From a bacterium (lineage in GTDB: Bacteria; Krumholzibacteriota; Krumholzibacteriia; LZORAL124-64-63): a stretch of DNA of 64,000 bases. A model generated the notes under the pieces. The model made no database searches. It was given only the letters and a program-made list of their open reading frames with translations, and had not been told where the DNA came from. Location of the stretch: the NCBI GenBank assembly GCA_031441465.1, contig JANOEP010000066.1, positions 94,132-158,131 on the forward strand, in the 5' to 3' direction. The position numbers were made by a program, and so were the translations under genes. Positions 1-64,000 of the stretch are shown here, in pieces; position 1 is the stretch's first letter, and every line of letters starts with the position of its first letter.

Positions 1-21
1 CGGCGCTGACCGGCGCGGACG

Positions 22-2160
22 GTGAAAATAAGTGGGCGCGCCTCCGGCCGAAGGTCTATCCTGGTAGCCATGAACGAACCAGCCGACGCGGGCCGCGCCC
101 GCCCCAGCGACAGCCGGTCCAACCGACTCGGCGACGAGGCGTCCGCCTACCTGCGGCAGCACGCCGGCAACCCCATCCACTGGCAGCCCTGGGACCGCGA
201 CGCCCTGGCGCACGCCCGCGACCGGGATCTGCCGATCTTCCTGTCGATCGGCTACGCGTCCTGCCACTGGTGCCACGTCATGGCGCACGAGGTCTTCGAG
301 GACGCGGAAGTGGCCGCGCTGCTGAACGAGCGGTTCGTCTGCATCAAGGTCGACCGCGAGGAACGCCCCGACCTGGACGAGGCCTACATGGCCGCCGTGA
401 CGGCGCAGTCCGGTCGCGGCGGCTGGCCGCTGTCGGTGTTCCTGACCTCGGACCTGCAGCCCTTCCACGGCGCCACCTACGTGCCTCGGGCGCGCTTCCT
501 GGAACTCTGCCACCGGATCGACGAAGCCTACCGCTCGCACCGCGGCGAGCTGCAGATCCAGGCGGGGCAGCTGGCCGGCGCGATCGCCGCCGTCCCGTTC
601 GACGACGACGGGCCGCCCATCACGACGGACGCGGTGGCGGCCGTGGCGCGGCAGGGCCTCGCCCACCACGACCCCGAATGGGGCGGTTTTCTGCAGCACC
701 AGAAGTTCCCCACGCCGTTGCGGTGGCAGTTCCTGCTGCACCACCACCGCCGCACCGGCGACCCGCTGGCCGCCACGGCGCTGCGACGCACGCTGGAGGC
801 GATGGCCACGGGTGGGATCCGCGACCACCTGGGCGGCGGTTTCCACCGCTACACGGTCGAGGAGACCTGGCTGGTGCCCCACTTCGAGATCATGCTCTAC
901 GACAACGCCCAGCTCGCGAGTCTCTACCTGGAGGCGGGCGCCGCCCTGGGTCAGCCGTGGTACCTCGGGGTGGCCCGCGACGTCCTGGATTTCCTGCTGG
1001 GCGAGATGCGCGATGGCGAGGGCGGCTTCTGCGCCAGCTTTGACGCCGACAGCGGCGGGCAGGAGGGCAGCTACTACGTCTGGACCCCGCAGGAGATCCT
1101 CGCGGCCGCGGGCGCGCGCGACGGGCCGCTGCTGGCGACCCTGCTCGGGGTGGCGCCCGGAGGCAACTTCGAGGGCCGCAGCATCCTGACGCGGCGCGTG
1201 GACGCGCCCCACGCGGCCATGCGGCACGGCCGCGAGCCGGCCGAGGCGGCGGCCTTGTTCGACCGTTTGCGCCCTCGACTGCGCGAGATCCGCGCAGCAC
1301 GCACCGCACCGGCGCGGGACCGCAAGATCGTGACCGCCTGGAACGGCCTGGCGTTGTCGGCGCTGGCGCGGGCCTCCGCACAACTCGACGAGCCCGCCTA
1401 CGGCCTGGCCGCCCGGCAAATCGCCGAACACCTCTGGTCGGCGCATCGCGACGCCCGTGGGCGCCTCGTGCGTGCGGTGACCGACGGCCGGCCCGCGGGC
1501 GAGGGCGTGCTCGACGACTACGCCTGCTTCGCCGAGGGCCTGCTGGACCTTTACCAGGCGACCGGCGACGCCGAACAGCTGCGGCGCGCCCACGAGTTGC
1601 TGGACACCGCCGTGACGCTCTTCGCCGACGACGAACTGGGGTTCGCCCTGACGGCCCGCGACGTCGACCTGCCTCTGGGCCGGCGCGCCGATTTCTTCGA
1701 CAGCGTCGAGCCCTCGGGCGCGGCCTCCCTGCTGCACGGCCTCTGGCGCGCGGCGCTGCTGGCGGGCGACCAGGCGGGGCAAGCGCGCGTGGTCGACCAC
1801 CTGCGCCGCCGCGGCGCGCTGCTGGAACGCGCCGGTCTGGAGATGGCCTGGTGGGCCGACGCGGCGCTGCTGGCCGTGGCCCCGGGCTACGCGGCGGTCA
1901 TCGCCGGTGATCCCGACGCCCGGGACACCCGCGCCTTGCGGGCCGCCTTCTGGAGCCTGGCGCCGCCCTGGGCGGTGCTGGCGACCGTGCCCGCGGCGGG
2001 CGCCGACGAATCCTTGCGTCCCCTGATTCCGGTGGCTGCCGGCCTGACGGCGCGCCACGGCCGCGCTGTCGCCCACGTCTGCCTTCCCGGCGCCTGCGGC
2101 GCCCCGACGTCGGACCCCGACGAGTTCGCGCGGCAGTTGCTCGGGGGCTGGAATTGCTGA
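22..2160 (+). CDS. YyaL/DUF255-family thioredoxin-domain protein
   Basis: 712-aa ORF. The N-terminal signature PIFLSIGYASCHWCHVMAHEVFED is the thioredoxin-like DUF255 motif. It is followed by a long alpha/alpha-toroid-like region typical of YyaL. Confidence 0.8.
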   Translation: MKISGRASGRRSILVAMNEPADAGRARPSDSRSNRLGDEASAYLRQHAGNPIHWQPWDRDALAHARDRDLPIFLSIGYASCHWCHVMAHEVFEDAEVAALLNERFVCIKVDREERPDLDEAYMAAVTAQSGRGGWPLSVFLTSDLQPFHGATYVPRARFLELCHRIDEAYRSHRGELQIQAGQLAGAIAAVPFDDDGPPITTDAVAAVARQGLAHHDPEWGGFLQHQKFPTPLRWQFLLHHHRRTGDPLAATALRRTLEAMATGGIRDHLGGGFHRYTVEETWLVPHFEIMLYDNAQLASLYLEAGAALGQPWYLGVARDVLDFLLGEMRDGEGGFCASFDADSGGQEGSYYVWTPQEILAAAGARDGPLLATLLGVAPGGNFEGRSILTRRVDAPHAAMRHGREPAEAAALFDRLRPRLREIRAARTAPARDRKIVTAWNGLALSALARASAQLDEPAYGLAARQIAEHLWSAHRDARGRLVRAVTDGRPAGEGVLDDYACFAEGLLDLYQATGDAEQLRRAHELLDTAVTLFADDELGFALTARDVDLPLGRRADFFDSVEPSGAASLLHGLWRAALLAGDQAGQARVVDHLRRRGALLERAGLEMAWWADAALLAVAPGYAAVIAGDPDARDTRALRAAFWSLAPPWAVLATVPAAGADESLRPLIPVAAGLTARHGRAVAHVCLPGACGAPTSDPDEFARQLLGGWNC

Positions 2161-2188
2161 GGCGCGCCGGCCCTGGTTGTGTGGGGTC

Positions 2189-2217
2189 TTGACGGCGACC
2201 ATAAATAAGAGTAAGAT
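2189..2217 (+). promoter_or_regulatory. sigma-70-like promoter candidate (TTGACG, 17 nt spacer, TAAGAT) in an AT-rich island upstream of trp
   Basis: The stretch cttgacggcgaccataaataagagtaagat is conspicuously AT-rich in a 70% GC context. The -35 hexamer is a good match. Confidence 0.3.
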
Positions 2218-2291
2218 CATCCACTGATCGCGGTCCAGCCGGCCGCTTGTTTCTTCAGAGTCCTCAGCTCAGGATCGGGAGTCCAGCACAG

Positions 2292-2399
2292 ATGTCCAGT
2301 CTCACCGCACGGACCGTCCACGCAGCCAACCGCCGATGGCGGTCGTGGCGTGGTCTGACGGGCGCGGAAGGTCGGCTGTGCGGAGGAACGGACCGGTAA
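2292..2399 (+). CDS. candidate trp leader peptide (35 codons, two Trp codons)
   Basis: ATG at 2292. It translates to MSSLTARTVHAANRRWRSWRGLTGAEGRLCGGTDR with stop TAA at 2397-2399. It is not in the ORF track because it is short. It ends 27 nt before the terminator hairpin. Confidence 0.3.
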   Translation: MSSLTARTVHAANRRWRSWRGLTGAEGRLCGGTDR

Positions 2400-2426
2400 C
2401 ACCGGACCTACCCCGATCCCCTCAGT

Positions 2427-2454
2427 CCCACCATCCGCAGATGGTGGGTTTTTT
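2427..2454 (+). terminator. intrinsic terminator / attenuator hairpin immediately upstream of trpE
   Basis: Stem cccaccatc, loop cgca, stem gatggtggg, followed by TTTTTT. The trpE ATG lies about 25 nt downstream. Confidence 0.55.
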
Positions 2455-2478
2455 CATGTCCGTGACAACGGAGGGACG

Positions 2479-3933
2479 ATGGGCACCACGACGCATCCCG
2501 GCTCGACGCGGCTCCGCACGCCCCGTCGGCGCCGTATCCCCGCCGACCTCGACACGCCGGTGTCGGCGTACCTGAAGCTGGCGCCGCTGGGCGCGTGCTT
2601 CCTGCTCGAGAGCGTGGAGAAGGGAATCCAGCTGGGCCGGCACTCCTTCGTCGGCATCGGCCCCTGCACCACGATCACGTTGCGCGACGGCACGGCGACC
2701 GTGGCGCGCGGCGGCGCCGAGCGCCGCGAGCCGGTCGATCCGGGCGACATCTTCGCCCCGGTCCGCCGCGAACTCGCGTCCCTGGACCTGCCGCCGGACC
2801 TGGACCTGCCGGCCCCGTTCGGCGGCGCGGTGGGCGCCATCGCCTACGATTGCGTGCGCCACTTCGAGCACGTACCGCTGCCCGAGACCGGCTGGCTGGA
2901 CGCGCCCGACTACCATTTCGTCATCCCGACGACCCTGGCGGTCTTCGACCACGTCAAGAGCGAGATCGAACTGTGGACCCTGGCGTCGGACGAGGGAACA
3001 CGGTCCGCCGACGAGCAGCTCGACCGGCTCTTGGCCGCGCTGGCCGCGCCCCTGCCGGCGCTACCGGCGGCGGCGCCGCCGGCGCCGCACGCCGCACCCG
3101 AGTTCTCGGTCACCCGCGAGGAGTTCGAGGCTTCCGTCCGCCGCGCCAAGGAACACATCCTGGCCGGCGACTGCTTCCAGGTCGTGCTGTCGCAGGCCCT
3201 GCGCGGGACGACCGCCGCCCACCCCTTCCATATCTACCGGGCGCTGCGCATCCTGAACCCCTCGCCCTACCTCTTCTACCTCGACCACGGCGACACGCAG
3301 GTGATCGGGTCTTCGCCCGAGGTGCTGGTGAAGCTCGAGCGCGGGCGCGTCACGCTGTGCCCGATCGCCGGCACCCGCCCGCGCGACGAGGACGTGGCCG
3401 CGGACCTCGCCCTGGAGCGGGATCTGCTGGCCGATCCGAAGGAACGCGCCGAGCACGTGATGCTCGTGGACCTGGGCCGCAACGATCTCGGCCGGGTCTG
3501 TGTGACCGACAGCGTGCGCACCGAAGCCTTCATGACGATCGAGCGCTACTCGCACGTCATGCACATCGTGTCGCGGATCACCGGGACGCTGCGGCCCGAA
3601 CACGACCAGTTCGACCTGCTGCGGGCGGCCTTTCCGGCCGGCACGGTGTCGGGCGCGCCGAAGATCCGGGCCATGGCGGTGATCTCCGAGCTGGAGGGAC
3701 TGCGGCGGGGGGCCTACGCCGGCGCCGTGGGCTACTTCGGCCCGCGCGGCGACATGGACATGAGCATCGCCATCCGCACCCTGCACGTCCGGGACGGCCG
3801 GTTCTACGCGCAGGCGGGAGCCGGCATCGTGGCCGATTCGGACCCCGGGCGTGAATACCAGGAGACTCTCGACAAGATCGGCGCGCTGATCCGCGCGGTG
3901 GAGATCGCCCAGGAGGGATTCCGATGCACCTGA
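2479..3933 (+). CDS. trpE: anthranilate synthase component I
   Basis: 484 aa. Contains LLESVEKG, SPEVLVKLERGRVTLCPIAGTRPR and IAIRTLHV, which are characteristic chorismate-binding TrpE motifs. Confidence 0.9.
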   Translation: MGTTTHPGSTRLRTPRRRRIPADLDTPVSAYLKLAPLGACFLLESVEKGIQLGRHSFVGIGPCTTITLRDGTATVARGGAERREPVDPGDIFAPVRRELASLDLPPDLDLPAPFGGAVGAIAYDCVRHFEHVPLPETGWLDAPDYHFVIPTTLAVFDHVKSEIELWTLASDEGTRSADEQLDRLLAALAAPLPALPAAAPPAPHAAPEFSVTREEFEASVRRAKEHILAGDCFQVVLSQALRGTTAAHPFHIYRALRILNPSPYLFYLDHGDTQVIGSSPEVLVKLERGRVTLCPIAGTRPRDEDVAADLALERDLLADPKERAEHVMLVDLGRNDLGRVCVTDSVRTEAFMTIERYSHVMHIVSRITGTLRPEHDQFDLLRAAFPAGTVSGAPKIRAMAVISELEGLRRGAYAGAVGYFGPRGDMDMSIAIRTLHVRDGRFYAQAGAGIVADSDPGREYQETLDKIGALIRAVEIAQEGFRCT

Positions 3934-4505
3934 TGATCGACAACTACGACTCGTTCACCTTCAACGTGGTCCAGGCGCTCGCGACGCTGGGCGCCGAGGT
4001 GGAGGTCGTGCGCAACGACGCGCTCAGCGTCGCGCAGATCGCGGCGCGGCGCCCCGCGTCGCTGATCATCTCGCCCGGGCCGGGCCGTCCCGTCGACGCG
4101 GGCGTCTCGCTCGCCGCGATCCGGGAATTCGCCGGGCGGATCCCGATCCTGGGTGTCTGCCTGGGTCACCAGTGCATCGTCGAGGCTTTCGGCGGCGAGG
4201 TGGTGCGGGCGGAGCGGGTCATGCACGGCAAGACCTCGCGCATCTACAACGACGGCCGCACCCTGTACGAAGGGATGTCGAACCCCTTCGAGGCGACGCG
4301 CTACCACTCGCTGATCGCGCGCGAGGAGACCCTGCCCGGAGTTCTGGAAATCAGCGCCTTCACGTCCGAGGGCGAGATCATGGGCGTGCGCCATCGCGAG
4401 CACCCGATCGAGGGCGTGCAGTTCCATCCCGAATCGATCCTGACGCGGGAGGGGCCGGCCCTGTTCGCGAACTTCCTGCGCCTGGCCGCCGCCGCCGTGC
4501 GCTGA
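3924..4505 (+). CDS. trpG: anthranilate synthase component II (glutamine amidotransferase)
   Basis: 193 aa starting MHLMIDNYDSFTFNVVQ. GVCLGHQ carries the catalytic Cys. Overlaps the trpE stop. Confidence 0.9.
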   Translation: MHLMIDNYDSFTFNVVQALATLGAEVEVVRNDALSVAQIAARRPASLIISPGPGRPVDAGVSLAAIREFAGRIPILGVCLGHQCIVEAFGGEVVRAERVMHGKTSRIYNDGRTLYEGMSNPFEATRYHSLIAREETLPGVLEISAFTSEGEIMGVRHREHPIEGVQFHPESILTREGPALFANFLRLAAAAVR

Positions 4506-4516
4506 AAGGAGGAGCC

Positions 4517-5541
4517 ATGGATCCCCGACTGCTCGATCGCCTGCTCGACGGCCGCGATCTGGACGCCGATCAGGCCGAAGCGCTCCTGGACGCGGTCATG
4601 GACGGAATCCTCGGCGAGGCGCGCCTCGCGGCCCTGCTGGCGGCCCTGCGCGCCAAGGGCGAGACCGAGGACGAGATCACCGGTTTCGCCCGGTCGCTGC
4701 GCCGGCACGCGGTGCGCGTCGAACCGGCGCCGAGCGGCGCGATCGACACCTGCGGCACCGGGGGCGACGGCTCCGGAAACTTCAACATCTCCACCGCGAC
4801 CGCGCTGGTGGCCGCGGCGATGGGCATCCCGGTGGCCAAGCACGGCAACCGGGCCGTCTCGTCGCGCTGCGGCAGCGCCGACGTCCTGGAGGCGCTGGGG
4901 GTGGCGGTGGACCTACCGCCGGAACGGGCCGCGGTCCTGGTGGAGAGCGTCGGCATCGGTTTCCTGTTCGCGCCCCTGCACCATCCCGCCCTGCGGCAGG
5001 CCGCGACCGTGCGCCGCGAACTCGGCGTGCGCACCGTCTTCAACCTGCTGGGTCCCCTGGCGAACCCGGCCGGGGTGCGCCGCCAATTGTTGGGCGTCTA
5101 CGCCCCCGCTCTGGTGCCGAAGATGGTCCGTGCGCTGCGCCGGCTCGGGACCGAGCGCGCCTTTGTGGTGCACGGCGACGACGGCTCCGACGAGGTCTCG
5201 CTGACCGGCCCGACGATGGTCGCCGAGCTGCGCGGCGGCGTGATCCGCACCACCGTGTTCGTGCCGGAGAAGGCGGGATTGCCGCGTTGTGCGGCGGCGG
5301 ACCTGTCCGGCGGCGACGCGCAGCTCAACGCGGCGCTGGTGCGTGGGGTCCTGGCGGGCGAGCCCGGGCCGCGGCGCGACGCCGTGCTGCTGAACGCGGG
5401 CTTCTGCGCGGTGCTGGCCGACCTCGCCGCGAACCCGGCGCAGGGCGTGGCCCTGGCCCGCCGCGCCGTCGAGTCGGGCGAGGCGTCGGCCGTGCTCGAG
5501 CGTCTGGTCGACGCTTCGCAGAAGCTGGCGAGGGAGGCGTC

Positions 5542-5545
<4 letters not shown>
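4517..5545 (+). CDS. trpD: anthranilate phosphoribosyltransferase
   Basis: In-frame ATG at 4517 preceded by aaggagg. Contains the TrpD glycine-rich motif CGTGGDGSGNFNISTA. The longer ORF-track version starting at 4172 was rejected. Confidence 0.85.
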
Positions 5546-6317
<772 letters not shown>

Positions 6318-6321
<4 letters not shown>

Positions 6322-6956
6322 GCCGCGTCCACGTCAAGATCTGCGGCCTGACCACCCCCGACGACGTGCGGTTCTGCCACGCCGCGGGCGCCCGCTACCT
6401 CGGCGTGATCCTCGCGCCGAGCCCGCGCCGCGTCGCGCCCGACGACGTGAAGCTGCTGCGCGACGCCGCGCCCGAGGCGCTGCTGGTGGGCGTCTTCGTG
6501 GACGCGCCGCTGCCGACCATCGGCCTCGCCGCGGACCACGCGGGCTTCGACTTCGTGCAGCTGCACGGGCGCGAGGACGCCGCGACGGTGCTGGCGGTGC
6601 GCGAGCGCTGCGGCGTGCCGGTCATCAAGGCCGTGCGGCCCGGCGAACTGGCGGACCCCGCCGTCGCCGCCGCCGCCGCCGAAGCCGCGGACTTCGTGCT
6701 GTTCGATCTGCCGAAGGGGTTCCCACCCGACGCGGGACTACGCGAGCGCCTGTGGGAGGAGGCCGCCGCCGCCGTGCGGGCGGGCCGCCGGGTCCTGCTG
6801 GGCGGCGGCCTGACGCCGGCGGACGCCGCCGAGGCGGCGCACCGGGTCCGGCCGTACGCGCTGGACGTGGCCTCGGGCGTCGAATCGGCGCCGGGTCGCA
6901 AGGATCCCGCCGCCGTCCGCGCCTTCATGGAGGAGGTCGCCCGTGTCCGCGCCTGA
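6318..6956 (+). CDS. trpF: phosphoribosylanthranilate isomerase
   Basis: GTG at 6318 overlaps the trpC stop. Starts VHVKICGLT and contains DFVQLHG, both PRAI motifs. Confidence 0.8.
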
Positions 6957-8142
6957 ATTCTCCGCAACAGGTCGCTTCGGCCTTTATGGCGGCCGCTACG
7001 TCCCCGAGACCCTGATGCCCGGACTGATCGAGCTGGAGGCCGCCTTCCACGCGGCCTGGGTCGACCCGGCGTTCCGGTCCAAACTCGACGCGCTGCGCCG
7101 CGACTACGGCGGCCGCCCGACGCCCCTGTTCCGCGCCCGCCGCTTCGGCGCGGCCCACGGCGGCGGGGCCGAAGTCTGGCTGAAGCGCGAGGACCTCAAC
7201 CACACCGGCGCCCACAAGATCAACAACAGCCTGGGCCAGGCGCTGCTCGCGCGGCGCATGGGCAAGCGGCGTGTGGTGGCCGAGACCGGCGCCGGCCAGC
7301 ACGGCGTGGCCACCGCCGCGGCCTGCGCCCTGTTGGGACTGGAGTGCGTGGTGCACATGGGCGAGGCGGACATGGCGCGCCAGGCGCCCAACGTCGCCCG
7401 CATGCGCCTGCTGGGAGCCCGCGTGGTCCCGGTCGGCGGCGGCAGCCGCACGCTCAAGGACGCCACCAGCGAGGCGATCCGCGACTGGGTCGCCAACGTC
7501 GCCACCACGCACTACATCCTGGGCTCGACCGTGGGTCCGCATCCCTACCCGACGATCGTGCGCGAACTGCAGGCGGTGATCGGCGGTGAGGCCCGCGCAC
7601 AGTTCCTGGCCGCGACGGGCCGGTTGCCCGCGACGGTCGTGGCCTGCGTGGGCGGCGGCAGCAACGCCCTGGGCATCTTCAGCGCTTTCCTCGCGGACGA
7701 CGGCGTCGCCCTAGTGGGCGTGGAGGCCGGCGGCTCGGCGGCCGGCCACTCGGCCGCTCTGGGACGCGGCACGCCCGGCGTCCTGCACGGCGCCTATTCC
7801 TACCTGCTCCAGGACGACGACGGCCAGGTCACCGCCGCCCATTCCATCGCCGCGGGCCTGGACTATCCCGGCGTGGGCCCCGAGCACGGGCACCTCAAGG
7901 ACACCGGCCGCGCCGTCTACGAGGAAGTCGACGACCGCGAGGCGCTCGCGGCTTTCCACGCGCTGTGCCGACTGGAAGGGATCATCCCCGCGCTGGAGTC
8001 CAGCCACGCGCTGGCCTGGGTCGCGCGCCGGCAGACGCAGGCGCCCGCGCTGGCGGGGCCGATCCTGGTGAACCTCTCGGGCCGCGGGGACAAGGACCTC
8101 GCCGAATTCGTGACCGGGTCCGCGGGAGGCGGCCCGTCATGA
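6943..8142 (+). CDS. trpB: tryptophan synthase beta chain
   Basis: 399 aa. Contains [16 protein letters not shown] and HTGAHKINN with the PLP lysine. Confidence 0.9.
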
Positions 8143-8950
8143 GGCTCGAGCAGACGACCCGCGCCGAGCGCGACGCCGGCCGCAAGGCCCTGGTGCCCTT
8201 CTTCACGGCGGGCTACCCGAGCGAGGCCGCGTTCCTCGACCTGGTGCGCGCGGCCGCGGACGCGGGCTGCCGCACCGTCGAGGTGGGTATCCCGTTCAGC
8301 GATCCGGTGGCCGACGGCCCGCTGATCCAGGCTTCGAGCCTGGCGGCGCTGCGCGGCGGCATGACCCTGCGCCGCGCCTTGGCGCTGACCGCACGGGCCA
8401 CGGCGGCGACGGGCGTGGGCGCCGTCGTGATGAGCTACGTGAACCCCGTGCTGCGGCTCGGCGCGGTGGAGTTCGCGGCGCGCGCCCGGGACGCGGGCGT
8501 CGTGGGCGTCATCCTGCCGGACGTGCCGCACGAGGAGGGCGGCCCGTGGCGCGGGCCGCTGGCGGCGGCCGGGCTGCCCCTGATCGAGCTGATCGCGCCG
8601 ACCACCGGCGCCGCGCGCGTCGCGGGCATCGCCGCGGACGCCCGCGGCTTCCTCTACCTGGTGGCCCTGACCGGGGTGACCGGCGCCGCCGCCGACCCGG
8701 CGGCCCACGCCGCGGCCCTGGTCGCGCACGCCCGCGCCGTCACCGACCTGCCCTGCTACGTCGGCTTCGGCGTGGCCGATCCCGCCGGCGCGCGCCGGGT
8801 CGCCCGCTCGGCCGATGGCGTGATCGTCGGCAGCGCCCTGGTGCGCTTGCTGCAGGCGGCGCCGGATCCGTCGTCCGGCATCCGCCACGTCGCCGATTTC
8901 TTGCACGCGCTGCGGGCGGCCCTCGAGCCGCCCGCGCAGGAGGTAACGTC

Positions 8951-8954
<4 letters not shown>
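8139..8954 (+). CDS. trpA: tryptophan synthase alpha chain
   Basis: ATG at 8139 overlaps the trpB stop in an ATGA overlap. Contains [24 protein letters not shown] and VGFGV, all TrpA motifs. Confidence 0.85.
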
Positions 8955-9973
<1,019 letters not shown>

Positions 9974-10057
9974 ACCTCGACCGCCTGGTTCTCCTCGGCT
10001 ATGCTGCACGGCAGACCGGCCGTCGGGGCCGGCCGCGACGCGCGAAAGAGGACCTGC

Positions 10058-10561
10058 ATGCGCATCCCCGTCCTGATCCTGCTGTCGCTGTGCCTGCTGG
10101 GCGCCGCCCAGGCGGCCTGGTACGGGCCCGGACTGCCCGTGCGGCCGGCGTCGCACTTCGGCGGCGACGGCGTGGCGGACGGCTGGAGCGACAAGGAATC
10201 GTTCCTGACGATGCAGATCGCCTTGCTGGCCCTGACGGCCGGGCTGTTCCTGCTGATCGGCTGGTTGTTGCCCCGGACCCCCGTGCGATGGATCAACCTG
10301 CCGCATCCCGAGTACTGGCTGGACGAGTCGCGTCGTGCCGCCACCCTCGCCGCCGTGTCCCGGTCCCTGGCCTGGTTCGGTTGCGCCACCACGCTGTTCC
10401 TGCTGTGGACCTTCCAGCTCACGATCCTGGCCAACCTCACCGATCCGCCGCGCCTGCCGGCGGCGGTCTTCTGGTCCGGTTTCGTGGCCTACATGGCCTA
10501 CAGCACGTGGTGGACGCTGCGGTTGATCCTGCGCTACCAGCGGTTGCCGGCACGGGGCTGA
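10058..10561 (+). CDS. hypothetical membrane protein
   Basis: Has a signal/TM-like N-terminus MRIPVLILLSLCLLGAAQA and several hydrophobic segments. No recognised motif. Confidence 0.45.
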   Translation: MRIPVLILLSLCLLGAAQAAWYGPGLPVRPASHFGGDGVADGWSDKESFLTMQIALLALTAGLFLLIGWLLPRTPVRWINLPHPEYWLDESRRAATLAAVSRSLAWFGCATTLFLLWTFQLTILANLTDPPRLPAAVFWSGFVAYMAYSTWWTLRLILRYQRLPARG

Positions 10562-10669
10562 CGGCGGCTCCGACGACTGCCCGGTTGCCCGCCGGGTCCG
10601 CGGACGCTAACCTGTGGCACGGCGCCGCCCGGCGGCGTTCCGGGAGCCACGACCGAACCGGGAGTCACG

Positions 10670-11521
10670 ATGCGACGAGGCGACTGGACCTTCCGAGCCT
10701 TCACCGACGGCACCTTCCGGCTGGACGGGGGCGCCATGTTCGGCGTCGTGCCGCGCACCATGTGGGCGCGCCATCACGAGCCCGACGACAAGAACCGCAT
10801 CCGCATGACGGTGCGCTGCCTGCTCGCCGAGTGCGGCGACCGGCGTGTGCTGGTGGACACCGGGCTGGGCGACCGCTGGGAGCAGAAGCACAAGGACATC
10901 TACGTCATCGAGCGCAGCGCCGGCCACCTGGTGGGCCAGCTCGCCGCCGCGGGCGTCTCGGCCGACGCGATCACCGACGTCGTGCTGACCCACCTGCACT
11001 TCGACCACACCGGCGGCACGGTGCGGCAGGGGCGCGACGGTCTGGAGCCGATGTTCCCGTCGGCGCGCCACTGGGTCCAGGAGAAGCAGTGGCGCTGGGC
11101 GCACCAGCCGAGCGAGCGCGACCGCGCCAGCTTCCGCCCCGACGACTTCGAGCCGCTGCGGCAGGCGGGTCTGCTGGAACTGGTCGACGGGGCCGGCGAG
11201 ATCCTGCCGGGCGTGCGCGTGCTGCCCGTCCACGGGCATACGCCGGGTCAGCAGATGGTGGAGTTCCGCACCGAGGACGCCGTGGTCGTCTTCTGCGGCG
11301 ACCTGGTCCCGCTGGCCAGCCAGGTGCGCGTGCCCTGGATCATGGGCTACGACCTCAACCCGCTGCTGACCCTCGAGGAGAAGAAGTCCTACCTGAGCCG
11401 CGCCGCCGAGGAGGGGCACGTGCTGGTCTTCGAGCACGACGCCGACGTGGAGTGCGCGCAGGTGGCCTTCCGCGACGGGAACTTCGAGACCGTCGGCCCC
11501 TTCACCCTGGCTGAGCGCTAG
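10670..11521 (+). CDS. MBL-fold metallo-hydrolase
   Basis: Contains the VLTHLHFDHTGG HxHxDH zinc motif and a downstream HGHTPG. Confidence 0.8.
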   Translation: MRRGDWTFRAFTDGTFRLDGGAMFGVVPRTMWARHHEPDDKNRIRMTVRCLLAECGDRRVLVDTGLGDRWEQKHKDIYVIERSAGHLVGQLAAAGVSADAITDVVLTHLHFDHTGGTVRQGRDGLEPMFPSARHWVQEKQWRWAHQPSERDRASFRPDDFEPLRQAGLLELVDGAGEILPGVRVLPVHGHTPGQQMVEFRTEDAVVVFCGDLVPLASQVRVPWIMGYDLNPLLTLEEKKSYLSRAAEEGHVLVFEHDADVECAQVAFRDGNFETVGPFTLAER

Positions 11522-11528
11522 GAGCCGC

Positions 11529-12458
11529 GTGGGAACCGTCAAGAGCGTGCGCCGCCACCATCTCGAGAAGCCGGCGTGGGTCAAGGCGCCGCGCAAGGGC
11601 GGCGACGCCTACAACGAGATGAAGCAGCTGCTGCGCACCGCCCAGCTGAACACCATCTGCGAGAGCGGCAACTGCCCCAACCGCGGCGAGTGTTTCAGCA
11701 ACCGGACCGCGACCTTCATGATCATGGGGCACGTCTGCTCGCGGAAATGCACCTTCTGCAACGTGCTGACCGGCCCCGCCGATCCCCTGGACCGCGACGA
11801 GCCGCGCCGCGTGGCCGAGACGGTCCGCCACCTCGAGCTGAAATTCGCCGTCGTCACCTCCGTCAACCGCGACGAGCACCCCGACGGCGGTTCGGCCCAG
11901 TTCGCCGCGACGATCCGCTGGATCCGCCGGCTGAATCCCGGCTGCGGCGTCGAGGTGCTGGTGCCCGACTTCCTCGGTGACCCGCGCCAGATCGGCAAGG
12001 TGCTCGACGCGCGCCCCGAGGTCCTGGCCCACAACCTCGAGACGGTGCCGCGGCTCTACGCCGAGGTGCGGCCCCAAGCCGTCTACCAGCGCTCGCTGAC
12101 CCTGCTGAAGCACGTCCGCCAACAGGCCGACGCCGCCGGCGCGACGCTGCGGGTCAAGACGGGCATCATGCTCGGGCTCGGCGAGGAACGCGACGAGGTC
12201 CTCGCGCTGATGCGCGACTGTGTGGACCACGGCGTGGACATCCTGACCGTCGGCCAGTACCTGCAGCCGACGCCGCGCCACCACCCCGTGCTACGCTTCT
12301 ATCCTCCCGAGGAGTTCGCCGACCTCGCCCGCGCGGGTCGCGAACTGGGGCTGGGCTGGGTCGAGGCGGGGCCGCTGGTGCGGTCCAGCTACCACGCGCG
12401 TGAGCAGGCTGCGGGCCGTGAGCAGGTCAAAGGGCACGGGCAGGACCATGACGCCTGA
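11529..12458 (+). CDS. lipA: lipoyl synthase
   Basis: CPNRGECF followed by GHVCSRKCTFCNV: two Cys clusters comprising the radical-SAM motif. Confidence 0.9.
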   Translation: MGTVKSVRRHHLEKPAWVKAPRKGGDAYNEMKQLLRTAQLNTICESGNCPNRGECFSNRTATFMIMGHVCSRKCTFCNVLTGPADPLDRDEPRRVAETVRHLELKFAVVTSVNRDEHPDGGSAQFAATIRWIRRLNPGCGVEVLVPDFLGDPRQIGKVLDARPEVLAHNLETVPRLYAEVRPQAVYQRSLTLLKHVRQQADAAGATLRVKTGIMLGLGEERDEVLALMRDCVDHGVDILTVGQYLQPTPRHHPVLRFYPPEEFADLARAGRELGLGWVEAGPLVRSSYHAREQAAGREQVKGHGQDHDA

Positions 12459-13850
12459 CCACCCCGAACCCGGCGCGTCGCCCGTCGCTCGGCCCGCGGG
12501 GGCGCGGCGCCGGCTCGCGACGGGTGCCGCGATCTACCTGGCGGTGCTGGCGGCCGTCGGCCTCTCGCTGCTGCGGCTGCACGCCTCGGCGTCGGCGAGC
12601 CTCGAGCGGGCGCTGGGCGAGCGGCTGCTGGGCGTCGCGACGACAGCCGCCCACCTCGTCGACGGCGACTCCCTGCAGGTCTGGGCCCTCGACCCCCAGG
12701 AGACGCTCGAGTTCGTCTGGATGCGCACGCGCCTGCAGGAAGTCCGCCGCGAGAATCGCCTGAGCGAGCTGACGCTCTGCGACCGCGAGGGCTTCGTGCT
12801 GGTCTCGGCGGCCGACCGGGTCGCCCGCGGCGACGTCGACTATTACTGGGAACTCGACCCCGCCGCCGTGGCCTCCGCGCTCGGGGGCGCGCCCGAGCCG
12901 GGGTCGCTGGTGAAGGTCGGGGACGAGTATCAGAAGAGCGCCTTCGCGCCGGTGTGGACCGCCGACGGCCGGGTCGCCGGCGTGCTGTCGGTCGACGCGG
13001 AGGCCAAGTACTTCCGCGCCCTGGGCGACCTGCGGCGCGTGGCCTGGCTCACCGTGGTCGCCGTGCTCGCCTTCCTGACGGCGATGGCCCTGGTCGTGGC
13101 GAGGCTCGAGCGCTCCCTGGCCCGCGCCCGCGCCGCCGCCCAGCGCCAAGAGACCCTGGCGGCGATGGGGCGGATGACCGCGGGGATCGCGCACGAGATC
13201 CGCAACCCCCTGGGCATCATCCGCGGGGCCGGCGAGATCCAGGCGGCCAAGCTGCGCGAGCTGGGCGTCGAACTGCCGACGGCCGATTTCATCCCCGAGG
13301 AGGTCGACCGCCTGGACCGCATCCTGACCCGCTACCTGACCTTCGGTCGCGGCGGCGCGCCGCGGCCCGAGCCGCTGGACCTCGAAGCCCTGGTGCGGCG
13401 CGTGGCCCGGTTGGCGACGGGCGAACTGGAGCGCGCGGGCGTGCGCATCGACATCGAGAACCGCGGCGTCGGCGGTCCGGTGGCGGGAGACAGTCCCGGC
13501 CTGCAGCAGGTCCTGCTGAACCTGCTGCTGAACGCGCGCGACGCGATGCCCGGCGGCGGCGTCGTCACCGTCGTGCTCGAGCCCCGCAGCGACGGCGTCG
13601 TCCTGCGCGTGCGGGACGAGGGGAGCGGCCTGGGCGGCCGCAGCCAGGACGAGCTGTTCACGCCCTTCTTCACCACGAGGCAACAGGGGAGCGGCCTCGG
13701 CCTGGCGGTGGTGCGCCAGCTCGTCCAGGAGCACGGCGGCACGATCGCCCTGCGCGACCGCGACGACGGCCCCGGCGCCGAAGCGGTCATCGTGCTGCCG
13801 CGCGGCGACACCACGGCGGACGCCGGGGGAAGCGAGCAACCGGAGGAACC

Positions 13851-13866
<16 letters not shown>
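12448..13866 (+). CDS. sensor histidine kinase
   Basis: N-terminal TM region, H-box GIAHEIRNPLG, and an HATPase region (LLNLLLNARDA ... GSGLGLAVV). Confidence 0.8.
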
Positions 13867-15209
<1,343 letters not shown>

Positions 15210-15324
15210 CCGGAGGCGGACGGGTTGTACCTGTCGGGACGATGCACAAGCCCTACGCGAAGGCGATCCAGGTTCAACTCATTGTATGACAATGCGATGG
15301 GCGCGCGATGGTCTGGTGCCGGCC

Positions 15325-15340
15325 TGGCCCAATGGTTGCA
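15325..15340 (+). promoter_or_regulatory. sigma-54 (-24/-12) promoter TGGCCC-N5-TTGCA
   Basis: ctGGcccaatggttGCa has correctly spaced GG and GC elements and TTGCA at -12. It lies 40 nt upstream of the 15381 ATG and just downstream of the NtrC-like gene. Confidence 0.55.
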
Positions 15341-15380
15341 CCCGGACACTCGCCACCCGTCACCGACCAGGAGTGCCGCC

Positions 15381-16445
15381 ATGCCGACCGCCGCCCGTAC
15401 CGCCGTTTCCCACTCCCTCGTGGCCCGCCTGCTGCTCCTGCTCGGGGCGGCCCTCGCCGTGACGATGCTCCCGGTCGGGTCCGCCCGCGCGCAGACCGTC
15501 GATCAGGAGCAGGCGGCCGAGATCCTGCAGGTCACGGCCGACGTGCTCCAGGAAGTGGCCCCCCTGGTCCAGGAATCGCAGAGCGAGCAGGCCCGCCGCA
15601 TCTTCGCTGAGGCCCTGCAGAAGCAGCAGCAGGCCGGCGACCTGTATCGGGACGGGCGCTACGTGCTGGCCGCCCGCCTGTCGCTGCGCGCGCGGGAGAT
15701 GGCGCGGCAGGCGGCGCGGGTGACCGGCGCTTCGCAGGGCTATCAGGAGCGCGTCCAGCCGCGGCTCGAGCGCGTGGGCGACCTCCTGGACTCCGTGCGC
15801 GACCGCGCCCGCGAAGCGGGCCACGTCCAGGCGATGCGCTTCGTCCGCGACGCCGAGGACCTCGTCGTGCGCGCGCGGGAGCAGGCGCGCCAAACGCACT
15901 ACGAGCAGGCCTTCCGCCTGCTGGAGACCGCCGAGAAGATGCTCGGCCGCGCCGCCCGGTTGCTGTACGAGGAAGGCGACGGCGAACGCCTGCGCCTGGA
16001 GATGGAACGCACGGCCGACCTGATCGCCCAGGCCCGCGAACGCCTCGGCGACGACGGCGACCAGGCGTTGCGCCTGCAGCTCGACCGGGCCGCCGAGGAG
16101 CTGGAACGGGCCCACGCCGCTCTCGACCAGGGAGACCCCATGCGCGCGATGCGCGCGGCCCGCCACGCCCGCGAATTGGTGCGTCGGGCGCTGCGGCAGA
16201 TCGGCGGCGGCCCCGGAGCCGAGGTCGTCGAGGCCCAGAGCGACCGCTTCGACGCGCAGCTGCCCGCGGTCGCCGACGCCGTGACCGCAGCGGGTTCGAC
16301 CGAGGCGCGGCAGGCGCTCGAACAGGCCACCGAAGCGCGGCACCGCGCCGCTGTCGCCCTCGAGGCCGGCGACCGCGACCAGGCCCTGCGGCTGGTGCGC
16401 ACCGCTCTGGACCACCTGCGCCGGGCCGAAGCGCTTTGCCGATGA
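15381..16445 (+). CDS. hypothetical secreted Ala/Arg/Glu-rich helical (coiled-coil-like) protein
   Basis: Signal peptide MPTAARTAVSHSLVARLLLLLGAALAVTMLPVGSARA. The rest is low-complexity helical repeats. Confidence 0.5.
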   Translation: MPTAARTAVSHSLVARLLLLLGAALAVTMLPVGSARAQTVDQEQAAEILQVTADVLQEVAPLVQESQSEQARRIFAEALQKQQQAGDLYRDGRYVLAARLSLRAREMARQAARVTGASQGYQERVQPRLERVGDLLDSVRDRAREAGHVQAMRFVRDAEDLVVRAREQARQTHYEQAFRLLETAEKMLGRAARLLYEEGDGERLRLEMERTADLIAQARERLGDDGDQALRLQLDRAAEELERAHAALDQGDPMRAMRAARHARELVRRALRQIGGGPGAEVVEAQSDRFDAQLPAVADAVTAAGSTEARQALEQATEARHRAAVALEAGDRDQALRLVRTALDHLRRAEALCR

Positions 16446-17695
16446 CCCCGGCGCGCAGGCGCCTCGCCGCAGCACTGGTGATCCTCGCCGCCGCCCCCGT
16501 TCACGCGGCGAGCCTGCAGTGGACCGCGGCGGCGTCGCCCGGCTACGACACCTTCGTGCAGCGTTACGCGCTCGCGCTCGAGGACACCGTCGAGTCGGTG
16601 AGCGAGTTCGACCTGACGCTCAGCGCCGAGGGCCGCACGCCCGCCGGCAGCCGTCACGGCTGGACGGTGCGGCCGCGGTTGTCGGCGGGATCGGAGCGCA
16701 CGCGCGGCCGGCTCGACTGGGAATACGCGCTGCGGCCCGATGACCTCGCCCCCGTCCTGCGCGTCGCGGGTTCGGCCCAGGCCGTGCGCTACAACGACGC
16801 CACCACCTACAACCTCAGCAGCGATCACGCGGAGGGAACCCTGTCCGCCCGCTGGCAGTTCGCGCGCGGCGGGGCCGCGGCCTGGGAGGCGCGCGCGTCG
16901 GGGGCGGTGCTGCGCTACGCCGAGCCTTCGGAACTGGAGCCGCAACGCAGCGACTGGACCGCCGCGTTCGCGGCCGTCGCGGGCGCCGAGTCCGCCGACC
17001 ACTGGCGGGCCGGCTTGAAGTACGGGCAGCGCGCGTACCCCGACACCACCGAGATCGACCGCGCCACCCTGGGCCTTGACGTCGCCTGGTCCCACGATCC
17101 CCTCGAGGGGCTCGCCTGGCGTCTGGACGGGCGCAGCGAGCGGCGCCGGGTGCGGGTCAGCGCCGTGCGGCCGTCCGCCTGGAGCCACGCCCTGGATGGC
17201 GAGGCGTCGGCGCCCGTCGGCGCTTGGCGGGCCGTCGTCGCGGCCTTGCTGGAAAGCTGGCGCTACGACGACGAGTGGGGGGCCTACGCCGACCAGACGC
17301 GCCTGGAGACCCGGGCGGCGGTGCGCGCGGGCGGCGTGCTGGGGCCGCTCTGGGAGCTGGGAGCCGTCCGCGAGAGCCTGGCCTCCCACGCCGCGGGGGA
17401 GAGCTACCGGCAGTGGGGAGCCTGCGGCGCCGTGGAGAGCTTCGGCGAGGCCCTGACGCTCCTGCTGTCCCTGGAGGCGGGTCGCCGGGACTACGACGAG
17501 GCCGACGTGGACGACCTCCTGGGTGCCTTGTACACGGATTTCACCTACGTCGAGGTGGGGTTGAACCTGTCGTGGGCCCTCTCCGACCGCCTGCGGCTGG
17601 ACGGCATGGCCCAGTACCTGCCCGAGAGCCACGCCGCCGACGAGGACGACCAGAGCCTCGGGTTCGGCAGTCTGCGGCTGGGCTACCGCTTCTAG
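16436..17695 (+). CDS. putative outer-membrane beta-barrel protein
   Basis: Signal peptide followed by alternating beta-strand-like segments. It ends in ...LRLGYRF with a C-terminal Phe typical of OMPs. Confidence 0.5.
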   Translation: MPMTPARRRLAAALVILAAAPVHAASLQWTAAASPGYDTFVQRYALALEDTVESVSEFDLTLSAEGRTPAGSRHGWTVRPRLSAGSERTRGRLDWEYALRPDDLAPVLRVAGSAQAVRYNDATTYNLSSDHAEGTLSARWQFARGGAAAWEARASGAVLRYAEPSELEPQRSDWTAAFAAVAGAESADHWRAGLKYGQRAYPDTTEIDRATLGLDVAWSHDPLEGLAWRLDGRSERRRVRVSAVRPSAWSHALDGEASAPVGAWRAVVAALLESWRYDDEWGAYADQTRLETRAAVRAGGVLGPLWELGAVRESLASHAAGESYRQWGACGAVESFGEALTLLLSLEAGRRDYDEADVDDLLGALYTDFTYVEVGLNLSWALSDRLRLDGMAQYLPESHAADEDDQSLGFGSLRLGYRF

Positions 17696-17803
17696 GGCGG
17701 TCGCGGCCCGGCTTTCCAGGACGGACTTCGGATGTTATCTTGCGGCGGTCGCGGGCAGCCGGCCTGCGCCGTGCCTACGCGTGAGGCCCCCGAAAGGACC
17801 CCC

Positions 17804-19282
17804 ATGGCCGACATCACCATGCGCAGCGAGGACTACTCGCGCTGGTACCAGGACGTCATCGCCGCCGCCGAGCTGGCCGAGAACAGCCCCGTGCGCGGCT
17901 GCATGGTCATCCGCCCCAACGGCTACGCCATCTGGGAGAGCATGCAGCGGCAGCTCGACGACCGCTTCAAGGAGCTGGGCCACGTCAACGCCTACTTCCC
18001 GCTGCTGATCCCCAAGAGCTTCCTGGCGAAGGAGGCGCAGCACGTCGAGGGGTTCGCCAAGGAGTGCGCCATCGTCACGCACTCGCGGCTGATGACCGTC
18101 GTGCGCGACGGCAAGATCACCGTCGAGCCGGATCCCGCCTCGAAGCTGGAGGAGGAGCTGATCATCCGCCCCACCAGCGAGACGGTCATCTGGAACCAGT
18201 ACCGCAAGTGGATCATGAGCTACCGCGACCTGCCGCTGCTGATCAACCAGTGGGCCAACGTCATGCGGTGGGAGATGCGCACGCGCCTGTTCCTGCGCAC
18301 CACCGAGTTCCTGTGGCAGGAGGGGCACACCGCCCACGCCACCGCCGAGGAGGCGCGCGCCGAGACCCTGCAGATGCTCGAGTGCTACCGCTGGTTCGCC
18401 GAGGACATCCTGGCGATGCCGGTGGTCTGCGGCGCCAAGACCCCGCGCGAGCGCTTCGCCGGCGCGGTGGAGACCTTTTCCATCGAGGCCATGATGCAGG
18501 ACAACAAGGCGCTGCAGGCCGGCACCAGCCACGACCTCGGCCAGAACTTCGCCAAGGCCTTCGACGTGAAGTTCCAGGACGCCGCCGGCGGCCAGGACTA
18601 CGTGTGGGCCACGAGCTGGGGCGCCTCGACCCGCCTGATCGGCGCGCTGATCATGTGCCACAGCGACGACAACGGGCTGGTGCTGCCGCCGCGCATCGCG
18701 CACCGCAAGGTCGTGATCGTGCCGATCTGGCGCAACGACGACGAGCGTGCCCTGGTCATGGCCAAGGCCGCCGAGCTGCGCGAGAGCCTGCGGCCGGTCG
18801 CCGGTTTCGTGCACATCGACGACCGCGACAACATGCGGCCCGGCTGGAAGTACGGCGAGTGGGAGCGCCGGGGCATGCCGATCCGCCTGGAACTGGGCCC
18901 GCGCGACGTCGCCGAGGACAAGTGCGTCCTGGTCACCCGTCACGACGGGCAGAAGTTCCCGACGCCGCTGAGCGGTTTGGCCGAGGCGGTCGCCGGCCAT
19001 CTGGAGCGCATGCAGAGCGAGCTGTACGCCGCCGCGGTGGCGCGGCGTACGGCCAACACGCACCGGCTGGAGACCTGGGAGGAGTTCCTGGCCCTCTACC
19101 AGGGGCCCGGCGGCTTCGCGTATTGCCACCACTGCGGGCAGGACGACTGCGAGGCGGCGATCCAGGACGAGACCAAGGTGACGATCCGCAACATCCCGCT
19201 CGGCACGCCGGACGAGGCGGGAGCCTGCATCCGCTGCGGAAAGCCCAGCGGACGGCGGGTGCTGTTCGCACAGTCGTACTAG
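17804..19282 (+). CDS. proS: proline--tRNA ligase (archaeal/eukaryotic-type class II)
   Basis: Contains [18 protein letters not shown] and RPTSETVIW with a class II aaRS core. A C-terminal zinc-binding region with paired Cys (CHHCG, CIRCG) is present. Confidence 0.9.
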
Positions 19283-19374
19283 GCGGGCCGGGCGGGCGCT
19301 TTCAGACGCCGCCGGCATTGATTATCTTGTGTCCCGGAGCGGCTTCGCCGCGCACCCCAACAGGAGACGGTGCC

Positions 19375-20280
19375 ATGCAGACCCCGTGGACGGATCAGAT
19401 GATCCAGGAGCGCATGCGGCTGAAGGTCGGCCTCGCCGAGATGCTCAAGGGCGGCGTCATCATGGACGTCACCAACGCCGAGCAGGCCAAGATCGCCGAG
19501 GAGGCCGGCGCGGTGGCCGTCATGGCGCTCGAGCGCATCCCCGCCGACATCCGCCGCGACGGCGGCATCGCGCGCATGAGCCAGCCCGCGATGATCAAGC
19601 AGATCCAGGACACGGTGTCGATCCCGGTCATGGCCAAGTGCCGCATCGGCCACTTCGCCGAGGCCCAGATCCTCGAGGCCCTCGGCGTCGACTTCATCGA
19701 CGAGTCGGAGGTCCTGACCCCCGCCGACGAGAAGAACCACGTCGACAAGTGGGCCTTCAAGGTGCCCTTCGTCTGCGGCTGCCGCGACCTGGGCGAAGCC
19801 CTGCGCCGCATCGGCGAAGGCGCCGCGATGATCCGCACCAAGGGCGAGGCCGGCAGCGGCAACATCGTCGAGGCCGTCCGCCACATGCGCCAGGTGCAGG
19901 AAGGCATCCGCCGCCTGACGGTGCTGCGCGAAGACGAGCTGATGCACGAGGCCAAGGAGCTGGGCGCCCCTTACCACATCGTGCTCCAGGTCGCCAAGAC
20001 GGGCAAGCTGCCGGTGCCCAACTTCGCCGCCGGCGGCGTCGCCACCCCGGCCGACGCCAGCCTGATGATGCAGCTGGGCGCCGAGACGGTCTTCGTCGGC
20101 TCGGGCATCTTCAAGAGCAAGGACCCGAAGCCCCGCGCCGAGGCCATCGTGCAGGCCGTCACCTTCTACCAGGACCCCGCGAAGCTGCTGGCGATCAGCA
20201 TGACCCTGGGCGAGCCGATGAGCGGCCTGGACATCGCGACCATGCCCGAGGACCAGAAGATGGCGGGGCGCGGCTGGTAG
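19375..20280 (+). CDS. pdxS: pyridoxal 5'-phosphate synthase lyase subunit
   Basis: Contains [35 protein letters not shown] and GSGIFKS, canonical PdxS/Pdx1 motifs. Confidence 0.9.
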
Positions 20281-20303
20281 CAGCGATCGGTGAAGACACG
20301 CGC

Positions 20304-20339
20304 GCCCGGCCTGGCGATCGCCGGGCCGGGCTTTATTTG
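20304..20339 (+). terminator. GC hairpin plus T-rich tail between pdxS and pdxT
   Basis: Stem cccggcc, loop ctggcgatcgccg, stem ggccggg, followed by ctttatttg. Confidence 0.45.
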
Positions 20340-20404
20340 AAGGATCGTGCCGCACGTCCCTGATGTCAGGGACCGGCGGGATGATCGATCAAACCGGAGC
20401 ATCC

Positions 20405-20968
20405 ATGACCGAGCAGCCCGTCGGCATCCTGGCCCTGCAGGGCGACTTCGAACTCCACGCCGCGGCTTTGGTCCGGCAGGGAACGCCCTATCTCTTCGTA
20501 CGTCGGCCGACGGAACTGGCCGCGTGCCGTGGCCTCGTCATTCCCGGCGGCGAGAGCACGACGATGACCCGCCTGCTGGACATCGTGGGGCTGCGGCAGC
20601 CGATCCTGGACTTCGCCGCAGCCGGCAAGCCGATCCTGGGCACCTGCGCCGGGCTCATCATGTTGGCGGCGCGCGTCGACGAGGACGAGCGCAGGCACGG
20701 CGTGAAGCCATTGGGGTTGCTGGACGTGCTGGTGCGGCGCAACGGCTACGGGCGGCAGGTGGACTCGTTCGTGGACGAGGTCGTCGTCGCTGGGCGAGCC
20801 GACCCGGCGCAGGGCGTGTTCATTCGGGCGCCGAGGATTCTCGAGGTGGGGGCGGGGGTCGAGGTCGTGGCGACCTGGCGGGGGGAGACGGTGGGGGTGC
20901 GGAGCGGGAAGGTGACGGGGTTGGCGTTTCATCCGGAGGCGGGGGAGAGCGAAGCCTGGATTCAGTAA
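20405..20968 (+). CDS. pdxT: pyridoxal 5'-phosphate synthase glutaminase subunit
   Basis: Contains GILALQGDF, GESTTM and GTCAGLIM with the catalytic Cys. Confidence 0.85.
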   Translation: MTEQPVGILALQGDFELHAAALVRQGTPYLFVRRPTELAACRGLVIPGGESTTMTRLLDIVGLRQPILDFAAAGKPILGTCAGLIMLAARVDEDERRHGVKPLGLLDVLVRRNGYGRQVDSFVDEVVVAGRADPAQGVFIRAPRILEVGAGVEVVATWRGETVGVRSGKVTGLAFHPEAGESEAWIQ

Positions 20969-21025
20969 TTTCTCATCTCTGGCCAGCCGGGATTGATAAT
21001 TCCGTATCGATCGCTTTCACTTATC

Positions 21026-21034
21026 TGCTACAAT
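21026..21034 (+). promoter_or_regulatory. extended -10 element TGcTACAAT upstream of LVIVD paralog 1
   Basis: It lies in the AT-rich region 20970-21160. The block TCTGCTAcAAT..GCCATC.CTCGTG is conserved upstream of paralog 2 as well. Confidence 0.4.
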
Positions 21035-21161
21035 CATGCCATCACTCGTGTGACCCCTTGGTGGAGGACGATTTACGTCATTTGATGAACGGCCACGGCT
21101 CGCATTACTGACCTGACTTGATATTTCGGATACGGGACCCTTAGCAACAAGGGGTGCATCC

Positions 21162-23777
21162 ATGTTGGGACCATTTAGGCTCCTGTTCGCAATCGTTTGG
21201 GGAAACCGGTCCACCTGCCGCGAGATGCCGCGACGAGCATTGCCGGCACGATGGCGTGTGTGCGTGGTATCCGTTGCGACGATCCTGGGGGTATCGACCT
21301 TGCCGGGATCGGCACTGTCGGGTTGTTTCGAGTATGGCGCCACACCTCGAAGGATCGGTGTCTTTGATGTTGACATGAATCAGCGCGACATCGCCGTAGG
21401 CGGCAACTATACATATGTGGCTGACTCACAGATCGGGATCAGGATCTACGATATCAGCGACGGCCATGCGCCTCAACTCGTCAATACCTGGAATATGGTG
21501 ATGTCTCCTGAGACCATCTCGGTGGACGGTGGCTATCTATACATCGGTGGTTCGACATCCGATATTTACATTGCCAACATCGTGGATCCGGTCAACCCCA
21601 GTATAGTCGGTAGCATGGTCGGTCCAGGTGGCGGATTCACGGTATCGCAGGGGTATATGTTTTTTTACGCAGGGGATGGAGGTCTATTGATCATCGACGC
21701 AACAGATCCCACAAACCCCAAGATAGCAAGCCGTGTGGACCTGTCGTACGGCTGTATGGGCATTGCTGCTGATTACCCGTATGTCTGTGTCATGGACGGT
21801 TTCTGGTACATTAATGTCATCGATATTCATGATCCCTATAATCCAGTCACCACTTCATCTGTTGACTTGTATCAAACATGCCTCAGCTTTGATGTTCTAG
21901 GTGATCATTTATTCATAATGGAGGATAGAATCCTCAAGCGTTACAATATTTCCGATCCGTACCACCCGAGCTACAGTGGCAATGTCGATTTGTCTGTGCG
22001 AGCAAACAATGTATTGGCATACAGTTACGATAGGGCAATAGTATCTTATGGCGCGAGTTTTGGCACGTATGGCAGTATCTGGTCGATCAATTTTTCCAAT
22101 GCCGCGCCATTCATGGTCGATTGGAAGATCCCCATGGCCATGCCGGCTCTTGTCGTGCAGGCTGATAGCTCGCGAGCGGTTGTACAGGAATATTCGTCGC
22201 ACATGGCGGCGGATAGATGGAGGTCGCAAATCGCCATCGTCGACATCGACGATGATGTTGTCTCGCCGCGCCCGGGAACCGACTACATCTCGTGGACGAT
22301 ACGTGCAGACTTGGCGGTGAATGGATCTTCTGCATATGTAAATCTCGGATTTGGAATCGGATTAGTCGATGTGACTGATGCCCTCGCTCCTTTCTACGTC
22401 AGCTATATCGGCATGCCGGAGTTGTCTGCACTGGCCGTGGATGGGGCGCTGATTTATGCCGCGTGCGCAGACAGTCGGTTGTATGCGATCGATGCAGGCA
22501 GTTTCCAGGAGCCAGTAGTATTGGGCAGCATCGACCTCCCTGGCGTGCCGACTGGATTGTCAGCCGAGTGCGGTGCCGTTTATGTCGCATGTGGCGGCGA
22601 CGTCACCGTCGTGGATGTTGCAGATCCGGGGGCGATGGCGGTGACTGGTACTGTGGTGACGCCCGGTGTGGCGGCCACTCTTGTAGCAGTCGGTAGTTAT
22701 GCATATGTGGCGGACGGTGCGGCGGGCTTGCAAATCATTGATGCGTCCGTACCTCAACATCCAGAAATCATCGGCCAGGTGGCGGCCCTTGGTATTGCGA
22801 ACAAAGTCGCAGTAGCGGATTCTTGCGCGTATGTTGCAAACGGCAGAGATGGGTTGCAGATCATCAATATCGCCGACCCGCTCGATCCGTATCAAACTGG
22901 AGTGTTTGTCGAATTTACAAATGTCGCCGATATTGCTGTTTCTGATGAATATGCATACTTGGCGTGTGGCGAACATGGAGTGTACGTAGTCGACGTAACG
23001 GACCCATTGGAGCCCAAGTTCACGGGAAGAGCATGGACGCAGGGCGATGCAGTGGGGATTGTGGTTGCCAATGACGTCGTGTATTACATCGATTCTGGCG
23101 GATATATCAATATTATACCGAGGCAATGCAGCGGCAGCGTGCCGGTGATGATGGCGGCATTCATGGCTGAAGAGATCGACGGCGGATGCGGCCTAGACGA
23201 CGGGTATGCGGGCGATGCTGCACAGACAAGACAGATCCGTGTGACTTGGCGGTTCGAGGAGCCTCTGGCAAGTAGCCGCCTCAGGCTCGAGGCTGAAGCA
23301 GATGACGCAACGTGGAGCATTGCACTGGGTGCGCCATCTGATAACAGTTTACTGTGCGAGTTCTTTGTTGATGACTGTGTGCCCATGACAATGAGTGGAA
23401 GATCAATTGTCTATCGTCTCCAATACTTCCGGAATGCCGGCGGTTGGGAGGAATTGGGAGAGACGTCGGTCGAATTGCTTGATCTGGCCATGCCCGGCGC
23501 CAGGGTGCCTGCATTGTCTGTCTGTCCGAACCCCTTCAACCCGAGCACGCAGGTGTCGTACGAGATGGCGCGCCCCGGGACTGCGCGGGTGACGGTCCAC
23601 GCACTGACCGGCGCGCTGGTGCGGGTGCTGGCGGACGGGCCGCAGACCGCGGGAGCGCACTTCGCGACGTGGGACGGCCGGGATGGGCGGGGGCGCGAGA
23701 TGCCGGCAGGCGGGTACGTGGTGCGGATCGCGACGGAGGCGGGGACCGGGGCGGTCAAGGCGGTGCTGGTGAGGTAA
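21162..23777 (+). CDS. LVIVD-repeat beta-propeller protein with a C-terminal FlgD-Ig / Por-secretion-tail-like sorting domain (paralog 1)
   Basis: 871 aa. Probable start at 21225 (MPRRAL...SGC, lipoprotein-like signal). Has approximately 40-aa periodic repeats (G.Q..D.S.P..P..). Confidence 0.75.
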   Translation: MLGPFRLLFAIVWGNRSTCREMPRRALPARWRVCVVSVATILGVSTLPGSALSGCFEYGATPRRIGVFDVDMNQRDIAVGGNYTYVADSQIGIRIYDISDGHAPQLVNTWNMVMSPETISVDGGYLYIGGSTSDIYIANIVDPVNPSIVGSMVGPGGGFTVSQGYMFFYAGDGGLLIIDATDPTNPKIASRVDLSYGCMGIAADYPYVCVMDGFWYINVIDIHDPYNPVTTSSVDLYQTCLSFDVLGDHLFIMEDRILKRYNISDPYHPSYSGNVDLSVRANNVLAYSYDRAIVSYGASFGTYGSIWSINFSNAAPFMVDWKIPMAMPALVVQADSSRAVVQEYSSHMAADRWRSQIAIVDIDDDVVSPRPGTDYISWTIRADLAVNGSSAYVNLGFGIGLVDVTDALAPFYVSYIGMPELSALAVDGALIYAACADSRLYAIDAGSFQEPVVLGSIDLPGVPTGLSAECGAVYVACGGDVTVVDVADPGAMAVTGTVVTPGVAATLVAVGSYAYVADGAAGLQIIDASVPQHPEIIGQVAALGIANKVAVADSCAYVANGRDGLQIINIADPLDPYQTGVFVEFTNVADIAVSDEYAYLACGEHGVYVVDVTDPLEPKFTGRAWTQGDAVGIVVANDVVYYIDSGGYINIIPRQCSGSVPVMMAAFMAEEIDGGCGLDDGYAGDAAQTRQIRVTWRFEEPLASSRLRLEAEADDATWSIALGAPSDNSLLCEFFVDDCVPMTMSGRSIVYRLQYFRNAGGWEELGETSVELLDLAMPGARVPALSVCPNPFNPSTQVSYEMARPGTARVTVHALTGALVRVLADGPQTAGAHFATWDGRDGRGREMPAGGYVVRIATEAGTGAVKAVLVR
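23526..23777 (+). repeat. conserved 3' sorting-domain cassette (copy 1 of 3)
   Basis: About 95% nucleotide identity to 26310-26561 and 28972-29224. The sequence ccgaaccccttcaacccgagcacgcaggtgtcgtacgag... recurs. Confidence 0.7.
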
Positions 23778-23832
23778 CGGTACCTCCATCGCGCTGATTC
23801 CAGATCATTCTCTTTCGCACCGACTCCCGCTC

Positions 23833-23841
23833 TGCTAGAAT
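23833..23841 (+). promoter_or_regulatory. extended -10 element TGcTAGAAT upstream of LVIVD paralog 2
   Basis: tctgctagaatgtcgccatctctcgtg matches the conserved block seen at 21024-21050. Confidence 0.4.
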
Positions 23842-23969
23842 GTCGCCATCTCTCGTGCACAAACCCGACGGAGGGTGAGCCTCATCATCTGGCTATCGAC
23901 CGGGGATCCTATCCCAAGTCAAATGTGATGTGCCGATGACCGTGACCCTTTGCACGAGGGGGCCGGACC

Positions 23970-26561
23970 ATGCCGAAGACTCGCCACCGTTCCGACTCGG
24001 AGCATGCCAGCCCGAGGACCTCCGCCACCAAAACACCGCTGCGGGAGACGACGCTGCGGCGACGCGCCGGGCTGGCCGCCGCGTCCCTCGCCTTGGCGTG
24101 CGTGTGCGCGTCCGGATCGGCGGCGACCGCCTGCACCGATTACCGGGACCACATCCGCGGCGTCAGCAGAGTCGACACGCCGGGACTGGCCTACGACGTG
24201 GCGGTCTCCGGCCTCTACGTCTACGTCGCGGACTGGTTGGCCGGCTTGCAGGTGATCGATGTCTCGTTCCCGTACTACGCCCAGATCGTGGGCGGCATCG
24301 ACACGCCGGGTCACGCCATGGACGTCGTCATCGTGGGGGATCTCGCCTACGTCGCGAATTACGAGCTCGGCCTGCAGGTGATCGACGTCTCGGATCCGCG
24401 ACACCCCTGGCTCAAGGGCAGCGTGGACACGCCGGGGCACGCCTGGCAGACGGCCGTGTCGGGCGACCGCGCCTATGTCGCGGACGATCTGTTCGGCCTC
24501 CACGTGATCGACATCACGGACCCGGCGCACCCGCAGCTCCTGGGCAGCGTGGACACGCCGGGGCACGCCTGGGGGGTGGCCGTCGCGGGGCCTTACGCCT
24601 ACGTCGCGGACGAGAATTTCGGTGTGCAGGTGGTCGACGTCACGGACCCCGCGAGTCCGCAGATCGTCGCCTGCCTGGACACGCCCGGCCAAGCCCGAGA
24701 AGTGGTCATCGCGGGCGCCAAGGCCTACGTCGCGGACGGCGACGCGGGCCTGCAGGTGTGCGACCTCTCGGACCCCGCCGACCCGCAGATCGTCAGCGGC
24801 GTCGACCGCTTCGGCTACTGCCACGGCGTCGTCTTGACGGGAACCACGGCTCACGTCGTGTTCGATTCCTACGTGTGCACGATCGACCTGTCCGACCCCC
24901 TGGCACCCGTCGTCGAGGACGGCCAGGGGATCGCCAGCGGCGCCACCAGCATCGCTGTTTCCTGGCCCTACGCCTTCGTGGCGAACGGCAGTTCCGGGGT
25001 GTTGGCGTTGGACGTTTCGGTCCCCGGGATCATCGGGAGCGTCGAGGCGCCGGGAGAGGCCGCAGCCGTCGCGGTATCGGGCGTCCACGCCTACGTGGCG
25101 GCCAGGGATGCCGGACTGCAGGTGTTCGATGTCGCGGATCCCTACCATCCCTTGGTCGTGACCGGTCTGGACACCCCGGGATACGCGGGCGACGTGGCGA
25201 TCTCGGGCACCTGCCTGCTCGTCGCGGACGGGGATGCGGGGCTGCAGGTGGTCGACATCGCGGATCCGGGTAACCCCGTGATCGTCGGCACGCTGGAGAC
25301 GCCCGGATTCGTCGGCGGCGTGGCGGTCGAGGGGACGATCGGCTACGTCGCGGCCGGGACGATCGGGTTGCTGGTGGTCGATCTCGCCGACCGCGAGCAC
25401 CCGGCGGTCCTGGGCAGCGTGAACACGCCCGGTTTCGCCCTGGACGTCTGCGTCGGGCGGGGCTGCGCCTACGTCGCGGACAGGAATACGGGCGTGCAGA
25501 TCGTCGATGTCGCGAACCCGTCGCAACCCGTCCTGCACGGCAACCTCGACACGCTCGGCGACGCCGAGGGCCTCGCGCTGGACGCGCGCTACTGGTACGG
25601 CCGCCTCTTCATCGCCGAAGGGGATTCCGGTCTCCAGGTCTACGACGTGTCGTCCCCGCTCTATCCCTGGCTCGTCGACAGCGGCACGACTCCCGGCCCC
25701 GCCCGCCGGATCGCGATCACGTACAACCACGCCTACGTCGCTCTCGAAGACCATGGTCTCTACGTCATGGAACGATCCTCGGGCGGCCCGTTCGCGGTCG
25801 AGCAGGTCAACGTGCCGGGACTGGTCCGCGGCGTCGCGGTCTCGGGATCCTTCGTCCTGATCGCTGCCGGGCCCGCCGGGTTGGCCGTGATGCCGGTCCA
25901 GTGCGACCTGAGCGTCCCTAACCTGCTCGCTTCGTTCAACGCGGCGGTGGCCGCGGCGTCGCCGCCATCGCCTGCGGCGCCCGGGCTGCCGGGCGCGCCG
26001 CTGCAGCGGCCGCGGGCCGTCGATCTGACCTGGTCGCTCACCGCCCCCCCGGCGCCCGGGTCCCTGCGCCTCGCCGCCGAATGCGCCGGCGCGGGTTGGG
26101 ACATCCCCTTCCTGCCGGACCCCCAGGGCGCCGCCGGGATGAGCTACGTGGCCCGCGATGACTCCCCCCTGCTCGCAGGCGTGCCGCGGGCACGCTACAC
26201 GCTGCTGCACGCCGTGACCCCCGGCGCCTGGACGGCGCTGGGCGACGTGACGGTCGTGTTCGGGACTTCCGAGACGCCCGGCGCGGCCGTGCCGCAACTC
26301 CACGTGTACCCGAATCCCTTCAACCCGAGCACGCAGGTGTCGTACGAGCTGACGCGGCCCGGCGTGGCGCGGGTGACGGTCCACGCGCTGACCGGCGCGT
26401 TGGTGCGGGTGCTGGCGGACGGGCCGCAGGCCGCGGGAGCGCACTTCGCGACGTGGGACGGCCGGGACGGGCGGGGGCGCGAGATGCCGGCCGGCGGGTA
26501 CGTGGTGCGGATCGCGACGGAGGCGGGGACGGGGGCGGTGAAGGCAGTGCTGGTGCGTTGA
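23970..26561 (+). CDS. LVIVD-repeat beta-propeller protein with C-terminal sorting domain (paralog 2)
   Basis: 863 aa with tandem repeats of the GLQVIDVSDP..P...G.VDTPG.A..V.V.G..AYVA type. The C-terminal 85 aa is identical or near-identical to paralogs 1 and 3. Confidence 0.8.
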   Translation: MPKTRHRSDSEHASPRTSATKTPLRETTLRRRAGLAAASLALACVCASGSAATACTDYRDHIRGVSRVDTPGLAYDVAVSGLYVYVADWLAGLQVIDVSFPYYAQIVGGIDTPGHAMDVVIVGDLAYVANYELGLQVIDVSDPRHPWLKGSVDTPGHAWQTAVSGDRAYVADDLFGLHVIDITDPAHPQLLGSVDTPGHAWGVAVAGPYAYVADENFGVQVVDVTDPASPQIVACLDTPGQAREVVIAGAKAYVADGDAGLQVCDLSDPADPQIVSGVDRFGYCHGVVLTGTTAHVVFDSYVCTIDLSDPLAPVVEDGQGIASGATSIAVSWPYAFVANGSSGVLALDVSVPGIIGSVEAPGEAAAVAVSGVHAYVAARDAGLQVFDVADPYHPLVVTGLDTPGYAGDVAISGTCLLVADGDAGLQVVDIADPGNPVIVGTLETPGFVGGVAVEGTIGYVAAGTIGLLVVDLADREHPAVLGSVNTPGFALDVCVGRGCAYVADRNTGVQIVDVANPSQPVLHGNLDTLGDAEGLALDARYWYGRLFIAEGDSGLQVYDVSSPLYPWLVDSGTTPGPARRIAITYNHAYVALEDHGLYVMERSSGGPFAVEQVNVPGLVRGVAVSGSFVLIAAGPAGLAVMPVQCDLSVPNLLASFNAAVAAASPPSPAAPGLPGAPLQRPRAVDLTWSLTAPPAPGSLRLAAECAGAGWDIPFLPDPQGAAGMSYVARDDSPLLAGVPRARYTLLHAVTPGAWTALGDVTVVFGTSETPGAAVPQLHVYPNPFNPSTQVSYELTRPGVARVTVHALTGALVRVLADGPQAAGAHFATWDGRDGRGREMPAGGYVVRIATEAGTGAVKAVLVR
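26022..26561 (+). repeat. conserved 3' cassette (copy 2; extended homology with copy 3)
   Basis: Shares RAVDL.WSL ... MSYVARDDSPLLAG ... PNPFNPSTQVSYE... with 28675-29224. Confidence 0.65.
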
Positions 26562-26629
26562 ACGACGTCGCATTGCAGGTATGACGACGCGTGGTGCAGA
26601 TCGTTGTCACGAATCGAGGAGGCCCGGCC

Positions 26630-29224
26630 ATGACAGGATGCCCGTCGAGTCCGTTTCATTGGCACGTCCTGGCGCGGGCCAGGCGCCCGATCGCGCCGCT
26701 GCGCGGGAGGCCGGTGTGTGGCCTCGGTCTGGTGGTCGTGATCCTCTCGCTGGCCTCCAGCCTGTACGGGGTCGATTGGTGGTACTGTTTCAACTACTAC
26801 GGTTACTTGAAATGGGTGGGTAGGCTCGACACGCCTGGCAACGCCAGCGACATCGAAATCGCCGGCGGTCACGCCTACGTCGCCGATTTGTTTTCGGGAC
26901 TGCAGATCGTCGATATCACCGGACCGGAGCCGCCCCAGATCGTCAGCAGCATTCCGATCACCAACGGCGCGATGGGCGTCGCCGTCGAGGGCGACCACGC
27001 CTTCGTCGTGGACGCCGCCGCACGTCTGCATGTCGTCGACGTTACGGACCCCGCGGAACCTGAGGTCGTCAGCAGCGTGGACGTGGAGGGATCTGCGTAC
27101 GGCGTGGTCATCGCCGGTCACTACGCCTACATGGCCGCCGGTTACGCCGGAGTCCAGATCATCGACATCACGGACGTGAGCGACCCGCGGCTGGTCGCGA
27201 CCGTCAACACCCCCGTCTCCGCGATGGGCGTGACCATCTCGGGATCGTACATCTACGTTGCTGACGGCACTTCCGGCCTGCAGGTGATCGACATCACGGA
27301 TCCGGCCACGGCGCAGATCGTGGGCGGGCTGAACACGCCGGGAGAAGCTCTCAACACGGAGATCGTCGGCGCTTATGCCTACATCGCGGATTCCGGTACC
27401 GGATTGGTGGTGGCGGACATCACGATCCCCCAATCGCCGGTGATCGTCGCTGTGGTGCCCATGCCGGGGAATGCCCGGGATATGGTGTTGTCGCCAGCAT
27501 TCCTCTACGTCGGGGACTCGACGGGCCTGCATCTGGTCGACGTCACGGCACCCGGGTCTCCCGAACTCGTCGACAGCTACGGGCTCACTGATGACGTCAC
27601 GAGCGTGGCCGTGGTGGGCGATCTCGTCTTCGCCGCCGTCGATGTGCGTGGGATCGAGATCATCGAGACGACGGATCCGGTCCCCTCGGCCAGCTTGGAC
27701 CTGCCGGGAACCGCCGCTGGCGTATCCGTCCAGGGCGATTACACATACCTCGCGTGCGGCGATGCCGGATTGTGCGTGGTCGATGTCTCGAACTATCTGG
27801 ATCCCCGGTTGGTAGGCACCGGGATCGTGCCGGGGAATGCCGTCGATGTGGCAGTCGTGGGGCCGTACGCCTACGTCGCCGCCAGCGAGTCCGGCCTCCA
27901 GGTGGTCGATGTCTCCGACCCCGCGAGTCCACAGCACGTCGGCGGTGTGGACACGCCGGGTTCGGCGTGTGCGGTCGCGATCGCCGGCACCATCGCCCAT
28001 GTCGCGGACGGCGTCGGCGGTCTGCTTCTGGTCGACGTTGCGGACCCTGTTCATCCCGCCATCGTCGGCGGCGTGGACACGCCGGGCAGCGCCCAAGGTG
28101 TATACGTGTTGAATTCCCGAAACAAGACTTACGTCGCCGATGGTGTGTCGGGCGTGCAGGTCGTCGATATCGTGGATCCCGGAAACCCCGTGATCGTGGA
28201 TGTCATCGAGACGCTGGACGACGCCGTCGGCATCACCTTCACGTCGACTCACGGCATCCTCGGCTATCTCTACGTGGCTGAAGGCGTCGGCGGCATCCAG
28301 GTATTCCGCGTCATGGCCGACGGCCAGGTGACACCTCAGGCCATCGGTGGACTGGCCTCGCCGGGCGGTGCCCGGAACCTGTGCATCTCCGGACCCTACG
28401 GCTACATCGCCGAGGGTCCGGCCGGGATCCAGGTGTGCCAGTATTACCAGCAAGGTCTGCAATCCGTTCGCCTCGTCGATGAAATCGCCGAAGCGCTGGA
28501 TGTGATCGCGAACAATAGGAACGTCTATGTCGCGTGCGGCACCGCCGGATTGACTGTTCTGCCGCAACAATGCTCTGGAGAGGGAGTGCCGGTCGTGCTG
28601 TCCACATTCACCGCCGCCGTGAGCGAACCCGATGCGGGGGACTCCGAGGTCCAGGGCGCACCGCCACGACGGCCCCGGGCCGTCGATCTGGCGTGGTCGC
28701 TAGCGGAGCCGATCGATGCGATATCCTTGCGGCTGAGCGCCGAGTCGGCCGGCGATAGCTGGGACGTCTCCTTCCTGCCGGGCCCCCTCGGCGCACCCGA
28801 CATGAGCTATGTCGCCCGTGACGATTCCCCCTTGCTGGCGGGGGCGCCTTCGGTCCGCTACACGCTGCTGCACGCCGCGTCTCCCGGCGCCTGGGCGGCG
28901 CTGGGCGACGTGACGGTCGTGTTCGGGTCCTCGTCGACGCCCGGCGCGCTCGTGCCGCAGCTCCACGTGTACCCGAACCCCTTCAACCCGAGCACGCAGG
29001 TGTCGTACGAGATGGCGCGGCCCGGGACGGCGCGGGTGACAGTCCACGCGCTGACCGGCGCGCTGGTGCGGGTGCTGGCGGACGGGCCGCAGGCCGCGGG
29101 GGTTCACTACGCGGTGTGGGATGGCCGGGACGAGCGCGGGCGCGAGATGTCGGCCGGCGGGTACGTGGTGCGGATCGCGACGGAGGCGGGGACGGGGGCG
29201 GTCAAGGTGGTGCTGGTGCGCTGA
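26630..29224 (+). CDS. LVIVD-repeat beta-propeller protein with C-terminal sorting domain (paralog 3)
   Basis: ATG at 26630 after gaggagg. Has the same repeat architecture. The last about 180 aa are highly similar to paralog 2. Confidence 0.8.
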   Translation: MTGCPSSPFHWHVLARARRPIAPLRGRPVCGLGLVVVILSLASSLYGVDWWYCFNYYGYLKWVGRLDTPGNASDIEIAGGHAYVADLFSGLQIVDITGPEPPQIVSSIPITNGAMGVAVEGDHAFVVDAAARLHVVDVTDPAEPEVVSSVDVEGSAYGVVIAGHYAYMAAGYAGVQIIDITDVSDPRLVATVNTPVSAMGVTISGSYIYVADGTSGLQVIDITDPATAQIVGGLNTPGEALNTEIVGAYAYIADSGTGLVVADITIPQSPVIVAVVPMPGNARDMVLSPAFLYVGDSTGLHLVDVTAPGSPELVDSYGLTDDVTSVAVVGDLVFAAVDVRGIEIIETTDPVPSASLDLPGTAAGVSVQGDYTYLACGDAGLCVVDVSNYLDPRLVGTGIVPGNAVDVAVVGPYAYVAASESGLQVVDVSDPASPQHVGGVDTPGSACAVAIAGTIAHVADGVGGLLLVDVADPVHPAIVGGVDTPGSAQGVYVLNSRNKTYVADGVSGVQVVDIVDPGNPVIVDVIETLDDAVGITFTSTHGILGYLYVAEGVGGIQVFRVMADGQVTPQAIGGLASPGGARNLCISGPYGYIAEGPAGIQVCQYYQQGLQSVRLVDEIAEALDVIANNRNVYVACGTAGLTVLPQQCSGEGVPVVLSTFTAAVSEPDAGDSEVQGAPPRRPRAVDLAWSLAEPIDAISLRLSAESAGDSWDVSFLPGPLGAPDMSYVARDDSPLLAGAPSVRYTLLHAASPGAWAALGDVTVVFGSSSTPGALVPQLHVYPNPFNPSTQVSYEMARPGTARVTVHALTGALVRVLADGPQAAGVHYAVWDGRDERGREMSAGGYVVRIATEAGTGAVKVVLVR
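28675..29224 (+). repeat. conserved 3' cassette (copy 3)
   Basis: Same as the entry above. Confidence 0.65.
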
Positions 29225-29458
29225 AGCGGTCCGGTCCTGTTCCCAGCTCGTCTGGCTCGCCAGGCCTCCGATTCCGGGCGAAGTCTTTCGCCGGTGGTGA
29301 CGTTTCCGTATCATTTCTATGATTATGACAGTCGAGTATCGATCCGATATGCAGTTCCAGGGTATCGCCCGCCAGGGTGCGGCATCACGAAGGGAGCGTC
29401 GACGTCCTGACGGATCCGCTCCGGCAGTTCGTCGGCGACACGGACACATCCACCTTCA

Positions 29459-31825
29459 ATGCCAAGGATGATCACGATGAAGACCCGATCGGCACCAGGG
29501 AAAGTTCCGGAGATCCGGCTGCTGCTCGTGCTCGCGACTGCGCTGGTCGCCGCGCTCGCCGGCTTCACGACCAGCGCCGGAGCCACCGGCGAGATCCTCA
29601 GTTGGGGCGGGACGGTCGTCGTCGCCCAGGATGCCTTGACTAACCTGTCGGCGGTGTCGGCGGGCGAGGGGCATAGCCTGGGTCTGAAGACCGACGGGTC
29701 GATCGTCGCCTGGGGACGCAACAACTTCGGCCAATGCACCGTGCCGGCGCCCAACGCGGGGTTCGCGGCGGTGGCGGCCGGCGGCGAGTACAGCCTGGGC
29801 CTGAAAGCCGACGGCTCCGTCGTGGTGTGGGGATCCAGCCAGGACGGTCTTCATGACGTGCCCGCGCCGAACCTGGGATTCACGGCCGTGTCGGCCGGGA
29901 TCTACCATGCGCTGGGCCTGAAGGCCGATCAGACCGTCGTGGCGTGGGGCTACAACCTTGCGCCGGGCGGCGATCCCGGCGGCCAGTGCGACGTGCCGTC
30001 TCCGAATCAGGATTTCACGGCGGTCGCCGCCGGCGGATTCCACAGCGTGGGCCTGAAGTCCGACGGGTCCGTCGTCTGTTGGGGTAACAACCGGAGCGGC
30101 CAGTGCGACGTGCCTGCGCCGAACACGGGCTTCACGGCGATCGCGGCGGGCATGGACCACAGCATGGGTCTGAAGGCCAACGGTTCCATCGTCGTGTGGG
30201 GCGACAACAGTATGGGCCAGTGGAACGTGCCGGCGCCGAACTCCGGGTTCATGGCCCTGGCGGCGAGCAGGTACGGCAGCACGGGTCTGCGGCCCAACGG
30301 CACGATCGTCGCCTGGGGCGACGACTGGGGGATGGGCCCCGCCGTGCCGTACCCGAATGCGGACTTCACGATGATCGCGACGGGATCCATGCACAAGCTG
30401 GCCCTGAAGTCCGACGGGACCGCCGTCGCCTGGGGCTCGAACGTGTTCGCCCAGTGCAACCTGCGCCCGGCGAGCCTCGGCTGCACGGAACTGGCTGCGG
30501 GGACGATGCACTGGCTGGGCCTCAAATCGAACGGATCCATCGTCGGCTGGGGTGCGAATTCCAGCGGCCAGGCCACGGCGCCCACGGTGAACACGGGTTT
30601 CACGGCGCTAGGGGCGGGACGATACCACAGCCTGGCTCTGAAGACCGATGGTTCGATCGTCGCCTGGGGTGGCAACTTCAACGACGATCTCGAATACACC
30701 GGCCAGTGCAACGTGCCGGCGCCGAACGCGGGGTTCGTGGCGATCGCCGGGGGCGGCTATTTCAGTTTGGGCGTGAAGGACGACGGCTCCGTCGTCGCAT
30801 GGGGTGACAACCGGCTCGGCCAGTGCGACGTGCCGGCGCCGAACGCCGGGTTCGCGGCGGTCGCGGCGAGCGACCGTCACAGCCTAGGCCTGATGCTCGA
30901 CGGCTCCGTCGTCGCCTGGGGGGACAACCTGCACGAACAGTGCAACGTCCCCGGATCGAACTCGGGCTTCACGGCGATCGCGGCGGGCGGCGACCACAGC
31001 CTGGGGTTGAAGGTCGACGGCTCCATCGTCGCTTGGGGAGACAACCAGTTCGGCCAGTGCGAGGTCCCCGCGCCGAACGCGGACTTCATCGCGGTGGCGG
31101 CGGGCGACATCCACAGCCTGGGCCTGAAATCCGACGGGTCGATCTTCGCGTGGGGGAGCCACGGATCCGGTCGGTGCGACGTGCCCGCGCCTAACGCGGG
31201 TTTCACGGCGATCGCGGCGCGTGGCGACGTCAGCCTGGGGATCCGCAGCCTCGTGCCGCAATCCGTCCAGCTGACCCGGTTTGACGTCGAGCGCCGCGGC
31301 GGCCGGGCGACGGTCCGCTGGGCGATGTCCCGGCCGCTCGACCACGCCGGCTTCCATCTCTGGCGGCAGGAGCCCGGCAGCGACCGTGTTCGTCTGAGCC
31401 AGATGCTGTTGATCGGTGAGAACACCTACGACTTCATCGACCGGTCACCGCCGAGGGGAAAGGCGGAATATTGGCTGCAGGAAGTGACGACCGACGGTTC
31501 GGAGAACTGGTACGGCCCCGCGCTCCTGGAGGCAGCCCCGATTCCGACTTCCTTGCATTTGGCCCAGAATCGTCCCAACCCTTTCAATCCAAGCACATCG
31601 TTCAACTTCGAGCTCCCAAAACCTGGCCGCGCCGTACTGGTGATCTACGACGTGCGGGGCGCACGTGTCGCAACATTGGTCGATGCCGGCGTGTCCGCCG
31701 GTGAGCAAAGCATGGAATGGGGCGGCCTCGATGACGGCGGTGTCCCGATGCCTTCGGGGATCTACTTCGCGCGGCTGGAGGCGGAGGATGGTATTCGGAC
31801 GATCAAGGTGACTCTGGCGCGATAA
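29459..31825 (+). CDS. RCC1-repeat (alpha-tubulin-suppressor-like) beta-propeller protein with C-terminal FlgD-Ig / Por-tail-like domain
   Basis: 788 aa with about 13 tandem repeats of HSLGLK.DGS.V.WG.N..GQC.VP.PN. The C-terminus is RPNPFNPSTSFNFELPKPGRAVLVIYDVRGARVATL...GIYFARLEAEDGIRTIKVTLAR. Confidence 0.8.
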   Translation: MPRMITMKTRSAPGKVPEIRLLLVLATALVAALAGFTTSAGATGEILSWGGTVVVAQDALTNLSAVSAGEGHSLGLKTDGSIVAWGRNNFGQCTVPAPNAGFAAVAAGGEYSLGLKADGSVVVWGSSQDGLHDVPAPNLGFTAVSAGIYHALGLKADQTVVAWGYNLAPGGDPGGQCDVPSPNQDFTAVAAGGFHSVGLKSDGSVVCWGNNRSGQCDVPAPNTGFTAIAAGMDHSMGLKANGSIVVWGDNSMGQWNVPAPNSGFMALAASRYGSTGLRPNGTIVAWGDDWGMGPAVPYPNADFTMIATGSMHKLALKSDGTAVAWGSNVFAQCNLRPASLGCTELAAGTMHWLGLKSNGSIVGWGANSSGQATAPTVNTGFTALGAGRYHSLALKTDGSIVAWGGNFNDDLEYTGQCNVPAPNAGFVAIAGGGYFSLGVKDDGSVVAWGDNRLGQCDVPAPNAGFAAVAASDRHSLGLMLDGSVVAWGDNLHEQCNVPGSNSGFTAIAAGGDHSLGLKVDGSIVAWGDNQFGQCEVPAPNADFIAVAAGDIHSLGLKSDGSIFAWGSHGSGRCDVPAPNAGFTAIAARGDVSLGIRSLVPQSVQLTRFDVERRGGRATVRWAMSRPLDHAGFHLWRQEPGSDRVRLSQMLLIGENTYDFIDRSPPRGKAEYWLQEVTTDGSENWYGPALLEAAPIPTSLHLAQNRPNPFNPSTSFNFELPKPGRAVLVIYDVRGARVATLVDAGVSAGEQSMEWGGLDDGGVPMPSGIYFARLEAEDGIRTIKVTLAR

Positions 31826-31858
31826 ACGGCTTGTCGTTCCAGCTGGATGCACCCACGT

Positions 31859-32191
31859 TCACCCGGCGATCTGCGCGGCCCTGCGTCGGATCACCGCTCC
31901 CGCAATGGCGCCAGCGAACGACATCGCGAGTACCAGGAGCATGCCGACGTTCAACTGACGCCATTCAGCAACGATCAGCGGTCCAGCAATCAGGATGGCC
32001 GCCACCCACGGGAGCACGCCGGCGAGTGCGGCCAGCCCCGCTGTCAGCAACAGCGCACCCGCCGTGATGCCCGTATCGTCCCAGTTCGGGCGGGTGTCCA
32101 TCCAGGCGATGGCCAGCCCCGCGGCCAGCGTCAGGACGAGGCCCACGGCGGCCACCGCCGCGGACCGCGGCCCTTTCGATGTCTTCGGCAT
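31859..32191 (-). CDS. hypothetical small membrane protein
   Basis: Three hydrophobic helices (AAVAAVGLVLTLAAGLAIAW, AGALLLTAGLAALAGVLPWVAAILIAGPLIV, MLLVLAMSFAGAIAGAVI). The start chosen is the internal M (MPKTSKG). Confidence 0.4.
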   Translation of the reverse strand: MPKTSKGPRSAAVAAVGLVLTLAAGLAIAWMDTRPNWDDTGITAGALLLTAGLAALAGVLPWVAAILIAGPLIVAEWRQLNVGMLLVLAMSFAGAIAGAVIRRRAAQIAG

Positions 32192-32358
32192 GGGAGCCTC
32201 CCGTCTCGCTCCGGATCCGGGGCGTGACTGCCAGCGAACCTGGTCACGGTAACGGAATCCTCGAACACGCGCCAAGCCTCTTCGTTCCGGCCCGGCAGCA
32301 GGAGAATCGCGCTGGCGCCCCCCGCCCCCCTCCGCTAGGATCCCCCCGGAGGTACCCC

Positions 32359-32577
32359 ATGTTCCTGAAACTCCTGCTCTGGCTGCTGCTGTTCGTGCTG
32401 TGCTGGCCGCTGGCCATCCTGGCGCTGATCTTCTTCCCGCTGATCTGGTTGCTGCTGCTGCCGTTCAAGATCCTGGGCATCGCGGTCACCGGCGTGCTGG
32501 AACTGTTCAAGGCGATCATCATGCTGCCGGCCAGGGTGCTGGGCGGACGTCCCGGCGCCAAGCCGAAGCGCCCCTGA
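32359..32577 (+). CDS. hypothetical small hydrophobic protein (72 aa, 2 TM)
   Basis: ATG at 32359 after ggagg. Sequence is MFLKLLLWLLLFVLCWPLAILALIFFPLIWLLLLPFKILGIAVTGVLELFKAIIMLPARVLGGRPGAKPKRP. Confidence 0.45.
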   Translation: MFLKLLLWLLLFVLCWPLAILALIFFPLIWLLLLPFKILGIAVTGVLELFKAIIMLPARVLGGRPGAKPKRP

Positions 32578-32610
32578 GGCGCCGCCCACCGCTCCCGACG
32601 AAGGACCACC

Positions 32611-33795
32611 ATGCCGACCCGTCGCGGCTGCCAGAGAGCGATCCGCGCGAGCGCGTTGTGCGTGTTCGCGCTGTTCGGTTGTGCGGCGGCGGCGGCCCAG
32701 GGCCTCGACGGTCTGCTGTCGGCCGGCTATTGGGTCCCGCAGCCCGGTGAGCGGGTCCAGCTCGCCTTGGACCTCGACGGGCACGGCACCGAATTCCACC
32801 TGCTGCGCCACCACGAGGGCACCTCGATCCTCTTCGCGGTGCGCGACCGCGCCACCGGCCGCGACGTGGCCGTGGTCAAGACCAACTCCCTGAGCACAAA
32901 CGTGAGCGCGGAGATCTACGCCTGGCGGCTGGCGGTCGTGCTGGGCTTTCCCGAGGTGGTCGCGCCCGTCTCGCCCGTCACCCTCTCGGGCCGCTCCCTG
33001 GCCAAGCTGCGCGACCTGCTGGCGGGCGTGTCTTACGGCGCGTCGCGCAAGGAGGACGCGCGGCGCGAGGTCCTGGCCGAACTCGACCGCGTGCTCGCCG
33101 CCGGTCGCGGCCTGCCCGGCGCGATCAAGCCCTGGCTCGACTGCTTCGTCCAGAACCGGCGGCTGGGCTCGCGCGAATCGCTCGCCGATACGGACGCGGC
33201 CGCCTGGCTGCGTGCCGGCGGGCCGCATCCCGACGACGGGATCGTTGCCCTGTCGCAGGCGAGCGACCTGCAGGAGCCGCACGGCATCCACCTCGGGCGC
33301 ATCCCGGCGCGCCGGCTCGCCGCCGACCTCGCGGACATCATGCTGCTGGACGCGCTGATGGGGCAGGACGACCGCTTCGCCGGCGGCAACCTGCACGTCT
33401 GGCGCGACGGCGGCGAGCGCAGGCGAACGGGCGGCGGGCAGGAGATGCCCCTGTGGGATCTGGGTGAGGTGCGGCTGCTGGCGCTGGACAACGGGGCGGC
33501 CCTGCGCCCGGGCCTCAACACGGGGCTGCGGGACCTGCGCGGCGAGATCCACCCGGGCGTGCGCGCCGAGCGCTTCGACCGCGGCGTCGTGGAGCGGTTG
33601 CGGGAGCTGAAGCGTCAGACGGCGGTCGCGGACTCCGCACAGGTCTGGGAGATCCTGGGTCTGGCCGGCAAACGCGCCGACCTGGCGGCGATCCGGCTCG
33701 CCGACGTCCTCGACTACCTCGACGGCCTCGAAGCCGTGCGCGGCGTGGATATCTGGTTGCCGGACGCCGCGGTCAGGGACCGTCGCTGGCCGTGA
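32611..33795 (+). CDS. hypothetical secreted protein with a protein-kinase-like (PI3/PI4-kinase-like) catalytic-loop motif
   Basis: Signal peptide MPTRRGCQRAIRASALCVFALFGCAAAAAQG. Contains VAVVKTN (lysine motif), AEIYAWRLAVVLG and DIMLLDALMGQDDRFAGGNLHVW (a D-R-..-N-..-W loop). Confidence 0.4.
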   Translation: MPTRRGCQRAIRASALCVFALFGCAAAAAQGLDGLLSAGYWVPQPGERVQLALDLDGHGTEFHLLRHHEGTSILFAVRDRATGRDVAVVKTNSLSTNVSAEIYAWRLAVVLGFPEVVAPVSPVTLSGRSLAKLRDLLAGVSYGASRKEDARREVLAELDRVLAAGRGLPGAIKPWLDCFVQNRRLGSRESLADTDAAAWLRAGGPHPDDGIVALSQASDLQEPHGIHLGRIPARRLAADLADIMLLDALMGQDDRFAGGNLHVWRDGGERRRTGGGQEMPLWDLGEVRLLALDNGAALRPGLNTGLRDLRGEIHPGVRAERFDRGVVERLRELKRQTAVADSAQVWEILGLAGKRADLAAIRLADVLDYLDGLEAVRGVDIWLPDAAVRDRRWP

Positions 33796-35857
33796 CCTTG
33801 ATCACGACCGACGGCAGCACGACTCCGGGATGATCCGCGCCGAAGTTCCAGACGACCGACCGCGAGTCGCCGACCGCGACCCCGGACCCCACGTGCCCCG
33901 TCGTCGTGTTCACGACCAGATTCCAGGTAGCTCCCCCATCATCCGAAGCCGCCAGGGTCACGTTCACGGCCGGGCTGTCGGGATCGGCCAGGTCGTAGCT
34001 CACGTCGACCAGGCCCGATCCGTCGGAGCGCTGCGCGAACACGACGTTGCTCGCGAGGGGCGGCTCCGGGCTGCCCGCCACCAGCGAGTAGGCCTGGCTG
34101 CCGCCGCTGAGCGTCCCCTTGTGCCGCACGATGACGCGGTAGGCGCCGGCTTGGACCGCGGCGGTCTCGGCCTTCTCCACGTTGTCGCGCACGTTGTCGC
34201 CGCGGACCGCCCAGGCGCCCGGCGACGCCGGGTTCAGGGTCCAGGGTTGGGTGACCTGGCCGCCGCTCACGCGCTCGAGGCGCAGGTCGAGGTCGTTGAC
34301 CAGCACGAGCTGGGTCGGGTTCAGCGTCCAGGGTTGCACGGGGCCGGGCGGGTCGTTCCAGGCCAGGGTGGCGGTGACCGGCCCGGCGCCGTTGCTCCAG
34401 ATCACGAGCGTGTCGGCCTCGCCCTGGGCCAGCGTCGCTTCGGTGATGCGCGAGGGGAACGCGAGGTCGCCGGCGATCAGCAGGCCGGCGGCTTCGGCGT
34501 CCAGCAGGCCCCAGCCGTAGGAGTAGTCGGGACCCGGCGAGGCGCCGGTCTCGCTCGCGGTGTGAATCGTGACGGCCTTGAGCGTGGCCGAGCGGGCCGT
34601 CTGGCCGCCGTGGACGTCGCGCCAGAGCTGGGCCAGCAGGTGCAGCGAACCGGAAGCGTTGGGGGTCGCCATCGAGGTGCCGCTGTAGCTGGCGTAGCTG
34701 GCGTTGGTCGCGGTGCCGCAGCTGTAGAGCAGGACGCCGTTGGCCACCAGGTCGGGCTTGATGCGTCCGTCGTCGGTGGGACCCCAGCTGCTGAAGGACG
34801 ACATCGTCACGTCGGCGGGCTGGGTCCAGCCGCCCGGCACGTCGAGGATGGCGCCGATGGTCAGGATGTTCTTGCAGGTGCCGCGGTAGGGGATGCAGTC
34901 GAAACCGTCGGCGCCGCCGTCCTGTTCGCGGGTCGCCGTGCTCTGCGCCCAGTCGTCGAGGCCGGGATCCCAGTAGTAGTGCAGGCCGCCGGGGCCGGGC
35001 CCGTAGTTGGCGCGGTCGTTGCCCGCGGCGCAGACGATCAGGTAATTCGGGGCGTCGTGGGCGGTCTGGTCCCACTCCTGCGAGTAGCTGCTGTAGATGC
35101 CGAAGCCGGGGTCCTGCGTCAGGCTGACGTCGACGTCGCCGTACCAGTACCAGGCCGACTGCGAGCTGTTGTAGTACCAGCCCGCGACGAACGAGTAGCT
35201 GTGGTTGGAGATCAGCAGGCCCTGCGCGGCGGCCGCCGCCATCTCGATCTCGTCGTCGGTCCAGTCGTAGCTGTCCAGCCACGCGGCCGGCGACATGCCG
35301 TGCGCCAGGGGATCGACGCCGGTGGCGGCCATCGTGCCGGCCACGTGCGTGGCGTGGTAGTGGACCGACGGGGAGCCGTCCTGCACGACGGCCCGGCCGC
35401 CGAATTCCTGGTGGGAGGTCAGCACGGCGCCGGCGTCCCAGACGGCCAATTCACCGGCCGCGTTGGCGCCGTCGAGGTCCAAACCCGTGGCGCCGCCCGG
35501 CCACAGCCGGTCGGTGCCGACGGTCTGCGCGGCGACGAGGTTCAATGTCTGCAGGAACAGCGGCCGGCCCCGCTCGGTGCCGACCAGCATCAACGAGGTG
35601 TCCCGGTTCAACGCGGCCTGCGGGCCGTCGGTCGCCGCGAGCAACTCGCGGTAGCGCGGCGTGCGCCGCGCCGCGGCGCGGGCCGCCAGGTCGCGGGCCT
35701 GCGCCTGCAGTTCCTTGACGCGGGTGCCGTCCGCGGGGGAGGCGCGGCGGGGAAGCCCACCCTGGCGCGCGGCGCCGGTCAGGAGCGCGGCGGCCGATAG
35801 GGCGGCGGCCAGCAGGGCCAGGATCAGTAGGCCACGGCGGAATTTGCGTGTCGACAT
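33773..35857 (-). CDS. S8-family subtilisin-like serine peptidase
   Basis: Signal peptide MSTRKFRRGLLILALLAAALSAAALL. Contains HGTHVAGT (His) and GTSMATPNASG (Ser) and has C-terminal beta-rich extension domains. Confidence 0.8.
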   Translation of the reverse strand: MSTRKFRRGLLILALLAAALSAAALLTGAARQGGLPRRASPADGTRVKELQAQARDLAARAAARRTPRYRELLAATDGPQAALNRDTSLMLVGTERGRPLFLQTLNLVAAQTVGTDRLWPGGATGLDLDGANAAGELAVWDAGAVLTSHQEFGGRAVVQDGSPSVHYHATHVAGTMAATGVDPLAHGMSPAAWLDSYDWTDDEIEMAAAAAQGLLISNHSYSFVAGWYYNSSQSAWYWYGDVDVSLTQDPGFGIYSSYSQEWDQTAHDAPNYLIVCAAGNDRANYGPGPGGLHYYWDPGLDDWAQSTATREQDGGADGFDCIPYRGTCKNILTIGAILDVPGGWTQPADVTMSSFSSWGPTDDGRIKPDLVANGVLLYSCGTATNASYASYSGTSMATPNASGSLHLLAQLWRDVHGGQTARSATLKAVTIHTASETGASPGPDYSYGWGLLDAEAAGLLIAGDLAFPSRITEATLAQGEADTLVIWSNGAGPVTATLAWNDPPGPVQPWTLNPTQLVLVNDLDLRLERVSGGQVTQPWTLNPASPGAWAVRGDNVRDNVEKAETAAVQAGAYRVIVRHKGTLSGGSQAYSLVAGSPEPPLASNVVFAQRSDGSGLVDVSYDLADPDSPAVNVTLAASDDGGATWNLVVNTTTGHVGSGVAVGDSRSVVWNFGADHPGVVLPSVVIKVTASDGP

Positions 35858-35880
35858 CGCGAGCCTCCTGCTGCTTCCTG

Positions 35881-36651
35881 CTACTTCAAGAGGGTGAGCC
35901 GCGCCGTCAAGGCGTCGCGACGGTCGGCGCCGCGCACGTCCAGGCGCGCGAAGTACGTCCCGCTCGGGGCGGAGCGGCCGTCGGATCCGCGCCCGTCCCA
36001 GGCCGCGGCGTGGCGGCCGGCCGGCCAGTCGCCCTGGGCGAGGGTGGCCATCACGCGCCCGCGCACGTCGAAGACCGTCAGTTCGATCACGGCCGCGGCG
36101 CGCAGGTTGAAGGCCACGGTGGTCCCGGGGTTGAAGGGGTTGGGATGCACCGGGCCGAGGCGGTCGACCGTCACGGTCGGCGGCGTGCCGGTGCCGCTGC
36201 CCTCGATCGCGAACTCCCCGCCCTGGTCGGCGCCGATCCCGCCGAAGCGGTCGACGGCCCCCACCGCCAGCACGGCCGCGGCCGTCGCGTGGTCGGGGAC
36301 GGTCCAGACCCAGGTGTACTGGCCGTCGGGATCGGGCGGTACGAGGGCCTGCGCGAGCACTTCGGCGCCGTCGAACACCGTCACGGTGATCGCCGCCGGT
36401 GCGGCGCCCCAGCTCGATTCGTCGACGCTCCAGCGCAGCGTCTCCTGGGCGGCGGCCTGCAGCGACTCGCCGCCGGCCGGGTACAACACCGACACGAGCG
36501 GCGGGCGGCTGTCCAGGGTGTCGGGCGCGGAGACGGCGCTGCCCGTCGCGGCGGCGGCGGGGCCGGCGGCGACGAGGCTGATGGCGACCAGGACGGCGGC
36601 GGACAAGACGCCGTGCGGCGGCGAAACGCCACGGATCGTTGCGGTACGCAT
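35881..36651 (-). CDS. secreted protein with C-terminal FlgD-Ig / Por-tail-like domain
   Basis: Signal MRTATIRGVSPPHGVLSAAVLVAISLVAAGPAAA. The C-terminus is HPNPFNPGTTVAFNL...VFDVRGRVMATL...WDGRGSDGRSAPSGTYFARL. Confidence 0.6.
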   Translation of the reverse strand: MRTATIRGVSPPHGVLSAAVLVAISLVAAGPAAAATGSAVSAPDTLDSRPPLVSVLYPAGGESLQAAAQETLRWSVDESSWGAAPAAITVTVFDGAEVLAQALVPPDPDGQYTWVWTVPDHATAAAVLAVGAVDRFGGIGADQGGEFAIEGSGTGTPPTVTVDRLGPVHPNPFNPGTTVAFNLRAAAVIELTVFDVRGRVMATLAQGDWPAGRHAAAWDGRGSDGRSAPSGTYFARLDVRGADRRDALTARLTLLK

Positions 36652-36797
36652 GGCTTGCACCTCGGGTTCGGGGGCTCCGGACGGACGCAGCAAGCGCCGC
36701 GCCGGGGCGGCATGGTCAAGATACGGATGTTCTCAGTAGTGGAAAGGAAGGGCCGCCCGCGTGGGCGGCCCGGCAGGGGGCGGCGTCGTCGGCTGGA

Positions 36798-37544
36798 TCA
36801 GTCGATGCCGTAGGTGACGGTGACCACGGCCTTGACGACCTTCTCGATGGTCGAGGTGTCGTAGGTGCCGTAATCGTCGACCATGGTCGAGTTCGCCGGC
36901 GTGATCTGGAAGACGCCCTGGCTCGCCGACTGCAGCTTGCCGGCCTTGCTGCCGCTGTTGCCGGCCAGCATCTCGGCGCGCTCGCGGGCGTTGCGGGTGG
37001 CCTCGCCCAGCAGCTCGAGCTTGAAGGCGTCCAGATGCGCGACGAAGTACTCGGGCTGCCAGGATTCGAAGGCGACCCCGTCCTTGATCAGCTCGGTCGC
37101 GGCGCGCGCCACCGTTTCCACCAGCTTCACGTCGGACGACTCGACGCGCACCTGCTGGCGCAGCACGTAGCCCTCCACGACGTTCGTCATGTGGCCGCCC
37201 TCGGAGACGCGTTGGAGCGTCTCGGTCATCACCGGCTGCAGGACCACGGCGCCCTGCGGCAGGCCGCGGGCGGCGAGGAAGGCCTGCACCCGCGCGCGGT
37301 CGCGTTCGATGCCCCGGTAGGCCTCGGCCAGCGACGAGGCGCGCACCGTGAAGCTGCCCGACCAGGTGGCCAGGTCGGAGGTCACCATGCGCTCTGCGTA
37401 GCCCTTGACGACGATCGCCTGCCCCGAGGGGCGGACGTCGCGCAGGGCGTCCGCGCCGATCCAGGCCGCGACGATCAGTGCGACGGCCAGGAACAGACCC
37501 TGCGGCGCCTGCACCCGCGAAGATTCCCTGACGTGGTCTGCCAT
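36798..37544 (-). CDS. SIMPL-domain (DUF541) protein
   Basis: N-terminal TM followed by a region typical of SIMPL/YggE (VVKGYAERMVTSD...EGYVLRQQVRVES...KLELLGEATRNARERAE...QGVFQITP). Confidence 0.65.
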   Translation of the reverse strand: MADHVRESSRVQAPQGLFLAVALIVAAWIGADALRDVRPSGQAIVVKGYAERMVTSDLATWSGSFTVRASSLAEAYRGIERDRARVQAFLAARGLPQGAVVLQPVMTETLQRVSEGGHMTNVVEGYVLRQQVRVESSDVKLVETVARAATELIKDGVAFESWQPEYFVAHLDAFKLELLGEATRNARERAEMLAGNSGSKAGKLQSASQGVFQITPANSTMVDDYGTYDTSTIEKVVKAVVTVTYGID

Positions 37545-37629
37545 GCTATCTTGCCTCCCGTGCTCCGTGCCGTCCGCGGCCGCATCGGCCCGCGCCGCCG
37601 CCAGGATAGATCGAAAGGGACCGTCACGC

Positions 37630-38457
37630 ATGAGAAATTCGTGGATCGCTGCCGCCGTCCCGGCGGCGCTGCTGCTCGTCGCCGGGACCGTGCGCGGCGA
37701 CAACGGCCACCTGTGGGGCGCCCCCGCCGCGGCGGTGGCGGGTCCCGAGGTGCGCGACCCCTTCTTCGCCTTCTGCGTGGAGCTGGCCGAGGGGGATTCA
37801 TTGGGCGCGTGGTCGGGTTCGGATCTGGCCGCCCGGATCGCCGCGACGGGCCGGCGCAGCCAGCTGCCCGTCGAGACGATCGTGCGCCTCGAGCGCCGCG
37901 AGGTGCCCTTGCCGCTGCAGCCTACGCATCGGGACCGGCGCGCGACCCGGCGGTGGCGCCTCGAACTGGACGCCGACCTCGCGCGGCCCCTGCCCTACAG
38001 CATCCTCGGCTATCATCCCGGCACCCTGCACGTGTCGCGGGTGCTGGAGGCGCTCGAGTGGACCCTGCCGGGCTCGTCGGTGCGGGTCGACGGCCCCGAC
38101 GGTCCCGAACTGCGCGTGGGCGCGATCCACGCCCTGCGCCTCGAGGCCGGGCACGTGATCCTGGACGCCGACGGCCTGGTCGACCGGCTCCTGGGCAAGA
38201 AGCTGGATGACACCTGGACTGAGGCCTTCGTCCTGGCGCGGGTCGAGGGGTCGGACGACCTGCGGGAGAACGGCCTGAACGGCGTCGCCCTGGGCCGTTC
38301 CCGCGGCGGGCGGCCGCTGAGCGGCGCCTTCGATTTCCGTCGCGACGAGGTGCTGCCCAACGGCCGACCCGCCGCCCGCGCGCTCAGCGGACTCAGCCGG
38401 CCCTTCGTGGCGCCCTACGAGCGGCCCGATCCGCGAGCCTGGACCTGGCAGCCATGA
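37630..38457 (+). CDS. hypothetical secreted protein
   Basis: ATG at 37630 with signal MRNSWIAAAVPAALLLVAGTVRG. No recognised domain. Confidence 0.4.
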   Translation: MRNSWIAAAVPAALLLVAGTVRGDNGHLWGAPAAAVAGPEVRDPFFAFCVELAEGDSLGAWSGSDLAARIAATGRRSQLPVETIVRLERREVPLPLQPTHRDRRATRRWRLELDADLARPLPYSILGYHPGTLHVSRVLEALEWTLPGSSVRVDGPDGPELRVGAIHALRLEAGHVILDADGLVDRLLGKKLDDTWTEAFVLARVEGSDDLRENGLNGVALGRSRGGRPLSGAFDFRRDEVLPNGRPAARALSGLSRPFVAPYERPDPRAWTWQP

Positions 38458-38506
38458 ACGGGCGACGCGGGTGACAGGCCCCGGTCGCGGTGCTATCTTC
38501 CCCCGC

Positions 38507-39409
38507 ATGTGCGCTCAGGAACGACAGGATCGCTGGCTGGTGGCCCTCGACGTCGACGGCACGCTGCTGAACACCGAGTTCGAGGACGTGGTCCACGCCC
38601 GCGAGCAGGCGGCCATCCGCAGCCTGCGGGCGGCCGGCCACGTGCTGGCGCTTTGCACCGGCCGCAACCGGCGCTCGGCGGCCGATGTGGTTCGCAGCGC
38701 CGGCGGGGCGTTGGACGGCGTGCCGCAGGTGCTGCTCAACGGTGCGCTGGTGCTGTGCGGCGATCCGCCGCGCCTGCTGCGCCACGCCGGCCTCGAGCGC
38801 GGGCAACTGCGCCGCGTGGTCGAACTGTTCCGCGCTGCGGGCGCGTTGCCGATGATCTTCGGCACCGAGGAGGACGGCGGCGACCTGCTGACCGAAAACA
38901 TCGAACCCAACGGCGTCCTGGGCACCTACCTGGCGCGGCGGCGGGACCGCGTCGGCGCGATCCGCATGGTCGACGACCTGAGCGCGCACCTGCCCGAGTC
39001 CGCGCTGGAGATCGGCACCATCGACCGCCTTGAGGTGGCGACGCCCCTGGCCGCGGCGATCCGCGCCGAGATGGGCGACAGCGTGCGGGTGGTCCTGACC
39101 GAGTCCCTGCTGGAGCGGGGATCCTACCTGTGGGTCGAGGTGTATCAAGCGGATAGCGGCAAGGGGGCGGGCCTGACGCTCCTGGCCGAGGCCCTGGGCG
39201 TGCCGCGCGAGCGCACGCTGGCCGTCGGCGACAACTACAACGACCTGGACATGTTCTTGGCGGCGGGCCACAGCGTCGCCATGGGCAACGCGCCGCCCGA
39301 GGTGCGCGCGGCCGCCGACCGCACGGCGCCGCACGTCGCCGACCACGGCGCCGCGGTGATCTGCGAAGAGATCGCCGCCGGCAGGTACCCGGACGCGAAG
39401 GGGCGGTGA
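38507..39409 (+). CDS. Cof-type HAD-IIB family hydrolase
   Basis: LVALDVDGTLL (motif I), the cap region, and VGDNYNDLDMF (motif IV). Confidence 0.75.
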   Translation: MCAQERQDRWLVALDVDGTLLNTEFEDVVHAREQAAIRSLRAAGHVLALCTGRNRRSAADVVRSAGGALDGVPQVLLNGALVLCGDPPRLLRHAGLERGQLRRVVELFRAAGALPMIFGTEEDGGDLLTENIEPNGVLGTYLARRRDRVGAIRMVDDLSAHLPESALEIGTIDRLEVATPLAAAIRAEMGDSVRVVLTESLLERGSYLWVEVYQADSGKGAGLTLLAEALGVPRERTLAVGDNYNDLDMFLAAGHSVAMGNAPPEVRAAADRTAPHVADHGAAVICEEIAAGRYPDAKGR

Positions 39410-40956
39410 TGGCGGGACGCGGGGACGACTGGCTGCAGGACGGGGCCGGCGGCGACTGGCAGGACGGCGACTGGAACGACGAGGAGTTCCGCCGCGTCGG
39501 CTACGCCTTCGTCGACCTCATGGCCGAGTACCTGCAGGGACTGGAGGGCCGCCGCGTCTACGGGCCGGTCTCGCCCGCGGGCCTCGACGACCTGTTCGCC
39601 GAGGACCTGCCCGAGGAGGGCGCGTCCAGCGCCGACCTGCTGACCGAGTGCCGCGCCAAGATCTTCCCCAACTCGATGGCCATCGGCAGCCGCCGCTACT
39701 TCGGCATGATGAACCCCGCGCCCCTGCCGGTGGCCGTGTTCGCCGACGCGCTGGCCTCGGCCATGAACCAGAACGCCGCCTCCTGGCGCAACGCGCCGGC
39801 GGCGACGGCCGTGGAGAAGCGGGTCGTGCGCTGGCTTTGCTCGCTGTTCGGTCTGGGAGACGCGGCCTTCGGCACCCTGGTGCCGGGCGGCTCCTTCGCC
39901 AACATCACCGGCCTGAAGCTGGCGATGAACCGTTCGCTGGGACGCAACCTCGAGACCTGGGACCCCGAGGAGGCGCCGCACCTGGCTGCCACGGCGAAGC
40001 TGCGGTTCTACGTCTCCAAGCAGGCCCACTACTCGTTCCGCAAGGCGATCGACCTGCTGGGGCTCGGCCACGGCCAGCTCTGCAAGATCCCCGTGGACGA
40101 GCTGTTCCGCATCGACCTCGCGGCGCTCGAGGTCAAGCTGCGCGCCGACCGCGCGGCGGGCCTGGTCCCCTGCTGCATCATCGGCATCGCCGGCACGACC
40201 AACACCGGCAGCATCGACAAGCTCGACAAGCTGGCCGATCTGGCCGCGGCGCACGGCTGCTGGTACCACGTCGACGCCGCCTACGGCGGCGCGGTCATGC
40301 TCAGCGATAAGTACCGGCCCATGCTCAAGGGGATCGAGCGCGCCGACTCGATCACCGTCGACCCGCACAAGTGGTTCTACGTGCCCTTCGAAGCCGGCGG
40401 CATCCTGGTGCGCGACGGCGACCTGCTGCGCGAGACCTTCCTGGTGCGCCCCGAGTACTACATGGAGAAGCGCGGCGAAGGCGCCGCGGCGCAGCCCGAC
40501 CCCCGCAGCTTCCACATGGGGGAGCGGGTGAACTTCTTCCAGTACGGCCTGCACGGCAGCCGCCGCTTCAACGCGCTGAAATTGTGGCTGGCGATGAAGA
40601 GCGTGGGTCGGCGCCGCTTCGCGGCCTGGGTGGAGAAGGACATCGAGCTGGCCCGGGTCCTGGCCGGCCTGCTGCAGCACGCGCCCGAGTTCCGCCTGAT
40701 CGGGCCCAACACCCTGGGGATCTGCACCTTCCGCTGGGAGCCCAACGGCGCCCCGCGCACGCCCGAGCAGGTCGACCAGCTCAACCGCGACCTGCAGGAA
40801 CTGGTCGAGCGTGAGGGCGACGCCTGGTTCAGCCACACCATCCTGAACGGGCGCGTGGCCTTGCGCGTCAACTTCGAGAACCGCCAGATGCGCCGCGAGG
40901 ACGTGCTGCGCCTGCTGTCCGTGCTGCGCCGCGCGGCCGACCGGCTGCGACCCTGA
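39406..40956 (+). CDS. PLP-dependent group II decarboxylase (aromatic-L-amino-acid / Glu decarboxylase family)
   Basis: 516 aa. DPHKWFYVPFEAG carries the PLP-Lys, together with GSFANITGL and CIIGIAGTTNTGSID. Overlaps the HAD stop. Confidence 0.75.
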   Translation: MMAGRGDDWLQDGAGGDWQDGDWNDEEFRRVGYAFVDLMAEYLQGLEGRRVYGPVSPAGLDDLFAEDLPEEGASSADLLTECRAKIFPNSMAIGSRRYFGMMNPAPLPVAVFADALASAMNQNAASWRNAPAATAVEKRVVRWLCSLFGLGDAAFGTLVPGGSFANITGLKLAMNRSLGRNLETWDPEEAPHLAATAKLRFYVSKQAHYSFRKAIDLLGLGHGQLCKIPVDELFRIDLAALEVKLRADRAAGLVPCCIIGIAGTTNTGSIDKLDKLADLAAAHGCWYHVDAAYGGAVMLSDKYRPMLKGIERADSITVDPHKWFYVPFEAGGILVRDGDLLRETFLVRPEYYMEKRGEGAAAQPDPRSFHMGERVNFFQYGLHGSRRFNALKLWLAMKSVGRRRFAAWVEKDIELARVLAGLLQHAPEFRLIGPNTLGICTFRWEPNGAPRTPEQVDQLNRDLQELVEREGDAWFSHTILNGRVALRVNFENRQMRREDVLRLLSVLRRAADRLRP

Positions 40957-40972
40957 ACCTGAGGAGAACGAG

Positions 40973-41440
40973 ATGCTGCGACGCCTGTTGCCGATGTTCG
41001 CCCTGTTGCTGATCGCCGCCTTCGCGTCGGCCCAGGGTCTGCGCGACTCCGGGTCGGTGGTCAAGATGACGGTGCAGCCCAAGTCCGTGATCGCCGCGGT
41101 GGGAGATCAGGTCTCCTGGACCGTGACCCTGGACATCGACCAGGACTGGCACCTCTACGCGCACGGCGACCCCAAGTACTACGGCATCGCCGTCACCGGC
41201 CTCGACAGCCTGCCGCTGGTCGGCGCCGAGGTGGCGTACCCGGCCGGGAAGAAGGGCAAGTTCCTGGACGAGACGGTGCAGCTGCTCGAGGGACGCCAGA
41301 CGCTGACCGTCAGCGGCTTCCTCGCCGCCGAGCCGGCGGGGCCGATGCTGCTGGAACTGGAGCTGCAGGCCTGCGACCGGAAATCCTGCCTCGCGCCGGC
41401 CTTCGTGCCGATCCAGCTCGTCGTCGAGCCGAAGCGATGA
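40973..41440 (+). CDS. hypothetical periplasmic protein, DsbD N-terminal-domain-like (tentative)
   Basis: Signal MLRRLLPMFALLLIAAFASAQG followed by a beta-rich region with a Cys pair (QACDRKSC). The family assignment is weak. Confidence 0.35.
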   Translation: MLRRLLPMFALLLIAAFASAQGLRDSGSVVKMTVQPKSVIAAVGDQVSWTVTLDIDQDWHLYAHGDPKYYGIAVTGLDSLPLVGAEVAYPAGKKGKFLDETVQLLEGRQTLTVSGFLAAEPAGPMLLELELQACDRKSCLAPAFVPIQLVVEPKR

Positions 41441-41805
41441 ACGGACCGCGCATCCTGCTGGTCGAGGACGACCCGGACAACCGCCGCCTTCTGCAGACCA
41501 TGCTGCTGAAGCTGGGCTGCGCCGTCGACGCGGTGGCCGACGGGGAGTCGGCCTTGTCGGCGCTGTCCGGCAGCTCCTACGCCTGCGTCCTGATGGACGT
41601 GCAGCTGCCGGGCATCGACGGCCTGGAGACCACGCGCCGGCTGCGCGAGCGCGGGCTGACCGGCTTGCCCGTGATCGCGGTGACCGCCCACGCCATGCAG
41701 GGCGACCGGGAGCGCTGCCTGAAAGCCGGCATGAACGCCTACCTGACCAAGCCGCTCACGATGGAGATGCTGGGAAAGGCCTTGCGGGAGATCGGAGTGG
41801 GATGA
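41437..41805 (+). CDS. response regulator receiver protein (stand-alone CheY-like)
   Basis: ILLVEDDPDNRRL...CVLMDVQLPGIDG...AVTAHAM...KP. The ATGA overlap with the upstream gene indicates translational coupling. Confidence 0.8.
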   Translation: MNGPRILLVEDDPDNRRLLQTMLLKLGCAVDAVADGESALSALSGSSYACVLMDVQLPGIDGLETTRRLRERGLTGLPVIAVTAHAMQGDRERCLKAGMNAYLTKPLTMEMLGKALREIGVG

Positions 41806-41827
41806 GCCGGAGCCGCGACCCGGTTCC

Positions 41828-42997
41828 TCATTCGGCGACGATGCGCACGACGCGCCCGCCGGCGACGTCCAGCACGTACAGCTCGCCCGCGTCGTCTCGG
41901 CAGATGCCGGCGATGCCCTGGTAGCCGCCGGGCGGCTGCAATTCCCCCGTCAGTTCCTCGACCGCGGGCGCGCCGCCGCCGGCCCCGGGCGTCAGCGCCC
42001 AGATCTGGTTGCTGCAGTAGTCGGCGAACAGGTAGCGCCCGACGAGGGACGGCACCGCCGAGCCGCGGTAAACGCAGCCGCCGGAGATCGAGCAGCGGAA
42101 CGGTTCGCCGCCGTGCGTGTACTCGTGGACCGGCAGCACGAGCGTGTCCGGTTCGCAGCCGGTCGGCGGATCGAAGCAGGTTGTGCCCTCCATCAGACGC
42201 CATCCGTAGTTGCGGCCGCCCGCCTCGCCGGCGGGCGCGAAGTCGATCTCCTCCCGCTCATCCTGCCCCACGTCGGCGATCCACAGGTCCCCGGTCGCGC
42301 CGTCGAAGGCGAACACCCAGGGATTGCGCAGGCCGAGCGCCCAGATCTCGTCGCGGGGCGGCTTCCCCACGTAGGGGTTGTCGGCGGGGACGGCGTAACC
42401 CGACGGTGGGGAGACATCCAGGCGCAGCAGCTTGCCCAGCAGGGTGCGACCGTCCTGCGCGCGGTTTTCGGGATCGCCGGCGGCGCCGCCGTCGCCCATC
42501 CCCACGTAGAGCATGCCGTCGGGGCCGAAGGCGAGCATCCCTCCGTTGTGGTTGCTGTACGGCTGGTCGACCGTCAACAGCACCTCGGCGCTGCCGGGAT
42601 CGGCGCGGTCCGGGTCGCCGGCCGAGACGCGGTAACGCGCGATGCGGGTGTCGCCGTCGAGGTCCGTGTAGTTGACGTAGAAGCGGCCGTCGTTCGCATA
42701 GTCGGGCGGGAATGCCAGGCCCAGCAGTCCGCGCTCACCGCCGGCCGCGGTCTCGCCGCTCAGGTCCAGGTAGACGCCCCGGTCGCCGCCGTCACGGTCG
42801 TAGACGCGGATCCGGCCGACCTGCTCCACGACGAAGAGGCGGGCGTCGCCCCGAGGCGAGACCAGCCGTACGGGGCGGTCCAAGCCCGAGAGCAGCACTT
42901 CGACGCCGAGCGCGGCGACGGCCGGCGGCGGCTTCGAGGACTCGCAGCCGAACGCGGTGGCGAGGCAGGTCAGGAGCAGGAATCGGAACGTGCGCAT
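41828..42997 (-). CDS. PQQ-dependent sugar dehydrogenase (soluble aldose dehydrogenase / SGL family)
   Basis: Lipoprotein signal (LLTCLATAFGCES). Contains LFVVEQVGRIRV and SNHNGGMLAFGPDGMLYVGMGDGG, beta-propeller motifs of the YliI family. Confidence 0.7.
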   Translation of the reverse strand: MRTFRFLLLTCLATAFGCESSKPPPAVAALGVEVLLSGLDRPVRLVSPRGDARLFVVEQVGRIRVYDRDGGDRGVYLDLSGETAAGGERGLLGLAFPPDYANDGRFYVNYTDLDGDTRIARYRVSAGDPDRADPGSAEVLLTVDQPYSNHNGGMLAFGPDGMLYVGMGDGGAAGDPENRAQDGRTLLGKLLRLDVSPPSGYAVPADNPYVGKPPRDEIWALGLRNPWVFAFDGATGDLWIADVGQDEREEIDFAPAGEAGGRNYGWRLMEGTTCFDPPTGCEPDTLVLPVHEYTHGGEPFRCSISGGCVYRGSAVPSLVGRYLFADYCSNQIWALTPGAGGGAPAVEELTGELQPPGGYQGIAGICRDDAGELYVLDVAGGRVVRIVAE

Positions 42998-43197
42998 GGT
43001 GGTCTCCCGGGACGGGGTCGGCGGTCGTGCCGATTCCCAGGATAAGCCAGGGATGCGGTTACGGCCCCATTCGCCGTCCGGTTGCGGGGCAGCTGCCCGG
43101 GCCGGGGTCGGCCGAACTTGTTCCCCGATGGCAGTTGTGATATCTTGGTTTCAATATCCCCTGATGCTATCACCACCCCTGGAAAGGACCGACAATC

Positions 43198-43902
43198 ATG
43201 GGCCTGACCAGAAACCTGATCGTGATCGCGACCCTGGCGCTGATCGGCGCCTGCAACGACGCCACCCCTCCCGCGGAAACCAACAGCGACCTGCGCGGGC
43301 AGGTCGTCGACGCCCTCGGCCAGCCGGTGGCCGGCGCGGCCGTGATCCTGCAGTACGACACGACGCCACCCATGTCCGGGAAGCAGGACAAGCCCCAGAT
43401 GCAGATCGAATTCGGGCTGCTGGATCCGGGTCACGTCACGGCCTGGATCGCGGACTACTGCGACGGCGACATCCTGCGTCTGCTCGCCGACGGGGATTTC
43501 CCCAGAGGAAACCACTCGATCCTGTGGGACGGACTGGACGACGACAACCGGGTCCTGCCGGACGGCGTCTACCGGTTCCACTTGGTGACGGATGCCGGGG
43601 AAGACATCCAGTCCCTGGCGATCCTGCGCATGGGGTACGGCGACTTCGCGGCGGACACCGCGCTGGCACCGCTGGCGATCGCCGACGCGCAGGGCCGGTT
43701 CACACTGCCACAGGCGTGCCTGCCCTTCGGATTCGAGTACGAGGTGGTCGATGGTCTCGGCAATCCCGTGGTGGTGTTCACCATCAACCGCAGCGTCCGT
43801 GTCTGGGCGTTCAGCGCTTCTGCCGGCGCCAGCGGGTCGAGTCCCGTGGTGACCGTCGATCCCGACACCGGCGCCGACGTCACGGTGACGCTGGATCCGT
43901 AA
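43198..43902 (+). CDS. hypothetical lipoprotein with internal FlgD-Ig-like motif
   Basis: Signal LIVIATLALIGACND. Contains GQVVDALGQPVAGAAVILQY ... HSILWDGLDDDNRVLPDGVYRFHLV. Confidence 0.45.
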   Translation: MGLTRNLIVIATLALIGACNDATPPAETNSDLRGQVVDALGQPVAGAAVILQYDTTPPMSGKQDKPQMQIEFGLLDPGHVTAWIADYCDGDILRLLADGDFPRGNHSILWDGLDDDNRVLPDGVYRFHLVTDAGEDIQSLAILRMGYGDFAADTALAPLAIADAQGRFTLPQACLPFGFEYEVVDGLGNPVVVFTINRSVRVWAFSASAGASGSSPVVTVDPDTGADVTVTLDP

Positions 43903-43978
43903 CCGACTATGCAAGGGATCGGCAAGAGGAAGCGGGCGGGGATGGGCCCCCGCCCGCTTCCTCTTGCCGATCCCGTGC

Positions 43979-44947
43979 CTAGAGGTTGGCGAAGATCCGG
44001 TCGAACGCCTCCCGCATCCCCGCCTGCAGCTTCGCCACGTTCTCCGCCGACCACGACTCCTGCGGGTCGCGGATGAAGGTCGTGCGGTCGACGCGGTTGT
44101 CGAAGCGGCCCAGGGGCAGGTGGTAGGTGCGGCCGTGCGCCCGCACCGTCACGGTGTCGGATTTCTCGGTGTGGTCCAGCAGCCACGCCATGTCGTCGCA
44201 TCCGTAATCGCCGAGCATGACCTCGATGGGCACGCCGTGGTGCAGGATCGAGCCGGGGTCGTTGGGGTCGGTGCGGGCGTCGTTCTTGCGGCGGGACTCC
44301 TCGGGCGTGACCCAGATGTAGAGGATGCTGGCGCGCTCGAGCATCGCCGGCGAGAGCATGCGCAGCGAGTACTGGTAGCCCCAGGGATCCTGCAGGGGCA
44401 GGGCCGAGCCTTGCCCGCCGCCGCGGGCGAACTCCACCACGACGGTCTTGTCGTCCAGCGTGTCGGGCACCTCGCGCACCTTGTCGTCGAGCAGCTTCTT
44501 CGCCTCGGGCTGCAGGGCGGCGACCAGCTGCGCGCGTTCCGCCGCGGGCAGGTCCTTCCAGATGGTCGCGGCGCCGACCTTGGCGCGGCAGGTGTCGAAG
44601 CGCTCCAGGAGCCAGGTCGTCGGGCAGGCGGGGGCGGGCCGGCGGTGCGCGACCAGGTCGGCGTAGTCCTCGTTGAGCAGTTCGATGAGCGTGCCCCAGT
44701 CCAGGGGGTTCTTCATGGGCAGGTTGTCGGCGTCGAAGAACGCCGGGTCGCAGCCCAGGGCGCGCAGTTCCTGGCTGACGCGGCGCATCATGTGGACGTA
44801 GGGGTAGTCGTCGAGCTGGACGGTCTGGCCGAGGCCGAACTGCCGCTCGCACTCGGCGGCGTTCAGGCTGGCCAGGTAGCGCCGCGCCTCGGACTTGCCG
44901 GAGGCGGGCAGGGCGCAGAGCAGCAGGACGTCGATGTGCTTGGCCAT
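43979..44947 (-). CDS. hypothetical protein with degenerate P-loop (kinase-like)
   Basis: N-terminus is VLLLCALPASGKSE, a Walker-A-like motif with Gly replaced by Ala. The rest is unrecognised. Confidence 0.35.
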   Translation of the reverse strand: MAKHIDVLLLCALPASGKSEARRYLASLNAAECERQFGLGQTVQLDDYPYVHMMRRVSQELRALGCDPAFFDADNLPMKNPLDWGTLIELLNEDYADLVAHRRPAPACPTTWLLERFDTCRAKVGAATIWKDLPAAERAQLVAALQPEAKKLLDDKVREVPDTLDDKTVVVEFARGGGQGSALPLQDPWGYQYSLRMLSPAMLERASILYIWVTPEESRRKNDARTDPNDPGSILHHGVPIEVMLGDYGCDDMAWLLDHTEKSDTVTVRAHGRTYHLPLGRFDNRVDRTTFIRDPQESWSAENVAKLQAGMREAFDRIFANL

Positions 44948-45017
44948 GGTCGTGCTCCTGTCGGGCGGTCCGGTGAAGGTGTGCCGACCGGGAACATGGC
45001 GAGGGCCGCGGGCGCGG

Positions 45018-48000
45018 TCAAGCCCCGGATCCGGACTCCGGCGCCGGAGACGGGGCGCAAGGCGCGCGCCGCAGCAGGCGTTCGCGCAGCGCGGACAGCC
45101 GCCAGCCGCAGCGGCACAGCACCCAGTAGAGCGGGGGCATCACCGCGACGATCAGCACCGTGCTGGAGGCCAGGCCGCCGATGCTCGACAGCGCCAGGTT
45201 CTCCCAGATGTCCTTGCCCTGGGTGTCGTCCATCCGGACCAGCAGCGGCAGCAGGCCGGCGATCGTCGAGCCGGTGGTCAGCAGGATCGAGCGCAGCTGG
45301 ATGCCGGTGCCCGCGACGATCGCCCCGCGCAGCAGCTCCAGGCGCGCCCCCGCCGGCAGCCGCCACAGGTCGCCGCCGCCCAGCCGCGGCACGTCGGGCA
45401 CCAGGCCGGACCAGGGGTGGCCGCGATCGAGGCGATCGGCGGCGAGGCGCTCGCGCAGCTGCAGCCGGAAGCGGTTGATCAGCAGGATGGCGTTGTTGAC
45501 CACGATGCCGAACAGCAGCACCAGGCCGATGCGGGCCGAGGAGTCGAACTGCGAGTCGGTGAGCCAGAAGACGGCCATCACGCCGCACAGCGCCATCGGC
45601 AGCGACAGCATGATCAGCAGGGGCAGCGCGATGCTCTCGAACAGCGCGGCCATGGTGATGAAGACGAACGCCGCCGTCAGCCACAGCATCGTGTTCATCT
45701 CCTGTTCCTCTTCCTCGGTGAGCTGTTCGCCCGAGACGTCCTCGGCGGTGTAGCCGTAGGGGAGGTCGACGCCGGCGATGATCTCCTGCAGGTAGTGCTG
45801 GCGCATCCGGTCGGTGCCCACGTACTCCCAGTTGATCTGGACGGCGTACTGCTGATCCTGGCGGTTGATGGCGGTCACCACCGGCCGCTGCTGCAGGGCC
45901 ACGAGTTCGTCGAGGCGCACCCGCTGGCCGGTGAGCGTGGTCATGGTGTGGCCGACGATCTGGTCGTACTGGAGGTCCTCGGCGTCGGCGAAGGCCAGCT
46001 GCAGGCGCTGGTCGCGGCCCTCGAGGATCATGTGCCAGGGGAACTCGATGCCCAACAACCGGCGCAGGTAGCCCACGACCTCCTGCACGGTGAGGTGGTG
46101 TTCGGCGAGGGCGGCGCGATCGATGACGATCAGCGTCTCGTCGGTGTCGGCGCGGTCGAAGCGGTCGCCGCCGGTCAGCCGCACGTTGCGCACGCGGCGG
46201 CTGCGTTCCAGGCGCGCCATGACCCCGGCCGACAGGCCCTCGAGTTCGCGGCTGTTGTAACCGGTGAGCCGCAGCAGCGAGTTGCTCATGCCGCCCCCGC
46301 CGCCGCCCTTCAGGTAGGGGTCGCCGAACCCGTTGATCCAGATGAACATGCCGCCGAGTTCCTCGGCGAGCAGGATCAGGCGGTTGCGGTACAGCTCCGG
46401 GTACTCCGTGCGCAGCATCGATTCCTCGAACTCGACGCGCATGTAGGCGCGGTTGTCCCAGGAGGTCGTCTTGACGGTCACGCCGGCGGGCACCGGGTCC
46501 AGTTCGATCTCGAACTGCTTCATCGTCTCGCTGGCGAGGATGACGTCGGTGCCGACGGGGCGCTCGAGGTAGAGCACCAGGGTCTCCGCGTCCTGCTGCT
46601 GCCAGAAGCCGCCGTGGGCGACCTCGTGGCGGTAAAGGTGGATGCCGCCGTAGACGGCGCCCGCCAGCAGCAGCAGGGGGATCCACCACCGTCGCAGGTG
46701 GAAGGCCGTGATCCGCTGCACGTAGGCGGCGAAGGCGCCCACCAACGACATCAGGCCCAGGGCGCCGCCGAACCAGGGCAGCATCCGCACGACGGCCGCG
46801 CGGTCGCGGACGACGGCGAAGGCGACCAGCGCGACCAGGGAGAGCCCGGCCGCGGTCAGCGTCCAGCGCCACAGCAGCGCCCAGCCCTCGCGCTCGGGCG
46901 CGGGCGCGCGCGACTGCAGCATTTCGCGCTCGACCAGCGGGCGCAGGGCGACGGGGATCCAGGCGAAGGCCACGAAGATCGAGGCCGTCATCGCGATGCC
47001 CACGCTCACCGCCAGGGGCTTGTAATAGACGGCCAGCCGGTCGGAGAGGTACATGAAGGACAGGAAAGCGACGACCGTGGTCAGGGTCGTCGCCATGATC
47101 GGGAAGGCCACCTCGCGGGTGCCGTCGACCAGGACCCCGCGGACGTCGCCGCGCCGCCCGAGCGCGTGGCTCCCGAGAATGCGGCGATGGATGGCGTCGA
47201 GCACCAGGATGCTGTTGTCCATCAGCATGCCGAAGCAGACGGTCAGACCGCTGATGGTGATGAAGTTCACCGAGATCCCGAAGAAGTAGAACAGCGACAG
47301 GCAGATCACGATCGCCATCAGGATCGAACCGGTGACGACGGCCGTGAAGCGCACGCGGCGCAGGGCGGCCGCCAGCAGCAGGAACAGCAGCGCCAGGATG
47401 GCCAGCGAGCGGTTGACCAGCTCCTGCACCTTGCCGCGCAGTTCCTCGCCGTTGTCGGTGTCGATCTCGAAGTCGACCGGGAAGGGCATGTCGGCGCGGA
47501 TGCGTGGCAGGGCCGCGCGCACGTCGCGGCTGACGGCGATGGCGTTGGTGCCGCTGCGCTTGGCGACCGAGGCCTGGATCACGTTGCGCCCGTTGATGCG
47601 CACGAAGTGGGTGGGGTCGTCGAACGACGGCGCCAGCTCGGCGAGCCGCCACAAGGCGATCGGCTGCCCGCCGCGGGTGGCCACCACGGTGTCCAGGATC
47701 ATGCGCGCGGTCACCGAGTCCTGCACGCTGACGGCGATCTCGCGGCCGCGGCGCCGCACGCCGCCCGCGGGCAGGATGTCGTCCAGCACGTCGATCGCGG
47801 CGTACACCTCGTCGGCGTGGACGGCGTAGCGTTCCATGAGGTCGAAGTCCAGCAGCACCTTGACCAGCGGCAGCGCCCCGCCCTGCAGTTCGACGTCGGC
47901 GACGCCCGGCACCGCCAGCAGTCGGGGCAGCAGCCAGGTCTCGGCCTTGTCGCGCAGTTCGTTCGCGCTCAGGCTCGAGATCAGGCTGACGGTCATGAAG

Positions 48001-48413
48001 TCCTCGGTGCGGAACTCCTCGGGGACCTCGGGTACGACCCGCGGTTGGGCGGCGGTGGCGGGCAAGCCGGCGCGCACGGCGCCCAGCTGCTCGGCGAGTT
48101 CGAGCTGCGCGAACTCCAGGTCGACGTCGCGGCGCAGTTCGACGGTGACCTGGCTCCAGCCGGGGCGGGAGCTGGAGGTGACGCTCTCGACGCCGTAGAC
48201 CTTGCGCGCGGCCTCCTCGATCGGCAGGGTGAGCGAGCGCAGGACCGCCGACGGCGAGGCGCCGATCCAGGTGGTGGTCACCGAGAGGGTGGGCAGCTCG
48301 GCGTCGGGCATCGCCTCGATCTCGAGGCGCGGCAGGGCGTACAGGCCCATGAACACCAGCGCCGCGAACAGCATCCAGGTGGCGACGGGATGGTCGACGA
48401 AGCGCCGGATCAC
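45018..48413 (-). CDS. efflux RND transporter permease subunit (second permease of operon)
   Basis: 1131 aa. GTG start at 48413. Twelve-TM AcrB/MdtC-like architecture (MLFAALVFMGLYALPRLEIEAMPD...). Confidence 0.85.
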   Translation of the reverse strand: MIRRFVDHPVATWMLFAALVFMGLYALPRLEIEAMPDAELPTLSVTTTWIGASPSAVLRSLTLPIEEAARKVYGVESVTSSSRPGWSQVTVELRRDVDLEFAQLELAEQLGAVRAGLPATAAQPRVVPEVPEEFRTEDFMTVSLISSLSANELRDKAETWLLPRLLAVPGVADVELQGGALPLVKVLLDFDLMERYAVHADEVYAAIDVLDDILPAGGVRRRGREIAVSVQDSVTARMILDTVVATRGGQPIALWRLAELAPSFDDPTHFVRINGRNVIQASVAKRSGTNAIAVSRDVRAALPRIRADMPFPVDFEIDTDNGEELRGKVQELVNRSLAILALLFLLLAAALRRVRFTAVVTGSILMAIVICLSLFYFFGISVNFITISGLTVCFGMLMDNSILVLDAIHRRILGSHALGRRGDVRGVLVDGTREVAFPIMATTLTTVVAFLSFMYLSDRLAVYYKPLAVSVGIAMTASIFVAFAWIPVALRPLVEREMLQSRAPAPEREGWALLWRWTLTAAGLSLVALVAFAVVRDRAAVVRMLPWFGGALGLMSLVGAFAAYVQRITAFHLRRWWIPLLLLAGAVYGGIHLYRHEVAHGGFWQQQDAETLVLYLERPVGTDVILASETMKQFEIELDPVPAGVTVKTTSWDNRAYMRVEFEESMLRTEYPELYRNRLILLAEELGGMFIWINGFGDPYLKGGGGGGMSNSLLRLTGYNSRELEGLSAGVMARLERSRRVRNVRLTGGDRFDRADTDETLIVIDRAALAEHHLTVQEVVGYLRRLLGIEFPWHMILEGRDQRLQLAFADAEDLQYDQIVGHTMTTLTGQRVRLDELVALQQRPVVTAINRQDQQYAVQINWEYVGTDRMRQHYLQEIIAGVDLPYGYTAEDVSGEQLTEEEEQEMNTMLWLTAAFVFITMAALFESIALPLLIMLSLPMALCGVMAVFWLTDSQFDSSARIGLVLLFGIVVNNAILLINRFRLQLRERLAADRLDRGHPWSGLVPDVPRLGGGDLWRLPAGARLELLRGAIVAGTGIQLRSILLTTGSTIAGLLPLLVRMDDTQGKDIWENLALSSIGGLASSTVLIVAVMPPLYWVLCRCGWRLSALRERLLRRAPCAPSPAPESGSGA

Positions 48414-48414
48414 G

Positions 48415-51400
48415 TCACGCCCCGGCCTTTCCCTCGTAGTCGCGGTCCAGGCGCCGGTGCACGATCTCGTACAAGGACGGCGTCAGGAACAGCATCACCA
48501 CCGTGGAGATCGTCAGGCCGCCCAGGATGGTGATGGCCAGCGGGCGCTGCACCTGGGCGCCGGTGCCCAGGCCGATGGCCATCGGGATCAGGCCCAGCAC
48601 CGTGGTGAGGTTCGTCATCATGATGGGACGGAAGCGCAGGCGGCCGGCCTCGAGCACGGCGGCGCGCCCCGACATCCCCTCTTGGCGCAGCTGGCGGATG
48701 GCCGAAACCTTGATGATGGCGTCGTTGACGTCGATGCCGAGCAGGGCCACCAGTCCGATCAGCGAGATGATGTTGACGGTCTGTCCGGAGATCGCGCAGG
48801 CCAGGCCGGCGCCCAGCACGCCGACCGGCAGCACCGTGGTGATGATCAGGGGATCGACGAAGGACTCGAACTGCGCGGCTAGGATCATGTAGACCAGCAG
48901 GGCCGACAGCAGCAGGGCCCAGCCCAGGTCGCGGAACGAGCGGGTGATCTCCTCTTGCTCGCCGCCCTGGACGAAGCCGACGCCGGCCGGGACGTCCAGG
49001 CCGGCGATCTCACGCTCGACGTCCCGCCACACCCGGCTCAGGCCGCGGCCGTTCACGTCCCCGCTGAGGGTGATCTGACGGCGCTGGTCGCGGCGGACCA
49101 CCTCGCGCACGGGGCGGCCCTCGGAGAGGTCGGTGAAGTTGCCCAGGGGCACGCTCAGACCCTCGCCGACCTGGACCGGAGAGGCCAGCACGCCTTCGAG
49201 GTCGCGGCGGTGCTCCAGCGGCAGGCGCACGGCGATGTCGATGCGCTGCTCGACCTCGTTGAAGGTCGTGGCCACCACGCCCTGCACGCGGGCCTGCAGT
49301 TCGCGCGCCAGCGTGTCGGGGTCCAGCCCGTGCCGCAGGGCGTCCTCGCGGTCGATGCTGACCTCCACGCTGGGGTTGCCCAGCACGCGGTCCATCTCCA
49401 GGTCGACCAGGCCGGGCACTTGCGGCAGGCGGAGCATCAGTTCGTCGGCCACCGACACGGCGTCCTCGGCGTGCTCGGCGACCACGCCGAGATTGAAGGG
49501 CGCCTCGCCGCTGGCGAGGATCTCCTGCAGGCCGATGCCCTCGTCGTGGTAGGTGGCGACAGTGCCCGAGAGCTGGTCGAGTCGCGGCCGCAGGCGCTCC
49601 TTGACGCGCGCCATGCGCGCGGCGCCGTCGCGGGCCGGGTGCAGCAGCACGCGCAGGCGCACGGTGTTGGCGGCCGTGTAGTCCTTGAGCGCGGCCAGCG
49701 TGCGCTCCGTCTGGCCGACCTGGGAGAAGACCGTCGCCACCTCGGGCATGGCGGCCAGTTCCTCGGCCAGGGCGGCGGCGGTCGCGCCGGTGGCTTCCAG
49801 CGGGGTGCCGCTGGGCAGTTCGAGGACGAGCGTGAAGTCGCCCGTGTTGCGTTCCGGCAGGAACGAGCGCGGCAGGCCCAGGCCCACGACCACGGCGGCG
49901 GCCATCGCCAGCCCCAGCCAGGCGTAGAACGGGCCCTTGTGGTCCATGACCTTCACCAGGCCGGCGTGGTAGACCCGGTAGGTCCGTTCGAACAGGTCGT
50001 CGCCGAGGCGGAAGATCCCCCGCGGCCGCTCGCGGCCGGGCTTGAGCATCCGCGCCGAGAGGGTCGGCTGCAGCAGCAGGGCCGTGGCCACCGAGATCAG
50101 CAGCGCGATCGTCACGGTGATGGCCTGGTCGCGGAAGAACTCGCCGGCGATGCCCGGCACGTAGATGACGGGGAAGAAGACGGCCACGGTCGTCAGCGTC
50201 GAGGCCAGCACCGGCATGGCGACCTCGCGCGTCGCCGAGGCGCAGGTCGCGGCCACCGACGCGCCGCCGGGCGCGTCCTCGGCCAGGTGGCGCTTGATGT
50301 TGTCCAGCACGACGATCGAGTTGTCGACAAGCATGCCGGCCGCCAGCGAGAGGCCGCCGAGGGACATCAGGTTGATGTTCACCTTGAAGGCGTGCATGAA
50401 GGCGAACGCGGTGATGATGCTGACGGGCATCGACAGGCAGACCACGACAGGGCTGCGCCACTCGCGCAGGAAGAAGAACAGCACCAGGAAGGCCAGCGCG
50501 GCGCCCGAGAGCAGCGAGCCCGTCAGCCCGCGGAAGCTCTCCTGCACGAAATCGGCGTCGCGGTAGACGAAGCGCGACTTGAAGTCGGGATACTGGCCGC
50601 GCAGCACCTCCAGGATGCGGTCGACTTCGGCGGTGGCGCGGATCGTGTTGGCGCCCACTTCCTTGTAGACGAGGATCGCGACCGCTTCCTGCCCGGCGAT
50701 CAAGGTCAGACCCTCGGGCTCCTTGACCGTGTCGAGCACCTCGGCGACGTCGCCGATCGTGATCAGGCCGGCGTGGCTCGTCGGGATCTCGGTGCGGCGG
50801 ATGTCGTCGAGGGATTCGAACTCGCCCAGGATGCGCAGCGGCAGGTGCAGCGGGCCCTGGCGCACGCGGCCGCCGGGGAAGCTGACGTTGCTCTGGGCCA
50901 GGGCCTGCCTCAGTTCGGCCATCGTGAGGCCGTAGAGGCGCAGCTTGTCGGGATCCGGGCGCACGAGGATCTCGCGCTCGCGGCCGCCGATCACCTCGGC
51001 CTGGCTGATGCCGTCGACCTGCTCCAGCGCGGGCTTGACCACCTCCTCGCAGAACTGGGTCATCTCGGCCATGTCGTCGTCGCCCTCGAGCACCATGATG
51101 GCGACGGGGCGCGCGCCCGGGTCCCAGCGCAGGATCAGCGGGCGCTCGGCGCCGTCGGGGAAGTCCTCGCGGTTGGACACCTGGTCCACGGCTTCGCGCA
51201 GGTGCAGGTTGGCGAAGTCCATCGCCGTGCCCCACTCGTACTGCACCGTCACCGTGCTGGCGCCCTCGCGGGTGCGCGAGACCACCTGGCGCACGCCGGC
51301 CAGGCCGGTGATGCGCTCCTCGAGCGGCTGGGTGACCAGGCGGGCGAGGTCGTCGGCCGGCACTTCGGGGTACTCGGTGATGACCGTCAGGTTGGGGTAG

Positions 51401-51516
51401 TTGATGCTCGGCAGCAGGTCCACCGGCAAGCGGCGATAGGACTGCACGCCCACCAGCAGCAGTCCCGCGAACACCATCAGGACCGCGACCGGTCGCGCGA
51501 CGGCGGCGCGGATCAT
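48415..51516 (-). CDS. efflux RND transporter permease subunit (first permease)
   Basis: Start chosen at MIRAAVARPVAVLMVF (51516), giving an ATGA overlap with the MFP stop. AcrB family. Confidence 0.85.
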   Translation of the reverse strand: MIRAAVARPVAVLMVFAGLLLVGVQSYRRLPVDLLPSINYPNLTVITEYPEVPADDLARLVTQPLEERITGLAGVRQVVSRTREGASTVTVQYEWGTAMDFANLHLREAVDQVSNREDFPDGAERPLILRWDPGARPVAIMVLEGDDDMAEMTQFCEEVVKPALEQVDGISQAEVIGGREREILVRPDPDKLRLYGLTMAELRQALAQSNVSFPGGRVRQGPLHLPLRILGEFESLDDIRRTEIPTSHAGLITIGDVAEVLDTVKEPEGLTLIAGQEAVAILVYKEVGANTIRATAEVDRILEVLRGQYPDFKSRFVYRDADFVQESFRGLTGSLLSGAALAFLVLFFFLREWRSPVVVCLSMPVSIITAFAFMHAFKVNINLMSLGGLSLAAGMLVDNSIVVLDNIKRHLAEDAPGGASVAATCASATREVAMPVLASTLTTVAVFFPVIYVPGIAGEFFRDQAITVTIALLISVATALLLQPTLSARMLKPGRERPRGIFRLGDDLFERTYRVYHAGLVKVMDHKGPFYAWLGLAMAAAVVVGLGLPRSFLPERNTGDFTLVLELPSGTPLEATGATAAALAEELAAMPEVATVFSQVGQTERTLAALKDYTAANTVRLRVLLHPARDGAARMARVKERLRPRLDQLSGTVATYHDEGIGLQEILASGEAPFNLGVVAEHAEDAVSVADELMLRLPQVPGLVDLEMDRVLGNPSVEVSIDREDALRHGLDPDTLARELQARVQGVVATTFNEVEQRIDIAVRLPLEHRRDLEGVLASPVQVGEGLSVPLGNFTDLSEGRPVREVVRRDQRRQITLSGDVNGRGLSRVWRDVEREIAGLDVPAGVGFVQGGEQEEITRSFRDLGWALLLSALLVYMILAAQFESFVDPLIITTVLPVGVLGAGLACAISGQTVNIISLIGLVALLGIDVNDAIIKVSAIRQLRQEGMSGRAAVLEAGRLRFRPIMMTNLTTVLGLIPMAIGLGTGAQVQRPLAITILGGLTISTVVMLFLTPSLYEIVHRRLDRDYEGKAGA

Positions 51517-52862
51517 GGCTCGAGGCCGTCCGCCGCGGCAGCCCAGCGGTCGTCGGTGGGCACGGTGCGTCGGATGTCCAGCTTGGCCTCGTGCGCCAGC
51601 GTCAGGTGGTCGCTCACGACCACCAGGTCGCCCGGCGCCAGCGAGCCGCCGCTGTGCACGGCCAGGACCTCTATCCAGGCGGCGTTCTGCAGGCCGGTGT
51701 CGACGTACAACCACTGGGCGCGGTCCTCGGCGGCCTTGAAGACCAGTGGCCGGTCGTCGCGCATCAGCACGGCGTCGCGGGGCACGAGCAGGCGGTCGCG
51801 GTGGATGCGCGCCGCCACCTCGGCGCGGGCGAACATGCCCGGGCGGAAGCGGCCGTCCGGGTTGGCGAAGCGGATCAGGACCTGGCAGGTGCGGCTCGTC
51901 TGGTCGAGCACGGGGCTGATCACGTCGACGGTGCCGCGGATCGTGTCGCCGGCCGCCGGCACCGCCACCAGGGCCGCGCTGCCCTCGGCCAGGTCGCCGA
52001 GGTCGGCCTCGAGCACGTTGACCACGGCCTCGAGCCGCGCGTTGTCCGACACGGTGCCGACGGTCTGGCCCACCGAGACGTTGGCGCCCTTGACGGCGGT
52101 CAGGCGGCTGACCACGCCGCTGAACGGGGCGCGGACCTCGGCGTACTCGAGGTCGAGCCGGGCGCGTTCTTCGGCGATGCGGGCCTCGGCCAGTCCGGTG
52201 CGCTGGGCGGCGGCGTCGCGGCGGAAGGCGCCGGATTTGAGCGCTGCCAGCTCGAGTTCCAGCAGCTGCGCGGCGTGGTCGGCGGGATCGATCTCGCCGC
52301 GGTCGCGCCGCGCCTGGAGTTCGTCGCGCTGCGTCACGAACGCGGACATGGCGGCGGGGTCGTCGACCTGCTCCTCGTCCTCGGCCGCGATCTGGCCGAG
52401 GGCCCGCAGGTGGCGCAGCCGGCTCTCCTCCAGGGCGAGCCGGTAGGGGCGGGCGTCGAGGCGCGCGAGCACCTGGCCCGAGCGCACGTGATCGCCGTCG
52501 CGGACCAGCACCTCGACCAGCTCCCCGCCGAGCTTGCTGCGGACCTCGACGGTCCGCGTGGTGCGCAGCACGCCGTCGGCGAAGACGGGGATCACCAGTG
52601 CGCCCCGCTGCACGGCGCCGACGTCGACCTTGATGGCCTTCTCCCGCTTGGGCTCGTCGGCCTCGCCGCCCGCGGTGTCGGCGGCGGCCGCCGCCGTGCT
52701 GTCGGCGCCGGCGGCGTGGTCACCGGCCTTGTCGCCGGCGCAGCCGGCCAGCGCCAGCAGGACGAACAGGGTCGCCGGTGCGATCGCTGCCGGCAGTCGG
52801 CTCGAGGTCGCTGACACGGGTCGGCGGCGGGCGGCGGCTGGACTCATCACGAGCGTCTCCAA
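51513..52862 (-). CDS. efflux RND periplasmic adaptor (membrane fusion protein)
   Basis: Lipoprotein-like N-terminus (LLALAGCAG) and a coiled-coil hairpin (ARPYRLALEESRLRHLRALGQ) with beta-barrel and MP domains. Confidence 0.8.
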   Translation of the reverse strand: METLVMSPAAARRRPVSATSSRLPAAIAPATLFVLLALAGCAGDKAGDHAAGADSTAAAAADTAGGEADEPKREKAIKVDVGAVQRGALVIPVFADGVLRTTRTVEVRSKLGGELVEVLVRDGDHVRSGQVLARLDARPYRLALEESRLRHLRALGQIAAEDEEQVDDPAAMSAFVTQRDELQARRDRGEIDPADHAAQLLELELAALKSGAFRRDAAAQRTGLAEARIAEERARLDLEYAEVRAPFSGVVSRLTAVKGANVSVGQTVGTVSDNARLEAVVNVLEADLGDLAEGSAALVAVPAAGDTIRGTVDVISPVLDQTSRTCQVLIRFANPDGRFRPGMFARAEVAARIHRDRLLVPRDAVLMRDDRPLVFKAAEDRAQWLYVDTGLQNAAWIEVLAVHSGGSLAPGDLVVVSDHLTLAHEAKLDIRRTVPTDDRWAAAADGLEP

Positions 52863-52885
52863 TCTCCGGATGGAACGGCGTCGCG

Positions 52886-54106
52886 TCAGCGCACGATCTT
52901 GCAGCTGATGATCTCCATGGGGGCGACCTCGGCCGCCGCGGCGGCCCCGGCGTCGTCGCCGGCGCCCATGCCGGCCATGAACGCGTCCCAGTAGTTGAGC
53001 ACCAGCACGGCCCGGTCCGGCGAGATCAGGAACAGCTGGTCCGCGAGGCCGTCGGCGTCGGCGTGCACGCGGACCTGGCGGTCGAAGGCGCCCTTCGCGT
53101 CGAACACGTCGTAGGTCAGCATCACGCCGTCGGGCTGGCGGCGCTGGCCGCGGCCGGAAAGGATCCAGACCGAGCCGTCGTCGAGCACGGTGAGGCTCTG
53201 GATGTCCGGTTCACGGTCGGCCACCTTGACCGGCGGCGGCACGGGATAGTTGCGGGCCTGGGCCTTCAACAGCGATTCGGCGCGGTCGTGGTCGGCGCGG
53301 TCGCGCGCCAGCGATTCGTAGGGGCGGTCGAAGGTGCCCAGCAACCGGCCGTCGGCGGCGTGGCGTTCGACGAAGTAGCGGTCGCGGTGCGGGGCCGCGA
53401 GCACCTCGCCGTTCGGCGCGAGTCCCCAGCGCGTCCAGACGAAATCCACGGCCAGCTCGTCCAGGACCATGTTGCCGAAGTCCTGCACGGCGGTCTTGGC
53501 GGTGATCGTCCCCAGCGTCGAACCGTCCGGGCGCACGCCGTCCAGGAAGTAGGACTGGGTCAGCTTGCCGGCGGCGAACGTCTGGCGGATGCCGCACAGC
53601 GTCGTCGAGCCGCCCCGGCTGTTGCCGCCGACCAGCACCGCGAAGCCCCCGGCCGCGGGATCGCCCGCCTGGAAGGGGAAATTGCCGGCGGGATTCCCCT
53701 GGCGGTCGAGTTGCACGATCTTGCCGGGGAACACCTGCACCACCGCGAGCTTGCCGTCGGGCAGGAAGAACACGTCGGCCGGACGGCGGAACTCACCGGG
53801 TCCCTCGCCCTCGCGGCCGAGCGTGCCGGTGCGCCGGCCGTCGGGCGCGAAGACCGCGACCTCGGACAGCTGCTGGTCCAGGACGTAGAGGTTGCCCTTC
53901 TCGTCGACGATGATCTGGGAGATGACGCCGAACAGGTTCGCCTCGTCCTGCTCCCCGCCGACGCTCCACATCGGCTGCAGCTCGACGTCGACCACGCCGT
54001 GGCGGGGGACCGAGCCGTTGGCCACGTGGGGCACCTCGGCGGCGAGGGCGGCGCCGGTGATCAGGCAGCACAGGCTGAGACTGAAAGCGGAGACGGCGCG
54101 GGACAT
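52886..54106 (-). CDS. hypothetical secreted beta-propeller-like protein
   Basis: Start at MSRAVSAFSLSLCCLITGAALAA (54106). The in-frame N-terminal extension of the ORF track was rejected. Repeated NLYVLD / VWILS motifs. Confidence 0.5.
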   Translation of the reverse strand: MSRAVSAFSLSLCCLITGAALAAEVPHVANGSVPRHGVVDVELQPMWSVGGEQDEANLFGVISQIIVDEKGNLYVLDQQLSEVAVFAPDGRRTGTLGREGEGPGEFRRPADVFFLPDGKLAVVQVFPGKIVQLDRQGNPAGNFPFQAGDPAAGGFAVLVGGNSRGGSTTLCGIRQTFAAGKLTQSYFLDGVRPDGSTLGTITAKTAVQDFGNMVLDELAVDFVWTRWGLAPNGEVLAAPHRDRYFVERHAADGRLLGTFDRPYESLARDRADHDRAESLLKAQARNYPVPPPVKVADREPDIQSLTVLDDGSVWILSGRGQRRQPDGVMLTYDVFDAKGAFDRQVRVHADADGLADQLFLISPDRAVLVLNYWDAFMAGMGAGDDAGAAAAAEVAPMEIISCKIVR

Positions 54107-54246
54107 CGCAACTCCTCGGGATAGTGTGGGTCCGATTCGGAGGCAGCAGGACGGTCCCCGGCGGGGATTGTTGCAAAACGCCGCGCCGACCGCAAGTCCG
54201 GCTGCGCGGACGGCGGCGGCGGGGCGCATCCGTGGGGTGGGACGGG

Positions 54247-56232
54247 TCAGCGTTTCTGGGTGGACGCCCAGGCCGCAAGGACGCGGGCGGCGTCGGCCGC
54301 CGCGGCCGGCATGGCGCCGCGGTAGACGGCCGCCACGACTCCCGGTTGGGCCTGCTGCAGGGCGTCGAGCTGCGGCGACTCGGCGCCGAAGCCGACCAGC
54401 AGCACACGGCGGCCCGGCAGCGCGTTCGGCAGCCAGTCGACGACGGCCGCAGCCTCGGCGGACGCGGCGAGGGTCCAGCTCCCCCGGGCGTCGTGCAGGG
54501 CGGGCAGGGCGACGGCGAAGTCCCCGCCGTCCAGGACGAGCGGCGCCAGCGCGTCGAAGACGCGGGTGGCCGCCGAGCCGCCGGGTTCCAGCAGCAACAG
54601 GACCGGCGTCGCGGCGACCGCGCCCGGCGGCGGCAGGGCCACGCGCACCGGCAACCAGCCGTCGCCGCCCGCGTCGAGGGCGGTCACGGACACGTCCCCG
54701 TCCGTCAGCACCGAGGCGCCGCCGGCGCCCTTGCGCAGGCAGTCTTCGACTTCGAGTACGGTCACCAGCAGGGAAGTCGGGCTGGCGCGACGGTCGCGCG
54801 TGCTCAGGTCGGTCCGGATCAGGTCGAGCCGGTAGTCCACCGCGGGGCGGTCGATCGCCGCCAGCGACTTGGCGCGGTCGTGGGAATCGCCGAACCATTC
54901 CTGATCGAAGCGGGCCAGGCCCGTGAACCACGCCGACCGCCTGCCGTCGTCCAGCTCCAGCACCGCTTCGAGCCGGTAGGGTCCCATCGTCAGCGCCGCG
55001 AGGTCGGCTTCGCGGGTCCAGGTGGTCAGGCCCGGGGCCAGGGTCACGCGACCCGCAGTGCCGCCGGCGCTGACCAGCTCGTGGCCCGTGGTGTCGCCGA
55101 TCCCGGTGACCAGGCGACCGGCGCCGCCGCCGGGTACCCAGGCCGCGACCGTGAAGCCGAGGGGCTTGTTGCCCAGGACCGTGCTGGTGACCTTCACTTG
55201 CAGTCGCATCTGTTCGCCGCCCGGCGGCAACGTCACGGGCAGGAAGCGGCGCGGCCCCGGTTGCGGGTCGGCGAGGCGGGGGTCCCGCACCAGCTGCGCC
55301 GAGCGCGCCCGGCCGGACTCGTCGCGCCAACGGTGCACGATCGCCACGCCGAAGAGCGTGTCGGTCGGCGGCGCGTAAGGCTCCAGGTAGCTCCAGGGGA
55401 CGTTCGCCTGCTGGAAGCGCCGGCCGCCCTCGTCGCGGCGGACGGGCGCGAGTTCGCGGACGGCCAGGTCGAGACGGCGTCCGGGTCGGGCGAGCACGCG
55501 GCCGATGGGCGCGGGCCCATCGACGTCGGCACCCGCCCCCGGCGTGTCGAAGCCGAAGCTCCAGACCCGCGCGGTGTCGTAGGCCTCGCCGGTGTCGGGC
55601 GCGGCGAGCGTCAGTTCCAGCGACGGCGCCGGATCGCCGGCGGTGCGCAGGTGCCAGCCGAGGTCGTCGACCATCAGCGACAGCCGCAGCGGGGACGCGC
55701 CGCCGTCCGCCTCGGTCAGCGGCCCCGGATCGAACCAGGCGCCCCAGCGCGGGTGCAGGGCGCGGCTGCGGGCGGCGGCGGACAGACGCCGTTCGAGGTC
55801 GGCGATCAGCCGGGTGAAGGCGGGGTCGGTGCGCAGCGCGCCCAGATCGGGATCATCGCGCAGGCGGCGCGTGTCGTCGTAGCCGTGGGCGACGGCGGCG
55901 CGGACGGCGGCGAGCGCGGCCGCCGGGTCGGAGAGGCGGGCCGCGACGCAGGCGGCGTTGTAGTGCAGCAGGGGATCGTCGGGCCGGCGCCGCAGCGCCT
56001 CCGCGATGAGTTCGCGGGCCGGCGCCAGGTCGCCCTCGCGCAGGCGGCGCCCGATCTCGCGCCGCAGGTCGTCGTCGCCGAGACGCGCGGGCACGGGCGC
56101 GGCCGCGGCCGCCGCGGCGGACAACAGCGCGGCCAGGGCGCAGCCGAGGAGCAGGGCGCGGCGGCGGGAGGGTCCGGGCTCAGCCGGCGGCGACGACGGC
56201 GGGGAAGGCGACGTCCACGGTGTCGCGGGCAA
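54247..56232 (-). CDS. hypothetical secreted protein with an N-terminal TPR-like region and a C-terminal alpha/beta-hydrolase-like region
   Basis: 661 aa. The true start is probably downstream of 56232, because the annotated start would overlap ackA by 53 nt. An internal signal-like segment RRRALLLGCALAALLSAAAAAAAPVPA is present. Confidence 0.45.
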   Translation of the reverse strand: MPATPWTSPSPPSSPPAEPGPSRRRALLLGCALAALLSAAAAAAAPVPARLGDDDLRREIGRRLREGDLAPARELIAEALRRRPDDPLLHYNAACVAARLSDPAAALAAVRAAVAHGYDDTRRLRDDPDLGALRTDPAFTRLIADLERRLSAAARSRALHPRWGAWFDPGPLTEADGGASPLRLSLMVDDLGWHLRTAGDPAPSLELTLAAPDTGEAYDTARVWSFGFDTPGAGADVDGPAPIGRVLARPGRRLDLAVRELAPVRRDEGGRRFQQANVPWSYLEPYAPPTDTLFGVAIVHRWRDESGRARSAQLVRDPRLADPQPGPRRFLPVTLPPGGEQMRLQVKVTSTVLGNKPLGFTVAAWVPGGGAGRLVTGIGDTTGHELVSAGGTAGRVTLAPGLTTWTREADLAALTMGPYRLEAVLELDDGRRSAWFTGLARFDQEWFGDSHDRAKSLAAIDRPAVDYRLDLIRTDLSTRDRRASPTSLLVTVLEVEDCLRKGAGGASVLTDGDVSVTALDAGGDGWLPVRVALPPPGAVAATPVLLLLEPGGSAATRVFDALAPLVLDGGDFAVALPALHDARGSWTLAASAEAAAVVDWLPNALPGRRVLLVGFGAESPQLDALQQAQPGVVAAVYRGAMPAAAADAARVLAAWASTQKR

Positions 56233-57397
56233 TCATCAGCTCCTCGTTGGTGGGGACGATCATGATCGCGATCCGCGACGACATCTTGCTGATGACGGCC
56301 TCGTCGCGCCGGGTGGCGTTCTTGAAGGGGTCCAGCAGGGCGCCGATGATCTCCAGGCCGCGGCAGGACCACTCGCGCACCAGCGAGTCGTTCTCGCCCA
56401 CGCCGGCGGTGAAGACGATGCCGTCGACGCGGCCCAGGGCCACGGCGTAGGCGCCGATGTACTTGCGGATGTGGTAGCAGTAGACCTCGAGGGCCAGGCG
56501 GCAGCGGTCGTTGCCGTTGGCGTACTCGCGCTCGACGTCCCGCAGGTCGCTCGAGACGCCGCTGATGCCCAGCAGGCCGCTCTGCTTGTTGAGCATCTTC
56601 TCGACGGCGTCGACGCCCATGCCCAGGTTGCGCTCGAGGTGGCCGATGATGGCGGGGTCGATGTCGCCGCTGCGGGTGCCCATGACCAGGCCTTCCAGCG
56701 GCGTGAAGCCCATCGAGGTGTCGATGGACTTCCCGTTGCGCACCGCGGCGACCGAGGCGCCGTTGCCGAGGTGGCAGGTGATCAGGTTCGTCTCGGACGG
56801 GTCGCGGCCCAGCATCGCCGACGCGCGCAGCGTCACGTAGCGGTGGCTGGTGCCGTGGAAGCCGTAGCGCCGGATGCGGTGCTTCAGGTACATCTCGTAG
56901 GGCAGCGGGTAGATGTACGAGGTGTCGGGCATGGTCTGGTGGAAGGCGGTGTCGAAGACGCCCACCATCGGCACGTCCGGCAGCACCGCCTGCGCGGCGC
57001 GGATGCCCACGATGTTCGGCGGGTTGTGCAGGGGCGCAAGCGAGGAGCACTCCTCGAGCGCGGCCATGACGTCGGGCGTGATCACCACGCTGCCGGCGTA
57101 CTTCTCGCCCGCGTGCACCACGCGGTGGCCCACGGCCGCGATCTCATTGTAGTTGCCGATGACGCCATGGACAGAGTCCGTCAGGGCCTCCAGCACCAGC
57201 GCCACGGCGGCCTTGTGGTCGGGCACGGGGCGCACGACCACGAGGTCTTCCTGCCCGGGCCGCTTGTAGACGTGGTTCCCGTCGTCCAGTCCGATGCGCT
57301 CGACCAGGCCCTTGGCGAGCAGGGTCTCGTGCTCCATTTCCAGGAGCTGGTACTTGAGCGAACTGCTGCCGCAGTTCAGGACCAGGACGTTTTTCAC
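56180..57397 (-). CDS. ackA: acetate kinase
   Basis: Starts [18 protein letters not shown] and contains HLGNGASV and GFTPLEGL... motifs. Confidence 0.9.
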
Positions 57398-58395
57398 CTG
57401 CCGCCTCCGGCCTGCAGGGCGGTGATCGCCGCCACGTTGACGATGTCCATGACGCTGCAGCCGCGCGACAGGTCGTTGATGGGTTTCGCCATGCCCTGCA
57501 TGACGGGGCCCACCGCCTCGGCTCCGGCCAGGCGCTGCACCAGCTTGTAGGCGATGTTGCCGGCGTCGAGGTCGGGGAAGATCAGCACGTTGGCGCGGCC
57601 GGCGACCGCACTGCCCGGCGCCTTGCGCTCGCCGATGGCGGCGACCAGGGCGGCGTCGGCCTGCAGCTCGCCGTCGACGGCGAGGCCGGGCGCGCGCTCG
57701 GCGAGGATCTCCCGCGCGCGCACCACCTTGTCGACGCCCGGTCCCGCGCCGCTGCCCTTGGTGGAGTAGCTCAGCAGGGCCAGCCGCGGCTCGAAGCCGC
57801 AGAGGGCGCGGGCGGTCGCGGCGCTGGCGACCGCGATGTCGGCCAGCTGGTCGGCGTCGGGGTCGGGGTTCACGGCGCAGTCGGCGAAGACGATCATGCC
57901 GTCCTCGCCCAGCTTCCAGTCCGGGTTGACCATCACGAAGCAGCTCGAGACGATCTTGCAGCCCGGCGCGGTGCCGATGGCCTGGAAGCCCGCGCGCAGG
58001 ACGTCGCCGGTGCTGTTGACCGCGCCCGCGACCATGCCGTCGGCCAGGCCGGCGCCGACCATCAGCGCCCCGCAGAACAGCGGGTCGACGGCCTGGCGGC
58101 GCGCTTCCTCGAGCGTCAGGCCCTTGTGACGGCGGCGCTCGAAGAGCCGGCCGGCCAGGATCTCGTGATCGGGATGGTCGGCCGGGTCCAGGACGCGCAG
58201 GTCGCCGCCGCGCAGGTTCAGGGCACCGAGGCGGTCCCAGACGACGCCCGGGTTGCCGAGCAGCACGACCTCGGCCACGCCCTCGTCGCGCAGCTTGACC
58301 GCGGCCTCGAGGGTGCGGTCGTCGCCGCTCTCGGGCAGCACGATGGTTTTGTGCAGGGCGGCGGCGTTGCGGCGGAGCCGGGCGGTGAAATCCAT
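57394..58395 (-). CDS. pta: phosphate acetyltransferase
   Basis: Start at MDFTARL (58395). PTA_PTB family ([15 protein letters not shown] ... SGDV). GTGA overlap with ackA. Confidence 0.85.
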
Positions 58396-58504
58396 GACGG
58401 TCTCCTCGGGAGGCGCTGGCTTTTGGGCGTTATTCGGCAAATCTCGCTGGCAGTTGAGGGATTGTCAAACCGCTAACATGGGGCGGAATCGCGTGGTGGC
58501 GGGT

Positions 58505-58969
58505 CTAAGCCAGCGGCAGGGCCCGGTCGAAGAGCGCGGGATCGGGCGCGCCGTCCTGGACTTCCGGCAGCCGCTCGATGAGGTCCTGCAGGGTGAACGA
58601 TTCCCAGAAGGCCTGGAGCTTCTGGTCGAGCAGGACCCAGATGGTGCGGGTGGTGCAGTCGTCGGCGCGCACGCAGGTCTCGGGGTGGGGGATGCATTCC
58701 ACCAGGGGAGCGCGGCCCTCGAGCGCGCAGAAGATTTCCCAGAGTGAGATGTCGCGCGGCTCGCGCGTGAGGTAGTAGCCGCCGCGCACACCCTTGCGGC
58801 TGCCGACTAGACCGGACTTGCGCAACGAGGAGACCAGCAGTTCGAGGTACTTGCGGCTGATCTCCTGGGTGTCGGCGATCGCGCTCAGCGGGACGGGGTC
58901 GTCGCCCTTGGTGACGGCGATCTGCAGGAGGGCGCGCAGACCGTAGCGGACCTTGGTGGTGATTCTCAT
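58505..58969 (-). CDS. Rrf2-family transcriptional regulator (IscR/NsrR-like)
   Basis: MRITTKVRYGLRALLQIA with an HTH. Three clustered Cys (CIPHPETCVRADDC) suggest an Fe-S ligand set. Confidence 0.8.
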   Translation of the reverse strand: MRITTKVRYGLRALLQIAVTKGDDPVPLSAIADTQEISRKYLELLVSSLRKSGLVGSRKGVRGGYYLTREPRDISLWEIFCALEGRAPLVECIPHPETCVRADDCTTRTIWVLLDQKLQAFWESFTLQDLIERLPEVQDGAPDPALFDRALPLA

Positions 58970-59054
58970 GCGCAGAACTCCTGACTCGAGGTGGACCCCT
59001 CGCGCCGAACAATAGGATCCGGCGGGGCGGGGAGCAAGCTCCGCCCCGCCGGTC

Positions 59055-60038
59055 CTATTTCACGATTTCCGGCACGCCGACGACCAGCTGCGGCGGCAGG
59101 TGCAGGGGGAGCGTGGTGGCCCGTTTGCGCTCGATGTCGTGGAAGACGCGTTCGACCTGGACCGCGGTCAACCCCAGCGGCACGGCGGCTTCGGCGGCGG
59201 GCACGGCGTGGTTGTGGGCCCACAGCAGCAGGTCCATCTCGGCGTAGGGCAGCACGAAGTAGAACTCGTCCTGGCCCTGGGGCAGCGAGTAGGTGTCGGT
59301 CGTGGGCACGACCGCGCAGATGTCCTCGGGCAGCTTCAGGTGGCGCGCCAGCGCGTAGACCTGCGTCTTGTAGAGGTGGGCGATGGGTTTGATGTCCGCG
59401 GCGCCGTCGCCGTTCTTGACGAAGAAGCCCTGGTCGTACTCCAGCCGGTTGGGCGTGCCCAGCACCGCGTAGTTCAGCCGGTCCGCGTGGTAGTAGTCCA
59501 TGGTCTTGCGGATGCGCTGCTTGAAATTCGTGGCGGCGACGATCTGCAGGTAGGCCTGCAACGGCAGCCGGGACTCGTGCATGCCGCCCTGCGGGTCCTG
59601 CACCACCAGCCGGTAGACGTTCATGCGGTCGGAGTCCATCAGGTCGGCCGGCAGGACGATCTTCGACTTCCAGCCCTCGCCGTACTGGGGGAAGACGGAG
59701 CGGATGGCCTCGTCGCGCCGCTCGTAGCAGCCGATGGCGTGCAGCGTCGGGGCGATGTCCTCGACCACGTAGTCGATGCCCAGGTGCTGCGCCAGGCTCT
59801 CGCCCAGGCTGCGGCTGCGGGCGCTGGAGTCCAGTTCGGGCAGCATCAGCCCGAACACCTTCTTCGGGCCGAGGGCCTTGACCGCCAGGGCGGCGGTCAC
59901 GCTGCTGTCGATCCCGCCGCTCATCGCCACCACGGCGCCGCGCCGCAGCATCCGCCGCGACACCAGCTCGCGCAGGCGTTCGGAGATCTCGGCGACGGTC
60001 CGGTCCAGATCCAGCTGCAGCACGTTGCGGTCGAACAT
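59055..60038 (-). CDS. nadE: NAD+ synthetase (NH3-dependent)
   Basis: Start at MFDRNV (60038). Contains AVVAMSGGIDSSV, a PP-loop SGGxDS motif. Confidence 0.8.
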   Translation of the reverse strand: MFDRNVLQLDLDRTVAEISERLRELVSRRMLRRGAVVAMSGGIDSSVTAALAVKALGPKKVFGLMLPELDSSARSRSLGESLAQHLGIDYVVEDIAPTLHAIGCYERRDEAIRSVFPQYGEGWKSKIVLPADLMDSDRMNVYRLVVQDPQGGMHESRLPLQAYLQIVAATNFKQRIRKTMDYYHADRLNYAVLGTPNRLEYDQGFFVKNGDGAADIKPIAHLYKTQVYALARHLKLPEDICAVVPTTDTYSLPQGQDEFYFVLPYAEMDLLLWAHNHAVPAAEAAVPLGLTAVQVERVFHDIERKRATTLPLHLPPQLVVGVPEIVK

Positions 60039-60163
60039 CCGGTCATCCCTCCGCGGGTGGGTGAGTCGTATCGTCGGAAACGCAGGCTCCCAGGGTAAGC
60101 TCACGCCTGCCGGGTGTCGACCGGATTCTCCCGGCGCGCCCGCGCGCCCGCCTGCGGACGATA

Positions 60164-60197
60164 TTGACTTGAGCCGGGCGCACGCACGCACGATAAT
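60164..60197 (+). promoter_or_regulatory. sigma-70-like promoter candidate (TTGACT/TTGAGC ... GATAAT) for the FGE-family gene
   Basis: The sequence gatattgacttgagccgggcgcacgcacgcacgataatg lies in the divergent intergenic region between nadE and the FGE gene. Confidence 0.3.
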
Positions 60198-60268
60198 GTC
60201 CCTCCGCCGGCGTCGCTCGCCGGCGGCCCACGCCCTGCGTTCCGCGTCACCGACTCCGGGGAGCGATC

Positions 60269-61336
60269 ATGCGCGCCACACGGTTCACCTACCTGCTGCT
60301 GGCGGCCGCCCTGGCCCTGTTGCCGGCCGGTTGCGGCGACGACGAGCCGACCGGCCCGCAGGCGGCCGCGCTGGCGGTCCGGATCGAGCCGGCGCACCTC
60401 GGCGCCACTTGGCAGCTGAGCGGTCCCGGCGGGTACAGCCTGTCGGCCGACGGGGACACGACGCTCACGGACCTGCCTGCCGGGTCGTACACCCTCGCCT
60501 GGCTGGACGTCGCCGGCTGGGAGACCCCGACCCCGGCCGCCGCGGTCCGGCAGCTGGAGGCGAGCGGCACGACGACCTTCCTCGGCCTCTATCAGGCGGA
60601 GGTTGGCCCCGCCCTGGCCGTGGTCCCGGCGGGGGACTTCATGATGGGCAGCGAACGCGACGAACCGGGGCGCAACGACGACGAGTCCATGGTGCAGTAC
60701 TTCTTCAACACGGGCTTCCGGGTCTCGCGGTTCGAAGTGACCGAAGCGCTCTGGGACCGGGTGATGGGCGGGTCCTCGGTCTCGCGCCTGCCGAAAGTCG
60801 ACGTGAACTGGTACGAGGCCCTCCTCTTCTGCAACGCCCTCTCGGTCCAGGAGGGACTGACGCCCGCCTACGAGGGCTCCGGCACGAACTGGACCTGGAA
60901 TCCGCTGAACGACGGCTACCGCCTGCCTCTGGAAGTGGAGTGGGAATACGCCTGCCGCGCCGGCAGCACCACCGAACTGGCCAACGGCAGCCTGCGCTAC
61001 ACCGATTGCCAGCCCATCGACCCGACGCTCGACGCGATCGGCTGGTCCTGTCAGAATTCCGGCTTCCCCGTCTACCGCGCCCACGAAGTGGGCCAGAAAA
61101 TGCCGAACGCCTGGGGCCTCCACGACATGCACGGCAACGTGTGGGAGTGGTGCTGGGACAGCTACTACGAGACCGACGCCGACGGCTACCCGACGGGCGA
61201 ATCGCTCGGGCAGGTGAACCGCGGCGGGGCCTTCGACAACTTCGCGCAGTTCTGCCGGGCGGCCAACCGGCACTACACTGACCCGCGGCGGGGGGATGCC
61301 CACCGCGGCTTCCGCATTGTCCGCTCCGGTGAATAG
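60269..61336 (+). CDS. formylglycine-generating-enzyme (SUMF1/FGE) family lipoprotein
   Basis: Lipobox LLPAGCGDD. Contains HGNVWEWCWD and GFRIVRS, conserved FGE-sulfatase-domain motifs. Confidence 0.75.
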   Translation: MRATRFTYLLLAAALALLPAGCGDDEPTGPQAAALAVRIEPAHLGATWQLSGPGGYSLSADGDTTLTDLPAGSYTLAWLDVAGWETPTPAAAVRQLEASGTTTFLGLYQAEVGPALAVVPAGDFMMGSERDEPGRNDDESMVQYFFNTGFRVSRFEVTEALWDRVMGGSSVSRLPKVDVNWYEALLFCNALSVQEGLTPAYEGSGTNWTWNPLNDGYRLPLEVEWEYACRAGSTTELANGSLRYTDCQPIDPTLDAIGWSCQNSGFPVYRAHEVGQKMPNAWGLHDMHGNVWEWCWDSYYETDADGYPTGESLGQVNRGGAFDNFAQFCRAANRHYTDPRRGDAHRGFRIVRSGE

Positions 61337-61466
61337 CTGAAGATCCTCCCGCGACGGGGGACGCGCTCCGTTCACATCCTGTGAACGGAGCGCTCGGCTT
61401 TCGGCCCCCAGTGCCCTCCTGGCACTGGGGGCCGAAAGACGCCCCCGTCGCGGGAGGATCTTCAGC
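61337..61466 (+). ncRNA. nested inverted-repeat element: a 25-bp outer stem enclosing two hairpins (loops AUCCU and CUCCU)
   Basis: Outer stem gctgaagatcctcccgcgacggggg pairs with cccccgtcgcgggaggatcttcagc. Inner hairpin 1 is gcgctccgttcac-atcct-gtgaacggagcgc. Inner hairpin 2 is ctttcggcccccagtgcc-ctcct-ggcactgggggccgaaag. There is no U-tract. Confidence 0.4.
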
Positions 61467-61500
61467 GATGCAGCACAATCGGATCTTGTTTGGAGTCATG

Positions 61501-61509
61501 TGGTATAAT
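61501..61509 (+). promoter_or_regulatory. extended -10 promoter TGgTATAAT
   Basis: catgtggtataatcatcc is a perfect TATAAT with an upstream TG. It lies 43 nt upstream of the 61552 ATG. Confidence 0.45.
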
Positions 61510-61551
61510 CATCCATCATCGGGAGTGGAGACTGGACGGTCGGGGGGGAAG

Positions 61552-61935
61552 ATGAATCGGCGCTTCTTGATCACGATCTTATTGTATTGCATGGCGTTGT
61601 TGGCTGCGGGCGTCGTCGGGGCCGCGGAGGGACCGCCGGGGGCGCCGGGGCGACCGGGGCGGGTCAGGCTGGAGCAGCCGTTCCCGCGGACGGCCGATCC
61701 GGCGGCGTTCGTGCCGTTCGAGGTGGATGGGCGGACCCACGTGACGCTCGACGTGCTGGATGCGGCCGGGAATCCGGTCGTGCGGCTGGCCGAGGGGGTC
61801 TACGCCGGGGGGCGGCATGCGGTGCGTTGGCGGGGGTGCGACGGGGACGGGCGGCGGGTCGCGCCGGGCGTTTATACGGTGCGGATGAATGCGGGGGGGC
61901 GGATCCGCACCCGGGTCTTACCGGTGATCGGCTGA
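61552..61935 (+). CDS. small secreted protein consisting essentially of a FlgD-Ig / Por-tail-like domain
   Basis: ATG at 61552 after ggggggg-aag. Has a signal (LITILLYCMALLAAGVVGAA) followed by VPFEVDGRTHVTLDVLDAAGNPVVRL...WRGCDGDGRRVAPGVYTVRM. Confidence 0.6.
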   Translation: MNRRFLITILLYCMALLAAGVVGAAEGPPGAPGRPGRVRLEQPFPRTADPAAFVPFEVDGRTHVTLDVLDAAGNPVVRLAEGVYAGGRHAVRWRGCDGDGRRVAPGVYTVRMNAGGRIRTRVLPVIG

Positions 61936-61963
61936 TCGCATCGATCATCTCCTGCCTGCTCCG

Positions 61964-61996
61964 TTGACGTCTCACGATATTGAATCATAATCTTCA
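61964..61996 (+). promoter_or_regulatory. sigma-70-like promoter candidate (TTGACG, 16-17 nt spacer, cATAAT)
   Basis: The sequence ccgttgacgtctcacgatattgaatcataatc forms an AT-rich island upstream of the 62067 gene. Confidence 0.35.
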
Positions 61997-62066
61997 ATTG
62001 AGGGAGTGATCGAGGGGGACGAGGCCCGGCCTCGTCGGCACCATCAGCAGGCGAGGTCACCATACC

Positions 62067-62984
62067 ATGAACAACATGACACGATCGATCCATCGCATCG
62101 CACCGGCAGTCCTGATCGCGCTGCTGGTCCTGGGCTGCGGTCAGTCCGACACCAAGCAGGCCGACAAGGAACAGGCAGCCGCGAGCCGCACCGCCGTCGC
62201 GCCGGCGCCCAAGGCCGCCGGCACCGGCGAGTTCAACAACGCCGCCGCGCTGCTGCTGGACGGGACCATGCCCGCCGACCAGACCGCCTTCGACTCCGAG
62301 CAGTGCGTGCACTGGGTCGACCCCGCGGTCAGCTTCGTGATCGACCTGGGCGAGGTGCGCCGCGTCACCGGCGTCACCCTGCAGGTCGACAACAACGACG
62401 ACTACGTGCTGGAGACCAGCCGCGACGGCGTCGCCTACGCCGCCTTCGCGACGATCCCGGCCACGGCCGGCGCGAACGAGTGGGGTCTGGAAACCCTCAG
62501 CACGCTCCCCGAGCACCCGGGCGCCGTGCCGAACCTCGCGGTCGCACCGACCGAGGCCCGCTACCTGCGGCTGCGGGGCAGCGAGGGCGACAGCGCCTAC
62601 GGCGTGTCCGAGGTGCGGGTCGCCAGCGAAAGCCTCGCACCGAGCGGGACGGCCGCCGCCGCCGCGCCGTCCGCCGGGTCCGGATCCGCGCCGCCGGCGA
62701 CCGGTGCAGGCGCCGCGGCCACCGCCGCGGTCCCCGCCGCCGTCAAACCCTCCGAACTGGTGGGCTTCACCGAGCAGGAGGCGCGGGACGTCACCCTGGA
62801 GCAGGCCTTCGACGCCGTGGACGCCGACCACGACGGCAAGCTGACCAAGGCGGAATACGCGGCCATCTGGAAGGACAAATCCGGAGTCGACGACAACTTC
62901 GCCTACTTCGACCACGACCGCAGCGGCTGCATCGAGAAGCAGGAATACTTGAGCTTCCCGGACCGGCTGCGCGACGGCAAATAG
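62067..62984 (+). CDS. lipoprotein with a discoidin (F5/8 type C)-like domain and C-terminal EF-hand calcium-binding motifs
   Basis: Lipobox LLVLGCGQSD. ARYLRLRGSEGDSAYGVSEVRV is discoidin-like. DADHDGKLTKAEY and DHDRSGCIEKQEY are EF-hand loops. Confidence 0.6.
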   Translation: MNNMTRSIHRIAPAVLIALLVLGCGQSDTKQADKEQAAASRTAVAPAPKAAGTGEFNNAAALLLDGTMPADQTAFDSEQCVHWVDPAVSFVIDLGEVRRVTGVTLQVDNNDDYVLETSRDGVAYAAFATIPATAGANEWGLETLSTLPEHPGAVPNLAVAPTEARYLRLRGSEGDSAYGVSEVRVASESLAPSGTAAAAAPSAGSGSAPPATGAGAAATAAVPAAVKPSELVGFTEQEARDVTLEQAFDAVDADHDGKLTKAEYAAIWKDKSGVDDNFAYFDHDRSGCIEKQEYLSFPDRLRDGK

Positions 62985-63124
62985 CCGCGCCCGCCCGTCG
63001 CAGCGCTACCCGCCCGCGGCCGGCGACCGCCCGGCCGCAGGCGGTTCGCGTCCCGGTGGACAGTCCGCCCATCACTGCCTATCCTTGTGCCAGCAAAAAA
63101 CGGGAATGACACAAGGGAGGTGGC

Positions 63125-64000
63125 ATGACAGCCACGCAACGACGCGAATTCCTCGCGACCCTCCCGCTCGCCGAGCTGCACCGTCACTTCGACGGCGCCA
63201 TCCGGCCGGCGACGCTGTGGGAGATGTCCGAGAAGTACTACTCCGCGGTGCCGGGTCTCGACTTCGAGGCCTTCCGGCACTACCTGCAGTGGGACGACGC
63301 CCAGGACCGGTCCCTGATCGACTACCTGGACAAGTTCCACGTGCCGCTGCAGTACACCCAGTTCTACGACACCATCAAGCGCGTCGCCTTCGAGATCGCC
63401 GAGGACGCGTACGCCGACGGGGTGCGGCTGCTGGAGCTGCGGATCAACCCGCTGATCCACCGCCGCGCCGGCCTGTCCAACCGCCAGGTGCTGAACGCCA
63501 CGCGCAAGGGGCTGATGCGCTTCGCGGACGCGCACCCCGACTTCCGCTGCGGCATCGTGGTGATCGCCATGCGCAGCCACGGCGGCAACATGGCGAAGAT
63601 CCTGCTGCGCGAGATCGTCGGCGAGAAGGAGCAGTACCACTCCCGCGTCGGGGTGGTCGGCTTCGACATCGCCGGGCCGGAGTCGCCGTTCCCGCCCATC
63701 CTGTTCCGGGAGGCCTACGAGCTGGCCGCATGCATGGGCCTGCACCGGACCGTCCACGCCGGTGAGAGCGAGGGCCCCGAGCGCATCTGGGAAGCGTTGG
63801 ACAACCTGGGACCGCAGCGCATCGGCCACGGCACCTCGGCGGGGCAGGATCCCGAGCTGTTGCGCCGCCTGGCGCGTGACGGCATCTACCTGGAGGTCTG
63901 CCTAAGCTCCAACGTGCAGACCGGCGCCGTCGCCGACCTGCGCGACCACCCGCTGCCGCGCTTCCTGGACGCGGGCGTGAAGGTCGCGCTCTGCACCGAC
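63125..64000 (+). CDS. add: adenosine deaminase (3' end beyond window)
   Basis: ATG at 63125. Contains LPLAELHRHFDGAIRP (the HxH zinc motif) and VHAGESEGPE (the HAGE motif). It is open to the window end and is not in the ORF track because it lacks a stop. Confidence 0.85.
   Translation, partial: MTATQRREFLATLPLAELHRHFDGAIRPATLWEMSEKYYSAVPGLDFEAFRHYLQWDDAQDRSLIDYLDKFHVPLQYTQFYDTIKRVAFEIAEDAYADGVRLLELRINPLIHRRAGLSNRQVLNATRKGLMRFADAHPDFRCGIVVIAMRSHGGNMAKILLREIVGEKEQYHSRVGVVGFDIAGPESPFPPILFREAYELAACMGLHRTVHAGESEGPERIWEALDNLGPQRIGHGTSAGQDPELLRRLARDGIYLEVCLSSNVQTGAVADLRDHPLPRFLDAGVKVALCTD

Follow-up and report, generated by a model that had tools for sequence, protein, structure and literature searches.

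Several kinds of hairpin-forming sequences are known at the ends of bacterial genes. The MITE-type repeats Correia/NEMIS of Neisseria and ERIC and YPAL of enterobacteria are 100 to 170 nt long, form long hairpins in mRNA, and are often located at gene ends; the RNA hairpins of Correia elements are substrates for RNase III. MITEs have conserved terminal inverted repeats, target-site duplications, and many dispersed copies. Hairpin terminators that lack a U-tract, the "I-shaped" type and the tandem-hairpin "V-shaped" type, have been predicted in high-GC bacteria. REP, BIME, and REPIN sequences are intergenic, lie mostly downstream of genes, and are built from palindromic units of 20 to 40 nt with loops of 4 to 5 nt (PMC3733652; for REPINs, PMC3116915). 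The units may lie in either orientation, inverted pairs of them can form larger folds, and roles in mRNA stabilisation, termination, and supercoiling have been proposed for them (PMC3733652; PMC3116915).

The locus described here lies in the window, a 64-kb stretch of bacterial DNA, from a genome with a GC content of 70.7%, directly downstream of a gene for a lipoprotein with an FGE-sulfatase domain. An earlier note had described a triple hairpin there, at 61337-61466, with two hairpins inside a 25-bp outer stem. Repeat finding and folding both bore out this structure; the downstream end was correct and the upstream end was off by one base, so that the element, which we call copy A, occupies 61336-61466 (Table 1). 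The note was also right in placing it directly at the FGE stop codon, the last base of which is the first base of the element. In the outer stem, G61336 and 61337-61360 pair with 61442-61465 and C61466 to give a perfect helix of 25 bp. If two mismatches are allowed the arms reach 31 nt (61330-61360 and 61442-61472); the weak extension of the 3' arm, which ends at 61472, derives from the final FGE codons as a reverse-complement copy that has decayed. Hairpin 1 (61363-61376 with 61380-61393) can be drawn with 14 bp and a 3-nt UCC loop or with 13 bp and an AUCCU loop, and hairpin 2 (61398-61415 with 61421-61438) has 18 bp and a CUCCU loop. C61395 and G61396 pair with C61440 and G61441, adding a C-G/G-C base to hairpin 2 beyond a 1x1 internal loop. 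Folding of the RNA, which the note had proposed as a check, gave this three-way structure with a minimum free energy of -129 kcal/mol, compared with -60.6 ± 4.2 kcal/mol for 200 dinucleotide shuffles (z = -16.2), none of which equalled it. The minus strand was nearly as stable (-126.6 kcal/mol, z = -13.7). Perfect hairpins with a stem of at least 10 bp are found at three places in the entire window, and two of them are the inner hairpins of copy A.

Table 1. Features of copy A and its two neighbouring genes, in window coordinates
Feature	Position	Strand	Basis or remark
Upstream gene, FGE-sulfatase-domain lipoprotein, 355 aa	60269..61336	+	ORF list; Pfam PF03781, E = 1.9e-36
FGE stop codon, TAG	61334-61336	+	Final G (61336) is part of the outer helix
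Outer stem, 5' arm: G + CTGAAGATCCTCCCGCGACGGGGG	61336..61360	+	Repeat finder and fold; 12 pairs changed on both sides among four orthologues
Hairpin 1, conserved core: GCGCTCCGTTCACA / UCC / TGTGAACGGAGCGC	61363..61393	+	GCGC...GCGC base and NTCCT loop common to paralogous copies A, B, and C
Linker TCGGC between inner hairpins (family consensus TCGRC)	61394..61398	+	Invariant columns in the eight-copy alignment; core pattern search
Hairpin 2, conserved core: 18-bp stem, loop CTCCT at 61416-61420	61398..61438	+	Stem top GCC-NTCCT-GGC invariant in the family
GACG tail (CGTC on the other strand)	61438..61441	+	Invariant in all aligned copies (alignment G109 A110 C111 G112)
Outer stem, 3' arm: CCCCCGTCGCGGGAGGATCTTCAG + C	61442..61466	+	Repeat finder; ortholog comparison
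Promoter-like block TCATGTGGTATAATCATCCATCAT	61496..61521	+	Six-lineage alignment; extended -10 TGgTATAAT at 61501-61509; presumed promoter
G-rich RBS GGGGGGGAAG and downstream gene	61543..61935	+	ATG 61552; 127-aa secreted protein with FlgD Ig-like domain

Related loci were located through proteins homologous to FGE or to the FlgD_ig protein encoded downstream. They have the syntenic order ackA-pta-Rrf2-nadE / FGE - FlgD_ig - EF-hand - adenosine deaminase - PFK and come from GCA_016702345.1 (L120), GCA_016278185.1 (L124), GCA_016706845.1 (L127), Logan (L126), and JGI (L119), together with two short contigs of the same locus, L121 and L122. Over 2877 nt, copy A included, the window agrees at every base with L128, a contig from Logan (SRR20217196). 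By gene identity the loci form four lineages, namely the window; L124, L121, and L126; L119, L127, and L122; and L120, with about 86% nucleotide identity between lineages in the flanking genes. Among named organisms, the window's Pta protein is closest to those of Candidatus Krumholzibacteria (66-71% identity), and the hosts are probably a clade of uncultured, Krumholzibacteria-like wastewater bacteria, the phylum being judged from these Pta relatives.

The three-way architecture of copy A stands at the same position in L120, L124, L126, and L127; in L122 and L121 the start of the element is present and then the contig ends. Between the window and L120 the outer arms differ at 11 of 24 positions (ungapped), yet each arm is perfectly complementary to its own partner. 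Over the four orthologues 97.3% of cells were paired, 20 of the 66 pairs had changed on both sides, and one had changed to G·U. These pairing values were reached by none of 500 column shuffles, and pairing dropped to about 40% when the partner columns were slid. The conserved structure that the earlier note had left to a covariance search is thus present among orthologues and, as described below, among paralogues. Such covariation may result either from template switching in the DNA or from selection on RNA pairing and, therefore, is not in itself proof of a functional RNA.

Copy A is also not unique, a point on which the earlier note had suggested a search. We built one covariance model (R1) from the four copy-A orthologues and another (R2) from eight copies. 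Beyond copy A they matched two further copies, B on the plus strand and C on the minus strand, in the intergenic region after PFK in L119, L120, and L127, about 4 kb downstream of copy A and just beyond the end of the window. Copy B begins at the PFK stop codon, and copy C lies 65-75 nt beyond copy B. The L128 contig also has copy B, at what would be window coordinates 65339-65486, and then ends within copy C; copy B, therefore, belongs to the window's own genome. These copies constitute a family of at least three related nested palindromes of roughly 130-150 bases at gene boundaries. They share a core of about 85 nt, which consists of hairpin 1 with its GCGC...GCGC base, the NTCCT loops, the TCGRC linker, the GCC-NTCCT-GGC top of hairpin 2, and the GACG tail. 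The outer stems are locus-specific, 25-60 bp long, and abut or overlap the terminus of a neighbouring gene, and their sequences are unrelated between A, B, and C. Copy C is antisense to the genes on either side of it, and its arms can be followed, with imperfect pairing (85-86% complementarity), out to 56-62 nt, so as to take in the RBS, start codon, and initial codons of the gene that follows. Taking 12 distinct copies together, 94.7% of cells were paired and 46 of the 63 pairs had changed on both sides. In these copies 23 of the 24 loops were NTCCT, always on the strand that carries the linker and tail.

The core pattern TCCTG-N10-GCTCGRC-N14-GCCNTCCTGGC, followed by GACG, recovered the family copies and nothing else among 128 loci, missing only copy A of L126, in which the hairpin-2 loop is flipped, and copy C of L119. 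With filters off, R2 detected copy A alone in the window, apart from a simple hairpin at 43910-43983 that it matched weakly. A search of the window with three parts of the element (up to 3 mismatches) returned the element itself, and the core pattern with 3 mismatches gave matches there at the chance level. All three copies lie within 4.5 kb, and none was found in the other 61 kb of the window (about 77 kb were examined per genome). An exact 22-mer from the outer arm and the hairpin-1 pattern each gave 0 matches in a genome collection, which evidently does not include the source genome or its relatives. A 19-mer from the same arm had 10 matches in a metagenome collection, all of a single arm (19-22 nt) without a partner arm, and these were therefore treated as chance. 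Among viral contigs neither the outer arm nor the core pattern was matched, and hairpin fragments gave only single-strand chance matches. The Rfam search proposed in the earlier note yielded no family: Rfam 15 had no match in the window at gathering thresholds, at E ≤ 10 it gave generic hairpin matches only (the best, Scr3202, with 31.9 bits against a gathering score of 52), and at E ≤ 1 it gave none for the three L120 copies. The element defines a candidate for a structured motif not represented in Rfam, in a phylum without cultured members or transcript-boundary data.

Comparison of close relatives showed how the arms change. The genes of L124 and L126 are 93-96% identical, and their elements differ by two mirrored double substitutions and by the exact inversion of one loop, the hairpin-2 loop of L126 being AGGAG, the 5-nt inversion of CTCCT. 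Between L122 and L127, in which FGE is 97% identical, three mirrored positions differ in hairpin 1, and about 11% of element positions differ as opposed to 2.8% of FGE positions. The outer arms also hold reverse-complement copies of coding termini. In L120, L124, and L126 the intact outer stem runs for 35-38 bp into the final FGE codons (GGTGAATAG / CTATTCACC), and in L126 a synonymous change from GGT to GGC in these codons is mirrored in the distal 3' arm. Template switching makes and maintains perfect hairpins, gives multi-base compensatory changes, and inverts spacers (PMC8794818, PMC8604942); at inverted repeats its recorded marks also include arms that lengthen into adjoining sequence and deletions, and PMC8604942 describes homogenisation of the arms. 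The 748 paired cells comprised 700 Watson-Crick, 8 G·U, and 40 mismatched ones, so that G·U made up 17% of the non-Watson-Crick cells, which we estimate to be about its share by chance (2 of 12 non-Watson-Crick combinations) and not the excess expected were RNA pairing alone selected. The loops, on the other hand, are NTCCT on one strand across old paralogues, which indicates that the core is also under strand-specific constraint.

The structure has been lost in L119 and has decayed in L127. In L119 the 5' arm and both inner hairpins are gone and the 3' arm, the promoter-like block, and the RBS are retained. The retained 3' arm is the exact reverse complement of the 5' arm of L122, which marks the allele as the product of a deletion rather than an insertion site left empty; its junction, CTGA|CGCCCCC, is consistent with loss of the sequence at a GA microhomology. 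This allele without the structure is present on six contigs of the L119 lineage. In L127 copies A and B are both imperfect. Copy B of L127 has a 5' arm like that of L120 and a 3' arm like that of L119, which accounts for its mismatches and points to an origin by recombination between lineages.

Between copy A and the start of the FlgD_ig gene there is a single strongly conserved block, TCATGTGGTAT(A/T/G)AT...CCATCAT, which is followed by the G-rich RBS. Its extended -10-like part, TCATGTGGTATAAT (61496-61509), is strongly conserved in all six lineages and separates copy A from the RBS, so that the FlgD_ig mRNA probably starts downstream of the element. A consensus promoter scan did not list the block at 61496-61521, which is without a -35. 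The L124 orthologue of the FlgD_ig gene was called with a start equivalent to that in Table 1. A 184-aa open reading frame that runs through copy A (61381-61935) and a 155-aa gene call from 61468 (P0121) were both rejected as spurious N-terminal extensions, given that translation in the orthologues begins at the ATG corresponding to 61552. There are thus two apparent transcription units, one of FGE and one of FlgD_ig through PFK, with copy A at the end of the first and copy B at the end of the second.

The earlier note had held that copy A lacks a U-tract and is not a standard intrinsic terminator, and our results agree. A GC-rich hairpin does lie directly downstream of the gene, and the 7-9 nt U-tract of an intrinsic terminator is missing: there is no T-run in the bases after the element (CGATGCAGCACAATCGG; the sequence past 61466 is GATGCAGCACAATCGG), and a simple terminator scan listed nothing at copy A. 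Copies B and C likewise have no U-tract after their hairpins. Mycobacterial RNA polymerase does not terminate at hairpins without a U-tract (PMC3993855), and therefore simple intrinsic termination is doubtful here.

We propose, with a probability of about one half, that the element is a REP/BIME-like palindrome at a transcript boundary, the arms of which are kept complementary mainly by DNA-level template switching or gene conversion. If co-transcribed with FGE, as we presume, it would fold as a very stable three-way junction exactly at the FGE 3' end. There it could form a barrier to 3'-5' exonucleases, its perfect duplex of 25-38 bp could be a processing site for RNase III, and it could block or pause read-through. 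Any such role, which we infer from position only, would keep the FGE transcript separate from the FlgD_ig...PFK unit, itself ending at copies B and C, and the FlgD_ig gene would use its own promoter-like block downstream of copy A. At the DNA level, a change arising in either arm would be transferred to its partner by template switching during replication or by arm-to-arm gene conversion; through this putative process loops may also be inverted, arms may lengthen into adjoining coding sequence, and now and then an arm may be lost. Template switching would explain the maintenance of the element and not its role. Loss of the structure in L119 and the imperfect copies A and B of L127 indicate that any function is dispensable. 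Copy C is antisense, and its arms overlie the RBS and the beginning of the following gene, which is not what one would expect of a simple 3'-end element; and the conserved, strand-specific loops, linker, and tail suggest a sequence-specific partner that a boundary role does not need.

The element could instead be a non-autonomous mobile element or its relic, of the REP/REPIN or IS200/IS605-PATE kind, with the core inserted in or beside existing hairpins and with no host function needed. The same-strand hairpins, the conserved loops, and the GACG/CGTC tag would then be recognition or cleavage signals for an HUH/Y1 single-strand transposase encoded elsewhere. The earlier note had raised a REP- or MITE-like repeat, and in part this stood up: the family is multi-copy with a conserved core, it occurs in both orientations, and copies B and C are paired in inverted orientation, as the units of REP dimers are. 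Each inner hairpin is of REP size (29-41 nt), with a 5-nt loop and a conserved flanking tetranucleotide, the core is common to the copies while the outer stems are specific to each locus, and presence of the element is polymorphic. CGTC-tagged REPs, mostly head-to-head dimers, are known, with no known transposase (PMC3733652). Against mobility, however, every copy found is orthologous and syntenic across four lineages that are about 86% identical, with no lineage-specific insertion seen; the window has a single copy even with filters off; and the "absent" allele, which retains one arm, reflects deletion and not an empty site. The stems are 12-18 bp as opposed to 8-9 bp in CGTC REPs, and the tag is mostly 5-6 nt off the stem. 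No transposase domain, and hence no RAYT (Y1 transposase), was found by Pfam among the 26 larger open reading frames of the window. The MITE part of the suggestion did not survive strict criteria. In place of terminal inverted repeats conserved between copies, A, B, and C have unrelated outer arms and, the single-arm chance matches aside, nothing else in the window, genome, and metagenome sets matched the copy-A arm. There is no target-site duplication, the flanks being inverted copies and not direct repeats. On balance we regard a mobile origin of the whole as unlikely.

We consider slightly less probable still that the element is a neutral by-product with no present function, a palindrome, perhaps a former terminator, that has been perpetuated, perfected, and enlarged by template switching during replication. 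Much of the mirrored evolution would be accommodated, as the stems keep their pairing while changing no more slowly than the genes beside them (about 11% against 2.8% between L122 and L127), G·U pairs are not enriched, one loop is flipped, arms have grown into coding sequence, and the structure has decayed in L127 and been deleted in the L119 lineage. What it leaves unexplained is the core. The NTCCT loops, the TCGRC linker, the GACG tail, and the orientation of the loops have been kept across three old paralogues and four lineages, and template switching alone would not preserve unpaired positions. Moreover, long perfect palindromes are normally unstable and removed, yet three persist here at gene boundaries.

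The same constraint on the core could, with low probability, mean that it is the recognition module of a system of this uncultured phylum not yet described, either a new class of structured RNA with a protein or ribosome partner dedicated to it or the DNA hairpin substrate of a novel HUH/Y1-type enzyme. Were the latter true, the activity would build T-shaped nested palindromes like the AAV ITR, which grow by copying the termini of adjacent genes.

We find it quite improbable that the element is a regulatory RNA in which the UCCU loops act as anti-Shine-Dalgarno mimics for the RBS of the downstream or another mRNA, or in which the AGGAG and AGGAA loops of the opposite strand form a CsrA-type sponge. 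The near-uniform NTCCT loops, always on the strand of the linker and tail, and the G-rich downstream RBSs are in keeping with it. The earlier note had pictured the loops of copy A as sequestering the Shine-Dalgarno sequence of the FlgD_ig gene, and several observations speak against this: the conserved promoter-like block intervenes between element and RBS, the hairpin-2 loop of L126 reads AGGAG, L119 has lost the element with its RBS unchanged, and copy C is antisense to its neighbours. Its second proposal, binding of a CsrA/RsmA-like protein, which it had itself called speculative for want of GGA, finds no support on the sense strand, where GGA loops are lacking, such loops being found on the other strand or in the flipped hairpin 2 of L126. 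Nor does an Rfam family match the element, even at E ≤ 10. An assembly or sequencing artefact, for example a chimeric fold-back, has a negligible probability, for although short-read contigs L121, L122, and L128 end within element copies and palindromes therefore do disturb assembly (which explains the short-read contig breaks at these sites in these organisms), the identical element in the window and the Logan contig and the diverged, structurally equivalent copies in five other assemblies (NCBI, ENA, Logan) exclude it.

Other known systems were compared with the element and set aside. Its ends are CTGAAG...CTTCAG and not the R''/R' core sites (RYYYAAC...GTTRRRY) of an integron attC site, its stems are perfect and its structure branched where an attC site is a single imperfect hairpin with extrahelical bases, and no integrase was found among the scanned open reading frames. 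A retron was rejected on defining features. The CUGAAGA that might recall a hammerhead ribozyme is base-paired as part of the outer stem, copies B and C do not share it, and Rfam gives no match. A diversity-generating retroelement, in which a hairpin could follow the variable region of an FGE/C-type-lectin target, was likewise judged improbable, with no reverse transcriptase seen in the scanned open reading frames and a C-terminus that does not resemble an Asn-rich variable region. Membership among MITEs, attC sites, canonical terminators, CsrA sponges, and Rfam families thus fails in each case on a defining feature that we tested.

Partial likenesses remain. Like I- and V-shaped terminators, copy A is a GC-rich hairpin straight after a stop codon, without a U-tract, in a 70.7% GC genome, and with a promoter-like block downstream; unlike them, it has a nested two-hairpin core with a conserved loop and linker and is multi-copy, with one copy antisense. 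Cleavage of Correia hairpins by RNase III offers an analogy for the perfect outer helix of 25-38 bp, but in contrast to Correia, ERIC, and YPAL the outer arms differ completely between copies and there is no duplication. The terminal hairpin of AAV is T-shaped, with the order A-B-B'-C-C'-A' and "flip" and "flop" forms, and is the replication origin of a linear single-stranded DNA genome with binding and nicking sites for Rep. In architecture only, the element resembles it, an outer palindrome enclosing two small ones over a total of about 125-145 nt, and flip and flop may be compared with the flipped loop of L126 and the opposite core orientation of copy C. Unlike the AAV hairpin, however, the element is internal to a bacterial chromosome, has no nearby Rep-like gene, and shows no sequence similarity.

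With template-switch hairpins (PMC8794818, PMC8604942) the element shares perfect stems, simultaneous multi-base compensatory changes, an inverted loop, and arms that expand outward; those studies, however, concern rRNA, yeast, and ape genomes and describe a mutational mechanism, not a bacterial element family. The mirrored changes, flipped loop, captured coding termini, and one-arm deletion make this locus an unusually clean natural case of a bacterial palindrome with concerted arms. Like REPs, the element lies downstream of a gene, has hairpins of REP size (29-41 nt), includes an inverted pair, and carries beside hairpin 2 an invariant GACG (CGTC on the other strand) that may correspond to the REP tag. 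In contrast to REPs, two different hairpins stand in direct orientation within a long, locus-specific outer stem to form a three-way junction, and there is no sign of mobility. Three syntenic copies were found in the about 77 kb examined per genome; REPs are dispersed over a genome in tens to hundreds. CGTC-tagged REPs have stems of 8-9 bp, whereas those of the element have 12-18 bp, with the tag off the stem in most copies. With these likenesses and differences, the nearest known kind is the REP/BIME/REPIN class, CGTC-tagged REPs included (PMC3733652).

Copies B and C, the two nested palindromes that follow the PFK gene, with copy B at that gene's stop codon, formed an inverted pair with a spacing of 65–75 nt and belonged to the same family as the element within the window (copy A). 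In copy C, the outer arm on the 3′ side overlapped the ribosome-binding site, start codon, and first codons of the next gene, whose product has the N-terminus ...RSRAWGLVAAFAVLTAGAVLLWGYQTDDTW; across three genomes (L120, GCA_016702345.1; L127, GCA_016706845.1; and L119, from JGI), gene callers picked three differing starts for this gene. In a read-through transcript, its start would be buried within a long helix.

Locations of element copies and associated features (window numbering unless a contig is named)
Feature	Location	Strand	Remarks
Conserved block TCATGTGGTATAATCATCCATCAT	61496-61521		Upstream of FlgD_ig gene; includes extended −10
Copy A, imperfect	L127:9665-9817		
Copy B	L128:4216-4363 (~window 65339-65486, past window end)	plus	At PFK stop codon
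Copies B, C	L120:11038-11193, 11259-11418	plus, minus	
Copies B, C	L119:12333-12491, 12555-12712	plus, minus	
Copies B, C	L127:13616-13762, 13838-13987	plus, minus	Copy B imperfect
Copy C 3′ arm/next-gene start overlap	L120:11381-11442		
Copy C 3′ arm/next-gene start overlap	L127:13956-14011		
Copy C 3′ arm/next-gene start overlap	L119:12690-12770		
Simple hairpin, very strong	43907-43982		Stem of 27 perfect bp; arms of 35 nt at 94%; ATGGGC loop
ORF left of hairpin	43165-43902	plus	No Pfam hits
ORF right of hairpin	43979-45139	minus	No Pfam hits

Both copy A and copy B were imperfect in L127; the 5′ arm of its copy B was identical to that of L120, and the 3′ arm resembled that of L119. For copy A, the variants of hairpin 1 and of the outer stem occurred in 4/4 combinations across lineages. 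Both the mixed arms and the variant combinations suggest that lineages have exchanged sequence inside the elements by homologous recombination. Three contigs, the short contigs L121 (1620-1637) and L122 (1463-1538) and L128 from the window's own genome (4420-4471), terminated within element copies; thus, the palindromes are assembly breakpoints.

The conserved promoter-like block downstream of copy A also carried, in some lineages, the short inverted repeat GGATCAT...ATGATCC; this repeat could represent an operator that overlaps with the promoter. Two longer versions of the FlgD_ig gene were rejected, as orthologues favour the ATG at 61552: a 184-aa mechanical ORF (61381-61935) extending upstream into the element, and the 155-aa database gene call P0121 (61468-61935) extending up to it. 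The resulting 127-aa protein consists of little beyond a signal peptide and a FlgD Ig-like domain. This domain ends many secreted proteins of the window (23946-31825, 35881-36732, 61552-61935), including two LVIVD beta-propeller proteins, an RCC1-repeat protein, and a 283-aa protein; in this lineage, it may act as a tag for sorting or anchoring. Gene content near the element locus differed between lineages: an additional FlgD_ig protein of 497-498 aa followed the small FlgD_ig gene in L124 (GCA_016278185.1; 3471-4967) and in the Logan contig L126 (899-2392), and in L119 a GT87 glycosyltransferase gene (8680-10008) was inserted ahead of the adenosine deaminase gene.

A second hairpin inside the window lacked a U-tract and filled almost exactly the gap separating two convergent ORFs, from one stop codon to the other. 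It gave a weak match (36-40 bits) to the outer-stem part of the covariance models built from element copies, and could be either a bidirectional boundary hairpin or a core-less element of the same kind as copy A.
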